Positions 1 to 64,000 of a stretch of DNA of 64,000 nucleotides are shown here, in pieces. This DNA comes from an uncultured Planctomycetaceae bacterium (GTDB lineage: Bacteria > Planctomycetota > Planctomycetia > Isosphaerales > Isosphaeraceae). Where the stretch lies: assembly GCA_963833985.1 (NCBI GenBank), contig CAWIAD010000002.1:4672001-4736000 (forward strand), given 5' to 3'. Both the position numbers and the translations under genes were made by a program. How positions within the stretch are numbered: the stretch's first letter is position 1; every line of letters begins with the position of its first letter. Under the pieces are notes generated by a model, which saw nothing but the letters and a program-made list of their open reading frames with translations, made no database searches and was not told where the DNA came from.

Positions 1-689
1 TCTGTGTGCTCTGTGGTTCGATCGGTGGAGTGGGCGCCGGGCGGTAGGCCGTGAAAAGTTGTTTTCGTGTGTTTCGTGGTTCCCTCCCCATCCTTCTCCG
101 TGCTTCGATCTTCCCCCTTCGTGTTCTTGGTGTTCTTCGTGGTTCCAACTCCGTCCATTTCCGCCATTTCGTAGGGTGGGTCAGCGGCGTACCCGTCGCG
201 CAACCCACCGTGATTCGGTCGGCACTCGGGATTGCTCTTCGTGTGTTTCGTGGTTCCTTCCCAATCCTTCTCCGTGGTGCGATCGGTGAAGTGGGCAGCG
301 GTTCTCGTTTCCTCCGTGATCTCTGTGTGCTCTGTGGTTTGTTGATCTTCTGATTTTATTTCCGCCAGTGCGATGAGCTGATCGAGCCAGCCGTCAGTGA
401 CCACGGCATCGTTGTTCAGCAGCACGAGATAATCTCCTCGCGCCGCCTTCAGCCCCTGGTTGACGGCCGCGGGGAAGCCGATGTTGTGCTCGTTGCGAAT
501 GATGGCCACGGGCATCGGCGCGACGTCCTGCACGCCGGCCAGGTAGCTCGCCGTGCCGTCGGACGAACCGTTGTCGACGACGATCAGCTCCCACGGCCGC
601 CTGGTGTGCCGCACCAGCGCCCGCAGGCAGTGCCGCGTGAACCCAACTTCATTGAAGCAAGGCACGACGATCGATGTGCTGGCCGCCAT
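1..689 (-). CDS. Glycosyltransferase family 2, 5' part (runs off the window start); contains a repeat-derived in-frame insertion
   Basis: Manual translation from ATG at 689 (GGAGG upstream): MAASTSIVVPCFNEVGFTRHCL...ELIVVDNGSSDGT...NIGFPAAVNQGLKAARGDYLVLLNNDAVVTDGWLDQLIALA. The frame stays open to position 1, so it is missing from the ORF track. Confidence 0.9.
   Translation of the reverse strand, partial: MAASTSIVVPCFNEVGFTRHCLRALVRHTRRPWELIVVDNGSSDGTASYLAGVQDVAPMPVAIIRNEHNIGFPAAVNQGLKAARGDYLVLLNNDAVVTDGWLDQLIALAEIKSEDQQTTEHTEITEETRTAAHFTDRTTEKDWEGTTKHTKSNPECRPNHGGLRDGYAADPPYEMAEMDGVGTTKNTKNTKGEDRSTEKDGEGTTKHTKTTFHGLPPGAHSTDRTTEHT
171..209 (+). repeat. GTAG-type REP-like palindrome
   Basis: GTAGGGTGGGTCAGCG...CGCAACCCACC hairpin; related copy in the opposite orientation at 23407-23436. 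Confidence 0.7.
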
Positions 690-769
690 GAGACCCTCCA
701 CCATGTACCGCCCGTTGCCTGCTGCTCACGATTCCCTGCCCACCGCCCGCTGTCGTCCGCCCACGGTCG

Positions 770-1066
770 CTACAGCCCCGCCTCGCGGCACAGGTACATG
801 ACCCTGGGCACGCCCCAGGAAATCACCGGCCTCAACTTGCCGGTCTCCGGGTCAGGCACCACGACCAGGAACCGTGCGGCACGGTCGTGAAACTCGGTGA
901 CCTGGCCGGTCTCACTGGTGATGCGGAAGACGCGCCTTGCCTCGTCGTGCTCCCAGGTCACGTCCGGCGGAGTGGGGGCATCGACGGAAAGCAACTGCCC
1001 CTCCGGGTCGTAATGAAAGGTGGCGAGAAAGGAGTCTGGTTCATGATCCTTGCCCGTATCGCTCAT
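770..1066 (-). CDS. Small protein with degenerate YD/Rhs-like repeats
   Basis: FHYDPEGQLLSVD...WEHDEARRVFRITSETGQVTEFHD resembles YD repeats; lies at the end of the Rhs locus; start uncertain. Confidence 0.45.
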   Translation of the reverse strand: MSDTGKDHEPDSFLATFHYDPEGQLLSVDAPTPPDVTWEHDEARRVFRITSETGQVTEFHDRAARFLVVVPDPETGKLRPVISWGVPRVMYLCREAGL

Positions 1067-1383
1067 GGGTGCGCTCCAGAAAGTCGTGTGAGAATCGCAA
1101 GGCATGGTACACGAGGCTGCGGCGCTCTGGGGCGTCAATCGTCGTCGGTTTGCAGCGTTATCAGTAACACATCCAATTCTCTTGCTCTTTGCGGGAGGGC
1201 GTGCCGCATTGCAGGGATCTTTGCGTAATAGCTTGATGGATCATTTTCACAGCGCGAAATTGCATGTCTTGGCCATGTCGCCTGGTATCATCCTTGGCTT
1301 CCCCGGCGATTGGAACTACACGTTAACCCAAGCGACAAAAGAAGACGATCAAGTTGTTTCTGGGCGCATCCCAACCTCACGAA

Positions 1384-1746
1384 CTATCTCAACTGGCTAT
1401 GGCCCCCACTAAGCACGCGCGGGGGAATCGGACGAAGGAATAACAACCGCCACGGATTACTCAAGAGGACGTTCAGCCTTTGCTTCTCGACCTGCAACCG
1501 ATCCATATCGCGACGCGCTGTCTCGTTCCTAGATTCGGCATGCTGGAAGGTCGATACCGACCGCGCGTGGTCCATATGAAATTGCGACATCCCCTCATCG
1601 AACACGGCGCATTCAAGCTGGTAGTTCACCTCTTCCAGCTCCTCTCGTGTATAGCGCACCTTTCTAACAAAATCAACGATTGCTAGAGCCAGCGCTATAA
1701 GCGCAATACTAAGCATGAATCGGCGCATAGTACATCGAATGGTCAC
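1384..1746 (-). CDS. Putative immunity protein for Rhs orphan 2 (N-terminal membrane anchor, helical)
   Basis: Starts 16 bp after the orphan-2 stop; lower GC; TMRRFMLSIALIALALAIV hydrophobic N-terminus of a type common in planctomycete small proteins. Confidence 0.6.
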   Translation of the reverse strand: MTIRCTMRRFMLSIALIALALAIVDFVRKVRYTREELEEVNYQLECAVFDEGMSQFHMDHARSVSTFQHAESRNETARRDMDRLQVEKQRLNVLLSNPWRLLFLRPIPPRVLSGGHSQLR

Positions 1747-1762
1747 GGTGCGGCACCTCTTT

Positions 1763-3376
1763 TTAGAAGATCGGCAACGAGGCAGAAATTACCAGGATCT
1801 GTGCTCTCACGTATGCCTGATCCGCCGTTGCTTCCTCCTCTAAGAGGGCTCTTGCGTATTCCCTTTGATTAAACCTGCTTATCTCGATGAGGTGGCGTAG
1901 CTCAGCGAGCCTAGCGGCATTGTCCTTGCCGAAGTCTTTTGTTTCTGTGTTCAGACGAGTGCGTTCCTGTTTGTATAGATCTTCTTGCTGCTCTTCCTGC
2001 GCCAGCCCCTGATCCGCCTGTTCCGCGCCCTCATCGGCTTCTTCCATCTCGGCAATCGCAATGTCGTACGTGTATCTGAGGATTTGGTAATACGTGCTCG
2101 TGGAGGCCTGTCCTCCCGCTTGTTCTCCTTCCTGACCATTTTCCTGAATGTGCCCACTTCGATCAAACGTGTCCGTCGGAGCGTTGAACACGTATCGATA
2201 GAGGTTTGTGTCTCGACCCGCAAACCCTATGGCGTCGCGCTGGAGAAATCTACCGGTTCCTACCCCATACCACCTCGCATGATCATAATACTGCCCGATG
2301 GCCGCGTCCCACTCCATCCCCGCGAACTTGAACCGGTCGCCGTTCGTACCTCCGCTGCTCTCGCTGAGGATAGTTCCGTAGCTGTCGTAGACCACATGGT
2401 CGATGCTCGTGCCGGAGGTGTTCACGATGTCGCGCACGCTTCCTAACCTGTCGCCCAGATACCATGCTGTTGTGCCACCGGAGCTGGTACGAGCGAAGAT
2501 GTCGTTGATTCCGGGGCCGGAGACGTATCGGGTGAGCAGCGTGCCGGAGCTGTTGAAGTCGGCGTAGGGGTTGGCGTCGGCGCCCTGGCCGTCGTACACG
2601 GTCCACATCTGCGTGCCGTTGGTGTCCACGCCGATGCGGTGATCCAGCGCATCGTAGGTGTACGTCACTTGTTCCAGCGTGGTGCCGCCCGAGTTTTTCT
2701 CCACCGCGCTGGTCATCCGGTTGCGGTCGTCGTAGCCGAAGGTCCAGACGTCGTGAGTGGAGAGCTGCGTCTCGCCGATCGTGTTGCCTTCCTTGTCATA
2801 CGTGAACGTGTAGCCGCCGCCGGACTTTAGCTCGTTACCCGTGCCGGTGGTGTAGCCGGTCATGTTCCGGTTCCCACCCGAGTCATAGCTATAGTTTTCC
2901 GTCCGCGAGCCTCGTGCGGTCAGTAGTTCACCACCGCAGTCATAGCCGTACGTGACGGTCCCCTCGGCGTTGACCTCGGTGGTCACGCGGTTGGCGGTGT
3001 CGTAGCCATAAACATACGTTGAGAGTGCCGTGCCGGTGCCCGTCTGGTCGGTGATCGTGCCGACACGGTTGGCCGGGTCGTAGACGATCGAGGTGTTCAC
3101 AGACGTGCCCGAGCCGCCGATGGTGCGGTCGATCGAGGTGAGCCGGTTGCCCGGGTCGTACCCCAGCACCACCTGCGGCCCGGCGCTGCCGTTGTAGCTG
3201 GCCGAGATGTTCGTCAGCCGAAAAGCAGGGTCGTACTGGAAGGTCGTCACGCCGACATTCCCCGTGATGTTGTCCGTCAAGCTGGTGCGGTCGTGGTACG
3301 CGTCGTAGCCGGAGCTCAATGTCACGCTCGGCTGGTGGCTGCCCGGACCCGACGTGGAGTCGGTGAGCTGGTTGCC
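1763..3376 (-). CDS. Orphan Rhs module 2 (3' core fragment + distinct C-terminal tip)
   Basis: Near-identical to the main Rhs from GNQLTDSTSG onward (~3376); Rhs core motif NLYRYVFNAPTDTFDRSG followed by a unique acidic helical tip. The ORF track extends to 3496 through non-homologous sequence. Confidence 0.85.
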   Translation of the reverse strand, partial: GNQLTDSTSGPGSHQPSVTLSSGYDAYHDRTSLTDNITGNVGVTTFQYDPAFRLTNISASYNGSAGPQVVLGYDPGNRLTSIDRTIGGSGTSVNTSIVYDPANRVGTITDQTGTGTALSTYVYGYDTANRVTTEVNAEGTVTYGYDCGGELLTARGSRTENYSYDSGGNRNMTGYTTGTGNELKSGGGYTFTYDKEGNTIGETQLSTHDVWTFGYDDRNRMTSAVEKNSGGTTLEQVTYTYDALDHRIGVDTNGTQMWTVYDGQGADANPYADFNSSGTLLTRYVSGPGINDIFARTSSGGTTAWYLGDRLGSVRDIVNTSGTSIDHVVYDSYGTILSESSGGTNGDRFKFAGMEWDAAIGQYYDHARWYGVGTGRFLQRDAIGFAGRDTNLYRYVFNAPTDTFDRSGHIQENGQEGEQAGGQASTSTYYQILRYTYDIAIAEMEEADEGAEQADQGLAQEEQQEDLYKQERTRLNTETKDFGKDNAARLAELRHLIEISRFNQREYARALLEEEATADQAYVRAQILVISASLPIF

Positions 3377-3520
3377 TCGAATCCTCGTGAGTCGAATTAC
3401 GGACACGTTCAAGGCTTTATCCATTCTGCGCAATTTGCTCGCGATCAGAGGAACGTCCCCTTCAGCCTCCTTGTCCCTTTTAGCTTTCACGTACAACGCT
3501 CAGTAGTGCCCCGGTTGGCT

Positions 3521-3982
3521 TTATTGCACATTGAGATCCTCGTCTCGCGGAATGAGGTAGAGGTCGAGCGAGAGGTCCAAGTTGAGCTGTCCTAGCCTGC
3601 CAAGTTGCGACGGGTATAGATTGACCACGCCGAGGCCCTGACTTGACGCCCAGAAGCAAGATACTCTCGTCACACACCGACGCGCTTGAAGCTGCGAGAA
3701 CTCATGGCGCGATGGCCAAAGCTTGTCCAGGATCCAGTCGACGTGTCGCCCGAGGTCCCTTGAATCGACGATCCCCTTCGACGAAAGGAACCAAGCGGTT
3801 ACCGGGTACGACCGTTGCAATCGCTCGTGCACACGTTCGCCGCGACGCTGAATCTGGCTTGGTGATATACCCAAACTCGCAGTGACCAAATCCGGATCGA
3901 TTTCCTCGCTGTAGATGCAAAGTGTCGCGTATGTCCTAGAGCACGTCTCGGTTTGGTCGCAGTATCGCTCGTTATTTGGCAA
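3521..3982 (-). CDS. DUF4279-like protein, putative immunity for Rhs orphan 1
   Basis: TYATLCIYSEEIDPDLVTASLGISPS...AWFLSS...HVDWILDKL pattern typical of DUF4279; directly downstream of the orphan-1 tip; start (TTG 3982) uncertain. Confidence 0.65.
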   Translation of the reverse strand: MPNNERYCDQTETCSRTYATLCIYSEEIDPDLVTASLGISPSQIQRRGERVHERLQRSYPVTAWFLSSKGIVDSRDLGRHVDWILDKLWPSRHEFSQLQARRCVTRVSCFWASSQGLGVVNLYPSQLGRLGQLNLDLSLDLYLIPRDEDLNVQ

Positions 3983-4151
3983 TGGCCCCGCCCCCGCCCG
4001 TCCGCGTCTTTGTTTTCTTGCCGCCCCGAGCCCTGCCCAGGAGATGCTCACCTTCCGGCGCGGGTGCACCGGTGTGCACCAAGTATGATCGATCACGAAG
4101 TGGCGACCGGGAAACGCAGTGACCGCGTCTACGCTTGTCCCGGCCTCCGAC

Positions 4152-5831
4152 CTACGTGTCTGGCGGGCAGTATCTCGGATCGACTTGCCACATCTGCCAC
4201 TCAAATATGAAAAACGGGGCGACTGACACGGTCCCACGGCTCCGACCGAGCTCCACCAGCTCCCTGGCCAGCACTTCCCACTGCGAATAGCTCAGGTTAT
4301 CATTGGGGCTTCTGCCAGTAGAATCCTTGAAATCATGCCCATAATCCGAGAGCTCGTATGGATTCAGGTTGTACCTCTTGGCCAGTTCCACGATGATCTT
4401 CCATCCCGAGGTCGCACTGAGCGTAGGAGTGGGGCCGGGCCTTGTGGGCGCCTGAGGCGGCACTGGTGGCGACGCCCGCCCAGGCCTGTTATGGCTTGGC
4501 GTCATGCCCTGCACGGGCTCATCCGCCGCCGTTCCACCGCCGCTCATCCCGCTCGGGTCAGTGTAAGCAAGCGGCCGATCAGCCGCATAGCGGTAGACGT
4601 TGTCGTCCCCGGCCGAGAGACCCAGCGGATCCTGCTCCGCAAACCTCCCGACCCCCGCCTCATACCACCTCGCATGGTCATAATACTGCCCAATCGCCGC
4701 ATCCCACTCCATCCCCGTGAACTTGAACCGGTCGCCGTTGGATCCTCCGCTGCTCTCGGAGAGGATATTGCCGTAGCTGTCGTACACGACGTGGTCGATG
4801 CTCGTGCCCGAGGTGCTCACGATGTCGCGCACGCTTCCTAACCTGTCGGCCAGATACCAGGCGGTTGTGCCGCCCGAGCTGGTGCGGGCGAAGAGCTCGT
4901 CGACGGCCGGGCCGGAGACGTATCGGGTGAGCAGCGTGCCGGAGCTGTTGAAGTCGGCGTAGGGGTTGGCGTCGGCGCCCTGGCCGTCGTAAACGGTCCA
5001 CATCTGCGTGCCGTTGGTGTCCACGCCGATGCGGTGATCCAGCGCATCGTAGGTGTACGTCACTTGTTCCAGCGTGGTGCCGCCCGAGTTTTTCTCCACC
5101 GCGCTGGTCATCCGGTTGCGGTCGTCGTAGCCGAAGGTCCAGACGTCGTGAGTGGAGAGCTGCGTCTCGCCGATCGTGTTGCCTTCCTTGTCGTACGTGA
5201 ACGTGTAGCCGCCGCCGGACTTTAGCTCGTTACCCGTGCCGGTGGTGTAACCCGTCATGGTGCGGTTGCCACCCGAGTCATAGCTGTAGTTTTCCGTCCG
5301 CGAGCCGCGGGCGGTCAGTAGTTCACCACCGGAGTCATAGCCGTACGTGACGGTCCCCTCGGCGTTGACCTCGGTGGTCACGCGGTTGGCGTTGTCGTAG
5401 CCATAAACATACGTTGAGAGTGCCGTGCCGGTGCCCGTCTGGTCGGTGATCGTGCCGACACGGTTGGCCGGGTCGTAGACGATCGAGGTGTTCACAGACG
5501 TGCCCGAGCCGCCGATGGTCCGCGAGATTGACGTCTCGCGGTTGCCCGGGTCGTACCCCAGCACCACCTGCGGCCCGGCGCTGCCGTTGTAGCTGGCCGA
5601 GATGTTCGTCAGCCGAAACGCAGGGTCGTACTGGAAGGTCGTCACGCCGACATTCCCCGTGATGTTGTCCGTCAAACTGGTGCGGTCGTGGTACGCGTCG
5701 TAGCCGGAGCTCAATGTCACGCTCGGCTGGTGCGTGCCACCGCCCGACGTCGAGTCGGTCAGCATGTTGCCGGCGGAGTCGTAGGTATGGGTGATGGTAG
5801 CGTAGTTGGTCAAAACAACGACTCCTGACAC
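4152..5831 (-). CDS. Orphan Rhs module 1 (3' core fragment + distinct C-terminal tip)
   Basis: YD repeats nearly identical to the main Rhs; NVYRYAADRPLAYTDPSG core end, then a Pro-rich linker and a small helical domain. Confidence 0.85.
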   Translation of the reverse strand: MSGVVVLTNYATITHTYDSAGNMLTDSTSGGGTHQPSVTLSSGYDAYHDRTSLTDNITGNVGVTTFQYDPAFRLTNISASYNGSAGPQVVLGYDPGNRETSISRTIGGSGTSVNTSIVYDPANRVGTITDQTGTGTALSTYVYGYDNANRVTTEVNAEGTVTYGYDSGGELLTARGSRTENYSYDSGGNRTMTGYTTGTGNELKSGGGYTFTYDKEGNTIGETQLSTHDVWTFGYDDRNRMTSAVEKNSGGTTLEQVTYTYDALDHRIGVDTNGTQMWTVYDGQGADANPYADFNSSGTLLTRYVSGPAVDELFARTSSGGTTAWYLADRLGSVRDIVSTSGTSIDHVVYDSYGNILSESSGGSNGDRFKFTGMEWDAAIGQYYDHARWYEAGVGRFAEQDPLGLSAGDDNVYRYAADRPLAYTDPSGMSGGGTAADEPVQGMTPSHNRPGRASPPVPPQAPTRPGPTPTLSATSGWKIIVELAKRYNLNPYELSDYGHDFKDSTGRSPNDNLSYSQWEVLARELVELGRSRGTVSVAPFFIFEWQMWQVDPRYCPPDT

Positions 5832-5928
5832 CTTATCCCTCCCGCCTTCGACAAGGTTCTGCCAAAGTGGAACTACCGCGCCGTTCTGAGGGAATCATGA
5901 AATCGGGAGGTTATTCCCGGCCCGTTCC

Positions 5929-6411
5929 TTATCGGATCTGACCTCGCGAAGCCGTCCCCGCAGAGCCGAAGCGCAGATTGACCCCGCAGGTGCGGACAAG
6001 CCTTCTTGCGGTCCAGAGTGCGCCAGCGACACCCACTGCGAGTCCCACCACATTAAGCTCAGGCGTACCGTCGGGGTCGATTACAACGAAAAATCTGAAA
6101 CCAGGCGCGAGAGTGCTGTAGAGGAGCAAGAAGATCAAGTCCGGCGTTCCTATGAGGAAAACAGCGAGAGCAAGTGACCTTACCAGTATTCGAGCATTCG
6201 CACGACAGCTTAAGAATCGGCGACCGTCACGGCGAAGCTGTTCCGAGTGTATAGAGCAAAAAAGAGTGCCCACACTGGCTACAATGAGGGCAGCACCGAT
6301 ATGTGGATCCCCGGTTTCTAGGCTGACGCGTCCGTAGAAAACGAGTGCGAGTGCGATCCATAGAACCAGCGCGGATGTCTCGCATGTATTGTAGGGCGGA
6401 AAGTGTCTCAT
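5929..6411 (-). CDS. Multi-pass membrane protein, putative immunity for the main Rhs tip
   Basis: About four hydrophobic segments; lower GC; first gene downstream of the full-length Rhs. Confidence 0.55.
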   Translation of the reverse strand: MRHFPPYNTCETSALVLWIALALVFYGRVSLETGDPHIGAALIVASVGTLFCSIHSEQLRRDGRRFLSCRANARILVRSLALAVFLIGTPDLIFLLLYSTLAPGFRFFVVIDPDGTPELNVVGLAVGVAGALWTARRLVRTCGVNLRFGSAGTASRGQIR

Positions 6412-6694
6412 GCGGTCTGCCTTTTCGCAGTCCTGTGCCCAGAATCACAGAGTGTTCTAGGGACGATTATTTATCAGGCGGCGCATAGCGTAATGCTATC
6501 TCGCAATGAGTGACGAGCGCTCATGAAGTCGAGGGCGGAGGGCCTGCTATTTCAAGCCCATGCTCCGAGCTTTGGGGGCAATAGCCGGCCCCGGACAAAT
6601 TTATGAACCTAGATGAAGGCTCAAGATTAATCTGCTTTGGCACGCTCGCGCCTGAAGCCATATCGGACCTGTGATGTGACTTTTGCTCTCCTGC

Positions 6695-9600
6695 TTAGAA
6701 TGGGGCGTAGGGTATGTGCTGTCGATTTAAGGACTTCCAGTAAATCTGGTACTTGAAGAAATCGCTCCAAAGACCGGAATTTCTCGCATATTTAGCCAGT
6801 TGTTCCGCCACATACTCGGCGTAGTGCTCCGGGTCGTAGCTTTGCCTGTTCGGGTAGGGCCTTACGTACGGATCGGGAACACCATGTTCGTAGTAATCAT
6901 GGTAACTCTCGTGGAGAAGTGTCTTAACTTGCTGGTTTGGATCCGTGTTGTAGAAAAAATCACTTGATAGATATAGTATTCCACGCTTAGCTCCGGCAAT
7001 GTTCTTTTGACTTGGATCGGAGTAAAGCCGAATCTGCATCTTCGACAGGTGCCCGACAAGGTCAGCATACATTCCCCCCTTATACTCGTCGGGAATTGTC
7101 ACCCAATTAACGGCGGCCATGGCCTGCACCAGCCTCGAGATGTACTGACGTTCGGCCTCGTTCAAAAGTTCGGAATTGGGCTGCGTTACTTTGTAAATCC
7201 CATAAACCACGTAGCTGTAGGCTCTTTCGTACCACGTCAGGTTCTGGCCGGATTGAACCTGTGTCGGAGACTGGTAGCATCCCGTCGGGTCAACGAATAA
7301 GGTTGTGCAGTTACTTACATATGCGTACAGATTTGGTAATTGATCGGATGATCCCAGTGGATCCTCTTGCACAAACCTACCTGCCATCGCCGAGTAGGAG
7401 CGTGCATGATCATAGTACTGCTCGATCGCCGCATCCCACTCCATGCCCGCGAACTTGAACCGATCGCCGTTGGAGCCCCCGCTGCTCTCGGAGAGGATAT
7501 TGCCGTAGCTGTCGTAGACGACGTGATCGATGCTCGTGCCGGACGTATTGACGATGTCGCGAACGCTTCCTAACCTGTCGGCCAGGTACCAGGCGGTTGT
7601 GCCGCCCGAGCTGGTGCGGGCGAAGAGCTCGTCGACGGCTGGGCCGGAGACATATCGCGTCAGTAATGTCCCTGAGCCGTTGAAGTCGGCGTAGGGGTTG
7701 GCGTCGGCGCCCTTTCCGTCGTACACGGTCCACATCTGAGTGCTGTTGGTGTCCACGCCGATGCGATGGTTCAGGGCATCATACGTATACGTTACCTGCT
7801 GGAGCGTCGTCCCGCCCGAATTCTTCTCCACGGCGCTTGTCATCCGGTTGCGATCGTCGTAGCCGAACGTCCAGACGTCGTGAGTCGAGAGCTGCGTCTC
7901 GCCGATCGTGTTGCCTTCCTTGTCGTACGTGAACGTGTAGCCGCCGCCGGAGCTCAACTCGTTGCCCGTGCCCGTGGTGTAGCCGGTCATGTTCCGGTTC
8001 CCACCCGAGTCATAGCTATAGTTTTCCGTCCGCGAGCCGCGGGCTGTCAGTAGTTCACCACCGGAGTCATAGCCGTACGTGACCGTCCCCTCGGCGTTGA
8101 CCTCGGTGGTCACGCGGTTGGCGTTGTCGTAGCCATAAACATACGTTGAGAGTGCCGTGCCGGTGCCCGTCTGGTCGGTGATCGTGCCGACACGGTTGGC
8201 CGGATCGTAGACGATCGAGGTGTTCACAGACGTGCCCGAGCCGCCGATGGTCCGCGAGATTGACGTCTCGCGGTTGCCCGGGTCGTACCCCAGCACCACC
8301 TGCGGGCCGGCGCTGCCGTTGTAGCTGGCCGAGATGGTCGTCAGCCGAAACGCAGGGTCGTACTGGAACGTCGTCACGCCGACATTCCCCGTGATGTTGT
8401 CCGTCAAGCTGGTGCGGTCGTGGTACGCGTCGTAACCGGAAGTCAATGTCACGCTCGGCTGGTGGCTGCCCGGACCCGACGTGGAGTCGGTGAGCTGGTT
8501 GCCACCCGAGTCATAGGTGAAGCTCAGGGTCGCGTAGTTATCCGTGATCTTGGTCAGCTCGTTATCGGCGTTGTAGGTGATCGTGATCAGGTTGGTCGTG
8601 CCGCCGGAGGCGCTGTACCAGGTCTCGCCAGTCTCCTGGCCTCCCAAGTCGTACGAGTACGTCACCACCCGGCCGTTGCGGTCGGTCGAGGCCGTGAGCT
8701 GGTCATCATAGTTGTACAGGTAGGTCGCCGTGTTACCCAGCGGATCGGTCATCGTGGTCAAACGGTCGGCCGAGTCGTAGCCCCAGGTCGTGTGGTTGCC
8801 CAGCGGATCGGTCAGAGTCGTCATCCTCCCGGCCGCGTCATAAGCCATGGTGGTGGTGTTGCCCAGCGGGTCGATGATCGTCGTGGCGCGGTTGTCGGCG
8901 TCGTAGAGCGTGGTCGTCACGTTCCCCAGCGCGTCCTTGACCGTCTGCTGGTTGCCGCCCGAATCGTAGCCGTAGACCGTGGTATGCCCCAGCGCGTCGG
9001 TCACGGTGGTCAACCGGTTCATCGTATCATAAGCATGTTGCGTCGCGTTGCTGTTAGCGTCGGTCATCCCCGTCATGTTGCCCACGCCGTCATAGACGTA
9101 GGTCGTGGTGTGGTTATTGGCGTCGGTGTAGGTGGTCAGCCGGTCGTCCTTGTCGTAATAGAACGATTGCGTCGAGCCCCCGCTGTGCCCGGGGTCCACC
9201 TCCGTCGATTCCTTGCCGGTGGGCGTGTAGGCGTAGGTCGTGATGTTCCCGAGGCCGTCCTCGACCGTCGCCACCCAGCCGCGGTAGTTGTACGCCGTCG
9301 TCGTGATCCGCCCCATCGGGTCGGCGACCTGGATCACCTGCCCCTCGGCGTCGTAGGTCGTGGTCGTCACCGCGTTGGCGCTGGCGGTCAAGGGGGCCGT
9401 GACCACCGTCGGACGGTTGAGGGCATCATACGATATGGACGTGATGCGGCTCATGGGATCGGTGATCTTGATCAGGTTGCCGCCCGAATCGTAACCGTAC
9501 ACCGTCACCCGCGACAGCGGCGCCGTGACGGTCACCGCGCGGTTCATCGCGTCGTAGGAGATGGTCGTCGTGCGCGCGACCTGAAGGGCCGGGGTCGGGT

Positions 9601-12600
9601 CCTGTTCGACGATCAAGTTGCCACCTGAATCGTAGACGTCGGTCGTCCGGTTCGTCAACGGGTCGGTCATGCCCGTCTCGCGGTTCATGGCGTCGTAGCT
9701 GTAGGTCGTCGTGTTCGACCGCTGGTCGGTGACTGACGTCACGTTCCCCTGGTTGTTGTAGCCGTGGAGCACCGTGGTGCCGTCGGGGTTCTGGACGGTG
9801 GTCGCCCGGTCCTGGCTGTCGTACTGAATGCTCGTGGTATGCCCGTTGGCATCCTTGAGCGTGGCCAGCATGCCGTCGCCGGTGTAGGTCATGGTCGTCA
9901 GGTTGCCCATCGGGTCCTGCGTGACCGTCAGGTTGCCGTGGGTATCGTAATCGTAGGTATAGACGTGGTTGTTGGCGTCGGTGAACTGGGTCACCTCGGC
10001 GAAGCTGTTGTAGCTGTACTGGTCGAAGTTCAGGTCGGGGTAGGTGTGCTGGGTGATGTTGCCCTTGCTGTCGTAGGCATACTGGTCGATGCGATTGAGC
10101 CGGTCGATGGTGACGGTGGCCAGGCCCATGGACGCGCCGCTGCCGATGCGGTCAGAGCTGGCCACGTTGCCCAGCGCGTCGACGGCCACGTCGGTCAAGC
10201 CCTGGCCGTTCCAGTCGGGGCGCAGTGTCGTGACGTTGCTGTTGGGGTCGGTATAGTTGCTGGTGGCGGTGGCCAGCGGCACGGCCGCGGTGCCGCCGCC
10301 GGAGGTGACGCTGCTGCTCAGGCCGGCCTCCTGGCTGGGGAAGAACTCCTCGGTGGTGCTGTTATCCGGCCGGGTAATCGTCGAGGCCCGCTCGGCGGAA
10401 TCGTAAGCGACCGTCACGGTCTTCGAGTTCGGGTCGGTCACCTGCGTCATGCGGCCCGAGCCGTCATAGGCATAACCCCAGGTCGAACTGTCGGGGAGGG
10501 TCGCGCCGGTGAGGCTGGATCCGCTGTGGGTGAGGGTGGTGAGCCGCCCGGCCGGGTCCTTGATCGTCTGCAAATATCCACCGCTGTATGAAAACGTCGT
10601 GGTGTTCCCATACGGGTCGGTGATGTTGGTGAGGTTACCGGAGCTGTACGAATACGTGATGTGCAACCCATTGGTGTCGATCGTGGCCGTCTCATGGCCA
10701 CCCGAATCGAAAGTGATCTGGGTGCCGTCTGTGAGGGTCCGTGTGTAGGTGCCGCCGGAGTTCTGCACCAGCGTGGAGAACTCGCCGGGCGGGTCCGTGA
10801 ACGTGCCGCCCCCGCTGCCGAAGCTGCCGCTGAACCAGAGGCTGCGGCCCCCGCTGCCCAGGTCGAGGATCATGCCGCCGGAGGCCGAGGTGATCTTCTC
10901 CAGGCCGGAGACCGACCAGCCGTTGCCGATGGTACTGGAGGAGTCGTTGAGCACCGACATCGTGCCGGTGAGGGTCGTGGTCGTGTTCGTGCTGCGGTAA
11001 TCAACCACGGTGGCCGTGTAGTTGTAGCGCCCGGTGCTCTGCCCGGTCATGTTCGCCTGAAGCGCCATCTGCTGGATGTCGCCGGCCATGAGCTGGCTGG
11101 TGTTATCGTACCAGGTCGAGCCGGTATAGACGGTGGTGCCGCCGGTGGTGGCCACAGAAATCTGGCCGCTGTCCTGGGACGGCAACGTCAGCGTGGGGCT
11201 GAGCGCATGCGGGATGTCGACGATCGGCCGTGGATCGGCGGTCAGCGAGTCATAGGTCAGGGCCACCGCGGGCACGTTGGGGTTGTAACTGGGCAGGTTG
11301 ATGCTGGTATCCAGCGCGCCGCTGGTGGCGTCGACCGACACGTTGTGGCTGACGAAGGCGGGCGCCTGGGGAAGCTCCAGATCCGGTGCCAGCGAGCCTG
11401 GCCAGGTCGGGTCGCCGCCACCGCTCATGCCCGAGCTGGACCCGGCGGGAACGAGGAAGTCATACGTGAACGTCTCGGTATGCGAGTTGGTATCGGTCAC
11501 CGAGAGCGTGACGCTGTTCACGCTGGGCGCGGGGTTGACGCTGCCGTTGCCCCAGGTGAAGGTCAGGTCGTAGCCGGTGGTTCCCGAGACGTGGTTGACG
11601 AGGGTGAGATGAGTCGTGTCCCAGCTGATCGAGCTGACCGTGGTGTTCTCCACCTGGGCGCGGAGATCGACGAACTTGTTGAACGTGGCCAGCTGGTAGG
11701 CGCCCGGGAACATCACCTCACCCTGCGTGTAATCGACCACGTACACGGGGAAATACGTGAACGACCCAAGGCTTGCCCCCGACGAGTTGCCGATCGTCGG
11801 GTCGATGTTGGGATTGATGCCGCCGCCGGAGCTCGACCCCGAGCTCGCCGGCGGTGGCGGCTGGGGTGGAATGGCGCTGGGAGGCGCACCGGCATGGGGC
11901 GGAGGTGAGGCGCCGGGCTCGGGGCTGCCGGCGCCCGGGTTGGGCGTTGGCGGGACAGTGGGCTGAGACGCGCTGGAGGCGGCTGCCAGCAGGGCGGAGG
12001 AGGCCGCCTGGTTGCTGCCGCTCGAACCCGGCGCGGGAACCTTCAGCGGCGTGATCGCGCCGCGGTTTGCAGTAGCCGCTGGCGCACTACCGCCGGCGCC
12101 TGTGCCCAGGTTGATCACCTGCCCGGCCCCCTGGCGCTGCGCCGGATGCCAGGGAGGCGTGATGCCTGTCTCACCGTTCGAGGCCGGGCTTTGCAGGGGT
12201 AGCAGGCTTAGCCAGTCGCCCGGCGCCGCTGGCGCCGGCACGATGGAGACGGGAACGAGGCCTTGTGCATTGCCCGCGCCGCCGGTTGTTCGCGGCCGCG
12301 CCGCGGCGGAGTTGAGAAAAGTCGCCGCTCGCGCCGTGGTGCCGGCGCTCGCGGGGGCATTCTGTCCAGGAGTTGCACCGCCTCCCCGGCCCGGCCGGGC
12401 CGCGGTGCCGGCAAGCTGCGCCTTGCTCGCCGCCGACAGACCCAGGAGGGAATCCAACCCCAGGGGCAGCCCCATGCTCAGCGCCGTCAGACTGATCGGT
12501 TCCGTGATCATTATCCGGAGCTCGCACTGTTCCAGGCGATCGAACTTCCTGGCCATGCGGGCACGTCTTCGCTCGGTGAAGCTGAGGCGGTGCTTGCTCA

Positions 12601-12658
12601 GGATGCGTTCCTTCGGCCCGGCGCGGACCGATCCCGTGGCCCACCGGGCCCGGTCCAT
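6695..12658 (-). CDS. Full-length Rhs/YD-repeat polymorphic toxin with LEPR-XLL-like N-terminus and HExxH metallopeptidase-like tip
   Basis: RRRARMARKFDRLEQCELRIMIT leader; Pro/Ala/Ser linker; many YD repeats; NLYAYVSNCTTLFVDPTG; tip contains TLLHESYH. Confidence 0.92.
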   Translation of the reverse strand: MDRARWATGSVRAGPKERILSKHRLSFTERRRARMARKFDRLEQCELRIMITEPISLTALSMGLPLGLDSLLGLSAASKAQLAGTAARPGRGGGATPGQNAPASAGTTARAATFLNSAAARPRTTGGAGNAQGLVPVSIVPAPAAPGDWLSLLPLQSPASNGETGITPPWHPAQRQGAGQVINLGTGAGGSAPAATANRGAITPLKVPAPGSSGSNQAASSALLAAASSASQPTVPPTPNPGAGSPEPGASPPPHAGAPPSAIPPQPPPPASSGSSSGGGINPNIDPTIGNSSGASLGSFTYFPVYVVDYTQGEVMFPGAYQLATFNKFVDLRAQVENTTVSSISWDTTHLTLVNHVSGTTGYDLTFTWGNGSVNPAPSVNSVTLSVTDTNSHTETFTYDFLVPAGSSSGMSGGGDPTWPGSLAPDLELPQAPAFVSHNVSVDATSGALDTSINLPSYNPNVPAVALTYDSLTADPRPIVDIPHALSPTLTLPSQDSGQISVATTGGTTVYTGSTWYDNTSQLMAGDIQQMALQANMTGQSTGRYNYTATVVDYRSTNTTTTLTGTMSVLNDSSSTIGNGWSVSGLEKITSASGGMILDLGSGGRSLWFSGSFGSGGGTFTDPPGEFSTLVQNSGGTYTRTLTDGTQITFDSGGHETATIDTNGLHITYSYSSGNLTNITDPYGNTTTFSYSGGYLQTIKDPAGRLTTLTHSGSSLTGATLPDSSTWGYAYDGSGRMTQVTDPNSKTVTVAYDSAERASTITRPDNSTTEEFFPSQEAGLSSSVTSGGGTAAVPLATATSNYTDPNSNVTTLRPDWNGQGLTDVAVDALGNVASSDRIGSGASMGLATVTIDRLNRIDQYAYDSKGNITQHTYPDLNFDQYSYNSFAEVTQFTDANNHVYTYDYDTHGNLTVTQDPMGNLTTMTYTGDGMLATLKDANGHTTSIQYDSQDRATTVQNPDGTTVLHGYNNQGNVTSVTDQRSNTTTYSYDAMNRETGMTDPLTNRTTDVYDSGGNLIVEQDPTPALQVARTTTISYDAMNRAVTVTAPLSRVTVYGYDSGGNLIKITDPMSRITSISYDALNRPTVVTAPLTASANAVTTTTYDAEGQVIQVADPMGRITTTAYNYRGWVATVEDGLGNITTYAYTPTGKESTEVDPGHSGGSTQSFYYDKDDRLTTYTDANNHTTTYVYDGVGNMTGMTDANSNATQHAYDTMNRLTTVTDALGHTTVYGYDSGGNQQTVKDALGNVTTTLYDADNRATTIIDPLGNTTTMAYDAAGRMTTLTDPLGNHTTWGYDSADRLTTMTDPLGNTATYLYNYDDQLTASTDRNGRVVTYSYDLGGQETGETWYSASGGTTNLITITYNADNELTKITDNYATLSFTYDSGGNQLTDSTSGPGSHQPSVTLTSGYDAYHDRTSLTDNITGNVGVTTFQYDPAFRLTTISASYNGSAGPQVVLGYDPGNRETSISRTIGGSGTSVNTSIVYDPANRVGTITDQTGTGTALSTYVYGYDNANRVTTEVNAEGTVTYGYDSGGELLTARGSRTENYSYDSGGNRNMTGYTTGTGNELSSGGGYTFTYDKEGNTIGETQLSTHDVWTFGYDDRNRMTSAVEKNSGGTTLQQVTYTYDALNHRIGVDTNSTQMWTVYDGKGADANPYADFNGSGTLLTRYVSGPAVDELFARTSSGGTTAWYLADRLGSVRDIVNTSGTSIDHVVYDSYGNILSESSGGSNGDRFKFAGMEWDAAIEQYYDHARSYSAMAGRFVQEDPLGSSDQLPNLYAYVSNCTTLFVDPTGCYQSPTQVQSGQNLTWYERAYSYVVYGIYKVTQPNSELLNEAERQYISRLVQAMAAVNWVTIPDEYKGGMYADLVGHLSKMQIRLYSDPSQKNIAGAKRGILYLSSDFFYNTDPNQQVKTLLHESYHDYYEHGVPDPYVRPYPNRQSYDPEHYAEYVAEQLAKYARNSGLWSDFFKYQIYWKSLNRQHIPYAPF

Positions 12659-12976
12659 GGCGAGAAAGGCGCGGACCGAGAGCCGGCGGGGTAAGCCCCT
12701 GGAAGCGAGTCACGAGATGACGCTTGAAACAGAGGTCAGGACGTAGCCCACCTCGCGCTGCGAGCCGGCGAACGCCAGCGCAGACAAAGACTGACAAGTG
12801 GAGGTGACGAACGTGTCACATCAGAAAGTGCGTTGCCCGAACGCACGACGATTTTAATTCCGCGGAAAGGAAGGTCAAGAAAATTTCTGATCATGCCGGT
12901 GATTTTCTTGAAAGGCACCAGACCCTGTGCGGTCGCGGTGGTGCACCTAACCTTTTTCGGATCAATCGCTTTCGTG

Positions 12977-14177
12977 TCACCTGATTCGTTCGGAGAACAG
13001 CTGAAAAAACTCATCGAACTGACCGGCAACACGCTGCGGTTCCCACCGCTGCGCCTCGGCGCTGGCGAGCGCCGCGCTGGCGGGCCTCGAACTCCGGATC
13101 GTCCCAGAGCTTCTCCAGCGCGGTCACCCAGGGCGCGACCTCGCGCACTGTTGGAATCGCCAGCGAATGGGCCGTGTACTGCGCCGGGATGGTGAAGACG
13201 AAGCCGGCGCCGCCCAGCGTCTCGGGCAAGGCACCGCGGTCGCTGGCCAGCACAGGAATGCCGTTGGCCATCGCCTCCATCGGCACACGGCCCAGCGACT
13301 CCCGCCACAGCGACGGCACCAGCACCGCCCGGCTCACCCGGTAGAAATCACGCGGATCAGGCGTGTGGGCCATCCGGTGCAGGTTGGTGAGACCGGAAAG
13401 GTCGATCGGCAGCTTGCCCAGCGTGTCGGACGTCCCGCGCCCTTCCACCACCAGCAGCGGAATCTCCGGCCGGCGCCGGTTCAGCTCGGCGGCGATCCGC
13501 GCGAAGACCGTGACGCCCTTGGACGGCTGCGGGTTGATGAACGTGACGTATCTCGGCTCCGGGTCCGCGGCGACGATGCGGTCAAGCGGGATCGGGTCGG
13601 GGATCACCGGGCCGTCCAGTCCCAGCAGCCTGGCGTGGTAGCGCCGGGAGTATTCCGACGGGAAGATCACCGCCGAGACATCGGCGAACGCCGAGCGGTC
13701 GTTGTATCCAAAATTGTGCAGGTGAAACACGACCGCAATCCCGCGCTGTCGTGCCCGGTGCATGAGCGCGAGGCTGACGGGATGGCCGCCGTAGGTCAAG
13801 AGGACGTCGGGCTTGAAGCGGTCGAGGACCTGGTCGGCCAGGTCGAGGAAGACCGCCGCTTCACGCGGGTCGGGCGACCGCTCGCCGCGGCTGGACGCCG
13901 TGGGCATGAGCGTGACCCGCACGCCGTTCACATTCAGGTCGAGCACCTCGGCGGCCTGGCCCGATTTCCGTTCCGCGTGGAATCGCTGCACGGGAAGTTC
14001 CAGCGCCCCGAGCAGCTCGTCGAGGGTCGTTTCTCGCTCGGTGTCGAGGATGCCGGCCGTGAGCACGCGGCAATCCATCCCCCGTGCCGCGAGCAGCTCC
14101 AGGAGTTCCCGCGTGCACAACGACGCGCCGCCGGAGGGGTCCAGGTAACAGTGAACCGACGAGAAGAGCAGACGCAT
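12977..14177 (-). CDS. Glycosyltransferase family 4 (GT-B); probable 1-nt frameshift near 13070
   Basis: VLVPSLWRESLGRVPMEAMANGIPVLASDRGALPE signature; the alternative frame continues ALASAEAQRWEPQRVAGQFDEFFQ to a stop at 12977. Confidence 0.88.
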
Positions 14178-14827
14178 GGGGCACCTGAGGTGAAGTGATC
14201 CGACCGCGCCGGCACAAGGAGAGCAAACCGTGTACTGGTTGGCAAGATCCGCGGCGTCCGCATCGTAAACTCAATAGAGTGGCGCAACGCGCCGGCTCCT
14301 TGGCATTTCGGTTGTTTGTACGGACCAGGGCGCCGCCAGGGGAAAGCCGGGCGGCGCACCGGCGTCCATCACCTGGCCGTCTGGTGGGCCTCGCTGCGCC
14401 TCGACCGCACCCTACCTGATGTGGGAATCGCCACGGCTGCTTGCAAAAAAACGCGGACCGAACCCAAATGAAAACCCGGGAAATGCGTATGTAAAGCTCA
14501 TTCAAAAAGAGAGTTACGTCCGATGGCTTCGCTGGCATGATGGCGAGAACGAAGCCAATCGCGGAGGGGGTGGTCCGATCCCCCTTGCACCGGGCGGAGG
14601 CGCCCGGGACAACGGCCCTGCCAGAGGATTGTCGGGGTCGCCTGCGGACGATCCGGACATCCTGCGGCGCACGCGAGAGCGGACGTGCAGCCCTCGATTG
14701 AGCTCGGTTGGTTTCAAGTTGAGCTTGCCAGCCGGGAAGAGGCACGATAGTCTTCGCGTACATATCCGGGCTTCAACGGTCTCGACTCTCCGATCTTCAC
14801 GGCCGCTTCTGGAACGTTTCCTGCTCC

Positions 14828-15316
14828 ATGAGCACACATCCCCGAGGGTTCCAGCGTCTCGAAGGGCGAAACCGCTGGTGCTTGCTGGTGCTGGCGGCGG
14901 GTCTGGTGGGGCTTCTGGGTGTGTCGCGGTGGTTGAAACCCGACCCTCGCGGGTACGGGACTCACACGCAGCTAGGACTTGGCCCTTGCGCGTTCGCCCG
15001 GCTGACTGGCCGTCCCTGTCCCACGTGTGGGATGACGACGGCCTTTGCCTGGTTCACGCGCGGCTGTTTCCGGAGCTCGTGGCAGGCCAATCCCGCGGGA
15101 TGCATGATGGCCGCCCTGATCGTACCGGTTTCCTTGTGGCTGCTGGCCTGCGGATGGCTGGGAAAGGCCGTCGGCTGCCGGTCGGTGGACCGCCCGCTCA
15201 TGGGGATGCTGGTCGCCATCGTGCTGATCAGTCTCGCGTTCTGGACGATTCGATTTCTCGGTGCTCCCCTCAACCCTGCCGCGTCCGGCCTGCCGCCGGT
15301 TGCCGGCACCGGGTAA
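14828..15316 (+). CDS. DUF2752-like membrane protein
   Basis: GTHTQLGLGPCAFARLTGRPCPTCGMTTAF motif and hydrophobic helices. Confidence 0.8.
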   Translation: MSTHPRGFQRLEGRNRWCLLVLAAGLVGLLGVSRWLKPDPRGYGTHTQLGLGPCAFARLTGRPCPTCGMTTAFAWFTRGCFRSSWQANPAGCMMAALIVPVSLWLLACGWLGKAVGCRSVDRPLMGMLVAIVLISLAFWTIRFLGAPLNPAASGLPPVAGTG

Positions 15317-15351
15317 GCCAGCACCCGAACCAAGGAAGGAGGGGGTGAAGC

Positions 15352-16065
15352 ATGACCCCTCGTGCTCTGGCAAGGATGCGCTACGTCGCCGCCCTGTTTC
15401 TGGTTGTCGGGAGCTCTGTCTCGCTGCTGGGCTGCGACCCCCGCGCTGCGTTTTACTTCCTCCAGCCGTTCGAGCCCATGGTCGCGCCGCCGGGTCCGAG
15501 CCTGGAAAACAAGAAGATTGTCGTGCTCACGCACGCCACCTCCGGCAGCCAGGTCGAGTTTCCCTCGCTGGAGCGCGACCTGAACCGGGAATTCATTACC
15601 AACCTCAAGAAGCACAGCAAGAAGCTCACCGTGGTCGATGCCGACAAGGTCCGAACCTGGGTGGAAGGCCATCCCAAGTGGACCGACCCGGCTGACGCCG
15701 CCCGCGACTTCGAGGCCGACGTGGTGGTCTTCCTGGAGCTCGAGCAGTTCCAGGTGCAGGCGCCGGGCGACCTGAACGTACTTCAGGGGAGCTCGAAGAT
15801 CCATATCCAGGCGTTCGAGCTGACGCCGCCGAAGAACAGCAAGGGCAAGCCGATCAAGGACCAGCCCAAGGAATCGAACTCCATCTACGACGACTACCAG
15901 GAGAGCTCGTTCCCGACCCAGGGACCCATCGCCATGGATTCCGGAGTGGGCCGGTCCGCCTTCAAGAACAAGTTCCTCCAGGTGGTCGCCAGCGAGGCCT
16001 CCTGGCACTTCGTGGAGCATTCGCCGGAGGAAGTGATCCGGGACATCCACCTGAACCAGCGCTGA
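15352..16065 (+). CDS. Putative lipoprotein
   Basis: Signal peptide ending in lipobox-like LLGC; strong RBS (AAGGAGG); GC3-biased codons. Confidence 0.75.
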   Translation: MTPRALARMRYVAALFLVVGSSVSLLGCDPRAAFYFLQPFEPMVAPPGPSLENKKIVVLTHATSGSQVEFPSLERDLNREFITNLKKHSKKLTVVDADKVRTWVEGHPKWTDPADAARDFEADVVVFLELEQFQVQAPGDLNVLQGSSKIHIQAFELTPPKNSKGKPIKDQPKESNSIYDDYQESSFPTQGPIAMDSGVGRSAFKNKFLQVVASEASWHFVEHSPEEVIRDIHLNQR

Positions 16066-16545
16066 GTTCAAGCGCCTCGTGCGGCCGGGGAGCAGTCGGT
16101 GGCCCCGGTTCTTCCTGGCGCCAGCCTGGCATTCAGCCATCCGGGAAACAGCGGGTGGCTGAATGCGGAGAACCCGTTCCAGGCGCTGCCTGCAACCGCA
16201 GTACATGCCGGCGGCGGGAAAAAAGGTGGATCCGTCCCGGAACAGGGCGACACGTGAAGCACCATCATCGCCAGGATGCGGACGAGGGCGCAGAGGAAAC
16301 GATCGGGACGGCGGTCTCCACGAGCGAGGTCCCGTTCGTGGGGAACAGCGTCGCCAGCGATGCGGCATGATGACTTCGAGGACAGCATGGGATATCCGAT
16401 GCTGGCCGATGCAGTGAAACATCCGGCGGTCGGTTCTGGGGTCTGGAATGCTCCGCGCCGCCCTGCCGATATCGGACTGGTGCCTCCCCTTCCGTGCACG
16501 TCCGCCAGCATCGGCCCCGGGATGCCCGGCATCGTTTTGCCGGCG

Positions 16546-17553
16546 TTAGAAGGGCGGCTCGATCATCTCGGATCCCGACCTGGTCCCGAGCGCCTGCCAC
16601 ACCCGTGACGAGACCGTATTTGAAACCCAGTGGACAGCGCCGTCGGCTGTCGCAACACTTACTCCGCCCCTGTGCATGCTGCGGGCGGGATAGATGCCGG
16701 ACTCGGAACTCCCCATTGGTGGGAACTGTGCGTCCGCGCCGCCGCAATCAAACCACGCGCTGTTTGGTGTGAAAATGTGGTTGTACGAAGTCGTGTCGTA
16801 GCCGCATACCGCCCAGGACCAACCACCCGAGCAATAGAAGGAAGAAGAAGAGCCGGGCCCGCTCTGACACGCGGCAATCTCATCGCCGACAGATTGGTAC
16901 GCCCCGATGCCTGCCCTCCATGAATCGCGAGCCGGGTCCGGACGCCTGAGGTCGCCGGACCCGAGCAGCCGCTCCGAGAGCATGGCGGTCGTGGAGAGAC
17001 CATCGGTGACCTGCGCCGGGCTCACCCACTGGTAGATCTCGAACACCCCCAGCCGATTCACCTCCTGCGGGGACGGGAACGTGCCAATCTGCGAGCCCAT
17101 GCAGACTCTATAATCTACCGGCCCATTCGGCGTGGGCGACGGATTGCCGTCGGAGGGGCACAGGAATACCGAGAGGGTTACAGACATGAACGTCGCCTGC
17201 TCTGGCCACGACTCCGTGCCCGCCGACTGCCCGGACTGAAAGTTGATGGAATCGAAAATGGGCCTCAGCTCGAGATCGGCCAGTACGTGAGTGAACGCCG
17301 AGTAATCATTGCCGCGAAAGGTCGCCGTGGGGAGCTGGATGGGCATTCCCTGAGCTGGAAACCTCCCCTCCCGGGTCTGGTAAGAGTGCATGGCCAGCGT
17401 GATCTGCCGCAGGTTGTTGACGCACTGCGCCACTCGTGCCGATTCCCGGACCGCCTGCACCGCTGGCAACAGAAGAGCGATCAACAGCCCCAGAACCAGA
17501 ATCACGACCAGCGTTTCGACGAGGGTCAATGCAGAGCAAGGACGCAGTCTCAT
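16546..17553 (-). CDS. DUF1559 family prepilin-type (PulG-like) protein with H-X9-DG motif
   Basis: ALTLVETLVVILVLGLLIALLLPAVQAVRESARVAQCVNNLRQI; FLCPSD; SMHRGGVSVATADG. Confidence 0.92.
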   Translation of the reverse strand: MRLRPCSALTLVETLVVILVLGLLIALLLPAVQAVRESARVAQCVNNLRQITLAMHSYQTREGRFPAQGMPIQLPTATFRGNDYSAFTHVLADLELRPIFDSINFQSGQSAGTESWPEQATFMSVTLSVFLCPSDGNPSPTPNGPVDYRVCMGSQIGTFPSPQEVNRLGVFEIYQWVSPAQVTDGLSTTAMLSERLLGSGDLRRPDPARDSWRAGIGAYQSVGDEIAACQSGPGSSSSFYCSGGWSWAVCGYDTTSYNHIFTPNSAWFDCGGADAQFPPMGSSESGIYPARSMHRGGVSVATADGAVHWVSNTVSSRVWQALGTRSGSEMIEPPF

Positions 17554-17566
17554 TCCACTCGTATGG

Positions 17567-18633
17567 CTATTCTCGATTCTCACCGCTTTTGCCCTCCGGA
17601 AAGCTCGGAGTCCAGCCCTTGATCAGCAGAGGTACATTGAAGCTGGTTGCCTCCGAGGCGGACAGCTCAACGGAAAGCGTCCCCATGGCATCGCCGCTCC
17701 CCGACGGAAACATGAGGTCGAAATCGAGGGTCGCGAGTCCATCTCCGGCCTTGGTGGCAGACAGGTTTGTCAGGACCCACGGAGGTGAAGTCGTGATTGA
17801 CCTCGCGACCAAAGTGTCGCCCGGGGAACTGGACCTCACCAGCAGCTTGCGGTGGATGATGCGCCCGATGTCGTCCTTGTCGACCTCAATCTGAGAAGGA
17901 GTGCATTGGAACGGACCGGAGACCGTCACAGTGAACGGAATCATAACGAGGAAGGCCTTCTCGTCGTCGGTTACGATATAAATGGTCCCACGGTGGACAC
18001 CGAGCGCCCGTCCCGCACGAAATATCACAGAAACTCTGTGAAACTGGAGACTAACGTCGGCGCTCTCAGCCGTCGCGTCGATGTCGGGGACGTCAGTCGT
18101 GATGTTCTTGATCGTGAAGTCCTTTTTCCCCGGCGAGTAGACCTCGACAATCCACGTTCTGTTCTGTCCGAGAGGGATTTCTCCAGCATCAATCGCCTCC
18201 GGCGACGTCCGCAACCCTAACCACCCCTCGGCGAAAAGGTGGATCTCGGTACGGGGCGCGCGGGGTCGTTGGCGTCGATCGATACGAAGTGCTGCACGTT
18301 CGCGGGGGCCGGCGGGAGATCGAACTCGACTTTCAGGTCAGTGCTCTCTCCGGGTGCAAGTGACGAAACCAAGAGATGGGGCCTGGTGCACCCGCATGAT
18401 GACCCAACTTTGTCAAATACTAGGGCTGCTGAACCTTGATTACTGATACGAAACACTTTTTCCAAATGGGAGCCAGGCGGGTGTTTTCCCCAGTTCCACG
18501 AGTCCCGGTCGAGCACCATTCTGGGACTGCCCGGGCGCTTGGCCCCAACCGAAACCGCCCAGATTGATAGCAGGAGGCAAAGGGAGCCAACCGCGAACAA
18601 TGCGGATAACAGGTGCCGCTTGGAGCCGAGCAT
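17567..18633 (-). CDS. DUF1573 domain (Ig-like) exported protein; frameshift near 18254 joins the two track ORFs
   Basis: N-terminal hydrophobic segment; FRISNQGSAALVFDKVGSSCGCT...LAPGESTDLKVEF. Adding one C in a C-run gives a continuous PRTEIHLFAEGWLGLRTSPE into ORF 17567..18214. Confidence 0.8.
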
Positions 18634-18675
18634 TGTGACCTCACCGATGGAGCTTGGAGCGCAGGTCGGCCGCCG

Positions 18676-19212
18676 TCAGCTGCCTGACGCGCCCCCGGTC
18701 ACCCGCGCGATTCCGCCAATCACGATCGCCTCGCCTCCCCACACACCCGCCAGCGCACGCCAGGAGAGACGCCTGGGTTCGGATGGAGGGTCGAGAACGA
18801 TAACAGTTCCGTCCGCGCAGGGGAACGCCGCCACGAAGTGCGTCCCACTGACGAAGAGGATCATGGGTTCGCGGGGGCGGCCAGGGTTGCTCGGATCAAA
18901 GCGAAGCGCCCGTGCCGAAAAGTCGCGCTCGCGCAGCGCCCTCAGAATGTCGGTGAACGAGCAAAATCCGTTCTCGCCGAGCCGGACCATGTCGCGTGCT
19001 TCCGCGAGGCCGACGGGACGCCCCAGGTAACCGGTCACGGCAGCGATGCAGACCGGACCGCAGCTTTCCTCCGTCCTCGTGCGTTGGTTGAACATCAAGG
19101 CAGCCCCAGCGGGCCCGCCGCGTCCGCGCAGGCCGACGACGAATCCAAGCGCCAGGACACCGCCCGTGAGAAGCGCAAGCAGGTCCGCGCGTCGTAGCGT
19201 TCGCCCGAGCAT
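18676..19212 (-). CDS. Stand-alone peptidase C39 family protein with N-terminal membrane anchor/signal
   Basis: Cys-His-Asp triad in C39 contexts: Q...ESCGPVCIA, GTHFV, VLDP, plus WGGEAIVI; no ABC transporter domains. Confidence 0.85.
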   Translation of the reverse strand: MLGRTLRRADLLALLTGGVLALGFVVGLRGRGGPAGAALMFNQRTRTEESCGPVCIAAVTGYLGRPVGLAEARDMVRLGENGFCSFTDILRALRERDFSARALRFDPSNPGRPREPMILFVSGTHFVAAFPCADGTVIVLDPPSEPRRLSWRALAGVWGGEAIVIGGIARVTGGASGS

Positions 19213-19351
19213 GTCGAAGCGATCCTTTTCCGGGTTGAGTTGTACAAGTCATCGCGGCACCGATGTCACCGCATCCGGCTGTCCTCGTCCTGCCAGCTCA
19301 TGCGCCCGACGGCTCCCCATTTGCCATGACGGCATCGACGTAGGGCACGAG

Positions 19352-20440
19352 TCAGCGGTGGGAGGTGTGATCTCTCCAGCGGACCGCGGCCACGACCGCG
19401 GCGACGAGGAGCAGCGCCCCCACGGCCGCAAGAGCCCAGGCTGCGAGGGCTGGGCTCACTGTGAAAGGCCCAGGTTTCCCTCCATTCGACTCGGTGTCCG
19501 AGAGCTCGGACTGGAGCTTCTTGATCTTCTCGATCTGAGCGCTAATGGAGCTGTCAGTCACTCGCTTCACAACGAACGCAGGCCCCCCCTTGATCTTGTC
19601 GGAGAGAAGCGTGCCGTCAGGAAAGTCGAGCTGGAACGTGTCGGGCTTGAGCGTCCGGTTCACCGCCCAGTCGGTGAGGTCCAGTGTGAACTCGTGCATG
19701 AGCTCATAACCACCGTCGTCGTAGTACCCGTGACTGACATGGTGGACCTGCGACGGGACCCAGAGCGGCCCGTAGCGGACAAAGCCTTTGCTCTTGGTTT
19801 CGTGCCCGGGCTTCCAGTCGAGGCCTGCCTTGGGACGAAAGCTGGTGATGTTGCTAACAACCGCGAAGCCGTAGGAGGGCGCAACCAGGATGCTGCCTCT
19901 AAACAGGCTCCCGTCGGGCAGCGCGTGACTTGACTCCCAGATCAATTCCACGACCCGAGTCCCCTCCGCCTCCCCGGTACTCCCCATGTTGAGCGGCACT
20001 TCCTCGTAGAACTTGGGCACCGACCAGGTGTTCAGGTTCAGCAGCTCAGCAGGCTGGGCGGGCAGAGGTACGCCCAGTTCCCGACGCCTCGTTCCGGTGA
20101 TCCCATACTTACCTCCAGCCGGCTCCTTCTCGACGGTGATCGACCTGTACTCCTTGTCAATAACGATGATCTCGTGGGAGCCAGACTTATCGAGTTGCTC
20201 GATCCGTTTACGGTCCGAACGATCCAGCAGAAACTTGAATTGTTGGACATACTCTTTCAGAGGAGCGCCCCTGATAATCCTGCGCTGACCGTGGGCCTCG
20301 GCCTGAAACTGGAGGTTCTGGAAGGCGGCCTGGCGCGCCAACAAACCCGCCTTGATCTCGTCGAGGGTGTAGTCAGCCTTCGGATCTTCGAACGTCCCCG
20401 CACTAATAGCAAGGATGCAGACCAGTAGCCAAGCAACCAT
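19352..20440 (-). CDS. Exported protein, possible LolA-like fold, C-terminal membrane anchor
   Basis: GGAGGAG RBS; signal peptide MVAWLLVCILAISAG; LWVP...VNRTLKPDTFQLDFPDG motif; C-terminal hydrophobic helix followed by RWR. Confidence 0.65.
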   Translation of the reverse strand: MVAWLLVCILAISAGTFEDPKADYTLDEIKAGLLARQAAFQNLQFQAEAHGQRRIIRGAPLKEYVQQFKFLLDRSDRKRIEQLDKSGSHEIIVIDKEYRSITVEKEPAGGKYGITGTRRRELGVPLPAQPAELLNLNTWSVPKFYEEVPLNMGSTGEAEGTRVVELIWESSHALPDGSLFRGSILVAPSYGFAVVSNITSFRPKAGLDWKPGHETKSKGFVRYGPLWVPSQVHHVSHGYYDDGGYELMHEFTLDLTDWAVNRTLKPDTFQLDFPDGTLLSDKIKGGPAFVVKRVTDSSISAQIEKIKKLQSELSDTESNGGKPGPFTVSPALAAWALAAVGALLLVAAVVAAVRWRDHTSHR

Positions 20441-20766
20441 GACGCACTCCTCTCCGAAAAAGAGCCGCCGGGTCACGGGCATGGAACAAGCAGGGTTCTT
20501 AGCTTAGAGCCCTTCTCGATTCCCGCGATGCATTGCGGTCGAAGCCTGGCTCGAACAGTTCACCCCACATCGCCGCTCGTTTGGGGCGGCCGCCCGCCTC
20601 CGGTCCGTCGAGAGCGGTCGACACAGGCGCCGTAGGCCAGGCTCGCCGATCGTCGACATGCGCCATGGTGACGTTCGTCGGATACGCCATCCGTGGGGGC
20701 CTGGGCGACGGTCCTTCCAGCGTCCAACCCGTCCAGTTGTGGCGCGCTCGGCCCCGGAACGCGTCG

Positions 20767-21213
20767 TCAATGAATCATATCGCAGTCGTATAGCTCGGCA
20801 CCACACTGCTGCGAGTTTCCGTTCAGGCAGCTTGCGGGGCAACCGTTCGGGCCCGGGGCTGTGGAATAAACTGTCCCGCAGAGCTGTTTTTTGTCGGTTT
20901 GCGTGCATCCCATCGGGAAAGTCTGAGTCGGGTTGTTGCAGAGGAACTGGCTCATGGTCACCAGCGAGTAGCAAGTGCCTCCGTAGTTTACGCAGAAGAA
21001 GGTGTAATTGCCACACGCCGGATTGCCTTGGGTGCCGCACACGTCGCTCTTGCACATGCAGTTCTGGTTCATGTGCATGCACTCACCGCCAATGATCCCG
21101 AGACACTCCTTCTCGCTCATCGGAATGGGGGCATGGGAGGAACCGTCTGCCGTGATGGGCACGAGCAAGCAGACCGTCACGACGAGGGCTGCTGCGAGCA
21201 TTGCAAATCGCAT
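20767..21213 (-). CDS. Secreted Cys-rich precursor: Sec signal + double-glycine leader + 105-aa core with 14 Cys
   Basis: ATG at 21213 with GGAG RBS; MRFAMLAAALVVTVCLLVPITADG signal; MSEKECLGIIGG matches the LSxxELxxIxGG consensus. Confidence 0.8.
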   Translation of the reverse strand: MRFAMLAAALVVTVCLLVPITADGSSHAPIPMSEKECLGIIGGECMHMNQNCMCKSDVCGTQGNPACGNYTFFCVNYGGTCYSLVTMSQFLCNNPTQTFPMGCTQTDKKQLCGTVYSTAPGPNGCPASCLNGNSQQCGAELYDCDMIH

Positions 21214-21316
21214 TGTTGCTCTCCCGTAGGGGGTTGCCGGACCGCAGGAACGGGGCCCGTCGCGCAAGACCGGGTCTCACGTTGGTGGTCGCGGCGACGT
21301 CCGTGAGTTTTGGACA

Positions 21317-21359
21317 TGACGCATTCTGCGTCAAGCTACCCCCCCCCCAGATAAGTCAA
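21317..21359 (-). promoter_or_regulatory. Candidate sigma70-type promoter with G10 spacer and adjacent palindrome
   Basis: Minus strand reads TTGACT-tatct-G10-TAGCTT (15-nt spacer); inverted repeat TGACGCA-ttc-TGCGTCA at 21317-21333. Confidence 0.45.
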
Positions 21360-21482
21360 GAAAAAATTTGAATAATGAAATCCCCAAATCCCCGCTACCC
21401 TTTTGCGGGAAGTAGGTTTGTCGTAGGGGACGTAAAGCCAAGGCGAAGCGGTCCGGTCCGCCAAAGACGCACGCGACGTGAG

Positions 21483-23282
21483 CTAAGGTGTCGGGCCGAT
21501 TCGGGCCGGCCGAACGTTATTCCTCCCGGGTAGCACCACCAGCCGGTACCTGGGCGCGGGGCCGCGCTGGCCTTCTCGATCCGGCCCCGCTTCAGGCGGT
21601 GCAGCCAGCCGCGCGTCGCCCAGGCGGAGCGCACCAGCCCGGCCTGGCCGAAGAGCTGGTACATGATGCGGAACTTCCAGAGGGCATCGACGGTGAGGAC
21701 CGCCTTGAGTGCCCGCAGCGGATTGTAGAAGCACGCGTAGGCGATGAGTATATTGATCTGCTTGCGCCAGGGATGCCGGCTCCGGCTGGCAATCGTGTGG
21801 TTGCCGTCGAACTGGTAATCGGCGACATCCAGGCTGCCGACCCGGCTCATCACCTGGCCTTCCTCGAACGTCCGCTTGTACGCCTTCGAGCCGACCATGG
21901 GCGTCAGGAATGTGATCTGCACGCTCACCGCCCCGGCGCGCTTGAGGTACTGGATCTGGTTGAGCAGGCCAGCCAATCCCCGGCGCGAGACCAGCGGCTG
22001 GTCGTCGTGGTGCATCATCATCGGCATCGGTGCAATGCCGTGGTCCAGCAAATTGCGGAATACCTTGCGCGTCTTCTCGGGGCTCTGGCCCTTCTTGACC
22101 AGCTCGGCGGTCATGTCCTCGATGCCGAACCAGATCGCCCGGATGCCGGCGTCGCGTGCCAGCGGCATGAGGTCGGCGCAGCGGTCGACGTCGTGCTCGG
22201 TCCCCTCGGTGCCAATCCACACCGAATCGCGGAACGGCCGGCCGGCGATGGTGCCGCGGGCCATGGTCGTCAGGATCGATCCGGCGGCCTCATGATTGTT
22301 GAAGAAGTTGTCGTCTGTCCCGAAGAAGCTGTCGATCCCCGTGCGCTCGACCATGCCGGAGATCTCCGCCGCCAGCCGATCCGGGCCGCGGAAGCGGAAG
22401 GTGCCCTGGTTGTAGGCGTGGATCGGGCAGTAGGGACAGTGAAACTTGCAGCCGTGCGTCATGATCAGCGGCAGGATCCTGGCGTGGCGCCGCAGGCGGT
22501 CGGCGGGGACCGGCCGGTCGTCGAGCCCCTCCTGGCGATGCGGCCGCTCGAACATCCCCAGGGCGTCAAAGGGGAACGGCAGCTCGTCCAGGTCTTGCAC
22601 CAGGCGCTGGGTGCCGGTGTTCACCAGCTCGCTCACGTGACCGCCTTGCGGATCGCGGCGGTAGACCAGGCCGGGAATGTCCTCCAGCGCGCCCGCGGGC
22701 CGGGCTCGCTCGAACGCTTGCCGCCAGCTCTCGTGGAAGCCCTTGAACTCCAGGAGCCGGTCCAGCAGCTCCAGAAGCACGAATTCCTCACCCGTCACCA
22801 CCAGGTCCGCCCCGCGCTGGCCGTCCGGGCCCAGGCCGAAGAAGTCCCATGGCTCGTAGATCGCCTTGGCTCCGCCAGCCAGGATGAGCGGGCGATCCGC
22901 GCCGCAGCGCATGGGCGTCCTCGATGAGCCGGTAGGCCGAGGCGCTGTGGATCTGCATGCTCGAGACGAGCAACAGCTCAGGGGGCCGGCCGCCCAGCCG
23001 TGCCTGGCTGGGCCGGAAACGAGGATTCCACTGCTGGAGCACAACGCGGATGTTGCGGAAGCCGGCGCCCGCCAGCGCGGACGGCACGGCCAGGGGTGCA
23101 CCCGGGATGAGCTGCGTGTCCACGAACACGAACGGCCCCAGGCGGGTGCGCTGGTCGAAGGCGTTGACATGGAGCACCGGTGTCTCACCGGCCGCAACAC
23201 CGCTTCGAATCTGGCGTTCTAACTCCTGGTAACGACCCGGCCGGGTGAACTGGTCACCCTTCGGACGCCCTGGCAATTCCAT
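21483..23282 (-). CDS. B12-binding-domain radical SAM protein; frameshift near 22908 and possibly near 21560
   Basis: CKFHCPYC cluster motif, GTDDNF, WFGIED. The N-terminal part (ELLLVSSMQIHS) in ORF 22788..23297 joins RPLILAGGAKAIYEP in ORF 21395..23200. Confidence 0.85.
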
Positions 23283-23406
23283 GGCTGCCGCTCGCAACTT
23301 CTTGTTGACGTTGTGTTTCCATCGTGAGGTCCGGTCTTTTCAGCGGAGATCGTCCCGGAACGGTCTCGGCTCGGCGCAGCTCCCCGCACGCAAAGCTCTG
23401 CCATCC

Positions 23407-23436
23407 GGTGGGTTGCGCTGCGCTGACCCACCCTAC
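23407..23436 (-). repeat. GTAG-type REP-like palindrome
   Basis: Reverse complement GTAGGGTGGGTCAGCGCAGCGCAACCCACC; same family as 171-209. Confidence 0.7.
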
Positions 23437-23622
23437 GGGTGGTCGGACACGGCTCATTCGGGACGATTCCTTTCAGCGCGCTCACACACGGAGCGCGGCC
23501 GGAACCCACGTCTCTCTGGAGGAATAAAGACAGAGCGGGTGAGTGATCTCGCCAGGCAGGCGGTGAAGCTGGATTGGCGGGCGGGCGCTGCGCTCGGCGA
23601 CCCGCCCGATATCCTTGGTGGT

Positions 23623-25122
23623 TCATAGTTTCGATCCGAGATGCGGTGCCGGCCGGGGTCCGGGCGCGGTCTGGGCGACGTGCCTGTGCGCGGCGGCGGT
23701 GGTCGCCGCGTGGCCGGTCCCGATGGACCTGGCCCCCCTCCTGCCGTGACGGCTGGGGCGGTGGGGGTGTCTGCCCACGGGCCTGGGGGTGGGGGTGGGA
23801 GTGGGAGTGGGAGACGGGGTGGGAGTTGTCCCGCCGGCTCCGGTTCCCGTGACCGGTGTCAGTGGCGTGGTCAGAGTGCTCGACACCAGGTCGCTCGCCA
23901 GGGCCGGCCCGTTGGGCGAGCCCAGGCCGGTCGCCGTGTTGGCCCCGATCGAGCTCCCGGTCGTGGAGTTCGAGCTGGAATTCAAGGACCAGCCGCCGAA
24001 GTACCAGGACCAGGAGGTGGAGCTGAAACTGCCGAAGCCGCCGCCGAACTGGAAGAAGCCTGCTCCGAACCCCATGCCGGTTCCCGCGGCAGCGGCCGCG
24101 ACGGTGTGGAAGATGGACGAGGGGGCCGCGTAGAGCGCCGGAAGCGTCTGTGTGGGTCCGTCCAGGCTTCCCATGCCGTCAGCCGCACGTCCCTGGTCGA
24201 CGATGGCGATGATCCCCGCCCAGGCGGGAGTGCCCAGGCTCGTGCCGCCGACGGTGAACCACGAGCCCTGGCTGCCGAAGCGGGTGGGCGTGGTCACGTA
24301 AACCGGTACGCCGGTGCTCGGGTCGCCGTCGAAGGCGACGTCGGGGGTGGCCCGGCTGCCGGTGGTCTGAACCTTCGCCTGGTAGCTGGGCTCGGGCTCG
24401 TATGGGCTATATCCCCCTCCGCTGCCGGACCAGGCCGCTTCCGACTGGTACGCCCCCGCGCTGGTCAGCAGCAGTGTGGTGCCGCCGACCGAGAGCACTT
24501 TTGGTGATGCGGCCGGGTACGACGCGCCCGCCATGACGCCATTGTCGCCGCTGGCGGCGATGAAGGTGACCCCGGCGTGGCCGGCGGGCGTTGTGAAGAT
24601 AAAATCGTAGGCGGTTTCGCCGGGCGTTTCACCAAACCCCCAGCTCATCGACACGGCTACCACTCCCGGCACGTTTCGCGCCAGGTTCACGGCTGCCATG
24701 AGGTCAGAGAGGTTCTGCGTGCTGGCCTCCACGACCAGCAGGTTCGCCCCCGGTGCGACGGCGTGGGCCCATTCCACGTCGAGCGCCTCTTCCTGGGTCC
24801 AGCCGCTGTTGGCCGGCGTCGAGGAGCTGACTGCGCCGCCCGTCTGGTTGACCACGGTAAGCTTCGGGTCGGGAAGACCATACGCCTGATCGAAGGTGTG
24901 CAGGTCCGAGCTGATCGTGGGATCGTGATACGCTTCGATGAGAGCGATCGTCTGGCCGCTCCCATCGCCCTTGACCGTGGTTCCGGACGACGTGGTGAAG
25001 GCGATGGAATTCAGTCCGTAGGCGGACGTCAACTGGGCCGGAGTCAGGGTCGAGAGCAGGCAGCGGTCATCGAGCGCATCGATTTGCGGCCTGAGGCGCA
25101 AACCGCGACGGCGGTTTCTCAT
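23623..25122 (-). CDS. S53 (sedolisin/kumamolisin-like) peptidase with LEPR-XLL-type N-terminus
   Basis: EEALDVEW, AASGDNG, VGGTSLG catalytic motifs; leader MRNRRRGLRLRPQIDALDDRCLLS. Confidence 0.9.
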   Translation of the reverse strand: MRNRRRGLRLRPQIDALDDRCLLSTLTPAQLTSAYGLNSIAFTTSSGTTVKGDGSGQTIALIEAYHDPTISSDLHTFDQAYGLPDPKLTVVNQTGGAVSSSTPANSGWTQEEALDVEWAHAVAPGANLLVVEASTQNLSDLMAAVNLARNVPGVVAVSMSWGFGETPGETAYDFIFTTPAGHAGVTFIAASGDNGVMAGASYPAASPKVLSVGGTTLLLTSAGAYQSEAAWSGSGGGYSPYEPEPSYQAKVQTTGSRATPDVAFDGDPSTGVPVYVTTPTRFGSQGSWFTVGGTSLGTPAWAGIIAIVDQGRAADGMGSLDGPTQTLPALYAAPSSIFHTVAAAAAGTGMGFGAGFFQFGGGFGSFSSTSWSWYFGGWSLNSSSNSTTGSSIGANTATGLGSPNGPALASDLVSSTLTTPLTPVTGTGAGGTTPTPSPTPTPTPTPRPVGRHPHRPSRHGRRGARSIGTGHAATTAAAHRHVAQTAPGPRPAPHLGSKL

Positions 25123-25473
25123 GGGTGCCCTCGTTCTGGAATCGATGAAGCTTCAAGGAGCCCTGCAAGCCGAGGGACGGGTGTGCGTCTCGGCGTTCCG
25201 TCAAGCCCGCGGAATCAGCGAGGTCCACGGTTCGCCGCCTGAGATCGTTGCCCCATGAACCGTCTCATGCGCTGCGACTGCGTGGACGAGCTGCGTCCCT
25301 CGAGAGCCTGTTTTCAACTCCGGGAAATCTTACCTCACGATTCTGGGTCGTTCCAGAAAAACGGCCGCTCTGCCGGCCGTGTCCCGCCCCGGTCGCCCGT
25401 CGGCGGCGACGGCGGGGTCTTCGCGGCGAGGCTCGTAAGCCTTGCCGATCTCGGTCAGTCAGCGACGCTGAGC

Positions 25474-26445
25474 TTATTCGCCAGGCTTGCCGCGTGAATC
25501 GGTCACCGAAGCCCAGGGCGGAAAGTCCAGCTCGAACGAGCCGGGAGGAGTGGCCATGTTCACCTTCACATCCGAGATCGTGATCTGATCGATCGTCTTG
25601 TCGAAGAGGTTGACCCGGCGGATGGTCCTGGGAAACCAGTAGCCGTCCACTTCCTGGAGTTCATAGTCAGCGCGCGCCCAGGGAGCCTCTGGAGTTCCGT
25701 TCTGCCAGGTGGCGCGGAGCACCGCGTCCTTGTGTGGATCGTAGACAACGACGATCGTGCTCTCTCCGTCGCGCTCGGGAACCGAGATCGTCCAGAGGCC
25801 GTGGTCCTCGTTGATCGTGGGCCTCCGGTTCGACCTGAGTCCCGTCCGGATCAGGCCGGAGAGCCGCTCGCCCAGATGACACGGCGGCATCTCGCCGAGA
25901 CCGCAAACGAGACGGAAGGAGTGGAACTGGCTGTTCTCCTGGCCGGGCCGGTAAAGCCGGCCTCGACCCGGGTCATCCCCGCGCTGGGGTGGAACTCGGG
26001 GCAGCGTCTTGCCAGGCGCGGTGTAGTTCAGGTCGCGGCAGAAGAGGCCGTCGAACGACCAGGTGTTCCGCTCCGCGACGTGGTCGTTGATGCCCTGAAC
26101 CCACCGCATCACCGAGTCCAGGTCCACGCGGTAGCGGCCGGAGAAGTGCTCGATCATGACTTGCCCGTGGTGCCGGACCGGTCCAAAGCTCGCCTTTTCC
26201 GGGCGAGCCGGGTCCTCGACCTTCCCCTGGCGGAAATCCACGGTCCAGCGCAGCGCCTGGACCCGGGGCTCCTGTGCCTCGATCGTTGCCAGTGCCTTGT
26301 TGACGTCGATGTCGCTGCCTGTACCGGTGCCGGCGCCGGCTGCGGCCGGCAGACCCAGGCATGCCGCGGATAGCAGGTAAGAAGAATAGAGCAGGTAAAG
26401 AAGAATGGCGCTGGGCCGTACGCTTCTCGGGTCTGGAGTCGGCAT
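25474..26445 (-). CDS. Exported protein, possible LolA-like fold
   Basis: Hydrophobic signal; C-terminus YWFPRTI...DVKVNMATPPGSFELDFPP resembles the 19352..20440 protein. Confidence 0.6.
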   Translation of the reverse strand: MPTPDPRSVRPSAILLYLLYSSYLLSAACLGLPAAAGAGTGTGSDIDVNKALATIEAQEPRVQALRWTVDFRQGKVEDPARPEKASFGPVRHHGQVMIEHFSGRYRVDLDSVMRWVQGINDHVAERNTWSFDGLFCRDLNYTAPGKTLPRVPPQRGDDPGRGRLYRPGQENSQFHSFRLVCGLGEMPPCHLGERLSGLIRTGLRSNRRPTINEDHGLWTISVPERDGESTIVVVYDPHKDAVLRATWQNGTPEAPWARADYELQEVDGYWFPRTIRRVNLFDKTIDQITISDVKVNMATPPGSFELDFPPWASVTDSRGKPGE

Positions 26446-26589
26446 CGGATTGGCTCCGCGAATCGTACGAAGGGTCGGTCCAGCGGACTGGCTCAGGCAT
26501 TTTAACCGCGCCGTCGAGGCGAATCTATGACTTTTGTCGCAGTAGGAGCGCGGAGCGGACCACCTCGTCAACAGGAGGAGCGCGGGGCT

Positions 26590-28044
26590 TCACGGCTTTG
26601 GCGAGGTTTTCCTCACCATGCGGGCGATGTACCTTGCCTCGCAGTCATGCAGGTGTGGCCAGAGCTGAAGCGTACCGTTGGTGGTGGTTTCGTCCAGGGG
26701 ATGAGGAAAGGGATCGAGGGCGAACTCCGGGTGCGCGGCCAGGAACGCCTGGACGACCTCGTGCGTCTCGACGACCGTTGCCGTCGCCACCGAGTAGATC
26801 AGGGTGCCGCCGGGACGCACGGCGTGCGAGGCGGCGTCAAGCCGTTGTTTCTGGCGTTCGACCAGTCCCGGCAGTGCGTCTTTCTTGACGATCCAGCGCA
26901 GCTCGGGGTGCCGGCGCCAGCTTCCCACTTCCGAACAGGGCGCATCGACGAGCACGCCGTCGAACGAGGCCGCCTTGGCCGGCGTACGCTTGCCGTCCCA
27001 GAGCTTGGCCGCGATGTTGCGGAACGGGAAGCGCCGCAGCCGGATGACCGCGTCGTGTCGGCGATGATCGTTTTCGTAGGTGGTGATCACGGCTCCCTTG
27101 TTATTCATGAGCGCGCCCAAGTGCAAGGCGTGCAGGCCGGCGCCGCCGATGACGTCCCACCAGCGCTCCCCGGGATCGGGGTCGCAGACCGTTCCCAGAG
27201 CCTGAGACGACAGGTCCTGCGCGGCGATTTCCCCTTCGCGATAGGCCCGCACCGCCAGCAGGTCCGTATCCGGGTCGAGCCGGGCGGCGGTGCTCAACCG
27301 ACGATGGAGCCAGGGCTTCATGCCTGCTTCACGGAGCTCGCTCCAGACGGCCTTCTCCGCGGCGCCGCGGACGCCGATCCAGAGCGGCAATCGGGTTTGC
27401 AGGGCATACAGGAAGGCAAGCCGGCGTGCTTTCGCGGGAGCCTCGCCCGGAGGCAAGGGAAGGTGTTCGCGCAGCCATGCGGGGAAGAGCAGCCAGGGAT
27501 CGGCCGTCACGGGCCGGCCGTCCACCCACCGCTTCAGACCCTCGGCCCGGGCCGTCCAGCCGGGCGCATCGCCCACGGCCATGAGCCGGTCGATGGAGCG
27601 GCCGGTCCGGCTCGCCAGGGCCCGGCAAAGGCCATCGGTTTCGGGCAGATCCAGCAGGCAGGCCAGGAGCAGTTGCTCCTCGATTTGCAGCGAATGCAAG
27701 GGCTCGATCCAGCCCCTCCAGCGGAACAGTGCGGCGATGGAGCGCAGGACCAGCCTGCGATCGATGCGCCGTACGTCCGGGTGCGCGCGCAGGGCCTGCG
27801 TCACGGCCGTCTCCAGCCGGGTCCCCTCGTCCATCACCGAGCGCAGCACGCCGGGGGCAACGCTGGACGCCAGGCTGGCCACGGCCGGAAGCGACTTGAG
27901 GTTCTCCGGCGCGGCACGCCGGCCGCCGGAGCGCCTGGGGGCCGGCGCACCGGGGTTCAGCCGGCGGTCCAGAGCCCTGCCGCCCGGCCTGCGCTTTGGC
28001 TTTCCCTGGGCAGCCGCATTGCGGCGATCATCTTTGCGAACCAT
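26590..28044 (-). CDS. RsmB/NOP family RNA m5C methyltransferase-like protein
   Basis: AQDLSSQ, FDGVLVDAPCS, VRPGGTLIYSV; the second catalytic TC motif appears as VA. Confidence 0.8.
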   Translation of the reverse strand: MVRKDDRRNAAAQGKPKRRPGGRALDRRLNPGAPAPRRSGGRRAAPENLKSLPAVASLASSVAPGVLRSVMDEGTRLETAVTQALRAHPDVRRIDRRLVLRSIAALFRWRGWIEPLHSLQIEEQLLLACLLDLPETDGLCRALASRTGRSIDRLMAVGDAPGWTARAEGLKRWVDGRPVTADPWLLFPAWLREHLPLPPGEAPAKARRLAFLYALQTRLPLWIGVRGAAEKAVWSELREAGMKPWLHRRLSTAARLDPDTDLLAVRAYREGEIAAQDLSSQALGTVCDPDPGERWWDVIGGAGLHALHLGALMNNKGAVITTYENDHRRHDAVIRLRRFPFRNIAAKLWDGKRTPAKAASFDGVLVDAPCSEVGSWRRHPELRWIVKKDALPGLVERQKQRLDAASHAVRPGGTLIYSVATATVVETHEVVQAFLAAHPEFALDPFPHPLDETTTNGTLQLWPHLHDCEARYIARMVRKTSPKP

Positions 28045-28364
28045 CCGGGGAAAACCTCACGTCGAGACGACCCGGCAAGCGTGGCCGGGCCGCATGGTGC
28101 CACTCAGCGCGGATTTCCGCCCGCTGCCGCTTCTTAACTCAATAATGCCGCACGCCGTGCAGGTCCCGGCCCTGAGGAGAGATCCGGACCGGTGTCATCC
28201 CTGGCGTGCCGAACGTGTCAGCATTCCCTGCCAGACCCAGTATACCCGGATAGGGCAGGAAGCAGGATATGCCCTTCGCCGCCATCCCCCCGCAGCCTCG
28301 CTCCCGTGCCAGATGTCAGACCGGAAAGGGAACCCAGCTATGGCTTTGGTCTGTGCTTACTTCG

Positions 28365-28404
28365 ATTACACTCGACTGGATTCGAACCAGTAATCTTCGG
28401 TTCC
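28365..28404 (-). repeat. att-site duplication of the tRNA-Arg 3' half
   Basis: 40 nt matching 29639-29678 with 2 mismatches. Confidence 0.85.
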
Positions 28405-28489
28405 ACGGGCGACCTGTAGTGACAGTCAGAAAGCCGTTCAAACCCTGTCACTCACAAGGATGCTAGCCAGCTGGCCACAGCCACCAACC

Positions 28490-28801
28490 AGTTCCACGCC
28501 GACGCATTCGACCTGCTCTGCCACCTGGCCTTCAACGCCCCGCCGAGAACGTGCCGAACGATTGAAGAAAGACAGGCAAGACTTCTTCAACCGGTACGGA
28601 CCCGAGGCCCGTGCCATCCTGGAACAACTGCTCGACAAGTACGCCGACCGCGGCACCGGCCAGTTCGCCCTGCCGGAAGTGCTAGAAGTGCCACCGATCT
28701 CCGAGCATGGCAACGTCATGGAGATCGCCTCCCTGTTCGGGGGTACGGCCCAACTGGTCGAGGCAGTGCGGCATCTCCAGACGATCCTCTATGCGGCCTG
28801 A
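28490..28801 (+). pseudogene. C-terminal fragment of a type I restriction R subunit (EcoEI R C-terminal-like)
   Basis: HADAFDLLCHLAFNAP (other frame) then RRERAERLK...FFNRYGPEARAILEQLLDKYA...LFGG...LQTILYAA; no N-terminal motor domains. Confidence 0.7.
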
Positions 28802-28949
28802 CGCCGCGTCGAGATTCCTGACGCAGTGCGTCAAGAATCCCGACGGTGAACACGCGGGCGGTGCCGTCCGGCCTCGCCCGCTCCTGTCCTTCATGGTAGA
28901 ATCGTGGTCGTAAGTCAAGACCAGGGCCTAATGCTATGGAGTCGCCCAG

Positions 28950-29237
28950 GTGGAATCCACGCTCACGCCGAACAAGACGGCTTCGGCGATCTGGGGTCGG
29001 GTCGTGAATCCGGAACAGGCAAACCTCGCACCGGAAGCGGCCCGGGGCATCCTCAAGCTGGACTCCGACGCCAATGATCACCGTCGGATGGACGAGCTGT
29101 CCGCGAAGGCCCGGCAGGGCACCCTGACCGCGGAAGAGCGGGTGGAGATGGACGAGTACCTCCGGGTAGGGAGTGAGCTGGCGGTCCTTCAATCCAAGGC
29201 CCGGATGTCGCTCCAGAGGGCGAAGTCGCCCCGATGA
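28950..29237 (+). CDS. Small helical protein, antitoxin-like partner of an HNH gene
   Basis: RMDELSAKARQGTLTAEERVEMDEY pattern; its stop overlaps the HNH start (ATGA). Confidence 0.65.
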   Translation: MESTLTPNKTASAIWGRVVNPEQANLAPEAARGILKLDSDANDHRRMDELSAKARQGTLTAEERVEMDEYLRVGSELAVLQSKARMSLQRAKSPR

Positions 29238-29490
29238 CCGAAGACCTGAGAAGGCGTGTCCGACGCCGGGCCCGGAACCGATGCGAGTCCTGTCAGCACC
29301 CACAGGCAGCGATCCGCCCCGTCACGAGATCGAGCACATCCTAGCCGTCTGGCACGGCGGAGGCGACGATCCCTCGAACGCCGCCCTGGCCTGCATCTAC
29401 TGGAACGTACAATATCCAGATTCCCGTCTGGGACTGGCTGTTTCGCTGTGCCGATCAGTTGGTGCACGATCGACCCCGTTACCGGATTCC
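29234..29490 (+). pseudogene. HNH endonuclease remnant
   Basis: MTEDLRRRVRRRARNRCESC, frameshift, HEIEHI...HGGGDDPSNAALACIYWN; truncated. Confidence 0.7.
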
Positions 29491-29640
29491 TCCCTGGGCA
29501 AGCCCGACCGGATCAGCCCGAGGACTTCAGCTCGAACTTCGGGGGCAGGGACGGTTAGCGTTCGACCACTTCGATGAGGTCAGCGGGAAGAAATGGGGGC
29601 TGGGCGTGGGCAAGGGGGCGTTGATCTGATCGTAAGTCAT

Positions 29641-29714
<74 letters not shown>

Positions 29715-30013
29715 ATACGTCCAAAATGCAGGTCCATCCTATCGTGGCACCCCGGGGAAGACAAGACTCGGGGAATCGAGGTTCGCAATGGCTGCCGGAC
29801 GGACATGCTGGCCAGTGTCCTTTTGCCCTTCACGACTTCGGGCAAGCGGGCTAGGATCCGCGGGATATCGAAGGTCGCCGCTATTACGGCCGATGAACAA
29901 GATTGAGAAAGAAACCTCGGCGGGCCGCGCGTGCTGGCGGGAACGGCGCGGCGCTCAATCGTGGCTCCCGGGCAGGGAGTGTGCCTTGGCGGGTACAGGG
30001 AGGTCCCGGGTCG

Positions 30014-33000
30014 ATGCATCTCAATCGCCGCTGGATCGCGATCGTCCTGGCCGCTGGAACGCTGGCCACACCGGCTTCCAGGCCACAAGTCCACGCGGAT
30101 GAGCCCCGAGCGCCCGCGGGCAGCCTGCACGACGGTTTTGAAACGCCCCAGGTCTGCTGGGAACGCGAACACACCGATACGACGATCAACCTGCTCGCCC
30201 AGGAGCGGTCCGTACGCGCCGCTCACGACGGCAACCAGTCCGAGCACTTCCAGTTCGAAGCGGAGACCGGCAGCCAGTTCTTCGTGAGCTATGCGCTGCC
30301 GAAGATCCCGATCGTCCAGGCGCTCCGGGCGGTCGTGCATGCGCGGGCCAATCGGGTCGGGGTGCAGCTTTACGGGCGGGTCGTCTTGCCGGAAGACATC
30401 GATCCGGAGACGCGTGCCCCGTCGTTCGTGCTCATCCAGGGGACGATCTACGACCGCGTGGATCGCTGGCAGCCGCTGGAGCTGTCGGAGATGATCACGG
30501 CCGTCGAGCACCAGGCCCGTGTGCTCCGCGCGTCGACCCGCCGGCCGGTGAGCCTGAAGGGCGCGTACCTCGAGCGGCTGGTCGTGAACCTGATGGGCGG
30601 ACCGGGCGCTTCGGACGTGTTCCTGGACGATGTCTCTGTCTCGCCCGTTCCGCCCGACGTGCTGGCATCGTGGACCAGCGGCGGCGCCCGCACCGGCGGC
30701 AAGCCGGAGAAGGCGGCTGCCGGGTCAGCCAGCAAGAGCGGGGGCAAGGCCGACGATCCACTCTTGCGGCTGGACCGCAACAGGCTGCGGCGGATGGGCA
30801 ATGATCGCAGGTACCATGACTGGCTGCCCACGGCAATCGACGCGCCGGGTGCGGACGTCACGGAACTGCGGCGTCATGGATTCGATCTGCTGGTGGACGA
30901 CCGCAAGTCCGGCCCGGAGCGGATGCAGTCGGCGATCGACAAGGGTTTCCTGCTGCTGACCAAGCTTGCGCCGATCGCTCCGGCAGCCGACACCGAATCG
31001 TTGCTCCGGGAGATCGAGAGCTATCCCTACAAGGACTTCGTCGCCTTCTGGCAAATTGGCGAGGGGCTGGGCCGGAAGCGAGACCTGAAATCGCGCGAGC
31101 TCGAGCTGGCCGCCACGCGGAAGGTGATCACGGCGATGCGGCAGCTTCCCCCGGGGACTTCGCGAATCACGACCGGAGTCGTCGACGGCGAGATTCCGCT
31201 CTATTCCCGGGCGCCTGGAAATCTCGACACCATGGGCATCCAGCCCCTGCTCTGGGCCTCTTGCCAGTCGCTCCAGGAGAGCCTCGGTTTTCTCAAGGAG
31301 CGGCGGCTGCTGGCGGCGCGATCGAACCCTGACGAGCTGTTCTGGGCCTGGATTCCGGCCGCGGCGCCGGCGATCGTGCGGACCAATATCTGGGGGGAAG
31401 ACCCGCCGCCGGCGTGGGGCAACCCCCGGGTCGCGCCGGAGCAGCTCCGGTTGTTCACCTACATGGCGCTCTCGGCGGGTTACCGGGGTCTCGGCTTCCT
31501 GGGCGATGCCGATCTGACGCGGCCCGCGGGACGTGCGCTGCTGATCGAGCTGGCGTTTCTCAACGAAGAGATCGATCTCTGCGAGTCGCTGCTGGCGCGC
31601 AGCTCCGACCCGATCCCGGTTTACCACGTCTTCGACCCCGACCCGCCCGACCTGCCTCCGCCGGGGACGCCGCCGGGGACGCGGGTCCGGCCGCAGAAAG
31701 AGCTGATCGCCAAGCCCGGATTGCTGGCCTCGTCGATCAAGGCTGACCGCAAGGGCGTGCTTTTGCTACTGGCCGATTACGCCGGCAACGCGGAGTTCCA
31801 GCCGCCCCAGCTTGCCGCGCGGAACCTGGTGCTGAAAGCGAACATCCCGGAAAGCGCCCAGGCCTTCGAGATCAGCCCGGGTGAGATCAGGCTCCTGCCC
31901 CGGGAACGCGCCCCCGGGGGCACGCGCATCATCCTCGACGAGTTCAACATGACCACGATGATCCTCTGCACCACCGACCTGAGCCTGAGGGATCGGCTCG
32001 AGGCGAGCATCTTCCGGGTTCGCCCGGTGGCCGTGCAGATGGCCATCGAGCAGGCCGAGTTGATGCTCCAGCAGGCCACCGAGATCAACGGCCGCCTGAA
32101 CGCTGACGGGCAGACCCTGATCACCGACGTCGAGGTGAAGCGGCGCGCCGCCGCCGGCATCCTCACCCGGCCGACCGATGAGCGCGACCTGCTGGCCAAG
32201 GCCGATGCGTTCATCAAGTCCGCCCGGGACGCGCGCGACCGCGAGGACTTCGCACTGGCCTGGGCCGAGGCCCGCCGCGCCGGCCGGCCCCTGCGCACGC
32301 TCATGTTCGCTCACTGGATCAAGGCCTGGGGAGTTCTGGCCAACGCGGCCGGCACGTCGTTCAAGGACCCGGTGGAACTGCCGGCCAGCACGCCGCCGGA
32401 GCGCCGGCCCAGGCCAATTCCCGTGCTCATCAAGCCGGTCTGCTGTGCACCCGTGCTGTCGTTCAACACCCTGCCCGAGCTCTATTTCTGGATCGACTGG
32501 ATCAGCGGCAAGACCGGCTACAAGTTCGGGGCCAACCGCATTCCCAGCGGCAGCTTCGACGACCCGCAAGAAATGAACGAGGCTGGATGGATGAATGTGG
32601 GCTACGAGATCGACCGCATCAAGACGAGCATCAAGCCAGTGCCGCGAGAGGCAAAAGACACCTCCGGCGACCGCGCCCTCCGGCTCAGCGTGGAACCCAC
32701 GAAGAAGGAAGAGCTCGACGCCAACCTGCCTTATTTTGACTTCCCGGTTGCCGCAATCCGCACCCCGCCCATCAAGGTGGAGGCCAAGAACCTGATCCGG
32801 ATCTCGGTACAGGTGAAGCGGGCGATCGCCAGCGCCGGGGATGGGGGGGATCATCGTCCGGGATTCCCTGGGCGGCGAAGCACTCCAGTTCCGTACCTCG
32901 GACCCGATTCCGACGTACTCACGAGTGGTCATCTACCGCAAGGCCCCCGCGGACGGCACGTTCACCGTCACGCTCGGGCTTGCCGGCTATGGCGAAGCCT

Positions 33001-33446
33001 TCTTCGACGATCTGCGCGTGGAGCTGGTCGAGGCCGATGAGGCGCCCCGGGATACGAATATCGCCCGGGCACCCGCAACCCGCGGCAATCGCCGGCCGAC
33101 AGCCGCTTCGCCTTCCCCCCCACTCCCCTCCACGGCCACGATTCCCGAGGGTCCCCGCGTGCGCCGGCGCGTAAACGAGCCGTACCATGCGCGCTCTTCC
33201 GGGGGTTTCCAACGCGGGGAGGGCGGTCGCCGCCGCCTGGCAGAGGGTCCGATCATCCCGACTATGCGGGCTCTGGCCGCGATCAGGCGGCATGCTTTCG
33301 TGGGCGGCGTGTTAAACTGGAGAATGCAGGAACGCTGGCTTGGCGGCCGCATCTCGGCCCGGGAGTGTCCGGGGCCGTACAGGCCACGTGAAAACCGACC
33401 TGCCCCGGGGAACTTTTCGTCCATCGCCAGCATCCAAAGTCTGTAG
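30014..33446 (+). CDS. Large exported hypothetical protein; frameshift near 32840
   Basis: Signal peptide MHLNRRWIAIVLAAG; strong codon bias; coding continues in ORF 32841..33446 (GYGEAFFDDLRVE) after a G-run; 3' end uncertain. Confidence 0.75.
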
Positions 33447-33735
33447 GACCGCAAGGACCGAGCAAGATCAAGGTCAGCAGCCGTTCAGCCTTGCATCATC
33501 GCATCTCGCCTCGAGGTTGTGTTTCTTCCTCAAAGAATGAATTCAGCGAAGTTGCGGGATGTTTCTCGCTTGCGGCCATCCGTTTGTTTCTGATTGAATT
33601 TGTTGGGTCTGCTCGGGTGCCATCGTTTGTTCAGCCCGCGTGTCACATGCGGGCGAACAGGGATGTGGCGGCGTGACGATTGCCATCGGGACCATGCGCA
33701 TCCTCTGATCGCTCGTTCGACAGGAGTTTAACGGT

Positions 33736-36240
33736 ATGCCGAAGATCCAGGCCACCTGGGCAGTCGATATCGGCCAGGCCGCGCTCAAGGCATTGAAGCT
33801 CGTACCGGGTCCCAATCCGGACGAGGTTGTGGCCGAGGCCTTCGACTTCATCGAGTATCCCAAGATCCTGAGCCAGCCGGACGCCGATCCCGAGGAGCTC
33901 GTCCGCGAGGCGCTGGCCACCTTCACCGACCGTAACGATGTCGAGGGGTGCAAGGTGGCGATCGCGGTCCCCGGCCAGGCGGGGCTCGTGAAGTTCATCA
34001 AGCTTCCTCCGGTCGAGAAGAAGCGGATCCCCGACATCGTCAAGTTCGAGGCCAAGCAGCAGATCCCCTTCGCGCTCGACGAGGTCGTCTGGTCGTACCA
34101 GCAGATCGGCGGCGACGACGAGGCGAGCGACGAAGAGTTCACCATGGCGGAGGTGGGCCTGTTCGCGATGAAACGCGACCAGATCACCCGCGCCATCCTC
34201 CCCTTGACCGTGGCGGGCATCGAGGTCGACATCGTCCAGATGAGCCCGATCGCCCTGTACAACTACATCTGCTTCGACCAGCTCAAGGCGAGCGGCTCGA
34301 AAGACTCGGTCGTGGTGCTGGACATCGGGGCGGACAACACCGACCTGATCATTACCGACGGCACCCGGATCTGGCAGCGCAACGTGCCCATTGGCGGCAA
34401 CCACTTCACCCGTGCCCTGACCAAGGAGCTCAAGCTCACCTTCGCCAAGGCCGAGCACCTGAAGCGCAACGCCACCAAGGCACCCGATCCACGGGCCATC
34501 TTCACGGCCATGCGGGGCGTCTTCAACGACTTCACCAGCGAGGTGAACCGCTCGATCGGCTTCTACATGAGCATCAACCGGACCGCGAAGATCCGTAAGG
34601 TGCTCGGTCTGGGCAACGGGTTCAAGCTGCCCGGCCTTCAGAAGTTTCTCCAGCAGAACCTCAACCAGGAGATCGAGAAGGTTGACAGCTTCGCCAAGCT
34701 GGCCGGCGACGAGGTGAAGGCCGCCCCGCAGTTCCAGGACAACATGGCGTCATTCGCGGTGGCTTACGGGCTGGGCTTGCAGGGTCTGGGCAAGAGCGGA
34801 CTGGCCACCAACCTGCTGCCGCCGGAGATCGAGCGGATCCGGCTGGTCCGGGCCAAGAAGCCCTGGGCGCTGGCGGCCTCGGCCCTGGTGATGCTGGGCC
34901 TGAGCTCGCTCTTCCTGCTGGGACCCTACCGGCTTCTGGCCAAGGTCTCCACGCCCCAGTTCAAGACGGCCGTGGAGCGGGCGACGTCGGTGACCAAGAA
35001 GGGCAACGAAATCAAGACGCAGCTCGACGCGGCCAAGGGCGAGTGGCAGAACAAGTACGATGAGGGCACGGCGCTGATCATCGACCCGACGAACAAGGCG
35101 CTCTGGCCCGCCTTCCTGAAGACCGTGAGCGGTTACTTCCCCGATCCGGTCACCGAGTACAAGCTCAACCCGGACGAACCGGCGAACCAGGAAGTCCTCG
35201 AGAAGCTGCGCGTGCACATCGACCTGATCAAGCCGGTCTGGCGGACGGACGTGGCCGCCGGCTGGTTCGACCTGCTCGACCCGAAGTTCAAGCGGCTCAT
35301 GCATCCCTTCGACGCGGACACGGCGAACGCGCCCTCCGGCGAGGGCTGGATCGTCCAGATTGCCTGCCATCATTACAACCCGTATCCCTCGCGGGAACAG
35401 ATGGCCTTGCCGCTTACGGACCCGCGCCGCACCGAGTACGGGCCCTACCAGTTCATCACCGCGAAGGTGCTGCACAGGCTGAACTCCCCGTCCCTGCGGC
35501 TCTATGGCGTGAGCCACGTGGCCCTCGCCTGGATGTCGATCGACCGCGAGTGGACGAGCGAGAAAGGGAGCAGCAACAACAACCTCGCGAGCAGCACGGT
35601 GCCCGTTCTGGACCGCGCCCCGCCGCCGGCTTCGGACGCTTCCGGGGGTGCCTCCGGGGCGAGTGCCAGCGCCATGGGCAACAGCCAGATGGCCGGCTAC
35701 GCCTCGCGGATGCAGGGCGGTGCGGGCATGGGGGCCGGTTACGCCTCATCCGTCGGTGGCATGAGCCAGATGGCGCGCGGCATGATGGGCCCCCGCGGTG
35801 CCGGCATGATGGGTGGCTCGATGGGCGGCTCGCGGGCGGCCGCCGAGGCCAAGAAGGACCTCAAGACGCTGACGCGAACCGATTTCCTCATCCAGTTCCT
35901 GTGGAAGCCCACACCGCCGGAGGACCTGCCCGAGGATCCCGAGCAGCGCAAGGCCAAGCTGGAGGAACAGGCCGCCAAGGTGAAGGACTGGTTTGAGAAG
36001 ATGGGTCAGGCCGAGAAGGCCAAGAACAACGCGGCCGTGACGATTCCCAGCGCCGAGGAAATCGAGAAGGCCTCCAAGCAAAAGACAACGGAACTCGACG
36101 CCGCCATCTCCAAGGCGCTCAGCGCGATCGCCGCCCCTGGCGACGCGGCCGCCGGAGTGGGCGGGGCTCCGGCCGCACCCGGATTGCCCGGCGCGGTTGC
36201 CCCACCGGCCGCACCCGCGGCGGGCGCGACACCGAAGTAA
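33736..36240 (+). CDS. pilM: Type IV pilus assembly protein PilM with fused TM/PilN-like C-terminal region
   Basis: WAVDIGQAALKAL, VKFEAKQQIPF, VLDIGADNTDL, IGGNHFT, NLLPPE followed by a TM helix. Confidence 0.88.
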   Translation: MPKIQATWAVDIGQAALKALKLVPGPNPDEVVAEAFDFIEYPKILSQPDADPEELVREALATFTDRNDVEGCKVAIAVPGQAGLVKFIKLPPVEKKRIPDIVKFEAKQQIPFALDEVVWSYQQIGGDDEASDEEFTMAEVGLFAMKRDQITRAILPLTVAGIEVDIVQMSPIALYNYICFDQLKASGSKDSVVVLDIGADNTDLIITDGTRIWQRNVPIGGNHFTRALTKELKLTFAKAEHLKRNATKAPDPRAIFTAMRGVFNDFTSEVNRSIGFYMSINRTAKIRKVLGLGNGFKLPGLQKFLQQNLNQEIEKVDSFAKLAGDEVKAAPQFQDNMASFAVAYGLGLQGLGKSGLATNLLPPEIERIRLVRAKKPWALAASALVMLGLSSLFLLGPYRLLAKVSTPQFKTAVERATSVTKKGNEIKTQLDAAKGEWQNKYDEGTALIIDPTNKALWPAFLKTVSGYFPDPVTEYKLNPDEPANQEVLEKLRVHIDLIKPVWRTDVAAGWFDLLDPKFKRLMHPFDADTANAPSGEGWIVQIACHHYNPYPSREQMALPLTDPRRTEYGPYQFITAKVLHRLNSPSLRLYGVSHVALAWMSIDREWTSEKGSSNNNLASSTVPVLDRAPPPASDASGGASGASASAMGNSQMAGYASRMQGGAGMGAGYASSVGGMSQMARGMMGPRGAGMMGGSMGGSRAAAEAKKDLKTLTRTDFLIQFLWKPTPPEDLPEDPEQRKAKLEEQAAKVKDWFEKMGQAEKAKNNAAVTIPSAEEIEKASKQKTTELDAAISKALSAIAAPGDAAAGVGGAPAAPGLPGAVAPPAAPAAGATPK

Positions 36241-36418
36241 CCTGGCCGCTCAGCCAGCGCGCCGCGGCATGGGGACCGGCTCGCTCGGGCCCACCTGCCG
36301 CGGCGATCGGCTCGCCGCGGCTTGACCGGCTCGCTTGACTCTGCTCGCTCCCGGCGGACCTCGACACAGGAACTCTTGCCCAATCAGCGATCCACAGGAT
36401 CGAAGGTGGAAATCACCC

Positions 36419-38182
36419 ATGGATACGGCGCAGGTGATGGATCAGATCAAGGTCTTCATTCGCCTCTGCATCAAGTATCGCTTCTGGATCTCGCTCGGCG
36501 TCGCGGCCCTCTTCGCCATCATCGCCTACGCGGTGGGCGCAGGGCCGGTCCAGGCCAAGGCGGATCAGCAGACCGCCGCGATCACCAAGGCCGCCAACGA
36601 CGTGAAGCAGTTCTCCGCGCCGGGAGTTCCCAACGACCAGTACAAGCCGATCGTCGACGAGAAAACCGGGGTCATGGGCAAGGACGTCAACACAGCCTGG
36701 AAAACGCTCTACGACCGCCAGGCGCCCCTGCTGACCTGGCCCGGCCCCGTGCAAAAGCGGTTCCGCGAGTGGGGACGGAAGTGGCCCGAGAACGTTGCCG
36801 AGAACGCCGTGGAACTGGCCAAGGTGGACTACATCGAGGCCTATCCGAAGTACGTCGACGAGGTTTACCAGACCTGCCACCCTTTTGACTACGAGACCGG
36901 CACCGGCATCGTCGCGACACCGCCCAAGGAGGTGTTGCTCCGTCCTCTCGTATTCGAGCCCACCAAGCTGCCGGAGCTGGGGACGATCTGGGCCGGTCAG
37001 GAGCGGCTCTGGATCCAGCGCACCATGCTCGAAGTGGTCGCCGAGGTAAACAAGAAGGCCAAGGACTGGGATTCGGCGATCATCAAGCAGATCAACCTGC
37101 TGGAAGTCGGCAGCCCCGTCGCACAGGACCAGCGGTCCATCGCCAAGGGCGAGCAGCTCGCGGAGTCCGAGGCGATCAAGGCCCCCGGGGCCGAAGCTGC
37201 CGAGGAAGCGCAGGCCGCGGCGCCGGCCGCCGGAGGTATGGAAAGCATGCGCGGGCGGTTCGGGGGCGGCGGCGGACCCGGCGGCGCCGCGGCTGCCAGC
37301 GAGACGATCTATTTCGTCACGCCCGAGAAGGACAAGGGCCAGTACAAGATCCTCCCCGTCATGATGTCCGTGCTCATCGACCAGGATAACGTACAAGACC
37401 TCCTGGTCGCGCTCGAGAACTCGCCCATGTCCATCCAGGTCATGGACTTCGAGCTTTCCCGTCCGGCCGCGCGCGTGACCAAGCCGGAAAAGGGAACATC
37501 GGCCTCGGTCTCGGGCTACGCGGAGTCCATGATGGGCGGCATGATGAAGTACCGGATGGGTAACATGGGGATGGCGGGTTATGGCGGCAGCTACGGCTCG
37601 ATGATGTCCCAGATGGCCGGCCAGATGCGCGGACCGAGTGGCGCTGGCATGATGGGAGGCATGATGGGAGGTGCGGCTGCCGCTCCGGAAAAGAAGGGCG
37701 TCGACAAGCGGTCCACCAACCGCGGCGTGCAGCGCAAGGAAGAAACGAAGGCTGCCGAGTCCGCCAAGGGCCCATCGCTCTTCGATCCGTACTTCGACAT
37801 CGTGGAAGTCAAGATCTACGGCCAGGGCCGGTTCTACAACCCGCCGCCGGCAGACGCCGAGTACGAAAGCCTCGGCGACGCCGCGGCCAAGGAGGCCGGT
37901 GAACAGGGCGCGGCCAAGGACGAGTCGTCGGCCGCATCCGATGCGGCCAAGACCGCGCCGGCCGCGGCGAACCCGCCAGCGGCGGCCGAGCCCGCCAAGG
38001 ACGCGGCCAAGCCGGATGAGCCCGCCAAGGACGCCACGCAAACCAGTCCACCGGCCAAGGCGCCGGCGGAGGCCGGAGAGCCGAAGTCGCCGGCAGAAAA
38101 CAAGGAGCCGGCCAAGGCCGCCCCCGCGCCGCCCGAACCGGCCAAGCAGTCCCAGCCACAGCCGGCCGTTCCGAAGTCCTGA
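36419..38182 (+). CDS. Membrane-anchored pilus/T2SS assembly-associated protein (PilO position)
   Basis: N-terminal TM; co-oriented after pilM; Gly/Met-rich and Ala/Pro-rich segments. Confidence 0.7.
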   Translation: MDTAQVMDQIKVFIRLCIKYRFWISLGVAALFAIIAYAVGAGPVQAKADQQTAAITKAANDVKQFSAPGVPNDQYKPIVDEKTGVMGKDVNTAWKTLYDRQAPLLTWPGPVQKRFREWGRKWPENVAENAVELAKVDYIEAYPKYVDEVYQTCHPFDYETGTGIVATPPKEVLLRPLVFEPTKLPELGTIWAGQERLWIQRTMLEVVAEVNKKAKDWDSAIIKQINLLEVGSPVAQDQRSIAKGEQLAESEAIKAPGAEAAEEAQAAAPAAGGMESMRGRFGGGGGPGGAAAASETIYFVTPEKDKGQYKILPVMMSVLIDQDNVQDLLVALENSPMSIQVMDFELSRPAARVTKPEKGTSASVSGYAESMMGGMMKYRMGNMGMAGYGGSYGSMMSQMAGQMRGPSGAGMMGGMMGGAAAAPEKKGVDKRSTNRGVQRKEETKAAESAKGPSLFDPYFDIVEVKIYGQGRFYNPPPADAEYESLGDAAAKEAGEQGAAKDESSAASDAAKTAPAAANPPAAAEPAKDAAKPDEPAKDATQTSPPAKAPAEAGEPKSPAENKEPAKAAPAPPEPAKQSQPQPAVPKS

Positions 38183-38308
38183 GTTCGCCGCCCGGCCAGC
38201 GCCGCGGCGTCACCGGCCGGGCCGCATCGCACACGACAGCCGCGGCCAGAAACCCGCGCCGCCCCCGTTTCCGGACAGGTTGCAGAGTAAAGTACAGGAG
38301 ACGCCCGC

Positions 38309-40348
38309 ATGGCCCACCCCATGGTCGAGAAACTGAAAGATTTTGGCTTGCTCTACGGCGATAAGGTTGCCGTGGGGCTCACCTCGCTCCTCTTCGTGGT
38401 CTGTCTGGGAGCGGCGCTTTCCAAGAAGTCCATCGAGCTCACGCCGGACGAGGTCAAGAAGCGGGCCGAGGCCGCGGAGACCAATCTCAACCGGCGGCAG
38501 GACCGCGAGGAGATCGTCAAGGTCCTCGAGGATGGCGGCATCAAGCCCACCGATTTCTCGAAGGAGGTTCAGGATGCCGCCAAGACGGTGCTCGTCGCCG
38601 ATAACTACAAGCCCGAGCGCGAATGGGTGACTCCCGAGCCCGGTGCCGGCTTGATCCGCGACACTCCCGATCTGATCGCGCCGACGGATCTGTATGCCTA
38701 CCCCGGACGTGGCGGGGCGCTCGTCTTTGCTCTCGACGAGCAGGGCAACCGGATTCCCGATACGGAGAAGAAAGACACGCCCAAGGAAGAGCCGAAACCG
38801 CGCCGGCGGCGCCGGCGTGCGCAGGGCGGCATGGGCGGCATGGGCGGCATGATGGGCGGGCGAACCAAGAAGAAGGCCAGGCCCAAGAGTCAGGCCGAGA
38901 TCGACAAGGAACAGAAGGAAGAGCTCGAGGAAAAGAAGAAGGAACTCGCGGCCAAGCTGGTGAACACCGGCGATGAGGCGCCGGCCGCCAAGGAAGACGA
39001 GACCAAGAAGGATGCCGCGGCCGCGGGCGGCCAGAAGCAGGATTTCAAGGAAATCACCAAGGGACTACGCTGGGTCGCCATCACGGGCGTTCTCGATCAT
39101 GGCAAGATGGTCAGCAACTACCGAGCGGCCCTCAAGAACCCCGCGGCCGCCAACCCCCACTATGCACGGCTCGACCTGGAGCGGCAAACGCGCCAGAATG
39201 ACGGCTCATGGTCGAAGTGGGAAGCCGTCGACTCCGACGAGAACCTGAAGGTGCTCGACAACCTGCCCGAGGAAGACGATGAGCTGACCCCGGAGACGGT
39301 CCGACCGGATAACCTCAACGATCCTCTCCCATTCCTCAAGGCCGGACTCTGGGAGAAGGTTCACATCGCCAGCCTGGTGCCCGAGGAGAAGAAGAAGATC
39401 GAAGCACCTGCCGGCGGCATGGGCGGACCCGGTGGAATGGGCAGAGGAGGCATGATGAGCATGCCCGGCGGGGGCGGCATGGGAGGCGGCTACGGCGGGA
39501 TGGGGGGCGGCTACGGTCGAGCCATGGCCGGAGGCGGCATGGGCGAGCGCGGCATGGGCGGCATGGCTGGTGGTGCGGGCGGGCCTGCGGCAGGGGCGGA
39601 CGCCGGCAAGTTCTGGCGCTCCACCGAGAAACGCGTGATGATCCGGGCGCTCGATTTCACCGTCCGGCCCGATACCAGCTATCGCTATCGCCTGCGGATC
39701 GTGGTTTTCAACCCGAACCACAACCGTGACGACGTGGCTTATGGTGTGGACACCAAGTCCCCGGAGTTATTTGGTCCCTGGAGCGAGCCCACCGACGAGG
39801 TCGACATGCCCGCGGACGTCTCGGCCTATGCCATGGGAACACTTCCCTCGGCCAAGTCCGACGCCGTCGTGAACTTCCAGGTGGTGCGGTTCCATGATAC
39901 CGACGGCGTGACGATCCCCCGCAAGTTCGCCGCCAGCCCGGGCGAGGTGATCGGGGATGTCAGCAACGCGGATATCCCCACCTCCGAGGGTACGGGCAAG
40001 AAGCCCAAACCCGTGGATTTCAATACTCACCAGATTGTGCTCGACGCCTCAGGCGGAGCCCAGCCTCTGCCCGCCGGATTCCTGGGAGGCGCGCTCGATC
40101 GCCCGGCCCTGGCCCTGCTCTTGAGGCCCGACGGCAGCGTGCTGGCCCGGAGCGAGGCCGAGGACGTGAACAACGAGGTCCGCAGGGACATCGAGCGTAA
40201 TTACGCTCGCGAGATCAAGGATTCCAACAAGAAGCGCGAGAGCTCGGCGGGCTCCGGCTACGGCGGCATGATGGGCGGCGGCGGCTACGGCGGGATGGGG
40301 GGCGGCTATGGCGGCATGATGGGCGGAATGGGTGGCGGGAAACGCTGA
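38309..40348 (+). CDS. Membrane-anchored hypothetical protein of the pilM cluster
   Basis: N-terminal TM; DFTVRPDTSYRYRLRIVVFNPN and GPWSEPT (FnIII-like strand pattern); GGMGG repeats. Confidence 0.75.
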   Translation: MAHPMVEKLKDFGLLYGDKVAVGLTSLLFVVCLGAALSKKSIELTPDEVKKRAEAAETNLNRRQDREEIVKVLEDGGIKPTDFSKEVQDAAKTVLVADNYKPEREWVTPEPGAGLIRDTPDLIAPTDLYAYPGRGGALVFALDEQGNRIPDTEKKDTPKEEPKPRRRRRRAQGGMGGMGGMMGGRTKKKARPKSQAEIDKEQKEELEEKKKELAAKLVNTGDEAPAAKEDETKKDAAAAGGQKQDFKEITKGLRWVAITGVLDHGKMVSNYRAALKNPAAANPHYARLDLERQTRQNDGSWSKWEAVDSDENLKVLDNLPEEDDELTPETVRPDNLNDPLPFLKAGLWEKVHIASLVPEEKKKIEAPAGGMGGPGGMGRGGMMSMPGGGGMGGGYGGMGGGYGRAMAGGGMGERGMGGMAGGAGGPAAGADAGKFWRSTEKRVMIRALDFTVRPDTSYRYRLRIVVFNPNHNRDDVAYGVDTKSPELFGPWSEPTDEVDMPADVSAYAMGTLPSAKSDAVVNFQVVRFHDTDGVTIPRKFAASPGEVIGDVSNADIPTSEGTGKKPKPVDFNTHQIVLDASGGAQPLPAGFLGGALDRPALALLLRPDGSVLARSEAEDVNNEVRRDIERNYAREIKDSNKKRESSAGSGYGGMMGGGGYGGMGGGYGGMMGGMGGGKR

Positions 40349-40409
40349 GCGATCGGCTCGCACCCGAAGGGCCTGGCACTCCCGCTGCCAGGCCGCTTGA
40401 TCACGCTGC

Positions 40410-40436
40410 AAACCCCCACCTCGCGTGGGGGTTTTT
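40410..40436 (+). terminator. Rho-independent terminator
   Basis: AAACCCCCAC-ctcgc-GTGGGGGTTT stem ending in a T-run, downstream of the stop at 40348. Confidence 0.7.
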
Positions 40437-40962
40437 CATGCGCCAATGCTTCTGGCCCGTCAGCCCCGCACCATGGAAAGAGCGCTGACCGGAACGAGCC
40501 AGGTGGTCTGCGACAGAACTGTTCCCCCGCTCTCCGCGAAAACGAGGAACGAACCTCTCATTCCGCCCAGCCGATCGTTTTTTCCAGGGGAATTGCCCGG
40601 AATGCGGCTGGCGGATGCACCGGGAAACCGATCCGGAAGCTTTTTAGATAAACATAAGTGGACAGGGTCGCGTCATGCCCTTGCGTGCACCGGATTTGAA
40701 AATATTGCTCACCTCGCCTTGACCTGAACTGAATCTAAGGGTACATCCCCCGGCACCTAACTTCTCCCCGTTCACGGCGCGCCTTTCTCGAGCCGGCCTC
40801 TCTGATTTGAGCTGCCCAGGGTTCGGCTGGGTGGAGCGGCCCTATGTGGGGATCGAGTGCTAGGGGCATCAGCACCGGGTAACGTGTCCCGCCGTAAGGC
40901 ATTACCAAGGCAACCACCAAGGATTTCGGTGGTTGTCCTTGCGGCGGCGAAAGGAGGTCGCG

Positions 40963-43900
40963 TTGGCAAGGCTCAGTTCGCTCACTGTCATCTTGATTCT
41001 CGGCGCATGGGGAGCGGCGGCGGAGGGTGCATCGCCCGATGACGCGGTCTCAGCGCCGGCCACAACGGCTCGCAAGCCTGCACCGGTACCACCAATCCGG
41101 TATCTCGAAGCGGGTTCACGACTGTTTAACAGCGGCAACTTCGAGCTGGCCGCGAAGTATCTCGACGCTGCTCAGATGTATCGGGATCAGCTCCAGCCGG
41201 ATGAACAGACCACGCTGGAGGCCTACCTGAAGGAACTGTCCAAGGTCAAGGCAACGGCCGTCCCTGAGGCGGCTGCCCCCACAGCGGCCGCACCCACAGC
41301 GGCCGCACCGACGACCGCCTCTGCGCCAGCGCCTGCTCCCGCCCCGGTCCCGGCGCAGGCCGTCCCGCAGCCAACCCAGGCCCTGCCGGCCGCGGACCCC
41401 GCCCGCGGGGGCAATGGCGATGTGGCCTTCACCCCGGACGTCAAGCAGCACGCTGTCTGGGTCTTGCACCAGGCCAGGGAGCAGCTTGGTCTGCGCAATT
41501 TCGACGCGGCCGAGAAGAAGCTGGCCGAGGTCGAGAGCATGGACGTGAAGTGGGGCCTGTTTGACGACACCCCCGCCAAGGTCCGCGCAGACATGGAGAA
41601 GGAGCGGCCCCACAACCTCGCGACGATGAGCAAGCCCGCGGAGACGCTGCCGCACAATCGCGAGACGGCCCGCAACCTGCTTCGCGAAGCTCGTACCGCG
41701 CTGGCGAAGCACGAGATCGATCAGGCCGAAGCACTCGCCCGGCAAGTCAAGGGCTGGAACCTGAGCTACAGCCTCTTCGGCGAGAACCCCGACAAGGTCC
41801 TGGCCGCGGCCCACGCCCTGCGCAAGCGTGACAAGATCCGAGACACGCCCGCGCGGGAGCGCCCCAGCCAGGGGGTTTATGACGTCCTGGTCCAGGAATC
41901 ACGGCAGCTCGTGAGGATGGGCAAGCTGGACGAGGCCGAGGCCAAGGCCATTCAGGCCCAGCGCATGAACGTCGTTCCCGCGCTTTCCACCGATCGTGCG
42001 GAAGCGGTACTCCACGACATCGCCATGGCCAAGGGTCGCCAGCAGCTCGCCGCGCCGGGCTCGATTCAGGGCGCTGAACCACCGTCGGCCCTGGTTGAAC
42101 GCGAGGCGAACAACCTTCTGGACAAGGGCGATCAGGCTCGTGCCGCCACCAAGTTCGCCGAGGCGGAGAAGCTCCGGGCCAGGGAAGCCGTGGCCTCCGC
42201 TGCCCCGGCGCTGGCCTCCGCAACTCCGGTTCTGGACCCGTCGCTCCAGAGGAGCTCGAGCCGTCCCGCCGAAGCAGCGGGTGAGCTGGCGCAGCCTGCC
42301 GCCGGGCCCGCGGCGCCTGGCCTGCCGGCCGAGCCCGCGGCAGCCGCGGCTGCCCCGCCCGTACTTGCTACCCAGCCCGGGCTTGAGGCTCCCGCCCCAG
42401 GCAACGCGCCCGTCGCACTGGCACCGGCCGACCCGCCGAAGGACGCTCCGACGGCGCCCACCCAGAACAAGCCCGACGCCCTCGTCGCACTGGCACCGGC
42501 CGACCCGCCGAAGGACGCCCCGACGGCGCCCGCCCAGAACAAGCCCGATGCCCCCGTTGCGCTGGCACCCGCCGAACCACCCGCTGACGCGGCCGCGCCC
42601 GCCGCGGACGCTCCCGCCCCGGCACCCGGCACCAAGGGTCAACAACTCCTCTCCGAGGCCAGGGCGCTGTACACCAGCGGAAACTATCCCGCGGCCCGAC
42701 AGTTGGCCGACGAAGCCAGGGCCAAGCATCTCGGCGTCGACGCCCAGGCCGACGAGCTGCTGGCACAGATTGGTCTGGTGGAACAGGGCGGGGCCCTGAG
42801 CCTCTACGAGTCCGCCCTGGCGGCGATGCGGGCGGGCGACAACCGCCGCGCCCGCGCTCTCTTGACCGAGGTTGCCGCGGCCGGCTCCTCGCTCGACGAG
42901 AACCTGCTGGCCAAGGTGCAGGAACTGCTCAAGTCGCTCGCGGCCACGAGCTCTCCCAAGGGCAAGGCCGTCGTCGGTGACAGAGCCGCGGCAATTCCCG
43001 ACGCCGATGCGCTCGCTGCCCAGAAGCTCAACGCCGATGTCGGCACCAGGATCGCCGAGGCCCGGCGGTACCAGGAAACGGACCCGGACAAGGCGATCGG
43101 CATGTACGAACAGACGATGAAGACTGTTCAGGCCGCCGAGCTCTCGCCCACGCTCAAGCGCCCCATGCTTCGGCGGCTGGAAGTCGCCCTCGAGCTGGCC
43201 AAGAAGGACAAGGTCTCCTACGAGCACAAGATGCAGAACAAGCAGGAGCGCGCCGAGATCGAGCTCAAGCGGCTGCGCATCCTCGAGGCCGACAAGGCGA
43301 AGAAGACCCGCCTCAAGGACCTGCTGGAGAAGGCCCAGAGGGCGTACGCCGAAGGGAAGCTGGAGGACGCCGAGGCCTACGCCAAGCGGGCCGCCGAGGT
43401 CGACCCCGACGAGGTGACCGCCACCGTGCTCGTGTTCAAGTCGCGCACCGAGCGGCACTACAAGCAAGACCTGGCAATCCGCGGGGCCAAGGACGAGGGA
43501 GCCCAGACCGCGTTCCAGGAAGTCGACCTCGCGAGCGTGGCCGACCCCGAGGTTCAGCTCAACAACATCAAGATGCCCAGGAACTTCAAGGAGCTGACTC
43601 GCGAGCGGCTGCGGATGAACGCCAGGCTGGAAATCAAGAAAGACCCGAAAGTGCTGGCCATCGAGGCCAAGCTCAAGGACTCGATCTCGCTGAACGTCGA
43701 CAAGCAGCCGCTCAGCGAGGCGATCACCTTCTTGCAGAACTACACCGGGCTGAACATCGTGCTGGACCCGAAGGCGCTCAGCGACGAGGGACTCACGTTT
43801 GCCTCACCGGTGTCGCTGACGGTGAACAACGTGCAGCTCAAGACCGCACTGAAGCTGCTGCTGCGGCCCCTGGGGCTGACGTACCGGGTTGAGGACGAGG

Positions 43901-45693
43901 TGCTGCTGATCACCAGCCCGAGCTCCGGCACGGCCCAGATGTATCCCAAGACGTACTACGTGGGCGACCTGATCATGCCGGTGAGCAAGGGCCCGGGGAA
44001 CGCACTGGCCCCGGTCTCCAGCCAGATCGGTGCCGGGCCAGGCTCCGCCGACGTGGCCGGCGCCATGGCCCAGGTGAGTGCCCTGGGCAACCCCACCCAG
44101 GGACCCGCATCGCCGAACATGAGCATTGCCACGGGCGAACGCCCACAGGTGGACATGACGCCGCTGATCCAGCTCATCACCACCTCGATCGCTCCGGGCA
44201 CCTGGCGCGTGCAGGACTCCGCGGGCCAGGACATCTCGCCGGCGTACGGCCTGGGCCAGGGCTTTGGTGCACCGGCCGGCGGCGGTGGCGGAGCAGGCGG
44301 AGGACTGGGAGACGCCACGGAACGGCCGCCCGGTGCGATCATTCCGTTCTTCCTGAGCATCAGCTTGATCATTCGCCATACGGCCGAGGTCCATGAGCAG
44401 GTTGCCGACCTGCTCCGCCAGCTCCGCCGGCTCCAGGACCTTCAGGTCGCCATCGAGGTGCGGTTCATCACCGTGAGCGACAACTTCTTCGAGCAGATCG
44501 GCGTCGACTTCGACTTCCAGATCCTCTCGAAATCCGTTGGCAAGCACTCCACGTGGGCCTTCCCCAACCCTGCGGCTGAGCTCATCGGCGTGCCGGGCAC
44601 GCCCACGGCCGGTGGCACGGCCGGCACCACGGGCGGCGGCGTCGGCGGCGCCGGCGGTGCCGCGGGTGGAACCACCGGTGGCCTCGGCGGCGGTGCCGCG
44701 GGCGGCGGCCTCGGCGGCGGCGGCGGCGGCGGACTCGGCGGCGGTGCCGCGGGCGGCACCATCGGCGGTACCGGAGGCGTGGCGGGAGCAGGCGGTGCCG
44801 CGGGCGGTGCCGCCGGCGGCGCCGCCGGCGGCGGCGGCGCCGGGGGTACCTCGACCCCGGCTTACCTGGTCAATCCGGTCCGCGATTACGCCTATGGCAA
44901 CCGAACCCCGATCGTCGTCGGCACGGCGGGAGGCGGGTTGCAGAACTTCTCCAACAATCTGGCGATCCCCTTCAATAACACGAATGCCTCGCTGATCGCG
45001 CCCACCAATGCCATCCCCGGCTCGGGCGCCACGCTCGGCCTGGCCTTCCTGAGCGACCTGGAGGTCTACTTCTTCCTCACGGCCGCGCAGGGCGATACCC
45101 GCGCCAACGTGCTGCAAGCGCCGAAGATCACCACGTTCAATGGTGCCTCGGCCACCATCCTGAACGCCCAGTTGCAGTGGTACATCTCGACCCTGACGCC
45201 GGTCGTCGGTCCCGGATCGGTGGCCTTCGTGCCATCGCCGGCACCGCTGCCCAACGGCGTGGTCTTGACCGTCACGCCGGTCGTTTCGGCTGACCGCCGC
45301 TACGTCCGCATGACGCTCTCGCCGACGTTCAACACGATCTCGGGCTTCACCACGATCCAGGTTCCAGCGGCCGTCGGCGGTAGCGGTCTGGGTGGTGGCG
45401 CCGCAAGCATCAACGCCACGCTCCAGCTGCCCCAGACGAACACCACCCTGGTGACCACGACCGTCACGGTCCCCGACGGCGGCACGGTGCTCCTGGGCGG
45501 CGTCAAGCAGCTCAACGAGCAGCGCCTGGAGTACGGCGTGCCGGTTCTCTCCAAGGTGCCCTGGATTGACCGCCTCTTCCGGAATGTCGGGATCGGCCGG
45601 ATCACCACCAGCCTGATGCTCATGGTCACGCCCCGCATCATCATCCTGGAGGAGGAAGAGGAAAAACTCGGCATCCCGTCCACCGCCCTCTGA
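40963..45693 (+). CDS. Giant secretin (GspD/PilQ family) with helical-repeat N-terminus
   Basis: QVAIEVRFITV, NVLQAPKITTFNG, VTPVVSADRRYVRM, TVTVPDGGTVLLGG, VPVLSKVPWIDRLF, LMVTPRII; TTG start after AAGGAGG. Confidence 0.9.
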   Translation: MARLSSLTVILILGAWGAAAEGASPDDAVSAPATTARKPAPVPPIRYLEAGSRLFNSGNFELAAKYLDAAQMYRDQLQPDEQTTLEAYLKELSKVKATAVPEAAAPTAAAPTAAAPTTASAPAPAPAPVPAQAVPQPTQALPAADPARGGNGDVAFTPDVKQHAVWVLHQAREQLGLRNFDAAEKKLAEVESMDVKWGLFDDTPAKVRADMEKERPHNLATMSKPAETLPHNRETARNLLREARTALAKHEIDQAEALARQVKGWNLSYSLFGENPDKVLAAAHALRKRDKIRDTPARERPSQGVYDVLVQESRQLVRMGKLDEAEAKAIQAQRMNVVPALSTDRAEAVLHDIAMAKGRQQLAAPGSIQGAEPPSALVEREANNLLDKGDQARAATKFAEAEKLRAREAVASAAPALASATPVLDPSLQRSSSRPAEAAGELAQPAAGPAAPGLPAEPAAAAAAPPVLATQPGLEAPAPGNAPVALAPADPPKDAPTAPTQNKPDALVALAPADPPKDAPTAPAQNKPDAPVALAPAEPPADAAAPAADAPAPAPGTKGQQLLSEARALYTSGNYPAARQLADEARAKHLGVDAQADELLAQIGLVEQGGALSLYESALAAMRAGDNRRARALLTEVAAAGSSLDENLLAKVQELLKSLAATSSPKGKAVVGDRAAAIPDADALAAQKLNADVGTRIAEARRYQETDPDKAIGMYEQTMKTVQAAELSPTLKRPMLRRLEVALELAKKDKVSYEHKMQNKQERAEIELKRLRILEADKAKKTRLKDLLEKAQRAYAEGKLEDAEAYAKRAAEVDPDEVTATVLVFKSRTERHYKQDLAIRGAKDEGAQTAFQEVDLASVADPEVQLNNIKMPRNFKELTRERLRMNARLEIKKDPKVLAIEAKLKDSISLNVDKQPLSEAITFLQNYTGLNIVLDPKALSDEGLTFASPVSLTVNNVQLKTALKLLLRPLGLTYRVEDEVLLITSPSSGTAQMYPKTYYVGDLIMPVSKGPGNALAPVSSQIGAGPGSADVAGAMAQVSALGNPTQGPASPNMSIATGERPQVDMTPLIQLITTSIAPGTWRVQDSAGQDISPAYGLGQGFGAPAGGGGGAGGGLGDATERPPGAIIPFFLSISLIIRHTAEVHEQVADLLRQLRRLQDLQVAIEVRFITVSDNFFEQIGVDFDFQILSKSVGKHSTWAFPNPAAELIGVPGTPTAGGTAGTTGGGVGGAGGAAGGTTGGLGGGAAGGGLGGGGGGGLGGGAAGGTIGGTGGVAGAGGAAGGAAGGAAGGGGAGGTSTPAYLVNPVRDYAYGNRTPIVVGTAGGGLQNFSNNLAIPFNNTNASLIAPTNAIPGSGATLGLAFLSDLEVYFFLTAAQGDTRANVLQAPKITTFNGASATILNAQLQWYISTLTPVVGPGSVAFVPSPAPLPNGVVLTVTPVVSADRRYVRMTLSPTFNTISGFTTIQVPAAVGGSGLGGGAASINATLQLPQTNTTLVTTTVTVPDGGTVLLGGVKQLNEQRLEYGVPVLSKVPWIDRLFRNVGIGRITTSLMLMVTPRIIILEEEEEKLGIPSTAL
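42406..42582 (+). repeat. 72-bp intragenic tandem repeat (~2.4 copies) in the secretin linker
   Basis: APVALAPADPPKDAPTAPTQNKPD units start at 42406, 42478 and 42550. Confidence 0.85.
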
Positions 45694-45897
45694 GCCTCGC
45701 GGCCAACGAGGTGGACCTTCGCTGACGTTGCTGGGCCGCCGGAGATTCCCTCCGGCGGCCCATCGTCGTTCCCCGGCGCAGCGATTTCTCTTGAACAATC
45801 CCGAGCGCTCGATGATGCTACGAGCAGACCCCTGCCGGGATCCCCCCCGCCGCGACGAGCCCGGGCGATCCGGCCGGAACGAAATCGCGAGAGCTCC

Positions 45898-46590
45898 ATG
45901 GCCATCTTGCTTTGCTTCCTGTGCCTGCTGAACGTGGGCGGCCCGCTGCCCCGGGACGAGCCCTCCCAGCGCCCCGGCGCCACCATGATGGAACCCGACC
46001 CGCACTGGAAGTCGCTCGGGCGCAGCCTCTGGTTCGACCCGGAAAAGAAGCAGCTCATCATCCGCGCACGGGTCGTGCTACGCGAGGGGCAACTGGAACA
46101 CCTGCTGAGCATCAAGGGATTCAAGGATCACGAGTCGATCCTGGGGACCGACGCCGAGCCCTGGCAGATCCACACCGGCTTGCTCCTGACCGGCGCCGAG
46201 CCGGGACACCCTGCCCGGTTCGAGCCAAAGTTCGAGGCCCCCACCGGCGCGCCCATCACGATCGAACTGCTCTGGATCGCCGCGGGGAAACCCGCTCTCA
46301 CCGACGCGCGGACCTGGGTCAAGGATGAGAAGACCGGCAAGCCGCTGGCGCGGCGGTGGGTGTTCGCCGGCAGCGACTTCTATGACGACCCGATCCGCAA
46401 GAAGCGGGTCTACGCCGCCGAGGATGGCAACCTCATCACTGTCGCCAATTTCGGCAGCTCCATCCTCGACCTGCCCCTGGCAAGCTCGTCGGATAACGCG
46501 GAGCGGGTTTATTCCGCCAACACGGCGCAAGTGCCGGCGCTGGGCACCGAGGTGTTTTTGCGACTTGGCCCCGCGCGCCGGAACCGGTGA
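45898..46590 (+). CDS. YdjY-like domain protein
   Basis: LEHLL...KDHESIL, IHTGLLLTGAEPG, WVFAGS, LITVANF pattern. Confidence 0.65.
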   Translation: MAILLCFLCLLNVGGPLPRDEPSQRPGATMMEPDPHWKSLGRSLWFDPEKKQLIIRARVVLREGQLEHLLSIKGFKDHESILGTDAEPWQIHTGLLLTGAEPGHPARFEPKFEAPTGAPITIELLWIAAGKPALTDARTWVKDEKTGKPLARRWVFAGSDFYDDPIRKKRVYAAEDGNLITVANFGSSILDLPLASSSDNAERVYSANTAQVPALGTEVFLRLGPARRNR

Positions 46591-46622
46591 AGCAAACGCC
46601 GTAGCCGACGTCACCACTTTGT

Positions 46623-46847
46623 CTATTCGCACCGCAGGGCGCACCAGAGCCCCAGAGGGTGAAACTGGGCGTCCGCGGGACGCTCCTTGAGTCGCTCCCA
46701 TTCCTCAACGGACCAGATTAACAACGTGGCCGGAAATCCATTGATCCGCCACCGCAACGTCGGGGTCGCGGGTTGCTCATCCCTGAAGACATGCAGGTGG
46801 ACTGCGTGATGACGAGTCGGCATGCACGCACACGGAATCTTGCTCAT
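46623..46847 (-). CDS. Small hypothetical protein
   Basis: GGAGG upstream; LLIWSVEEWERL...DAQFHPLGLWCALR looks protein-like. Confidence 0.55.
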   Translation of the reverse strand: MSKIPCACMPTRHHAVHLHVFRDEQPATPTLRWRINGFPATLLIWSVEEWERLKERPADAQFHPLGLWCALRCE

Positions 46848-47248
46848 CGCGTGTTCCTCCTCGAACTCGATGGGTCCTCATTGACCATGGTCGATCGCCG
46901 GGCATGGGTCAGGCGGGGTTCATGAAATGAGCGGTGTCATGGTCACGGAATCGTTCGACTGCCCGCGCTGGCGTCCTCCAGACCGGACCGCCACTCGTCA
47001 AGACTCAACGCCAATCCATCATCGATTCACGACTGAGCCGACGAACCTACGCATGCATGCAGCTTGTTCCGTACTCCAGGCAGGGAAAGATCGAATGTGC
47101 TGGCTCCCATGAACGCTCATTCCATGTAGCCTCTATTCTATTGCTTTATAAAACAGGTTCGTCAAGTGATGAGTGCTTGTTTTTCTTGATCTGGCGGTAA
47201 GTACGCCAACGCGGCCGATACAACTGTTGTGTCCGGAGTGCTCGTCGG

Positions 47249-48166
47249 ATGCTGCCATCGGGATTGCTTTCCACCAGGGAGTTGACCAAGGCTTATGGAG
47301 ACTTCATCGCGTTGCGGCAGCTTTCGCTGGACGTGAGGCAAGGCGAAGTTTTCGGGCTGCTTGGTCCCAACGGCTCGGGCAAGACGACGACGATCCGGCT
47401 GCTCCTGGGGCTCTTGCGTCCCACGCAGGGCTCCGCGAGCATTTTTGGGCTCGACTGCTGGCGGCAGAGTGTGCAGGTCCGCCGGCTGGTCTCGTACCTG
47501 CCTGGCGAATTGCGGATGTACGGATCGATGACGGGACTGGCCGTCTTGCGCTTCCTTTCCGACCTCCGCGACGGCGACGGTATCGACAGGGCGGTCGCCA
47601 TCGCCGAGCAGGTGATGGCGCTGAATCTGAACAAGAAGGTGCGTGCCTATTCCACGGGCATGAAGCAGAAACTGGCACTCGCCCTGGCGTTCTCTGACCC
47701 TGTGGACATCCTCATTCTCGATGAACCGACCTCGGCGCTGGACCCGTCGGCCCGCGGAGACGTGCTGCGACTGGTACGCGAGGCGCGATCGCAGGGGCAG
47801 ACCGTGATCTTCTCCGGCCACGTCCTCTCGGAGGTGGAGGCGGTCGCTGATCGCGTGGCCATCCTGCGCCGGGGTCGCCTCATGCACATCGAGGACATGC
47901 ACGCCCGGCGCAGCCTGCGGATGCTCTTGATCCGGTTCGCCAACGAGGTCCCGGCCGCGCTCCCGGCGGAACTCGATCTCGCGATCCGGGAACAGAACGG
48001 CACGACCCTCTTGCTGGAGCATCGCGGTCCGCTCGGTCCCCTGCTGCACTGGCTGAGCGTCGAGCCGGTCGCCGACCTCGCCATCGGCACCGAGGACCTG
48101 TCGAGCCTTTACAACCAGTATCACGGGGCCGAGGCTAAAGACGACGACATGGAGCCGCTGCTGTGA
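47249..48166 (+). CDS. ABC transporter ATP-binding protein
   Basis: GPNGSGKTT, YSTGMKQK, ILDEPT, SGH. Confidence 0.95.
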   Translation: MLPSGLLSTRELTKAYGDFIALRQLSLDVRQGEVFGLLGPNGSGKTTTIRLLLGLLRPTQGSASIFGLDCWRQSVQVRRLVSYLPGELRMYGSMTGLAVLRFLSDLRDGDGIDRAVAIAEQVMALNLNKKVRAYSTGMKQKLALALAFSDPVDILILDEPTSALDPSARGDVLRLVREARSQGQTVIFSGHVLSEVEAVADRVAILRRGRLMHIEDMHARRSLRMLLIRFANEVPAALPAELDLAIREQNGTTLLLEHRGPLGPLLHWLSVEPVADLAIGTEDLSSLYNQYHGAEAKDDDMEPLL

Positions 48167-48999
48167 GACCTTTCTTCGCGTTATTGCGCAAGCACCTGCA
48201 CGACACGCGCGGCACCCTGGCCCTCTCCGGGGCCGTGCTCTTTGCCCTCGGCTGGCTGTTCGTCTTCGTGACCTCGCTGAACGAGGCCGAGATCCTCAAG
48301 GCGCTCGCCTCGGAGGGTGAAGAAAGCCGCTTCCGGTGGATCCGGAACCTGGGCCTGGCCGAGCAGCCGTCGTCCGTCTCGATCATGATGAGCTTCTGGG
48401 CCCATCCCTTCATCATCGCGATCATCGGCTTCTGGGCCATCGGGCGCGGCTCGATTGCCGTCGGTGCCGAGGTGGAGCGCGGCACGCTCGACCTGATCCT
48501 CTCCCGGCCGGTCTCGCGCAGCTCGTACCTGCTGAGCCACGTGCTGATGGCCATTTGCGGACTGCTGGTGCTGGGCCTTGCCCTGGCCTGCGGAGCCCGC
48601 GTTGGCGCCCACTACAACTTCCTCCGCGTTCCCATCGATACCTGGACGCTCGTCAAGCCCGCGTTCAACCTGGCCGTGCTGGGCCTGCCGATCTACGGCT
48701 ACACGCTGCTGGCGTCGTCGCTCGATCACGTCCGCTGGCGTCCCATGATGTTCGGATCCGCGCTGACGATGGCCATGTTCATCGCCTGGGTGGTCTCGGT
48801 GATCCCGGTCCTCCAGAAGTACACCTGGCGAAGCTATCTCGAGCGAGTGACGATCTTCAAGCTTTACAACCCCGTCGACGCCGTCACCACCGCCGAGAAG
48901 CTCAACTTCAACCTTGCCGTCCTCGCCGCCCTCGGCCTGGCCTGCGTCATCCTCGCCTTCCTTGCCTTCGTGCGCCGCGACCTGCCGGCGAACGGATAA
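48163..48999 (+). CDS. ABC-2 type permease
   Basis: GAEVERGTLDLILSRPVSR motif; about six TM helices; FVRRDL end. Confidence 0.9.
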   Translation: MRPFFALLRKHLHDTRGTLALSGAVLFALGWLFVFVTSLNEAEILKALASEGEESRFRWIRNLGLAEQPSSVSIMMSFWAHPFIIAIIGFWAIGRGSIAVGAEVERGTLDLILSRPVSRSSYLLSHVLMAICGLLVLGLALACGARVGAHYNFLRVPIDTWTLVKPAFNLAVLGLPIYGYTLLASSLDHVRWRPMMFGSALTMAMFIAWVVSVIPVLQKYTWRSYLERVTIFKLYNPVDAVTTAEKLNFNLAVLAALGLACVILAFLAFVRRDLPANG

Positions 49000-49060
49000 A
49001 CGAAGGCGACGGCGCGCTTTGGCTCACGCAATTCCCGGGAAATCCGTACCGAGGGGCGGA

Positions 49061-49094
49061 CGGGGTCAGACCCCGCGAAGCAGGTCTGACCCCG
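49061..49094. repeat. REP-like palindrome GGGGTCAGACC...GGTCTGACCCC
   Basis: Hairpin; degenerate second copy at 50392-50419. Confidence 0.6.
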
Positions 49095-49385
49095 CAAAGC
49101 AGACTCCGCGAAGCAGGGGTGCGGTGCCGGAATGAGAATGGACTTGCGTCGCTGATCCTCGTTTTGCGTTTTGGTACACTGAATAGGTTGGATCGGAGAT
49201 TGAACTTCGAGTTTCGTCATGGGGCGCGCTTTGCGCTGCAAGGAAATCGCCATCCGGACCGACCGGTACCATCATCACGTCCAATGGACCGACCCGCGTA
49301 TTCATGAGCAGAAAAGGAAGGCGCTTTGGCGACCCGGCTCGATAGGGACAACTGAGACGGCCCGAGAATCGAGGAGGCAAGCGAG

Positions 49386-49826
49386 ATGGCAACAGGGGAT
49401 GTCAGGGCGACGGACCTGCCGCCGGAGGTCGACAACTGGCTGGAGCTACTGAATGGTTTAGTAGATAACGTCAAGACATGGGCGGAGGCAGCCGGTTGGG
49501 AGACCCGCCTGACCGGCAGGGACGTTCACGAAAACGGTGTCGTCCGATACGAGGTCCCGGTCCTGGTGCTGAACCGCGACGAAGCCGAGGTCTCGCTGGT
49601 CCCCGTTGCCCGCAAGGTTCCCGGGGCCGATGGCCTGGTCGACTTCTATTTGATGCCAGACTTCGACGACGTGGCCAGCCTCTACCGGGAAACAGGCCAG
49701 TGGTTCTTTCACTACGCTTTCCACCCCGACCCGAGGGAGACCCATTCGGTGATCGAGACCGAACGGTTCCTCCTGGACGAAGCAAGCCTCATTCGCGTGC
49801 TGAACGACATCGCCGCCCATGCCTAA
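49386..49826 (+). CDS. Hypothetical protein, partner of the HEPN-like gene
   Basis: GGAGG RBS; overlaps the next start by 8 nt. Confidence 0.7.
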   Translation: MATGDVRATDLPPEVDNWLELLNGLVDNVKTWAEAAGWETRLTGRDVHENGVVRYEVPVLVLNRDEAEVSLVPVARKVPGADGLVDFYLMPDFDDVASLYRETGQWFFHYAFHPDPRETHSVIETERFLLDEASLIRVLNDIAAHA

Positions 49827-50301
49827 CCTCTACAGCGTGCGGTTCAAAATCGACGAGGCGTTCGCCGAGTACAAGGTTGCTTTGACGGCGCTGACCCGCT
49901 TCCAGGCGGGCGTCCAGAGCGCCCAGCCGGATTTCTCGTTGCCCAAAGGGACGCAGCCGCACCACCTCGACCGGGCTGTCGAGGAACTGGAAGGCACGTA
50001 CCTGATCCGGATGTGGGCTGTTTTCGAAGCGGCCTGGGTGTCGTTCTGGCGGCACCACTCCGGCCGTCTGGGCACAATCAAGGCGATGCATCTGATCCAG
50101 TGGGCGCAAGGTGTCGAGGAGGGCCACAAGGCTGCCGACGATGTCACGGACGACGTCGACCGGGTCCGCCTGTACCGGAACTTCCTGGTTCACGGCGATA
50201 ACCTGGCACCGCGCGTGGCTATCGGGGACGCCAAGAAGTACCTCAACAGGCACCTTGTCAAGCTACCCGACCACTGGCCCGGGGCGGACGACGACGACTG
50301 A
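49819..50301 (+). CDS. HEPN-like helical protein
   Basis: YLIRMWAVFE N-terminal helix and RNFLVH (R-x4-H) motif. Confidence 0.6.
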   Translation: MPNLYSVRFKIDEAFAEYKVALTALTRFQAGVQSAQPDFSLPKGTQPHHLDRAVEELEGTYLIRMWAVFEAAWVSFWRHHSGRLGTIKAMHLIQWAQGVEEGHKAADDVTDDVDRVRLYRNFLVHGDNLAPRVAIGDAKKYLNRHLVKLPDHWPGADDDD

Positions 50302-50430
50302 TCTCCCGGTTGACACACGTCAAGAGACGCAACCCTTCGCCCGCATTTCTCACTCATATCATTCGGACTGAGTTGAGGCAGTGCGGCAGATGGGGTCTGG
50401 CAGATATGGTCTGACCCCGTGAAGCATTAA

Positions 50431-50504
50431 TCTCCGCGTACCTGGCGGAGAAAGAACTTGTCCATGCGGAGGATAGGTGCTATTATGTCCGCAGAGAATG
50501 CGGA
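50431..50504. promoter_or_regulatory. Two palindromic operator-like sites TCCGC-N7-GCGGA upstream of the Fic gene
   Basis: 50431-50451 (TCTCCGC-N7-GCGGAGA) and 50488-50504. Confidence 0.5.
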
Positions 50505-50512
50505 GAATAGCG

Positions 50513-51637
50513 ATGTACATCCACCAAAGAGACGATTGGCCCAGGTTCCACTGGGATCCAGAAGGGCTGGCAAACCTGCTTGCGGCGGTTCGTCATCGCC
50601 AGGGCCGGCTCATCGGTCGGATGGAAGGGCTCGGCTTTCAACTCCGCGAGGAGGCGGTGTTGAGCACCCTGACGCAGGACGTCCTGAAATCGAGCGAGAT
50701 CGAAGGCGAAATCCTCGACGTCGAGCAGGTTCGCTCATCCCTCGCCCGCCGACTTGGACTCGATATTGGCGCACTGACGCCCGCCGATCGTCATGTCGAA
50801 GGCGTGGTCGAGTTGATGCTCGATGCCACCCGGCGATACGAAGAACCACTGAGCGAGGAACGTCTATGCGGCTGGCACGCCGCCCTCTTCCCGACCAGGC
50901 GCAGCGGGATGCAGAAAATCCGGGTCGGTGACTGGCGGGACGACGCTGCTGGCCCGATGCAGGTCGTCTCAGGCGCAATCGGCAAGGAACGGGTCCATTA
51001 CCAGGCGCCGCCAGCCGACCGGCTGTCGGCCGAGATGTCGCAGTTCCTGGAATGGTTCAATGACTCGGGGACGATCGACCCGGTCCTCAAAGCCGCCGAG
51101 GCTCATCTCTGGTTCGTCACCATTCACCCTTTCGACGACGGAAATGGGCGCATCGCCCGAGCCATCGCCGATCTGGCCCTGGCACGGTCGGAGCAAAGTC
51201 CGAATCGCTTCTACAGCATGTCTGCGCAGATCCGGCTGGAGCGAGGCGATTATTACGGCATCCTGGAACAGACCCAGAAAGGTTCGCTCGATATCACGGC
51301 GTGGATGCGGTGGTTCCTCGGCTGCCTCGATCGCGCATTCGACGGAGCGGAGGCCACGCTCGGCCACGTGCTCCGAAAAGCGCGGTTCTGGGAAGTTCAC
51401 GCCGGGGAATCGTTCAACGACCGGCAGCGGAAAATCGTCAATCGGCTGATGAACGGATTCGAGGGCAAGCTCACGTCGTCGAAGTGGGCAAAACTGGCCA
51501 GGTGCTCACAGGATACAGCCAGCCGCGATATCAACGACCTGATCAAACGCCGAGTGCTCGCGAAGAATGATGCCGGTGGCCGGAGCACCAGCTATTCGCT
51601 CATCGAGCCGGCCGCGAAGAGCGAACCAGGGCCATGA
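50513..51637 (+). CDS. Fic family protein (DUF4172 N-terminus, C-terminal HTH)
   Basis: MYIHQRDDWPRFHWD; HPFDDGNGRIAR; SQDTASRDINDL. Confidence 0.93.
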   Translation: MYIHQRDDWPRFHWDPEGLANLLAAVRHRQGRLIGRMEGLGFQLREEAVLSTLTQDVLKSSEIEGEILDVEQVRSSLARRLGLDIGALTPADRHVEGVVELMLDATRRYEEPLSEERLCGWHAALFPTRRSGMQKIRVGDWRDDAAGPMQVVSGAIGKERVHYQAPPADRLSAEMSQFLEWFNDSGTIDPVLKAAEAHLWFVTIHPFDDGNGRIARAIADLALARSEQSPNRFYSMSAQIRLERGDYYGILEQTQKGSLDITAWMRWFLGCLDRAFDGAEATLGHVLRKARFWEVHAGESFNDRQRKIVNRLMNGFEGKLTSSKWAKLARCSQDTASRDINDLIKRRVLAKNDAGGRSTSYSLIEPAAKSEPGP

Positions 51638-52399
51638 TCACCGGAATGACATATGGGGCGTATGGGGTCCGGGCGGATCGGGTCCGGGGCGGATGCTCCC
51701 GCGGTTCATCGCGTGGTACACCAGACCGTCGTCGGTGGCACGAGGAAGACGTCTCATGATGCCCGTGTTACGGCGAGATGCGGGCTTGCGTCAAGAAAAA
51801 TGAACTGACACGAATTCCTCCCATGATCACCGGAATGACATATGGGGCGTATGGGGTCCGGGCGGATCGGGTCCGGGGCGGATGCTCCCGCGGTTCATCG
51901 CGTGGTACACCAGACCGTCGTCGGTGGCACGAGGAAGACGTCTCATGATGCCCGTGTTACGGCGAGATGCGGGCTTGCGTCAAGAAAAATGAACTGACAC
52001 GAATTCCTCCCCGGCGAGATGCGGGCTTGCGTCAAGAAAAATGAACTGACACGAATTCCTCCCCGTCAAGAAAAATGAACTGACACGAATTCCTCCGTGG
52101 GGCGTATGGGGTCCGGGCGGATCGGGTCCGGGGCGGATGCTCCCGCGGTTCATCGCGTGGTACACCAGACCGTCGTCGGTGGCACGAGGAAGACGTCTCA
52201 TGATGCCCGTGTTACGGCGAGATGCGGGCTTGCGTCAAGAAAAATGAACTGACACGAATTCCTCCCCGGCGAGATGCGGGCTTGCGTCAAGAAAAATGAA
52301 CTGACACGAATTCCTCCCCGTCAAGAAAAATGAACTGACACGAATTCCTCCGTCAAGAAAAATGAACTGACACGAATTCCTCCCGACACGAATTCCTCC
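51632..52399. repeat. Nested direct-repeat array with three 5' fragments of a RAYT/Y1 transposase and eight copies of a 31-mer
   Basis: TCAAGAAAAATGAACTGACACGAATTCCTCC at 51791, 51980, 52032, 52066, 52235, 52287, 52321 and 52353; minus-strand MRRLPRATDDGLVYHAMNRG occurs three times. Confidence 0.85.
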
Positions 52400-52545
52400 C
52401 GTTACGGCTAGGAAACGGCTCTGCACAAAGGGGATTATTTCCCCCTATCTTTCCTTGCCTAGGCTCTGGCGGCCTTGTCAAAGGCCCCGGAGCATGTTAG
52501 CATTGAATTCGATGCGTTGACGATGCGACTTAGCAGAAGGTATTT

Positions 52546-52842
52546 ATGGACATTGACCGCGACATTCATCCACTCACCGATTTCAAGCGAAACACCTCCC
52601 ATTTCGTTTCACAACTGAAGGAAACCGGCCAACCCCTCGTCCTCACCATCAACGGCAAGGCGGAGCTGGTCGTGCAGGATGCCGCTTCCTATCAAAAATT
52701 GGCTGACCTCGCCGAGCGGCTGGAGACCATCCAGGCCGTCAAAGACAGCCTGGCCTCCATTGACCGGGGTGAAGGCACAGCGATGGACGAAGTATTCGAC
52801 GCACTGGAGAAGCGGATCAGACAGCCAAAGGCCCGTCCGTGA
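52546..52842 (+). CDS. Phd/YefM family antitoxin
   Basis: IHPLTDFKRNT...PLVLTINGKAELVVQDAASYQ. Confidence 0.88.
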   Translation: MDIDRDIHPLTDFKRNTSHFVSQLKETGQPLVLTINGKAELVVQDAASYQKLADLAERLETIQAVKDSLASIDRGEGTAMDEVFDALEKRIRQPKARP

Positions 52843-53189
52843 GCTTCCGCGTCGTCGTCCAGCCGCGTGCGGAAAAGGACCTACTCGACGCCGCCAGTTT
52901 CCTGCTCGACCGCAGCAAGTGATCGACCATCGCTCTTCGGTGGTAACGCGGCATCCGGGGGAAAATCAACACTCTTAAGACCAGCCCGCACCGCTGCCCG
53001 GTCGATCCCGACTCGGCGGCCTACGGCTCAGAGGTTCGTGTGCCGCTCTACGGCAAACGGCAAGGCGTCTATCGCGTTCTCTTCACGATACGTGGCAACA
53101 CCGTCTTTGTCCTGACCGTGCGGCATTCAGCCCAGCGTCGCCTTACAGACGACATCGACCAGGACGACGAGCAAGGCACGCCGCATTGA
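52839..53189 (+). pseudogene. RelE/ParE family toxin with two in-frame stops
   Basis: MSFRVVVQPRAEKDL...PHRCP...YRVLFTIRGNTVFVLTVRHSAQ; TGA at 52920 and TAA at 52944. Confidence 0.85.
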
Positions 53190-53504
53190 CGTAGGGGCTC
53201 TCACTGAGCAGTCAACGGACTGACTCTCCCCTAGCAGAACCCGCTTCTGCCATTGCTGGCACCCCGCCATCCAGGCGGCCGCGTGCTCACGGGGTACGCT
53301 TCGCTTCCGTCCCTGCGGGACCGGCTACGCCGCCCTTCCGCCCGCTGGTGCGTGGTCGTTCACCGGCGACCGCCACGCCCGGCCCCGGCGTACCGTGGCC
53401 GTTCATGCCGGCCGCTTATCGGTTCACTGAAGGAAGCGTGTCGTTTTTTGCTCGTCCCGGCCCCATTGAACATGGGGGGCCGGTCCGGCAAAGAGGGAAA
53501 TTGG

Positions 53505-55520
53505 GCCGGGTCGCCCTGGGGGATTGCTCCCCCGGGGCTCCCACAGATCCAGACGTGCGGATTTCCCGCATCTGGCTCGTCACCTCATGTCGCTGCGCGG
53601 CCCAGCAGACTGTGAACCACACGGGCCGGGGGCAGGCAGTATTGCCGTTCCAAGCGCACGAAGTCCGACCACGGTAGCGGTTTCCCCCGGCGACGCCGGG
53701 ACAGCCATCGTTTCCAGATCGCTCGCGCTCCCCGAAGGAAGTTTTGGAGACTCGCAAAGTTACCGATGATCCCGTAGTACCCGTAGTGGCCTTGCAGCTT
53801 CTGTTTGAGTGTCTGGTGCTGAACCGGAATCGGTTGATGCCGATTGACTCGGCACCACTCCGACAACGCTTGAAACGCTCGCTTGAGTCGGTTCCTCGCC
53901 GTCTTGCGCTTGATCACCCAGCCGCCTTTCCGACTTCGACCCCAGTAATGGGTGAAGCCCAGGAAGTCGAATGTCTTGGGCAAGGAGGATTCTCCTGCCT
54001 TCGTTTCGGAGTCGTCAGGATCATCCGGGTGGAACCGAACGAGCCGTGTCTTCTCCGGGTGAGCGGTCAAGCCGTACTTGCTCATCCGCTTGGGTAACAC
54101 GTCCATGATTCGCCGGGCGTCGTCTTCTCGGACTGTCCCGATCACGAAGTCGTCCGCATAGCGGATCACGAAAGCCTCCCCCTTCAGACGAGGTCGAACC
54201 TCCTGGTCGAACCATTCGTCGAGCACGTAGTGCAAGAACAGATTCGAAATCAAGGGGCTGAGAACCCCGCCTTGTGGCGCACCGTGTTCGGGAGTCGTGT
54301 GGACTCCGTCCTCCAGCACTCCAGCATTGAGCCATTTACCGATCAATCGCAGGATCACACCATCGCGCACCCGTCGCTTGAGGAACTCCCGTAGATGGCC
54401 ATGGTCAATCGTGTCGAAAAACTTTCGAAGATCAACGTCCACGATCCAGCGGCATCCCAGGTTCATCGCCCGCTTCCACAGAGAATCCAGGGCTCCGTGA
54501 GCGCCCCGTCCGGGACGGAAGCCGTGTGAGGCGTCCAAGAAGTCCGCCTCGTACACCGGCTCCAACACCATCAGGACCGCACGCTGGAGGATCTTGTCCT
54601 CGAACGTGGGAATCCCCAGCGGGCGGGTCTCGCCAGGCGAGCCTGCCTTGGGAATATTCACTCGTCGCACGGGCGGGGCCACGTACGTGCCGGACTTCGC
54701 GCGGTTGAGGAGGTCCTGAAGGTTGCCCTTCAGGTTGGTCTCGTAATCCTCCGCGGTCTGTCCGTCCACGCCGACGGCTCCATCCTTGCGGGTTAGAGCA
54801 TAGGCCTTGCGTAGCCAGAGGATGTCGATGTGATGCGCCAGGTTCGTGAAGGACATGTCCGGAGCGTTCCTGGCGAGTTCCGCGATCCGTTGTTGTTTTG
54901 TGTACACGGTCTCAGGTCTCGGCGTACCTGGCATGTTTCCCTCCAACGGTTCATGAGACGGCGTCCCCTTCCCTCCCCGGGGTCCATTCGGGCTAGTTCC
55001 CCCGGTTCCTCGGTACTATGAGACGCTCCGACTCCCTGCCGTCCATCTCGCCGCACTTCGTTTCCTTCGCTTGGCGATACCATCGTTTCGTCCCCGGTTC
55101 GTCCCCACAGCTTGGGACCTAGCTATGGATCATCCTGGAGTTGGTAAGCCGGGCTCCCGCCGGCACTTTACGATGGAGACGACAGGGTCTCCCAAGTTCC
55201 CAGAGGATCCCTTGTGATCATTCGCCCTGTTCTCCGACCCCGGCGTGACCAGGCAGGCTGAGTGGACCACGGGTTAGTTGCCTGGCGCGGCCCCCGCGTC
55301 TGACAAGGACGAGGGCTCACCACGAGGAGATTTCGGGGCTCAATCGCACGGCGTTTGATCTGGCTGTCTACGCTTCGCAGGGGTGGTTGCCCACCACCAC
55401 GCAAGACTCGCTTCCGGCTGCTGGTCCAGCTCTGCCGGACGGGATTGGCTACCCGCAGGGTTCCCTACGAAAGGGTTCAAGTTTGTGGCTATCCTCCCTT
55501 CCTGAGCTTCCTTGGCGCAA
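53505..55520 (-). mobile_element. Group II intron (IIB-like, ~2.0 kb)
   Basis: 5' end TTGCGCC; domain V GAGCCAGATGCGGGAAATCCGCACGTCTGGATC; domain VI ending GCGACCCGGC; EBS1 TGTCAG (55300-55305) pairs with the 5' exon end CTGACA. Confidence 0.88.
53585..54946 (-). CDS. ltrA: Group II intron reverse transcriptase/maturase (no endonuclease domain)
   Basis: RPLGIPTFEDK, PQGGVLSP, RYADDF, FDFLGF, domain X GHYGYYG. Confidence 0.95.
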   Translation of the reverse strand: MEGNMPGTPRPETVYTKQQRIAELARNAPDMSFTNLAHHIDILWLRKAYALTRKDGAVGVDGQTAEDYETNLKGNLQDLLNRAKSGTYVAPPVRRVNIPKAGSPGETRPLGIPTFEDKILQRAVLMVLEPVYEADFLDASHGFRPGRGAHGALDSLWKRAMNLGCRWIVDVDLRKFFDTIDHGHLREFLKRRVRDGVILRLIGKWLNAGVLEDGVHTTPEHGAPQGGVLSPLISNLFLHYVLDEWFDQEVRPRLKGEAFVIRYADDFVIGTVREDDARRIMDVLPKRMSKYGLTAHPEKTRLVRFHPDDPDDSETKAGESSLPKTFDFLGFTHYWGRSRKGGWVIKRKTARNRLKRAFQALSEWCRVNRHQPIPVQHQTLKQKLQGHYGYYGIIGNFASLQNFLRGARAIWKRWLSRRRRGKPLPWSDFVRLERQYCLPPARVVHSLLGRAAT

Positions 55521-55624
55521 TGTCAGTTCACTTTTCGTAGGATAAATGAACTGACACCGGTTTCTTGACACCGGTTTCTTGCGGCGCAACGCGAATGAGT
55601 CGGGTTCTCCGGAGACGGGCAAAC

Positions 55625-56077
55625 TCACTGGGGATAGATGACGGACAGACCTTGTAGCCTGGCGACTTCGCAGAGCCTTTCGTCGGCACATACGAAGCAA
55701 TCCATCGCTACGGGATCCCGGATCGACAACGCCACGGCAAGCTGTATCGCGTCAAGCGAATGAATCTGTCTCACTTTCCCATGAACGGCGATCAATTCGC
55801 CCGCCGACTCAAAGTGCGAGTTGAGTATCCGGATGGGCACGAACACGCGGTCTCGGATATCGGCGAAAAACCGCGCCGCCAGCCGATCGAATTCCGTGTC
55901 GGAAATCAGTCCAGTCCGTACCTTCTTCGCGAAGACCGAGAGCACCTCGGTCAGCGTCAACCTTGAGCCTGAGTAGGTTGATGTGGGTTCCCGGAGCAAT
56001 TGAGCCACCGTGTGTGATCCCGGCTCATCGTGGTACCGCTTCACCACAGCGCTCGCGTCGAAGAAGAAATCTGGCAT
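55625..56077 (-). CDS. VapC family PIN-domain toxin
   Basis: FFDASAVVKRY...E, LTEVLS, SLDAIQLAVA, CADERL. Confidence 0.9.
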   Translation of the reverse strand: MPDFFFDASAVVKRYHDEPGSHTVAQLLREPTSTYSGSRLTLTEVLSVFAKKVRTGLISDTEFDRLAARFFADIRDRVFVPIRILNSHFESAGELIAVHGKVRQIHSLDAIQLAVALSIRDPVAMDCFVCADERLCEVARLQGLSVIYPQ

Positions 56078-56386
56078 CTACGATCGGTACTCTCTCTCTT
56101 CGATGACAGCCTGGCTCATTGAACCGGGGATCTTCGAGAGCATTCGGCGGACTTCCTCGACCGAGGGTATCTCCCGGCCTTCCAGTTCGCGAGTGCAATA
56201 GGCTATGGCCTCGTGATCCACGGCGGCTTTCGATTCGGATCCCAAGCCCGTGTCAGTTCCGCGCTGATCCTCCCGGCAAAAACGGCGCAAGGCTTCTTGA
56301 AGCACAGCCTCTTCAGTGGGGAAATCGCCGCTCTGAACCTTGCGGCGAACAAATTCCCGTAGCTCGATGGTCAAGGTCACATCCAC
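56078..56386 (-). CDS. ParD-like (ribbon-helix-helix) antitoxin
   Basis: VTLTIELREFVRRKVQSGDFPTEEAVLQEAL; directly abuts the vapC start. Confidence 0.75.
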   Translation of the reverse strand: MDVTLTIELREFVRRKVQSGDFPTEEAVLQEALRRFCREDQRGTDTGLGSESKAAVDHEAIAYCTRELEGREIPSVEEVRRMLSKIPGSMSQAVIEEREYRS

Positions 56387-56658
56387 TGGTCAGCTCCTTG
56401 CTTTTCAAACCAGGCGCCTTGCACGCCCATTTCCAGGATACGAGGCGAGGCAAGGGACCGAATAGTAACCCTGCTCGCGGTCCGCCCCCAGGTCTGGCCA
56501 CATCCCCACCTTCCGCTTCATCCTCTTGATTCAGCAGCGGCGCTGGTTCAGACTGGAATGGTAGACCGCGCTGCCACGGCGCAGCACGGCGATCCTCCCG
56601 GCCGCTCCCTTGCTCACGAGGCGGAGGGCGACCCTCACCGTGGAGGTCCAGTGCGACG

Positions 56659-57191
56659 ATGGCCGAGATCTCTCGGAAAGCAACGTCGGCCGAGAGCAAT
56701 GGGGCGCATCCCAGCGGCGATAACCGCTTCAAGATGCTCGACGCCACCATGAAGCGGCAACGCTTTCAGCCAGACGCCCTGATCGAGGTGCTGCACACCG
56801 CGCAGGAGCTTTTTGGCTACCTTCAGGACGACATCCTTTTGTACGTCGCCCACGGGCTCAAGCTGCCGCCCAGCCGGGTCTACGGCGTGGCCACGTTTTA
56901 TCACTTCTTCACGTTCACGCCCAAGGGCAAGCACACCTGCGTCGTCTGCATGGGCACCGCCTGCTACGTGAAGGGGGGAGAGACGCTGCTGGCCACTGTG
57001 CGTGCCTGCGCGGGGCGGGAGAATCGTGATTCCGCCGGCGATGTGCCTTTCGTCTCGGTCGATACGGCGCGCTGCCTGGCGCTTGCGGCCTGGCGCCGGT
57101 GGTTGTCTTCGACGGCGAGGTTTGCGGCACGGTCTCGCCGCGGGTGGCCGAGGCCCGCATGAAGGGATGGCTGGACCATGGACCTGATTGA
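56659..57191 (+). CDS. hoxE: Bidirectional hydrogenase subunit HoxE; 1-nt frameshift near 57078
   Basis: [17 protein letters not shown]; restoring one G gives [16 protein letters not shown] to a stop at 57191. Confidence 0.88.
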
Positions 57192-58824
57192 ACTCCAGGA
57201 GATCGCCGAGAAAGAAGTGGCGGCACGGAAGCCCACGGCGATTCGCGTCTGCACCGCGGCGGGCTGCCTCTCCTCAGGCGCTCAGGACGTGCAGGCGCGG
57301 CTGACCGATGCCGTCGCCCAGGCGAACCAGGGAGACAGGGTCCAGGTCTGCTCCGTGGGCTGCATGCGGCTTTGCTGCGAGGGGCCGCTTGTCCAGGTAG
57401 ATCCTGCCGGCATCCTCTACGAACGGGTCCGGCCAGAGCAGGCCGCGTCGATCGTGCTCAGCCTGGGCGGCGGTGCGGCCAGCGCGCGGAAGGGTGCTCT
57501 CGACCGGCCCTTCTTCAGCCGCCAGAAATCGGTGGTGCTGGAAAACAGCGGGAAGATCGAGCCGGAGCGGATCGAGTCGTACATCGCCGCCAGCGGCTAC
57601 CGGGCGCTCTACGATGTCGTCCGGGAAATGAACCCGGCCGACGTGGTCGACATGGTCACACGCAGCGGACTACGCGGCCGGGGCGGCGCGGGCTACCCCA
57701 CGGGGCTGAAATGGGGGATGGTCGCGAAGAACCAGGGCGGGCCGCACAAATACGTCGTGTGCAACGCGGACGAGGGGGACCCCGGCGCGTTCATGGACCG
57801 CAGCGTCCTGGAGAGCGACCCGCACCGGGTGCTCGAAGGCATGGCGATCGCCGCTTACGCCGTGGGTGCCGACACGGGCTATATTTACGTGCGCGGCGAG
57901 TATCCCCTGGCCATCCGCCGGCTCGAGGTCGGCATTCGCCAGGCCCGGCGGCTGGGGCTCCTCGGCACCCAGATCTTCGAGTCGCCGTTCAATTTCCGGG
58001 TCGATCTCCGGATCGGCGCCGGGGCGTTCGTGTGCGGCGAGGAGACTGCGCTGCTGGCATCCATCGAGGGCCGGCGCGGCACACCCCGGCCGCGTCCCCC
58101 CTACCCCGCCGAGGCCGGGCTGTGGCGCAGCCCCACTCTCATCAACAACGTGGAGACGTTCGCGAATGTTCCGGCGATTATCCGCAACGGCCCGGAGTGG
58201 TTCGCCTCGATCGGCACCGAGAAAAGCAAGGGGACGAAGGTCTTCGCCCTGGCCGGCAAGATCCGCCACACGGGTCTGGTCGAGGTGCCCATGGGGACGT
58301 CGCTGCGCGAGATCGTGGAGGAGATCGGCGGCGGGGCGCCGGACGGCGGCACGATCAAGGCCGTGCAGACCGGCGGCCCCTCCGGCGGCTGCATCCCCGC
58401 CGAGGCGCTCGATACGCCCGTGGATTACGAATCGCTTCTGCGGCTGGGTTCGATCATGGGCTCGGGCGGAATGATCGTGATGGACCAGACCACCAACATG
58501 GTCAACGTGGCGAAGTTCTTCATGGAGTTCTGCATGGACGAGTCGTGCGGCAAGTGCATTCCCTGCCGCTCGGGGACGGTCCAGCTCCATCGTCTGCTCA
58601 CGAAGATCACCCAGCGGCAGGCGACGGCCGCCGACCTGACTCGCCTGGAATCGCTCTGCGAGATGGTCAAGCACACGAGCCTGTGCGGCCTGGGCCAGTC
58701 CGCCCCCAACCCCGTGCTGAGCACCCTGCGGTATTTTCGCAAGGAGTACGAAGAGCTGCTGTGCGCGGACCCCGCGGCGACTGGCCCGGTCACGGCAGTC
58801 CCTTTTGAGAAGGCGGGAACCTGA
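57178..58824 (+). CDS. hoxF: Diaphorase subunit HoxF (NuoF-like)
   Basis: [43 protein letters not shown]. Confidence 0.95.
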
Positions 58825-58826
58825 TC

Positions 58827-59546
58827 ATGGCGGCCGTGAAGACACTCTCGATCGACGGCAAGCTGATCAACGCGCGAGGCGACCAGACGATCCTCCAGGC
58901 CGCCTCCGAGGCGGGAATCTCCATTCCCACGTTGTGCCACCTGGAAGGCGTTTCCGACGTGGGAGCCTGCCGGATGTGCCTGGTCGAGGTCGGCGATCCT
59001 CCCAGGCTGCTGCCGGCCTGCACCACGCAGGTCTTCGAGGAGATGAAAGTGCAGACCGCCACGGAGCGGCTGGCCAGCTACCGGAAGATGATCATCGAGC
59101 TGCTCTTCGCCGAGCGGAACCACGTCTGCTCCGTGTGCGTGGCCAACGGCAACTGCGAGCTCCAGGAACTGGCCGTACGGGTGGGCATGGACCACGTGCG
59201 GTTTGATTATCTCAGCCCCCAGCTGCCGGTGGACATCAGCCACAAGCTCTTCGGCATCGATCACAACCGTTGCGTCCTCTGCACCCGGTGCGTGCGAGTC
59301 TGCGACCAGGTCGAGGGAGCGCACACCTGGGACGTGGCGAACCGCGGCGTCAACGCGCGCGTCATCACCGACATGCACCAGCCCTGGGGGACGTCGCCCA
59401 CGTGCACGTCGTGCGGCAAGTGCATGCAAGCCTGCCCGACCGGGGCCATCTTCGCCCAGGGATCGACGGTCTCCGAACTGCGCCACGACCGATCGATCGT
59501 CGCCTTCCTCGTGAGCGCCCGGGAGAAGAAGCAATGGAACGTCTGA
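58827..59546 (+). CDS. hoxU: Fe-S subunit HoxU
   Basis: IPTLC...GACRMC, HVCSVC...C, CVLCTRC, CTSCGKC. Confidence 0.93.
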   Translation: MAAVKTLSIDGKLINARGDQTILQAASEAGISIPTLCHLEGVSDVGACRMCLVEVGDPPRLLPACTTQVFEEMKVQTATERLASYRKMIIELLFAERNHVCSVCVANGNCELQELAVRVGMDHVRFDYLSPQLPVDISHKLFGIDHNRCVLCTRCVRVCDQVEGAHTWDVANRGVNARVITDMHQPWGTSPTCTSCGKCMQACPTGAIFAQGSTVSELRHDRSIVAFLVSAREKKQWNV

Positions 59547-60076
59547 AGCTGGCGACCATGTGGCTGGCGGGCTGTTCCGGCTGCCACATGTCATTCCTGG
59601 ACCTCGACGAGTTCCTCATTGACCTGGAGAAGCTGGTCGACTTCGTTTACACGCCCCTGATCGACGCGAAGACCTTCCCCGAGCATGTCGACGTGACCCT
59701 GCTGGAAGGGGCGGTAGCCAATCGAGACAACCTCGAGTTCGTGCGGATGGTACGATCGCGGACGAAGACTCTGGTCTCCTTCGGCGATTGCGCGGTGACG
59801 GGCAACGTCACGGCCATGCGGAACCCGCTGGGCGGTCCCGATGTCGTGCTCCGGCGGTCCTACCTGGAGAACGGCGATCTGGGGGCCCAGGTTCCCGTGA
59901 GCCCGGGCATATTGCCCGTGCTCCTGGACCGGGTCGTCCCTGTGCACCACGTCGTGCCTGTCGATGTTTTCATTCCCGGCTGCCCGCCCCCGGCCGAGCG
60001 CATCCGCGAGGTGCTCGAGCAGCTCGTTGGCCGACACGCCGCGGGGCTGGCGGGAGATGAGATCAAATTCGGCTGA
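59534..60076 (+). CDS. hoxY: NiFe hydrogenase small subunit HoxY
   Basis: WLAGCSGCHMS, FGDCA, PGCPP. Confidence 0.93.
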   Translation: MERLKLATMWLAGCSGCHMSFLDLDEFLIDLEKLVDFVYTPLIDAKTFPEHVDVTLLEGAVANRDNLEFVRMVRSRTKTLVSFGDCAVTGNVTAMRNPLGGPDVVLRRSYLENGDLGAQVPVSPGILPVLLDRVVPVHHVVPVDVFIPGCPPPAERIREVLEQLVGRHAAGLAGDEIKFG

Positions 60077-60528
60077 ACAGTCACCGTAGATCGCACCACA
60101 AAGGGCGCGAAGGAACGCACGAGTTGCGATGCGACCGAGGAATGCAAGGAAGAGATGATCGAGACCACTGAGGAGGGGATCGGGTGAACCACGAAGGGCT
60201 CAAAGATCACCAAGGAAAGAAGAAATCGGGAAATCAATGAGGAATCTGGCGGGGCGTGAGGAAATCATGTGATCAAATCAACGAGTCTCATGGTCACTCC
60301 ATCGCGATCTGTTTTGCTGATCGAAATCCGGGTGCCGGATCACCAGGATAGAGGGAATCTGCCGAATCGAATCTCAGGGATCGCCGGGTTTGAGCGTTCT
60401 TCGTACTTTCTGTGGTGCAACGTGATTGCTGATTGAAGAACCGCTGAAGGTGCCTTGTGGTCCGCGAACTTTCCTACGGCTGGATCTGGGATGTGCAACG
60501 AAAAACGGAACGAAAGCTGGCTTGAACC

Positions 60529-61953
60529 ATGACCCAGCAAATCATCATCGACCCCGTGACGCGGATCGAGGGGCATGCCCGGATCACGATCCAGCTCGAT
60601 GACGCCGGCAAGGTGAGCGGGGCGCGGTTCCACGTGTCCGAGTTCCGCGGGTTCGAGAAGTTCTGCGAGGGACGCCCGCTCTGGGAGATGCCGGGCATCA
60701 CCGCCCGCATCTGCGGCATCTGCCCGGTCAGCCACCTGCTGGCCTCGGCGAAGGCGGGAGACCGGATCCTCTCGGTGACCATACCTCCGGCGGCCGAATC
60801 GCTCAGGAGGCTGATGAACCTGGGGCAGATCGTGCAGTCGCACGCGCTCTCGTTCTTTCATATGAGTTGTCCGGACCTGCTGCTGGGGCTGGATAGCGAC
60901 CCAGCGCGGCGGAACATCTTCGGGCTCATCGCCGCCGATCCGGAGTTCGCCCGCAAGGGCATCCGACTGCGGCAGTTCGGCCAGCAGATCATCGAGATCC
61001 TGGGCGGCAAGAAGATCCATCCGGCGTGGTCGGTCCCCGGCGGCGTGCGCGCCGGTCTGAGCCCCGAGGGCCGCGAGCAGATCCGCGCCCGCCTGCCGGA
61101 GGCCATGGAAACCGCGCACCTGGCACTCCGCCGGTTCAAGGCAATCTTCGATCAGTTCCATGAAGAGGCCATCCACTTCGGCGATTTCCCGTCGCTCTTC
61201 CTGGGCCTGGTCTCCCGGGAGGGGAACTGGGAGCACTACGACGGCAACCTGCGGATTGTTGACTCCGACGGTGAGATCGTGGCCGACCAGGTCGATCCCG
61301 CCCGCTACCAGGAGTACATCGGCGAGGCGATCCAGCCCGACTCGTACCTGAAGTCGCCCTACTACAAGCCGGCAGGGCCGGAGCAGGGAATCTACCGGGT
61401 GGGACCGCTGGCACGGCTCAACGTCTGCACGCACATGGGTGTGCCGCAGGCCGACCAGGAACTGCGCGAGTACCGCTACCGGTTTCGTGGAACCGCCTGC
61501 TCGGCGTTCCTGTACCATTACGCGCGGCTCATCGAGATCCTCGCCGCCATCGAGCTGATCAAGCGAATGATCGACGATCCCGAACTCGGGTCGGATCATC
61601 TGCGGGCCCTGGCCGGGATCAACCGGCTCGAGGGCGTGGGCGTCAGCGAGGCGCCCCGGGGCACGTTGTTCCACCACTACCGGGTGGACAGGTACGGGTT
61701 GATCACCTGGGTGAACCTGGTCATCGCCACCGGCCAGAACAACCTCGCGATGAACCGGACCGTGGCCCAGATCGCACGCCACTACATCACCGGTCCAGAG
61801 ATCCCCGAAGGCGTGCTCAACCGGATCGAAGCGGGCATCCGCGCGTTCGACCCGTGCCTGAGCTGCTCGACGCACGCCGTCGGATCGATGCCACTGCACG
61901 TCCGCCTGATCGCGGCCGACGGTGCCGTCCTGCACGAACTCTGGCGCGACTGA
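60529..61953 (+). CDS. hoxH: NiFe hydrogenase large subunit HoxH (group 3d)
   Basis: [26 protein letters not shown] plus a cleavable C-terminal tail. Confidence 0.96.
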
Positions 61954-61963
61954 GGCAGGGACC

Positions 61964-62512
61964 ATGCCCGACCAGCCCGCGGCTTGCATCCTCGTGATCG
62001 GCTACGGCAACACCCTCCGCCGGGACGACGCCCTGGGACCGCTCATCGCCGACGAGGTGGAGCGGTGGCACTGCCCGGGCGTCCGCTGCCTGAGCCTGGC
62101 GCAGCTCACCACCGACATGGCAGCCGACCTGGCCGTCGCAGAACAGGTCTACTTTGTGGACGCCCGCAGGTGCTCGCCGGCAGAGGCGATTGACGTCCGC
62201 GCGGAGCCGGTCTTGCCTGGCGAGACCCTCGGGGTAGCTCTTGTGCACGCGATCAGCCCGCAGGCCGTTCTGAACCTCTGCCTGCTGCTTTACGGTTGCC
62301 GGCCCCAGGCGGCGCTGATTTCCGTACCTGGTCTCGATTTCTCGTTCGGCGAGGGGCTCTCGGGACTGGCCCTGCACGGGAAGCAGCAGGCGCTGGGGAT
62401 GATGGCGCGGCTCTTCATGCAGCGCGACGGCGGCGAACCCGTAGAATTGCGCTCGTGTCCCAGGTCTGTTGCCGCCAGATCTTCCTCCTCGTACCGAGAG
62501 AACCGCACTTGA
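61964..62512 (+). CDS. hoxW: Hydrogenase maturation protease
   Basis: ILVIGYGNTLRRDDALG, FVDA, FSFGEGLS. Confidence 0.85.
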   Translation: MPDQPAACILVIGYGNTLRRDDALGPLIADEVERWHCPGVRCLSLAQLTTDMAADLAVAEQVYFVDARRCSPAEAIDVRAEPVLPGETLGVALVHAISPQAVLNLCLLLYGCRPQAALISVPGLDFSFGEGLSGLALHGKQQALGMMARLFMQRDGGEPVELRSCPRSVAARSSSSYRENRT

Positions 62513-63327
62513 GCACGCGCATCATTCAGGTTGATTCCTTCAGCGACCGCCCGTTCGCGGGCAACCCCGCGGCCGTTTGCCTTCTTGATTCTCCCGCACC
62601 CGACCGATGGATGCAGCAGGTCGCCGCCGAGATGAACCTGTCGGAGACGGCCTTCCTCCATCCCCTTGAACCGGGCAGCCTGTTCCGCCTGCGCTGGTTC
62701 ACCCCGCAGGTGGAAGTGGACCTCTGCGGTCACGCCACGCTGGCGGCCGCGCACGTGCTCTGGGAAGAGGGAGTACTGGACCGGCAAGCTCCGGCGCTGT
62801 TCGAGACTCGAAGCGGTCGGCTGGGCGCCAGTCGGCAGGGTGACTGGATCGCCATGGATTTCCCCGCCGAGCCCATGCAGGCCCCGGTGGAGGACGCGCG
62901 GGAACTGGGCCGGATCATCTCCGCGCTGGGAGCGACGGTGGTCTCGGCGGGCCGAAACCGTCTTGATCTGCTGGTGGAGCTTGCCGATGAGAACACCGTT
63001 TGCAAGCTCCGGCCGGATTATCGGCTGCTCGCGGCCATACCGGTGCGGGGCGTGATTGCCACCAGTCGTTCCAGCACACCCGAGTTCGACTTCGTGTCGC
63101 GGTTCTTCGCCCCGAACGTCGGCGTGGACGAGGACCCGGTGTGCGGATCGGCGCACTGTTTTCTGGGCCCGTTCTGGGGAGCACGGCTGGGCCGCTCCGA
63201 GCTGACCGGCCACCAGGTCTCGCCGCGGGGGGGCGTCGTGAAGGTCCGTCTGCAAGACCGCCGGGTCGCACTGATCGGCAAGGCGGTGACGGTGCTGCGT
63301 GGTCACCTGCTCGACGGCCCCGGGTGA
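62509..63327 (+). CDS. PhzF family isomerase
   Basis: QVDSF...GNPAAV, EMNLSETAF, EVDLCGHATLA, EDPVCGSAH. Confidence 0.92.
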   Translation: MSTRIIQVDSFSDRPFAGNPAAVCLLDSPAPDRWMQQVAAEMNLSETAFLHPLEPGSLFRLRWFTPQVEVDLCGHATLAAAHVLWEEGVLDRQAPALFETRSGRLGASRQGDWIAMDFPAEPMQAPVEDARELGRIISALGATVVSAGRNRLDLLVELADENTVCKLRPDYRLLAAIPVRGVIATSRSSTPEFDFVSRFFAPNVGVDEDPVCGSAHCFLGPFWGARLGRSELTGHQVSPRGGVVKVRLQDRRVALIGKAVTVLRGHLLDGPG

Positions 63328-63637
63328 TCCTTCGGGGCGCTTGCATTCACGTCACGCGCGGGTGGCGATGCGCCGGCACCGCTCGCATTGGACCGCCGCG
63401 TGGGATCCGCCCGCCGACCGTGTCGCGGCGGACGCGCAGCGCACGACTGGACTCTTGAGCCGCTCGTCCCGCCGTCACGGCGCGTGGAAAACGACATCGT
63501 CCCGCCTACGGATTAATTGATTTTTAGAATTCAATCCTGGATCGACACCCTCCGGCCACGCCCTTTAGGATGAACCGCTCAGGATCGCCGGCCAGGCGCG
63601 GCAACGCATTTATCAGAGAGCACAGGATGGTTTGAGC

Positions 63638-64000
63638 ATGTCATCTGATGATCCGCTGTGGTACAAGGACGCCATCATCTACGAGGTGCACGTCCGGGCG
63701 TATTCCGACAGCTTCGGGGACGGGCATGGCGACTTCCAGGGGCTGACCCAGAAGCTTGATTACCTGCAAGACCTTGGCATCACGGCCGTCTGGCTCTTGC
63801 CGTTTTACCCCTCGCCGCTCCGGGACGACGGCTACGACATCGCGGACTACACAACCATCCATCCGCTCTACGGCAACCTCGAAGATTTCAAGGCGTTCCT
63901 TGAAGCAGCGCACGAGCGCGACATCCGCGTGATCACCGAGCTGGTCATCAATCACACGTCAGATCAACATCCCTGGTTCCAGCGTGCGCGCCGCGCCCCG
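63638..64000 (+). CDS. treS: Trehalose synthase (maltose alpha-D-glucosyltransferase), 5' part
   Basis: [22 protein letters not shown]...[20 protein letters not shown]...[15 protein letters not shown]. Confidence 0.9.

Follow-up and report, generated by a model that had tools for sequence, protein, structure and literature searches.

In the literature searched, as far as its accessible text goes, double-glycine leaders are cut by C39 peptidases that belong to ABC exporters and act on their cytoplasmic side. PCAT proteases read leader positions -12, -8, -7, -4 and the double glycine, according to the available portions of two studies (PMC6363468; PMC6959990). FapD of the Pseudomonas Fap amyloid system, the one periplasmic C39 in that literature, is an active precedent; in the accessible part of the source its target is unclear and it has no established substrate (PMC5557850). 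The window analyzed here, a 64,000-nucleotide stretch of planctomycete DNA, contains a cassette of five genes within 16546..21213, and all five were located on the minus strand, co-oriented as the first-pass annotation had claimed. The cassette shares with the PCAT/AMS exporters (LahT, 6MPZ; PCAT1, 4RY2/6V9Z; ComA) the C39 family with its Cys-His-Asp triad and a leader of the form L(-12)xxxE(-8)L(-7)xx[VLI](-4)xG(-2)G(-1). In contrast to those exporters, its C39 has neither a transmembrane pore nor an ABC ATPase and is likely periplasmic, its leader sits behind a Sec-type signal rather than being the sole export signal, and its partners are DUF1573, LolA-like and pilin-like proteins. Like FapD, the protease is a stand-alone C39, apparently exported past the cytoplasm and encoded beside Sec-exported proteins. 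However, the Fap proteins lack a canonical leader in the available text on that system, while the cassette has a canonical leader and a membrane-anchored protease; no Fap families were found among the Pfam/NCBIfam matches of the cassette and flanking proteins. Our main reading, to which we give a probability of roughly 60%, is that of a five-gene accessory cassette: Sec would export a cysteine-rich precursor, a membrane-anchored, periplasm-facing C39 would cut it after Gly43, and the cut would release a 105-residue core that becomes disulfide-bonded.

The precursor gene (20767..21213, minus strand, as are all features below) has a ribosome-binding site upstream and encodes 148 residues. The order and counts claimed for its product, a Sec-type signal, a GG motif and a 105-residue core with 14 cysteines, were borne out by the sequence. 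The hydrophobic N-terminus (residues 1-22; 21148..21213) was scored by a hydropathy heuristic as a Sec-type signal or anchor with a possible cut after Ala22, and no lipobox was seen in the precursor. It is followed by MSEKECLGIIGG at residues 32-43 (21085..21120) and by the predicted mature core (20770..21084). The leader assignment is based on a profile and on a match to the register of PCAT leaders, with Met at -12, Ser at -11, Glu at -8, Cys at -7, Ile at -4 and Gly at -2 and -1. Measured against the LSxxELxxIxGG pattern that the first-pass annotation cites for C39 leaders, the register is kept at -12, -8, -4 and the double glycine, but not at -7, where Cys replaces Leu. The same Cys occurs in the precursors of loci L111 and L172, and the L111 precursor is the nearest relative of the window precursor (32% over 88 residues, E 2e-10). 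On an independently trained leader profile the window precursor scored 4.4 bits, under the 5-bit mark. No homologs of the precursor were found in the database by word-seeded search or in the Atlas, and the core had no Pfam, NCBIfam or Atlas match. An AlphaFold model of the core was uninformative (pLDDT 41.9) and was left out of the fold search. A promoter and terminator scan of the locus gave signal at chance level.

Related cassettes were collected from 80 of the 124 matches of one search, with 5 more of the 124 taken in later, and from 20 of the 34 matches of another. Across Planctomycetia the cassette is found in two forms, with both the C39 and the leader or without either; its core set comprises the precursor, LolA-like, DUF1573 and DUF1559 genes, to which the C39 and the leader are added as an optional module. 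Among the loci of the C39-less form is L317, from Tundrisphaera sp. TA3. Cassettes with a C39 carry precursors with a signal, a double-glycine leader and a cysteine-rich core, as anticipated, while those lacking it are leaderless. With a profile trained on loci separate from those scored, 35 of the 47 precursors accompanied by a C39 (74%) reached the 5-bit mark and 12 fell under it, compared with 1 of the 19 without a C39; shuffles of the same stretches reached it in 6%. Median scores were 10.4 and -6.2 bits, respectively, and the distance from the hydrophobic stretch to the first cysteine pair was 36 and 14 residues. Among held-out loci, the mark was reached by 5/6 precursors with a C39 and 1/4 without. 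The main count leaves out L070, L078 and L093 (broken N-terminus, leader-like stretches visible), L119 (broken), L074 and the training row L022, and six precursors of undefined C39 status were kept apart. Within the source genome, leader precursors are present in three C39 cassettes, while a canonical leader is absent from five cassettes lacking the C39, of which one is ambiguous. A scan of this genome for orphan genes combining signal, leader and cysteine-rich core returned two cassette precursors and otherwise implausible candidates. Kinship weakens the co-occurrence: 14 of the 18 C39-less cassettes on the tree form one clade, the C39 changes state five times, and the only three supported independent pairs, each either concordant or tied, give p 0.25 in a sign test. 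C39 cassettes without an adjacent precursor also exist (7/55, and likewise L021 and C2:212860). Because the double-glycine tag is present with the protease and absent without it, the C39 likely trims the precursor outside the cytoplasm.

The leaderless precursors also bear on a reading in which the N-terminus is an uncleaved anchor and the C39 serves as a private signal peptidase that sheds the core in one step, signal peptidase I taking its place in C39-less cassettes; the C39 cut would be that of the main reading and only the first step would differ. Leaderless cores follow the signal directly, and strong AxA-type signal peptidase sites were seen in 23/72 leader-bearing precursors against 10/19 leaderless ones. 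In the L082 precursor, moreover, the leader helix is lost and the hydrophobic stretch continues directly into VRG. However, the difference in AxA sites is not significant (p 0.11), a weaker acceptable site is still found in 57/72 leader-bearing precursors, and the window precursor has Ile-Thr-Ala at residues 20-22. We consider one-step shedding unlikely.

Conservation of the GG motif among precursor homologs was checked in 72 precursors, in which the sites were picked by the profile itself, so that the counts are partly circular. Gly at -2 was kept in 70 of them. Leu, Val or Ile stood at -12 in 64/72, Leu at -7 in 42/72, Val, Leu or Ile at -4 in 53/72, and Gly, Ala or Ser at -1 in 50/72; the remaining 22 have large or polar residues at -1. 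The cores are about 60-130 residues long, their net charge ranges from neutral to acidic with a median of -2.5, and 86% of the precursors have an even number of core cysteines. Leaderless and leader-bearing cores were compared for shared ancestry, which is not claimed here: their cysteines align, but the window core, when scored with a profile built from 14 leaderless ones, reached -8.8 bits, no higher than shuffles. Class II double-glycine bacteriocins have a small, usually cationic core. Double-glycine leaders are typical of bacteriocins, and the cores here are variable in an accessory cassette of patchy distribution, so that the product might be a diffusible bacteriocin-like antimicrobial with the partners as export or immunity factors. 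The acidic median charge and the length of the cores, 105 residues in the window, argue against this, as do the absence of matches to NCBIfam bacteriocin models (0/25 cores) and of any recurring small immunity gene among the cassette neighbors. An antimicrobial role is therefore improbable in our view.

The C39 gene (18676..19212) encodes 178 residues matching PF03412 (E 1.6e-14) and, by Pfam, has no ABC domain; together with its N-terminal anchor, this agrees with the earlier description of the protein. Alignment places the catalytic triad at Cys51, His125 and Asp141, and the best solved relative is the LahT protease domain (6MPZ). Across 89 C39s, the triad is kept at Cys in 84, His in 87 and Asp in 80. 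Hydropathy alone indicates an N-terminal hydrophobic stretch in 55 of the 66 cassette C39s, and a signal with a C-terminal membrane helix in 43 of the 66. Since most have this signal and C-terminal anchor, the cassette C39s likely face the periplasm. The window C39 has only the N-terminal anchor, flanked on either side by basic residues, and its orientation therefore rests on its relatives. The C39 is fused to DUF1573 in 16/66 cassettes, and among 149 further relatives seven are fused to DUF1573 and four to a LolA-like domain; a Walker A motif was found in 1 of the 149 nearest relatives. Of the two-step maturation put forward by the first-pass annotation, the periplasmic C39 is thus supported by hydropathy topology and by these fusions.

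Compared with PCAT/AMS leaders, -1 is more variable and Arg is frequent at -3 in the cassette precursors. The leader groove of the C39 is possibly changed as well. In a profile alignment, PCAT1 Ala55 stands opposite Met, Leu or Phe in 74/89 C39s and Ile59 opposite mostly polar residues, which reads as a change, whereas in pairwise alignment of the window C39 the counterpart of Ala55 is Ser85 and that of Ile59 is Leu90, which reads as similar. A changed groove would suit a C39 that holds the leader helix in a chaperone role or has a different cassette protein as its target, leaving the precursor uncut at the double glycine. The large or polar -1 residues point the same way, as do the second domain without catalytic Cys in 106 of the 119 tandem-C39 relatives, the unclear target of FapD and the C39 cassettes lacking a precursor. 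On the other hand, the catalytic Cys and Gly(-2) are conserved at the frequencies given above, and the first domain is of the active type in 115 of the 119 tandem forms, which makes a non-cutting C39 quite unlikely. We think it very improbable that the leader is read in the cytoplasm by a regular PCAT exporter from another locus, with the neighboring C39 incidental. In favor of this, the genome encodes one C39 within an 1861-residue open frame (C1:2977141) that is probably a PCAT, and many relatives possess one as well. Against it, a hydrophobic signal precedes the leader, the leader accompanies the cassette C39 within one genome that has a single such exporter, and some cassette C39s occur as fusions with DUF1573 or with LolA-like domains.

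The LolA-like gene (19352..20440; frame open from 20482) probably starts at 20440, where there is a ribosome-binding site (database call, 362 residues), and encodes a signal and a C-terminal membrane helix. Taken alone, it had no Pfam match, and word-seeded search returned no homologs. A model of the family (pLDDT 82.9) matched LolA-superfamily structures: 9TP6 (LolA3 of Porphyromonas gingivalis) was the top match (E 2e-7; Z 16.8, rmsd 3.6, 214 aligned), followed by 4Z48 (DUF1329; Z 16.6), 3BK5 (Z 16.4) and 3BUU (NE2245; Z 14.2). The LolA-like identity assigned earlier is supported by this model comparison, although identity is about 10% and the cassette protein differs in its C-terminal tether.

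Pfam also recovered the two remaining genes expected. DUF1573 (PF07610; 17567..18633; E 1.4e-14) is an Ig-like protein broken into two frames near 18265. The intact L111 homolog spans both pieces, and 13/72 full-length DUF1559 loci of the same assembly are likewise split, so that the break is probably an assembly frameshift from a sequencing indel; programmed frameshifting was rejected, since L111 is intact and L006 breaks at another place. A Cys pair (CxC or CC) is present in 77/82 cassette DUF1573s, as CGC (Cys80-x-Cys82) in the window, in a region also spanned by a below-cut-off match to OS_HP2 (NF041425; E 1.2e-8). It sits at the site of the UGC motif of the selenoproteins that this family includes, according to the accessible parts of the sources (PMC9312934; PMC13188914). 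Compared with those selenoproteins, the cassette forms share the Ig-like domain with CxC but use Cys instead of Sec, often as vicinal CC and sometimes fused to C39. The conserved pair suggests a role in disulfide handling. DUF1559 (PF07596; 16546..17553; frame open from 17583; E 2.3e-32) shares a prepilin-like N-terminus and an H-X9-DG end with the Planctomycetes paralogs described in the available text of PMC10632474. Its N_methyl score was 16.5 bits against a cut-off of 21.2, and its prepilin site has Ala at -1 and Ala-Leu for the Gly-Phe found in 53/76 cassette copies. Cassette copies form their own clades in the tree, while most of the approximately 95 DUF1559 matches in the genome lie outside such cassettes. 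A PilM/secretin locus lies 12 kb from the cassette and was not counted as support. A rule of one pilin per precursor was rejected, as the DUF1559 arrays L360 and L361 carry no precursors.

In Bacteroidota, DUF1573 and C39 neighborhoods may occur with small secreted Cys-rich NVEALA-type proteins, possibly following the same logic. Bacteroides thetaiotaomicron, used in search controls, has both families, and the literature search found no paper with the term NVEALA.

Taken together, cleavage at the double-glycine site in the periplasm is, judged from sequence, the part of the main reading that we hold with good confidence. Somewhat short of an even chance is the idea that the DUF1573 Cys pair makes or rearranges the disulfides of the core, with the membrane-bound LolA-fold protein keeping hold of it. 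It is a tentative suggestion that delivery of the finished core to the surface falls to the DUF1559 pilin, via type IV pilus/type II machinery, the core being a variable surface or secreted protein and not a cationic antibiotic. Equally speculative is the whole as an assembly line at the inner membrane that makes hypervariable proteins knotted by disulfides, with a bacteriocin-type leader and protease moved from an ABC exporter to the periplasm, a Cys-pair Ig folder, a tethered LolA-fold holder and a dedicated DUF1559 pilin displaying the product on the cell surface. Neither the cassette nor a route of periplasmic double-glycine trimming was found in the open literature searched. The cassette pairs a C39 that likely faces the periplasm with a substrate and a cleavage position, both predicted, and offers no fewer than 90 natural disulfide-rich scaffolds with several Cys frameworks. 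It also opens a way into two long-unexplained planctomycete families, DUF1559 and DUF1573, which would acquire defined cargo and partners if the assembly-line reading is true.

The five-gene cassette is real and recurrent. At the window locus (16546..21213), all five co-oriented genes claimed by the first-pass annotation were present on the minus strand, and the identities of three products were borne out by Pfam matches to Peptidase_C39, DUF1573 and DUF1559. The first gene encodes the precursor as proposed, a 148-aa protein whose hydrophobic N-terminus precedes MSEKECLGIIGG (aa 32-43) and a core of 105 aa with 14 Cys. The DUF1573 gene was broken in two near 18265. Of the 72 full-length DUF1559 loci in the same assembly, 13 were split as well, and an intact homolog extends across the break; a sequencing indel is therefore the probable cause. 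The GC3 of the cassette (0.67-0.76) was lower than that of neighbouring genes (0.83-0.87). In all 13 genus genomes examined, the flanking lipoprotein gene had no DUF1559 gene closer than 1.5 kb, which marks the cassette as accessory. In the family, 47 of 105 genomes yielded cassette-type DUF1559 at a strict threshold, as did 29 of 201 across the class, and more distant C39 cassettes were present in other families of the class. Two related C39 cassettes of the source genome, 10 kb apart (G000:C2:3293300-3306900), are set among duplicated host-gene fragments, as if recently mobile.

Immediately upstream of the cassette, in the same orientation, lies an apparently frameshifted B12-type radical SAM gene (21395-23200, minus strand), which was not a recurrent neighbour in our survey of cassette loci. 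An orphan LolA-like paralog (25474-26571, minus strand) has a signal, no C-terminal helix and no adjoining precursor. A type IV pilus/type II locus with PilM and secretin genes (33736-45693, plus strand) lies 12 kb from the cassette. On the minus strand, a 1987-aa RHS-repeat protein with a HEXXH-like C-terminal stretch (6695-12658) precedes two partial RHS ORFs whose ends differ (4152-5831 and 1763-3496); these genes look like a polymorphic toxin array. The RVT_1 reverse transcriptase (53585-54946, minus strand) is probably a group II intron.

A leader profile was trained on 25 precursors from loci selected via their C39, and precursors from separate loci selected via their DUF1559 were scored. 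In the first batch of 80 DUF1559-selected loci, 55 encoded C39, with a recognisable precursor in 48 and none in 7. Homologous cassettes did carry double-glycine leaders: 35 of 47 precursors with C39 scored at least 5 bits, in contrast to 1 of 19 without it, although Fisher and rank tests overstate this difference because most of the C39-less set belongs to a single clade (from which its DUF1559 anchor was also built) and independent pairs are few. The sole C39-less match falls inside the Cys core, and shuffled sequences attained 5 bits in 6%; 40 of the 47 precursors with C39 reached at least 3 bits. The stretch from signal to first Cys pair measured 36 aa with C39 and only 14 aa without, and in held-out loci the leader was present in 5/6 and 1/4, respectively. 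The tree contained five C39 state changes and no discordance among the three independent pairs that were supported (p = 0.25); L366, from a different family, added another C39-less, leaderless case. No C39 remnants were seen in C39-less loci (best E 0.19), some of which lie near contig ends. The source genome holds both states, with three C39 cassettes bearing leaders, one C39 cassette without a precursor, and five C39-less cassettes without a canonical leader.

Counted back from GG (-2, -1), positions -12, -7 and -4 of the leader consensus are hydrophobic, a register also read by PCAT proteases, according to PMC6363468 and PMC6959990. The GG motif was checked across precursor homologs, and Gly occupied -2 in 70/72; position -1 was other than G/A/S in 22/72. 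The window precursor scored 4.4 bits and has Cys at -7. Among variant loci, G000:C2:212860-215778, L021 and L076 have DUF1559, LolA-like and C39 genes but lack a precursor gene at its usual position, L033:11397-13824 has a tandem pair of near-identical leader-bearing precursors with a single C39, and in L360 and L361 cassette-like DUF1559 genes form tandem arrays that contain no precursor.

The window C39 retains Cys51, His125 and Asp141, which were conserved in 84, 87 and 80 of 89 related domains, respectively. Among solved structures, the LahT double-glycine protease (6MPZ) was the best match to the family profile. Signal peptides and topology were assigned by hydropathy throughout. A signal plus C-terminal membrane helix, which would place the enzyme in the periplasm, was found in 43/66 cassette C39s, and 16/66 run on into DUF1573; the window C39 has an N-terminal anchor only, without the C-terminal helix. 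Among the best 149 relatives, 7 were fused to DUF1573, 4 to a LolA-like domain, and 119 were tandem C39 proteins. The large signal-C39-TM(-TM)-C39 family (P0008-P0156) lacks the catalytic Cys in the second domain in 106 of these 119, and that domain is possibly a leader-binding module. For the PCAT1 groove residues Ala55 and Ile59 the alignments disagree: both positions look altered on the family alignment, yet not on pairwise alignment with the window C39.

Homology search found no close homolog of the second gene product. Its LolA-like assignment is nevertheless supported by a predicted family model from an 84-sequence alignment (pLDDT 82.9), which gave Z scores of 16.4-16.8 against LolA3 of P. 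gingivalis, DUF1329 and 3BK5. CxC or CC was present in DUF1573 of 77/82 cassettes, and a UGC selenoprotein form of DUF1573 appears in review tables (PMC9312934 and PMC13188914); together these hint at redox chemistry. Structure prediction yielded no usable fold for the 105-aa window core. Since the cores are neutral to acidic, with several Cys frameworks and variable loops, their sequences would be more in keeping with surface or recognition proteins than with cationic antibiotics. PMT/ArnT-like membrane glycosyltransferases adjoin cassettes of both states at 10 examined loci other than the window locus (L003, L032, L033, L035, L094, L099, L103, L146, L179 and G000:C2:472560-478300), and glycosylation of some cores is therefore possible.

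A search of open-access literature, supplements aside, turned up no account of the cassette, and PMC10632474 describes DUF1559 as a family without known function. We propose that Sec would carry the precursor across the inner membrane, where C39 would bind the leader helix and then cut after Gly43, a predicted step that is well supported. This step would work like that of the PCAT protease; however, the cassette is not itself a PCAT, having no pore or ATPase and a Sec-type signal ahead of the leader. The predicted location of C39 resembles that of FapD, whose target is unclear according to PMC5557850. In contrast to the cassette precursors, Fap proteins are without canonical leaders according to the same source. 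The freed core would form up to seven disulfides, possibly with the aid of DUF1573; the tethered LolA-fold protein would hold it, and the DUF1559 pilin may take it outward. Signal peptidase I may act before C39; the difference in its strong sites between leader-bearing and leaderless precursors gave p = 0.11. Because C39-less cassettes retain the other four genes, the leader and protease would constitute an optional release or timing module.

Follow-up and report, generated by a model that had tools for sequence, protein, structure and literature searches.

A class E-type group II intron lineage, mainly of Planctomycetota, predicted to insert into the terminal inverted repeats of TIRYT elements

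A group II intron that interrupts one arm of a palindromic repeat raises the question of what directs it there: the stem-loop, the sequence of the repeat or the enzyme associated with it. The window analysed here, a stretch of 64,000 nt from a 10.2-Mb genome, contains such an intron. The initial annotation took it to be a non-IIC intron without an endonuclease that uses a REP-like palindrome, associated with RAYT fragments, as a safe homing site. In our reading the intron very probably belongs to a class E retroelement lineage, mainly of Planctomycetota, that is specialised on the conserved tip of the terminal inverted repeats (TIRs) of TIRYT elements and guided there by base pairing.

The intron is intact, and lies between a 5′ end TTGCG at 55520 and a 3′ end CCCGGC at 53505. 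Rfam models match D1–D4-6 at 55228–55448 (113 bits) and D5/D6 at 53505–53580; in the latter the AGC triad is seen, so that domain V is of the long AGC-triad type, as originally described. The elements that define a group II intron are present, with domain I located 5′ of the reverse transcriptase (RT) ORF, the catalytic triad in domain V and a bulged A in domain VI. They are arranged as follows.

53505–55520, minus strand: group II intron, 2,016 nt, assigned to the class E type; the sole full-length copy in the genome
55422–55427, minus strand: alpha loop
55264–55269, minus strand: alpha′ (complement of alpha), in the terminal loop of a stem-loop, a trait of IIE and IIF according to PMC3753933
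53585–54946, minus strand: intron-encoded RT/maturase, 453 aa, YADD at 263, without an endonuclease domain
53545–53578, minus strand: domain V, AGC triad, GAAAU loop of 5 nt
53505–53542, minus strand: domain VI, bulged A placed 7 nt from the 3′ end by reading of the sequence

Besides this one full copy, the family is represented in the genome by a 796-nt ORF-less relative at C2:1024209, by 5′ stubs at C2:509292 and about C2:2303.4k, and by several domain VI stubs. The ORF-less relative and the stubs also occupy TIR-type motifs. A loose regular expression for the 5′ end, run over the genome, returned noise only.

The ORF encodes RT/maturase only (TIGR04416, 340.6 bits against a cut-off of 300), and no HNH domain was found in it by Pfam search. 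The RT is 45% identical to a disrupted intron of pRmeGR4b, 36% to RmInt1 and 31–37% to the g1, g2 and g3 references. The RmInt1 copy is one that we take to be so from its identity level and IS context. In the RT tree, which omits class C RTs, g4 and the basal F references, the query forms a clade with the pRmeGR4b intron (SH-aLRT support 80) that is sister to RmInt1, and g1–g3 fall in a separate clade (98). The check by RT phylogeny that had been proposed thus places the protein with a class E copy, apart from g1–g3, and the topology is that given in PMC3552965. The frameshifted pRmeGR4b copy is taken as the class E intron S.me.I4, because PMC5894124 lists one RmInt1 copy and the disrupted S.me.I4 on that plasmid. 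Three traits of class E are found in the intron, namely the absence of an endonuclease domain, alpha′ in a terminal loop and the 5-nt loop of domain V; the last two are common to IIE and IIF (PMC3753933). The intron is assigned from its sequence to the class E type, the sole class E reference being frameshifted, identified by elimination and joined at a fork with support of 80. An initial reading as class F-like was dropped after the RT identities and the tree, g1–g3 standing at 31–37% identity in a clade apart, and the protein having YADD instead of the FADD of g2. Class C (IIC) is ruled out by the RNA features (AGC triad, 6-bp EBS1 and an EBS2 signal); with the RT/maturase-only ORF these uphold the description as a non-IIC, endonuclease-less intron.

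A second group II intron family is present in the same genome, on C1 and C2 (e.g. C2:1391908, C2:2152873 and C2:1012081). Its RT is ∼36–39% identical to the one described here and clusters with the g3/class F references. The RT match is uninterrupted in two copies, and in about ten it is split at the same codon by an identical 2-kb gap, which is presumably an inserted element that has spread together with the intron.

The repeat that is interrupted, and its relatives in the window, are itemized below.

51689–52373: three N-terminal TIRYT fragments (minus strand; 51689–51790, 51878–51979 and 52133–52234) with eight tandem TIR copies
55521–55526, minus strand: IBS1 (CTGACA), within the interrupted TIR arm (55521–55530 plus 53503–53504)
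53503–53504, minus strand: CC, the start of the 3′ exon (IBS3 = C) and the tip that is cut off from the TIR motif
55547–55558, plus strand: second, intact TIR arm, forming with the split arm a miniature TIR dimer (an empty TIRtron-like unit)

The eight copies of the motif noticed beside RAYT fragments at 51.8–52.4 kb are exact occurrences of AAATGAACTGACAC at 51798–52360, next to the three TIRYT fragments, and one more lies in the outer arm of the hairpin at 55544. Each fragment has 34 codons, and they share 88% identity with the N-terminal end of a complete Y1 transposase encoded at another place in the genome. The genome has two complete genes for Y1 transposases (NHFH...YIEANP), bracketed by inverted GGTGTCAGTTCATTTTTC-type repeats; the TIR is found on both sides of the subclass 2.1 Y1 gene at C2:2427.2–2428.0k and C2:3098.9–3099.7k. 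The protein motifs NHFH and Y---NP define TnpA-Y1 subclass 2.1, which is reported to lack REPs and corresponds to TIRYT and to RAYT group 1 (PMC6006769); the group-1 RAYTs are also covered in PMC5581495. The TIRs of TIRYT elements have the common motif GGGGWSAS and are frequently found as dimers or clusters (PMC3733652). The target site reads GGTGTCAG, with one mismatch to GGGGWSAS, and the TIR family here has a GGTG tip. GG[G/T]GW[S]-type variants surround 18 of the 39 parsed Y1 genes (60 fetched, from intron-carrying genomes). By these sequence features the target is a TIR of the TIRYT (group-1 RAYT) transposases, whose binding and cleavage of the repeat are putative. The label REP is not supported, since subclass 2.1/group 1 RAYTs are reported to have TIRs and no REPs. 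A classical GTAG/CGTC REP was likewise rejected: there is no GTAG/GTGG or CGTC tag at the foot of the hairpin, and the 11-mer has only 51 copies, nearly all within about seven clusters. The intron-bearing arm is indeed a copy of the repeat, but it reads ...AAGTGAACTGACA and not, as annotated, ...AAATGAACTGACA. Positions of the cut are stated relative to the motif, not to the outer ends of the TIRYT element.

The TIR end also occurs, with ∼10 flanking bases, in ragged tandem arrays at 51689–52410, C1:2448.0k, C2:2427–2428k and C2:3098–3101k, some of which also contain N-terminal pieces of TIRYT or three repeats of an intron domain VI stub; transposase action, slippage and assembly are possible causes. 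About a dozen loci (such as C2:6223122, C2:4965336 and C1:2895354) carry members of a multicopy ORF family with a weak similarity (∼24%) to TIRYT. The family gave no Y1_Tnp match in a profile search, and may be a further Y1 subclass that spreads as an IS.

Three elements of domain I are candidates for reading the target.

55300–55305, minus strand: EBS1 (UGUCAG), intron nt 216–221; covaries with exon −1 to −6
55235, minus strand: EBS3 (G), intron nt 286; partner of base +1 in the 3′ exon, Watson–Crick in 31 of 32 rows
55325–55329, minus strand: candidate relaxed EBS2, making 3 of 5 pairs with exon −9 to −13 in this copy

The homologue sample comprised 77 loci from the best 80 of 272 confirmed relatives, mostly Planctomycetota, and 53 of its 55 domain I rows were used in the pairing alignment (L003 and L048 excluded). 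Nucleotides 216–221 form Watson–Crick pairs with exon positions −1 to −6 in 92, 94, 91, 100, 91 and 75% of the 53 rows, and every position shows four pair types. EBS1 matches IBS1 at all six positions in 66 of 95 introns with an intact domain, compared with a mean of 11.6 and a maximum of 21 on shuffling. The complementarity of TGTCAG to CTGACA, the last six bases of the exon, which had been noticed in this copy, is thus borne out by covariation. Because in the homologues both EBS1 and EBS3 covary with the flanking exons, the two splice sites are fixed. Four sequencing runs, none of which covers this locus (best share of words, 0.07), contained only fragments of related introns and gave neither a contig that joins the exons nor an empty allele. 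A relaxed EBS2 appears to pair at about −9 to −13. In a fixed register the mean is 2.61 of 5 pairs against 1.75 on shuffling, this being the best of 40 registers and the shuffles ignoring kinship; a flexible search gave a marginal mean of 4.43, against a null mean of 4.19 and a null maximum of 4.43.

ORF-less derivatives of 730–800 nt are numerous (L158, L214, L222, L223, L224, L226, L228 and L230, as well as that at C2:1024209), with intact ends and a matching EBS1, and are probably mobilised in trans. At L048 a second intron begins immediately past the 3′ end of another (tandem copies), and at L072 two intron starts are 766 nt apart (tandem or nested).

Insertion sites were pooled from the homologue loci and from domain I matches in 61 related genomes (60 further regions). 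The 150 junction matches gave 130 unique sites, with eight dropped that had no start or no flank; removal of 13 distant rows, kept as an outgroup, and three near-duplicates left 114. With the TIR core scored as [CG]T[CG][AT]C[CA], 61 of these sites, drawn from related genomes and so non-independent, are exact and 94 are within one mismatch, against a genome background of 0.3% and 4.2%. When only the published core is scored, 38 sites are exact and 88 are within one mismatch. None of the 13 outgroup sites is TIR-like. The 3′ exon opens with CC in 24 of 31 cases, 3′ ends having been located for 34 of the 114 sites, one wrongly. Among the 94 TIR-like sites are seven (GTGTCT↓G, where the arrow marks the insertion point), all in one genome, that probably belong to another palindromic repeat. 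The comparison of flanks among intron copies and close RT homologues, proposed as a check, therefore favours the initial view that a non-IIC lineage without endonuclease homes into a multicopy repeat associated with a Y1 transposase, the register being fixed and EBS1 covarying.

The main target variants (CTGACA, CTGACC, GTGTCC, ATGTCC and GCGTCC) are the TIR variants found at the 18 Y1 genes, and each recurs on separate branches of a domain I tree constructed without the EBS1 letters (FastTree, no support values). Parsimony gives 31 changes of EBS1 for 23 states, a count that some misaligned labels make too high and that is of qualitative use only. Judged from these sequences, EBS1 has switched repeatedly among TIR variants in this lineage. 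Of 88 TIR-type sites, 8 have a TIRYT gene at most 1.2 kb upstream, compared with 0.5% of genome positions (6 of 86 when two loci found via their Y1 gene are left out), several of these genes being at 11–241 nt from the site; at L017 the right TIR is split by the intron 19 nt past the transposase match. As about nine-tenths of the TIR-type sites lack such a gene over this 1.2-kb range, the identification of most as TIRs rests on the motif and an A-rich upstream tract.

Twenty of the 114 sites are at least two positions off the core, and include whole sub-lineages with other targets. In one (L008–L012 and L218) an EBS1 of CUUCGU with EBS3 C corresponds to the target ACGAAG↓G instead of TIRs, in six copies, of which five are among the 114 sites. 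A separate sub-lineage (L025, L027, L028, L035, L072 and L075) has an EBS1 of AGACAC with EBS3 C, and its target GGGTGTCT↓G is the centre of a short palindrome repeated in one genome, so that it has switched to a different family of repeats.

The stem-loop at this locus is real: excision of 53505–55520 restores the perfect 12-bp stem that had been described, with a 16-nt spacer, and the 5′ exon by itself has a folding energy of −10 kcal/mol (z = −4.4). The ribonucleoprotein (RNP) might then recognise a DNA stem-loop together with EBS1, in the manner of IIC introns, and PMC7923331 does speculate on a role for upstream hairpins in IIB introns, and on IIB/class E introns after attC hairpins. An inverted partner, called at ≥10 of 12 matches within 80 nt, accompanies 19 of the 94 TIR-type sites and none of the 20 others. 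In this genome only 2 of 69 intact AACTGACAC copies form hairpins, yet this site and the stub at C2:2303.4k are both dimers. Against this, 75 of the 94 TIR-type sites have no hairpin, and 9 of the 27 occupied sites of GACA type are dimers, the same share as the ∼30% of intron-free GAACTGACACC arms (42 dimers, or ∼80 arms, among 278 in 17 related genomes, spread over eight of them), the definitions of a dimer differing slightly between the two sets. There is thus no excess of hairpins, and obligatory insertion at hairpins as in IIC is not what is observed. Moreover, IBS1 and part of IBS2 would be hidden inside the stem, and a 6-bp EBS1 with an EBS2 signal is unlike IIC. The hairpin of the window is a TIR dimer without a transposase gene, and is present at this site because the target is such a dimer. 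Targeting of the IIC type, as the hairpin had suggested, is therefore unlikely.

The intron lies downstream of a small co-oriented operon.

55625–56386, minus strand: PIN toxin gene preceded by a small ORF, in the same orientation as the intron and 105 nt away on its upstream side

No terminator-like site was found between the PIN operon and the intron, and a promoter scan at the locus found none; the intron could be expressed by read-through from the operon. At 50477–53190 and 55625–56386 TIRs separate small genes of toxin–antitoxin type (Fic, Phd and PIN) in the manner of a cassette array, and a broken gene likely to be of RelE/ParE type is seen by eye at ∼52839–53190. Toxin–antitoxin genes also lie beside a few other insertion sites (L031, L196, L208 and L027; 150 of 162 ORFs scanned, no background).

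In the mechanism that we favour, the spliced intron RNP would read the target by three pairings, of EBS1 with the last six bases 5′ of the cut, of EBS3 with the C that follows it and, loosely, of EBS2 at about −9 to −13, with covariation as the basis for these pairings. Reverse splicing would take place between the second and third bases of GG[G/T]GWSAS, numbered from the outside, and the hairpin would not be the recognition signal. The endonuclease-less intron would most likely attack single-stranded DNA at the replication fork and prime on the nascent strand, like RmInt1 and RmInt2. The TIRs are dispersed, whether paired around a gene, arrayed in tandem, solitary or joined in short dimers, and they occur in either orientation, so that a target on the favourable strand should always be available; the GC skew along C2 showed no clean two-arm pattern. 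Over time EBS1 would have been re-tuned many times among the TIR variants. The site is plausibly safe for insertion, given its intergenic position, and the inserted intron presumably disables the TIR.

The choice of TIRs might instead reflect help from the transposase, with TIRYT supplying the intron with single-stranded DNA or a 3′-OH primer when it binds, unwinds or nicks the tip of the TIR. The persistent use of TIR tips through many changes of EBS1 would fit such help, as would the enrichment of TIRYT genes near the sites and the presence of encoded Y1 proteins in all 20 intron-carrying genomes. Y1 genes are common in any case, however (6 of 14 control genomes), most sites are distant from a TIRYT gene, and the use of IS inverted repeats by RmInt2 is explained by access at the replication fork alone. 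We consider this assistance very unlikely, and hold the same strong doubt of its extension, that the lineage is an obligate hitch-hiker on TIRYT, inserting where the HUH transposase acts, with the exposed single strand or nick replacing the missing endonuclease. If the latter were true, the repertoire of EBS1 would document the recognition sites of TIRYT through evolution, and the intron would slow the spread of TIRtrons. It is extremely unlikely that the association is passive, through loose insertion with survival only in junk repeats or through one ancestral insertion that spread with its repeat. Toxin–antitoxin genes and transposases are abundant in the neighbourhoods, and mismatched sites are tolerated, as at L013–L016, where a common EBS1 (UGUCAG) faces three different target hexamers. 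Yet the register is fixed, EBS1 and IBS1 covary exactly over several TIR variants and the distal flanks are unrelated from site to site, which together indicate independent, guide-directed insertions.

Guidance by base pairing to the TIR tip would mean that a whole intron lineage follows the sequence variants of another element's ends over >100 natural insertions, which in turn mark the conserved tip of TIRYT repeats. The insertions provide a natural retargeting table (EBS1, EBS3 and EBS2) for an endonuclease-less class E intron of GC-rich Planctomycetota, from which a targetron for this group might be developed. We found no report of group II introns targeting the repeats of TIRYT elements in the literature covered, most subscription papers lying outside it; the main text of PMC3733652, on TIRYT, does not contain the word 'intron', and no TIRYT target for class E introns is described in the accessible parts of PMC3753933 and PMC3552965.

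Among known systems, the IIC introns, including IIC-attC, similarly lack an endonuclease, and this copy does lie within a stem-loop. IIC introns are characterised by a CGC triad, an EBS1 of 3–4 bp, no EBS2 and the requirement for an upstream hairpin (PMC7923331), none of which applies here. The class E introns S.me.I4 and Cl.be.I2 (PMC3753933, PMC3552965) share the RT/X-only protein, alpha′ in a terminal loop and the 5-nt domain V loop, and the RT groups with the class E copy of pRmeGR4b at 45% identity; the ends TTGCG...GGC differ. The target resembles TIRtron/TIRYT elements (PMC3733652, PMC6006769, PMC5581495) in its Y1 gene with NHFH and Y---NP, in flanking TIRs with GGGGWSAS-like ends, and in the occurrence of TIRs in dimers and clusters as well, and differs in that the TIR family is GGTG-tipped, not GGGG. 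The closest precedent is RmInt2, a class D intron of Sinorhizobium meliloti that homes into the inverted repeats of ISRm17 (PMC4615759, PMC5894124). Both introns are endonuclease-less, of IIB type and relaxed in EBS2 pairing, and both target the inverted repeats of another mobile element, which offer two targets in opposite orientation. They differ in class (D against E) and in host, an IS for RmInt2 and here a Y1/HUH TIRYT element whose TIRs are mostly solo, dimeric or arrayed. RmInt2 is one intron in one IS, whereas here the habit is lineage-wide, with EBS1 switched repeatedly. Introns that hide in the inverted repeats of insertion sequences are thus already known, and the TIRs of TIRYT elements are a new case.
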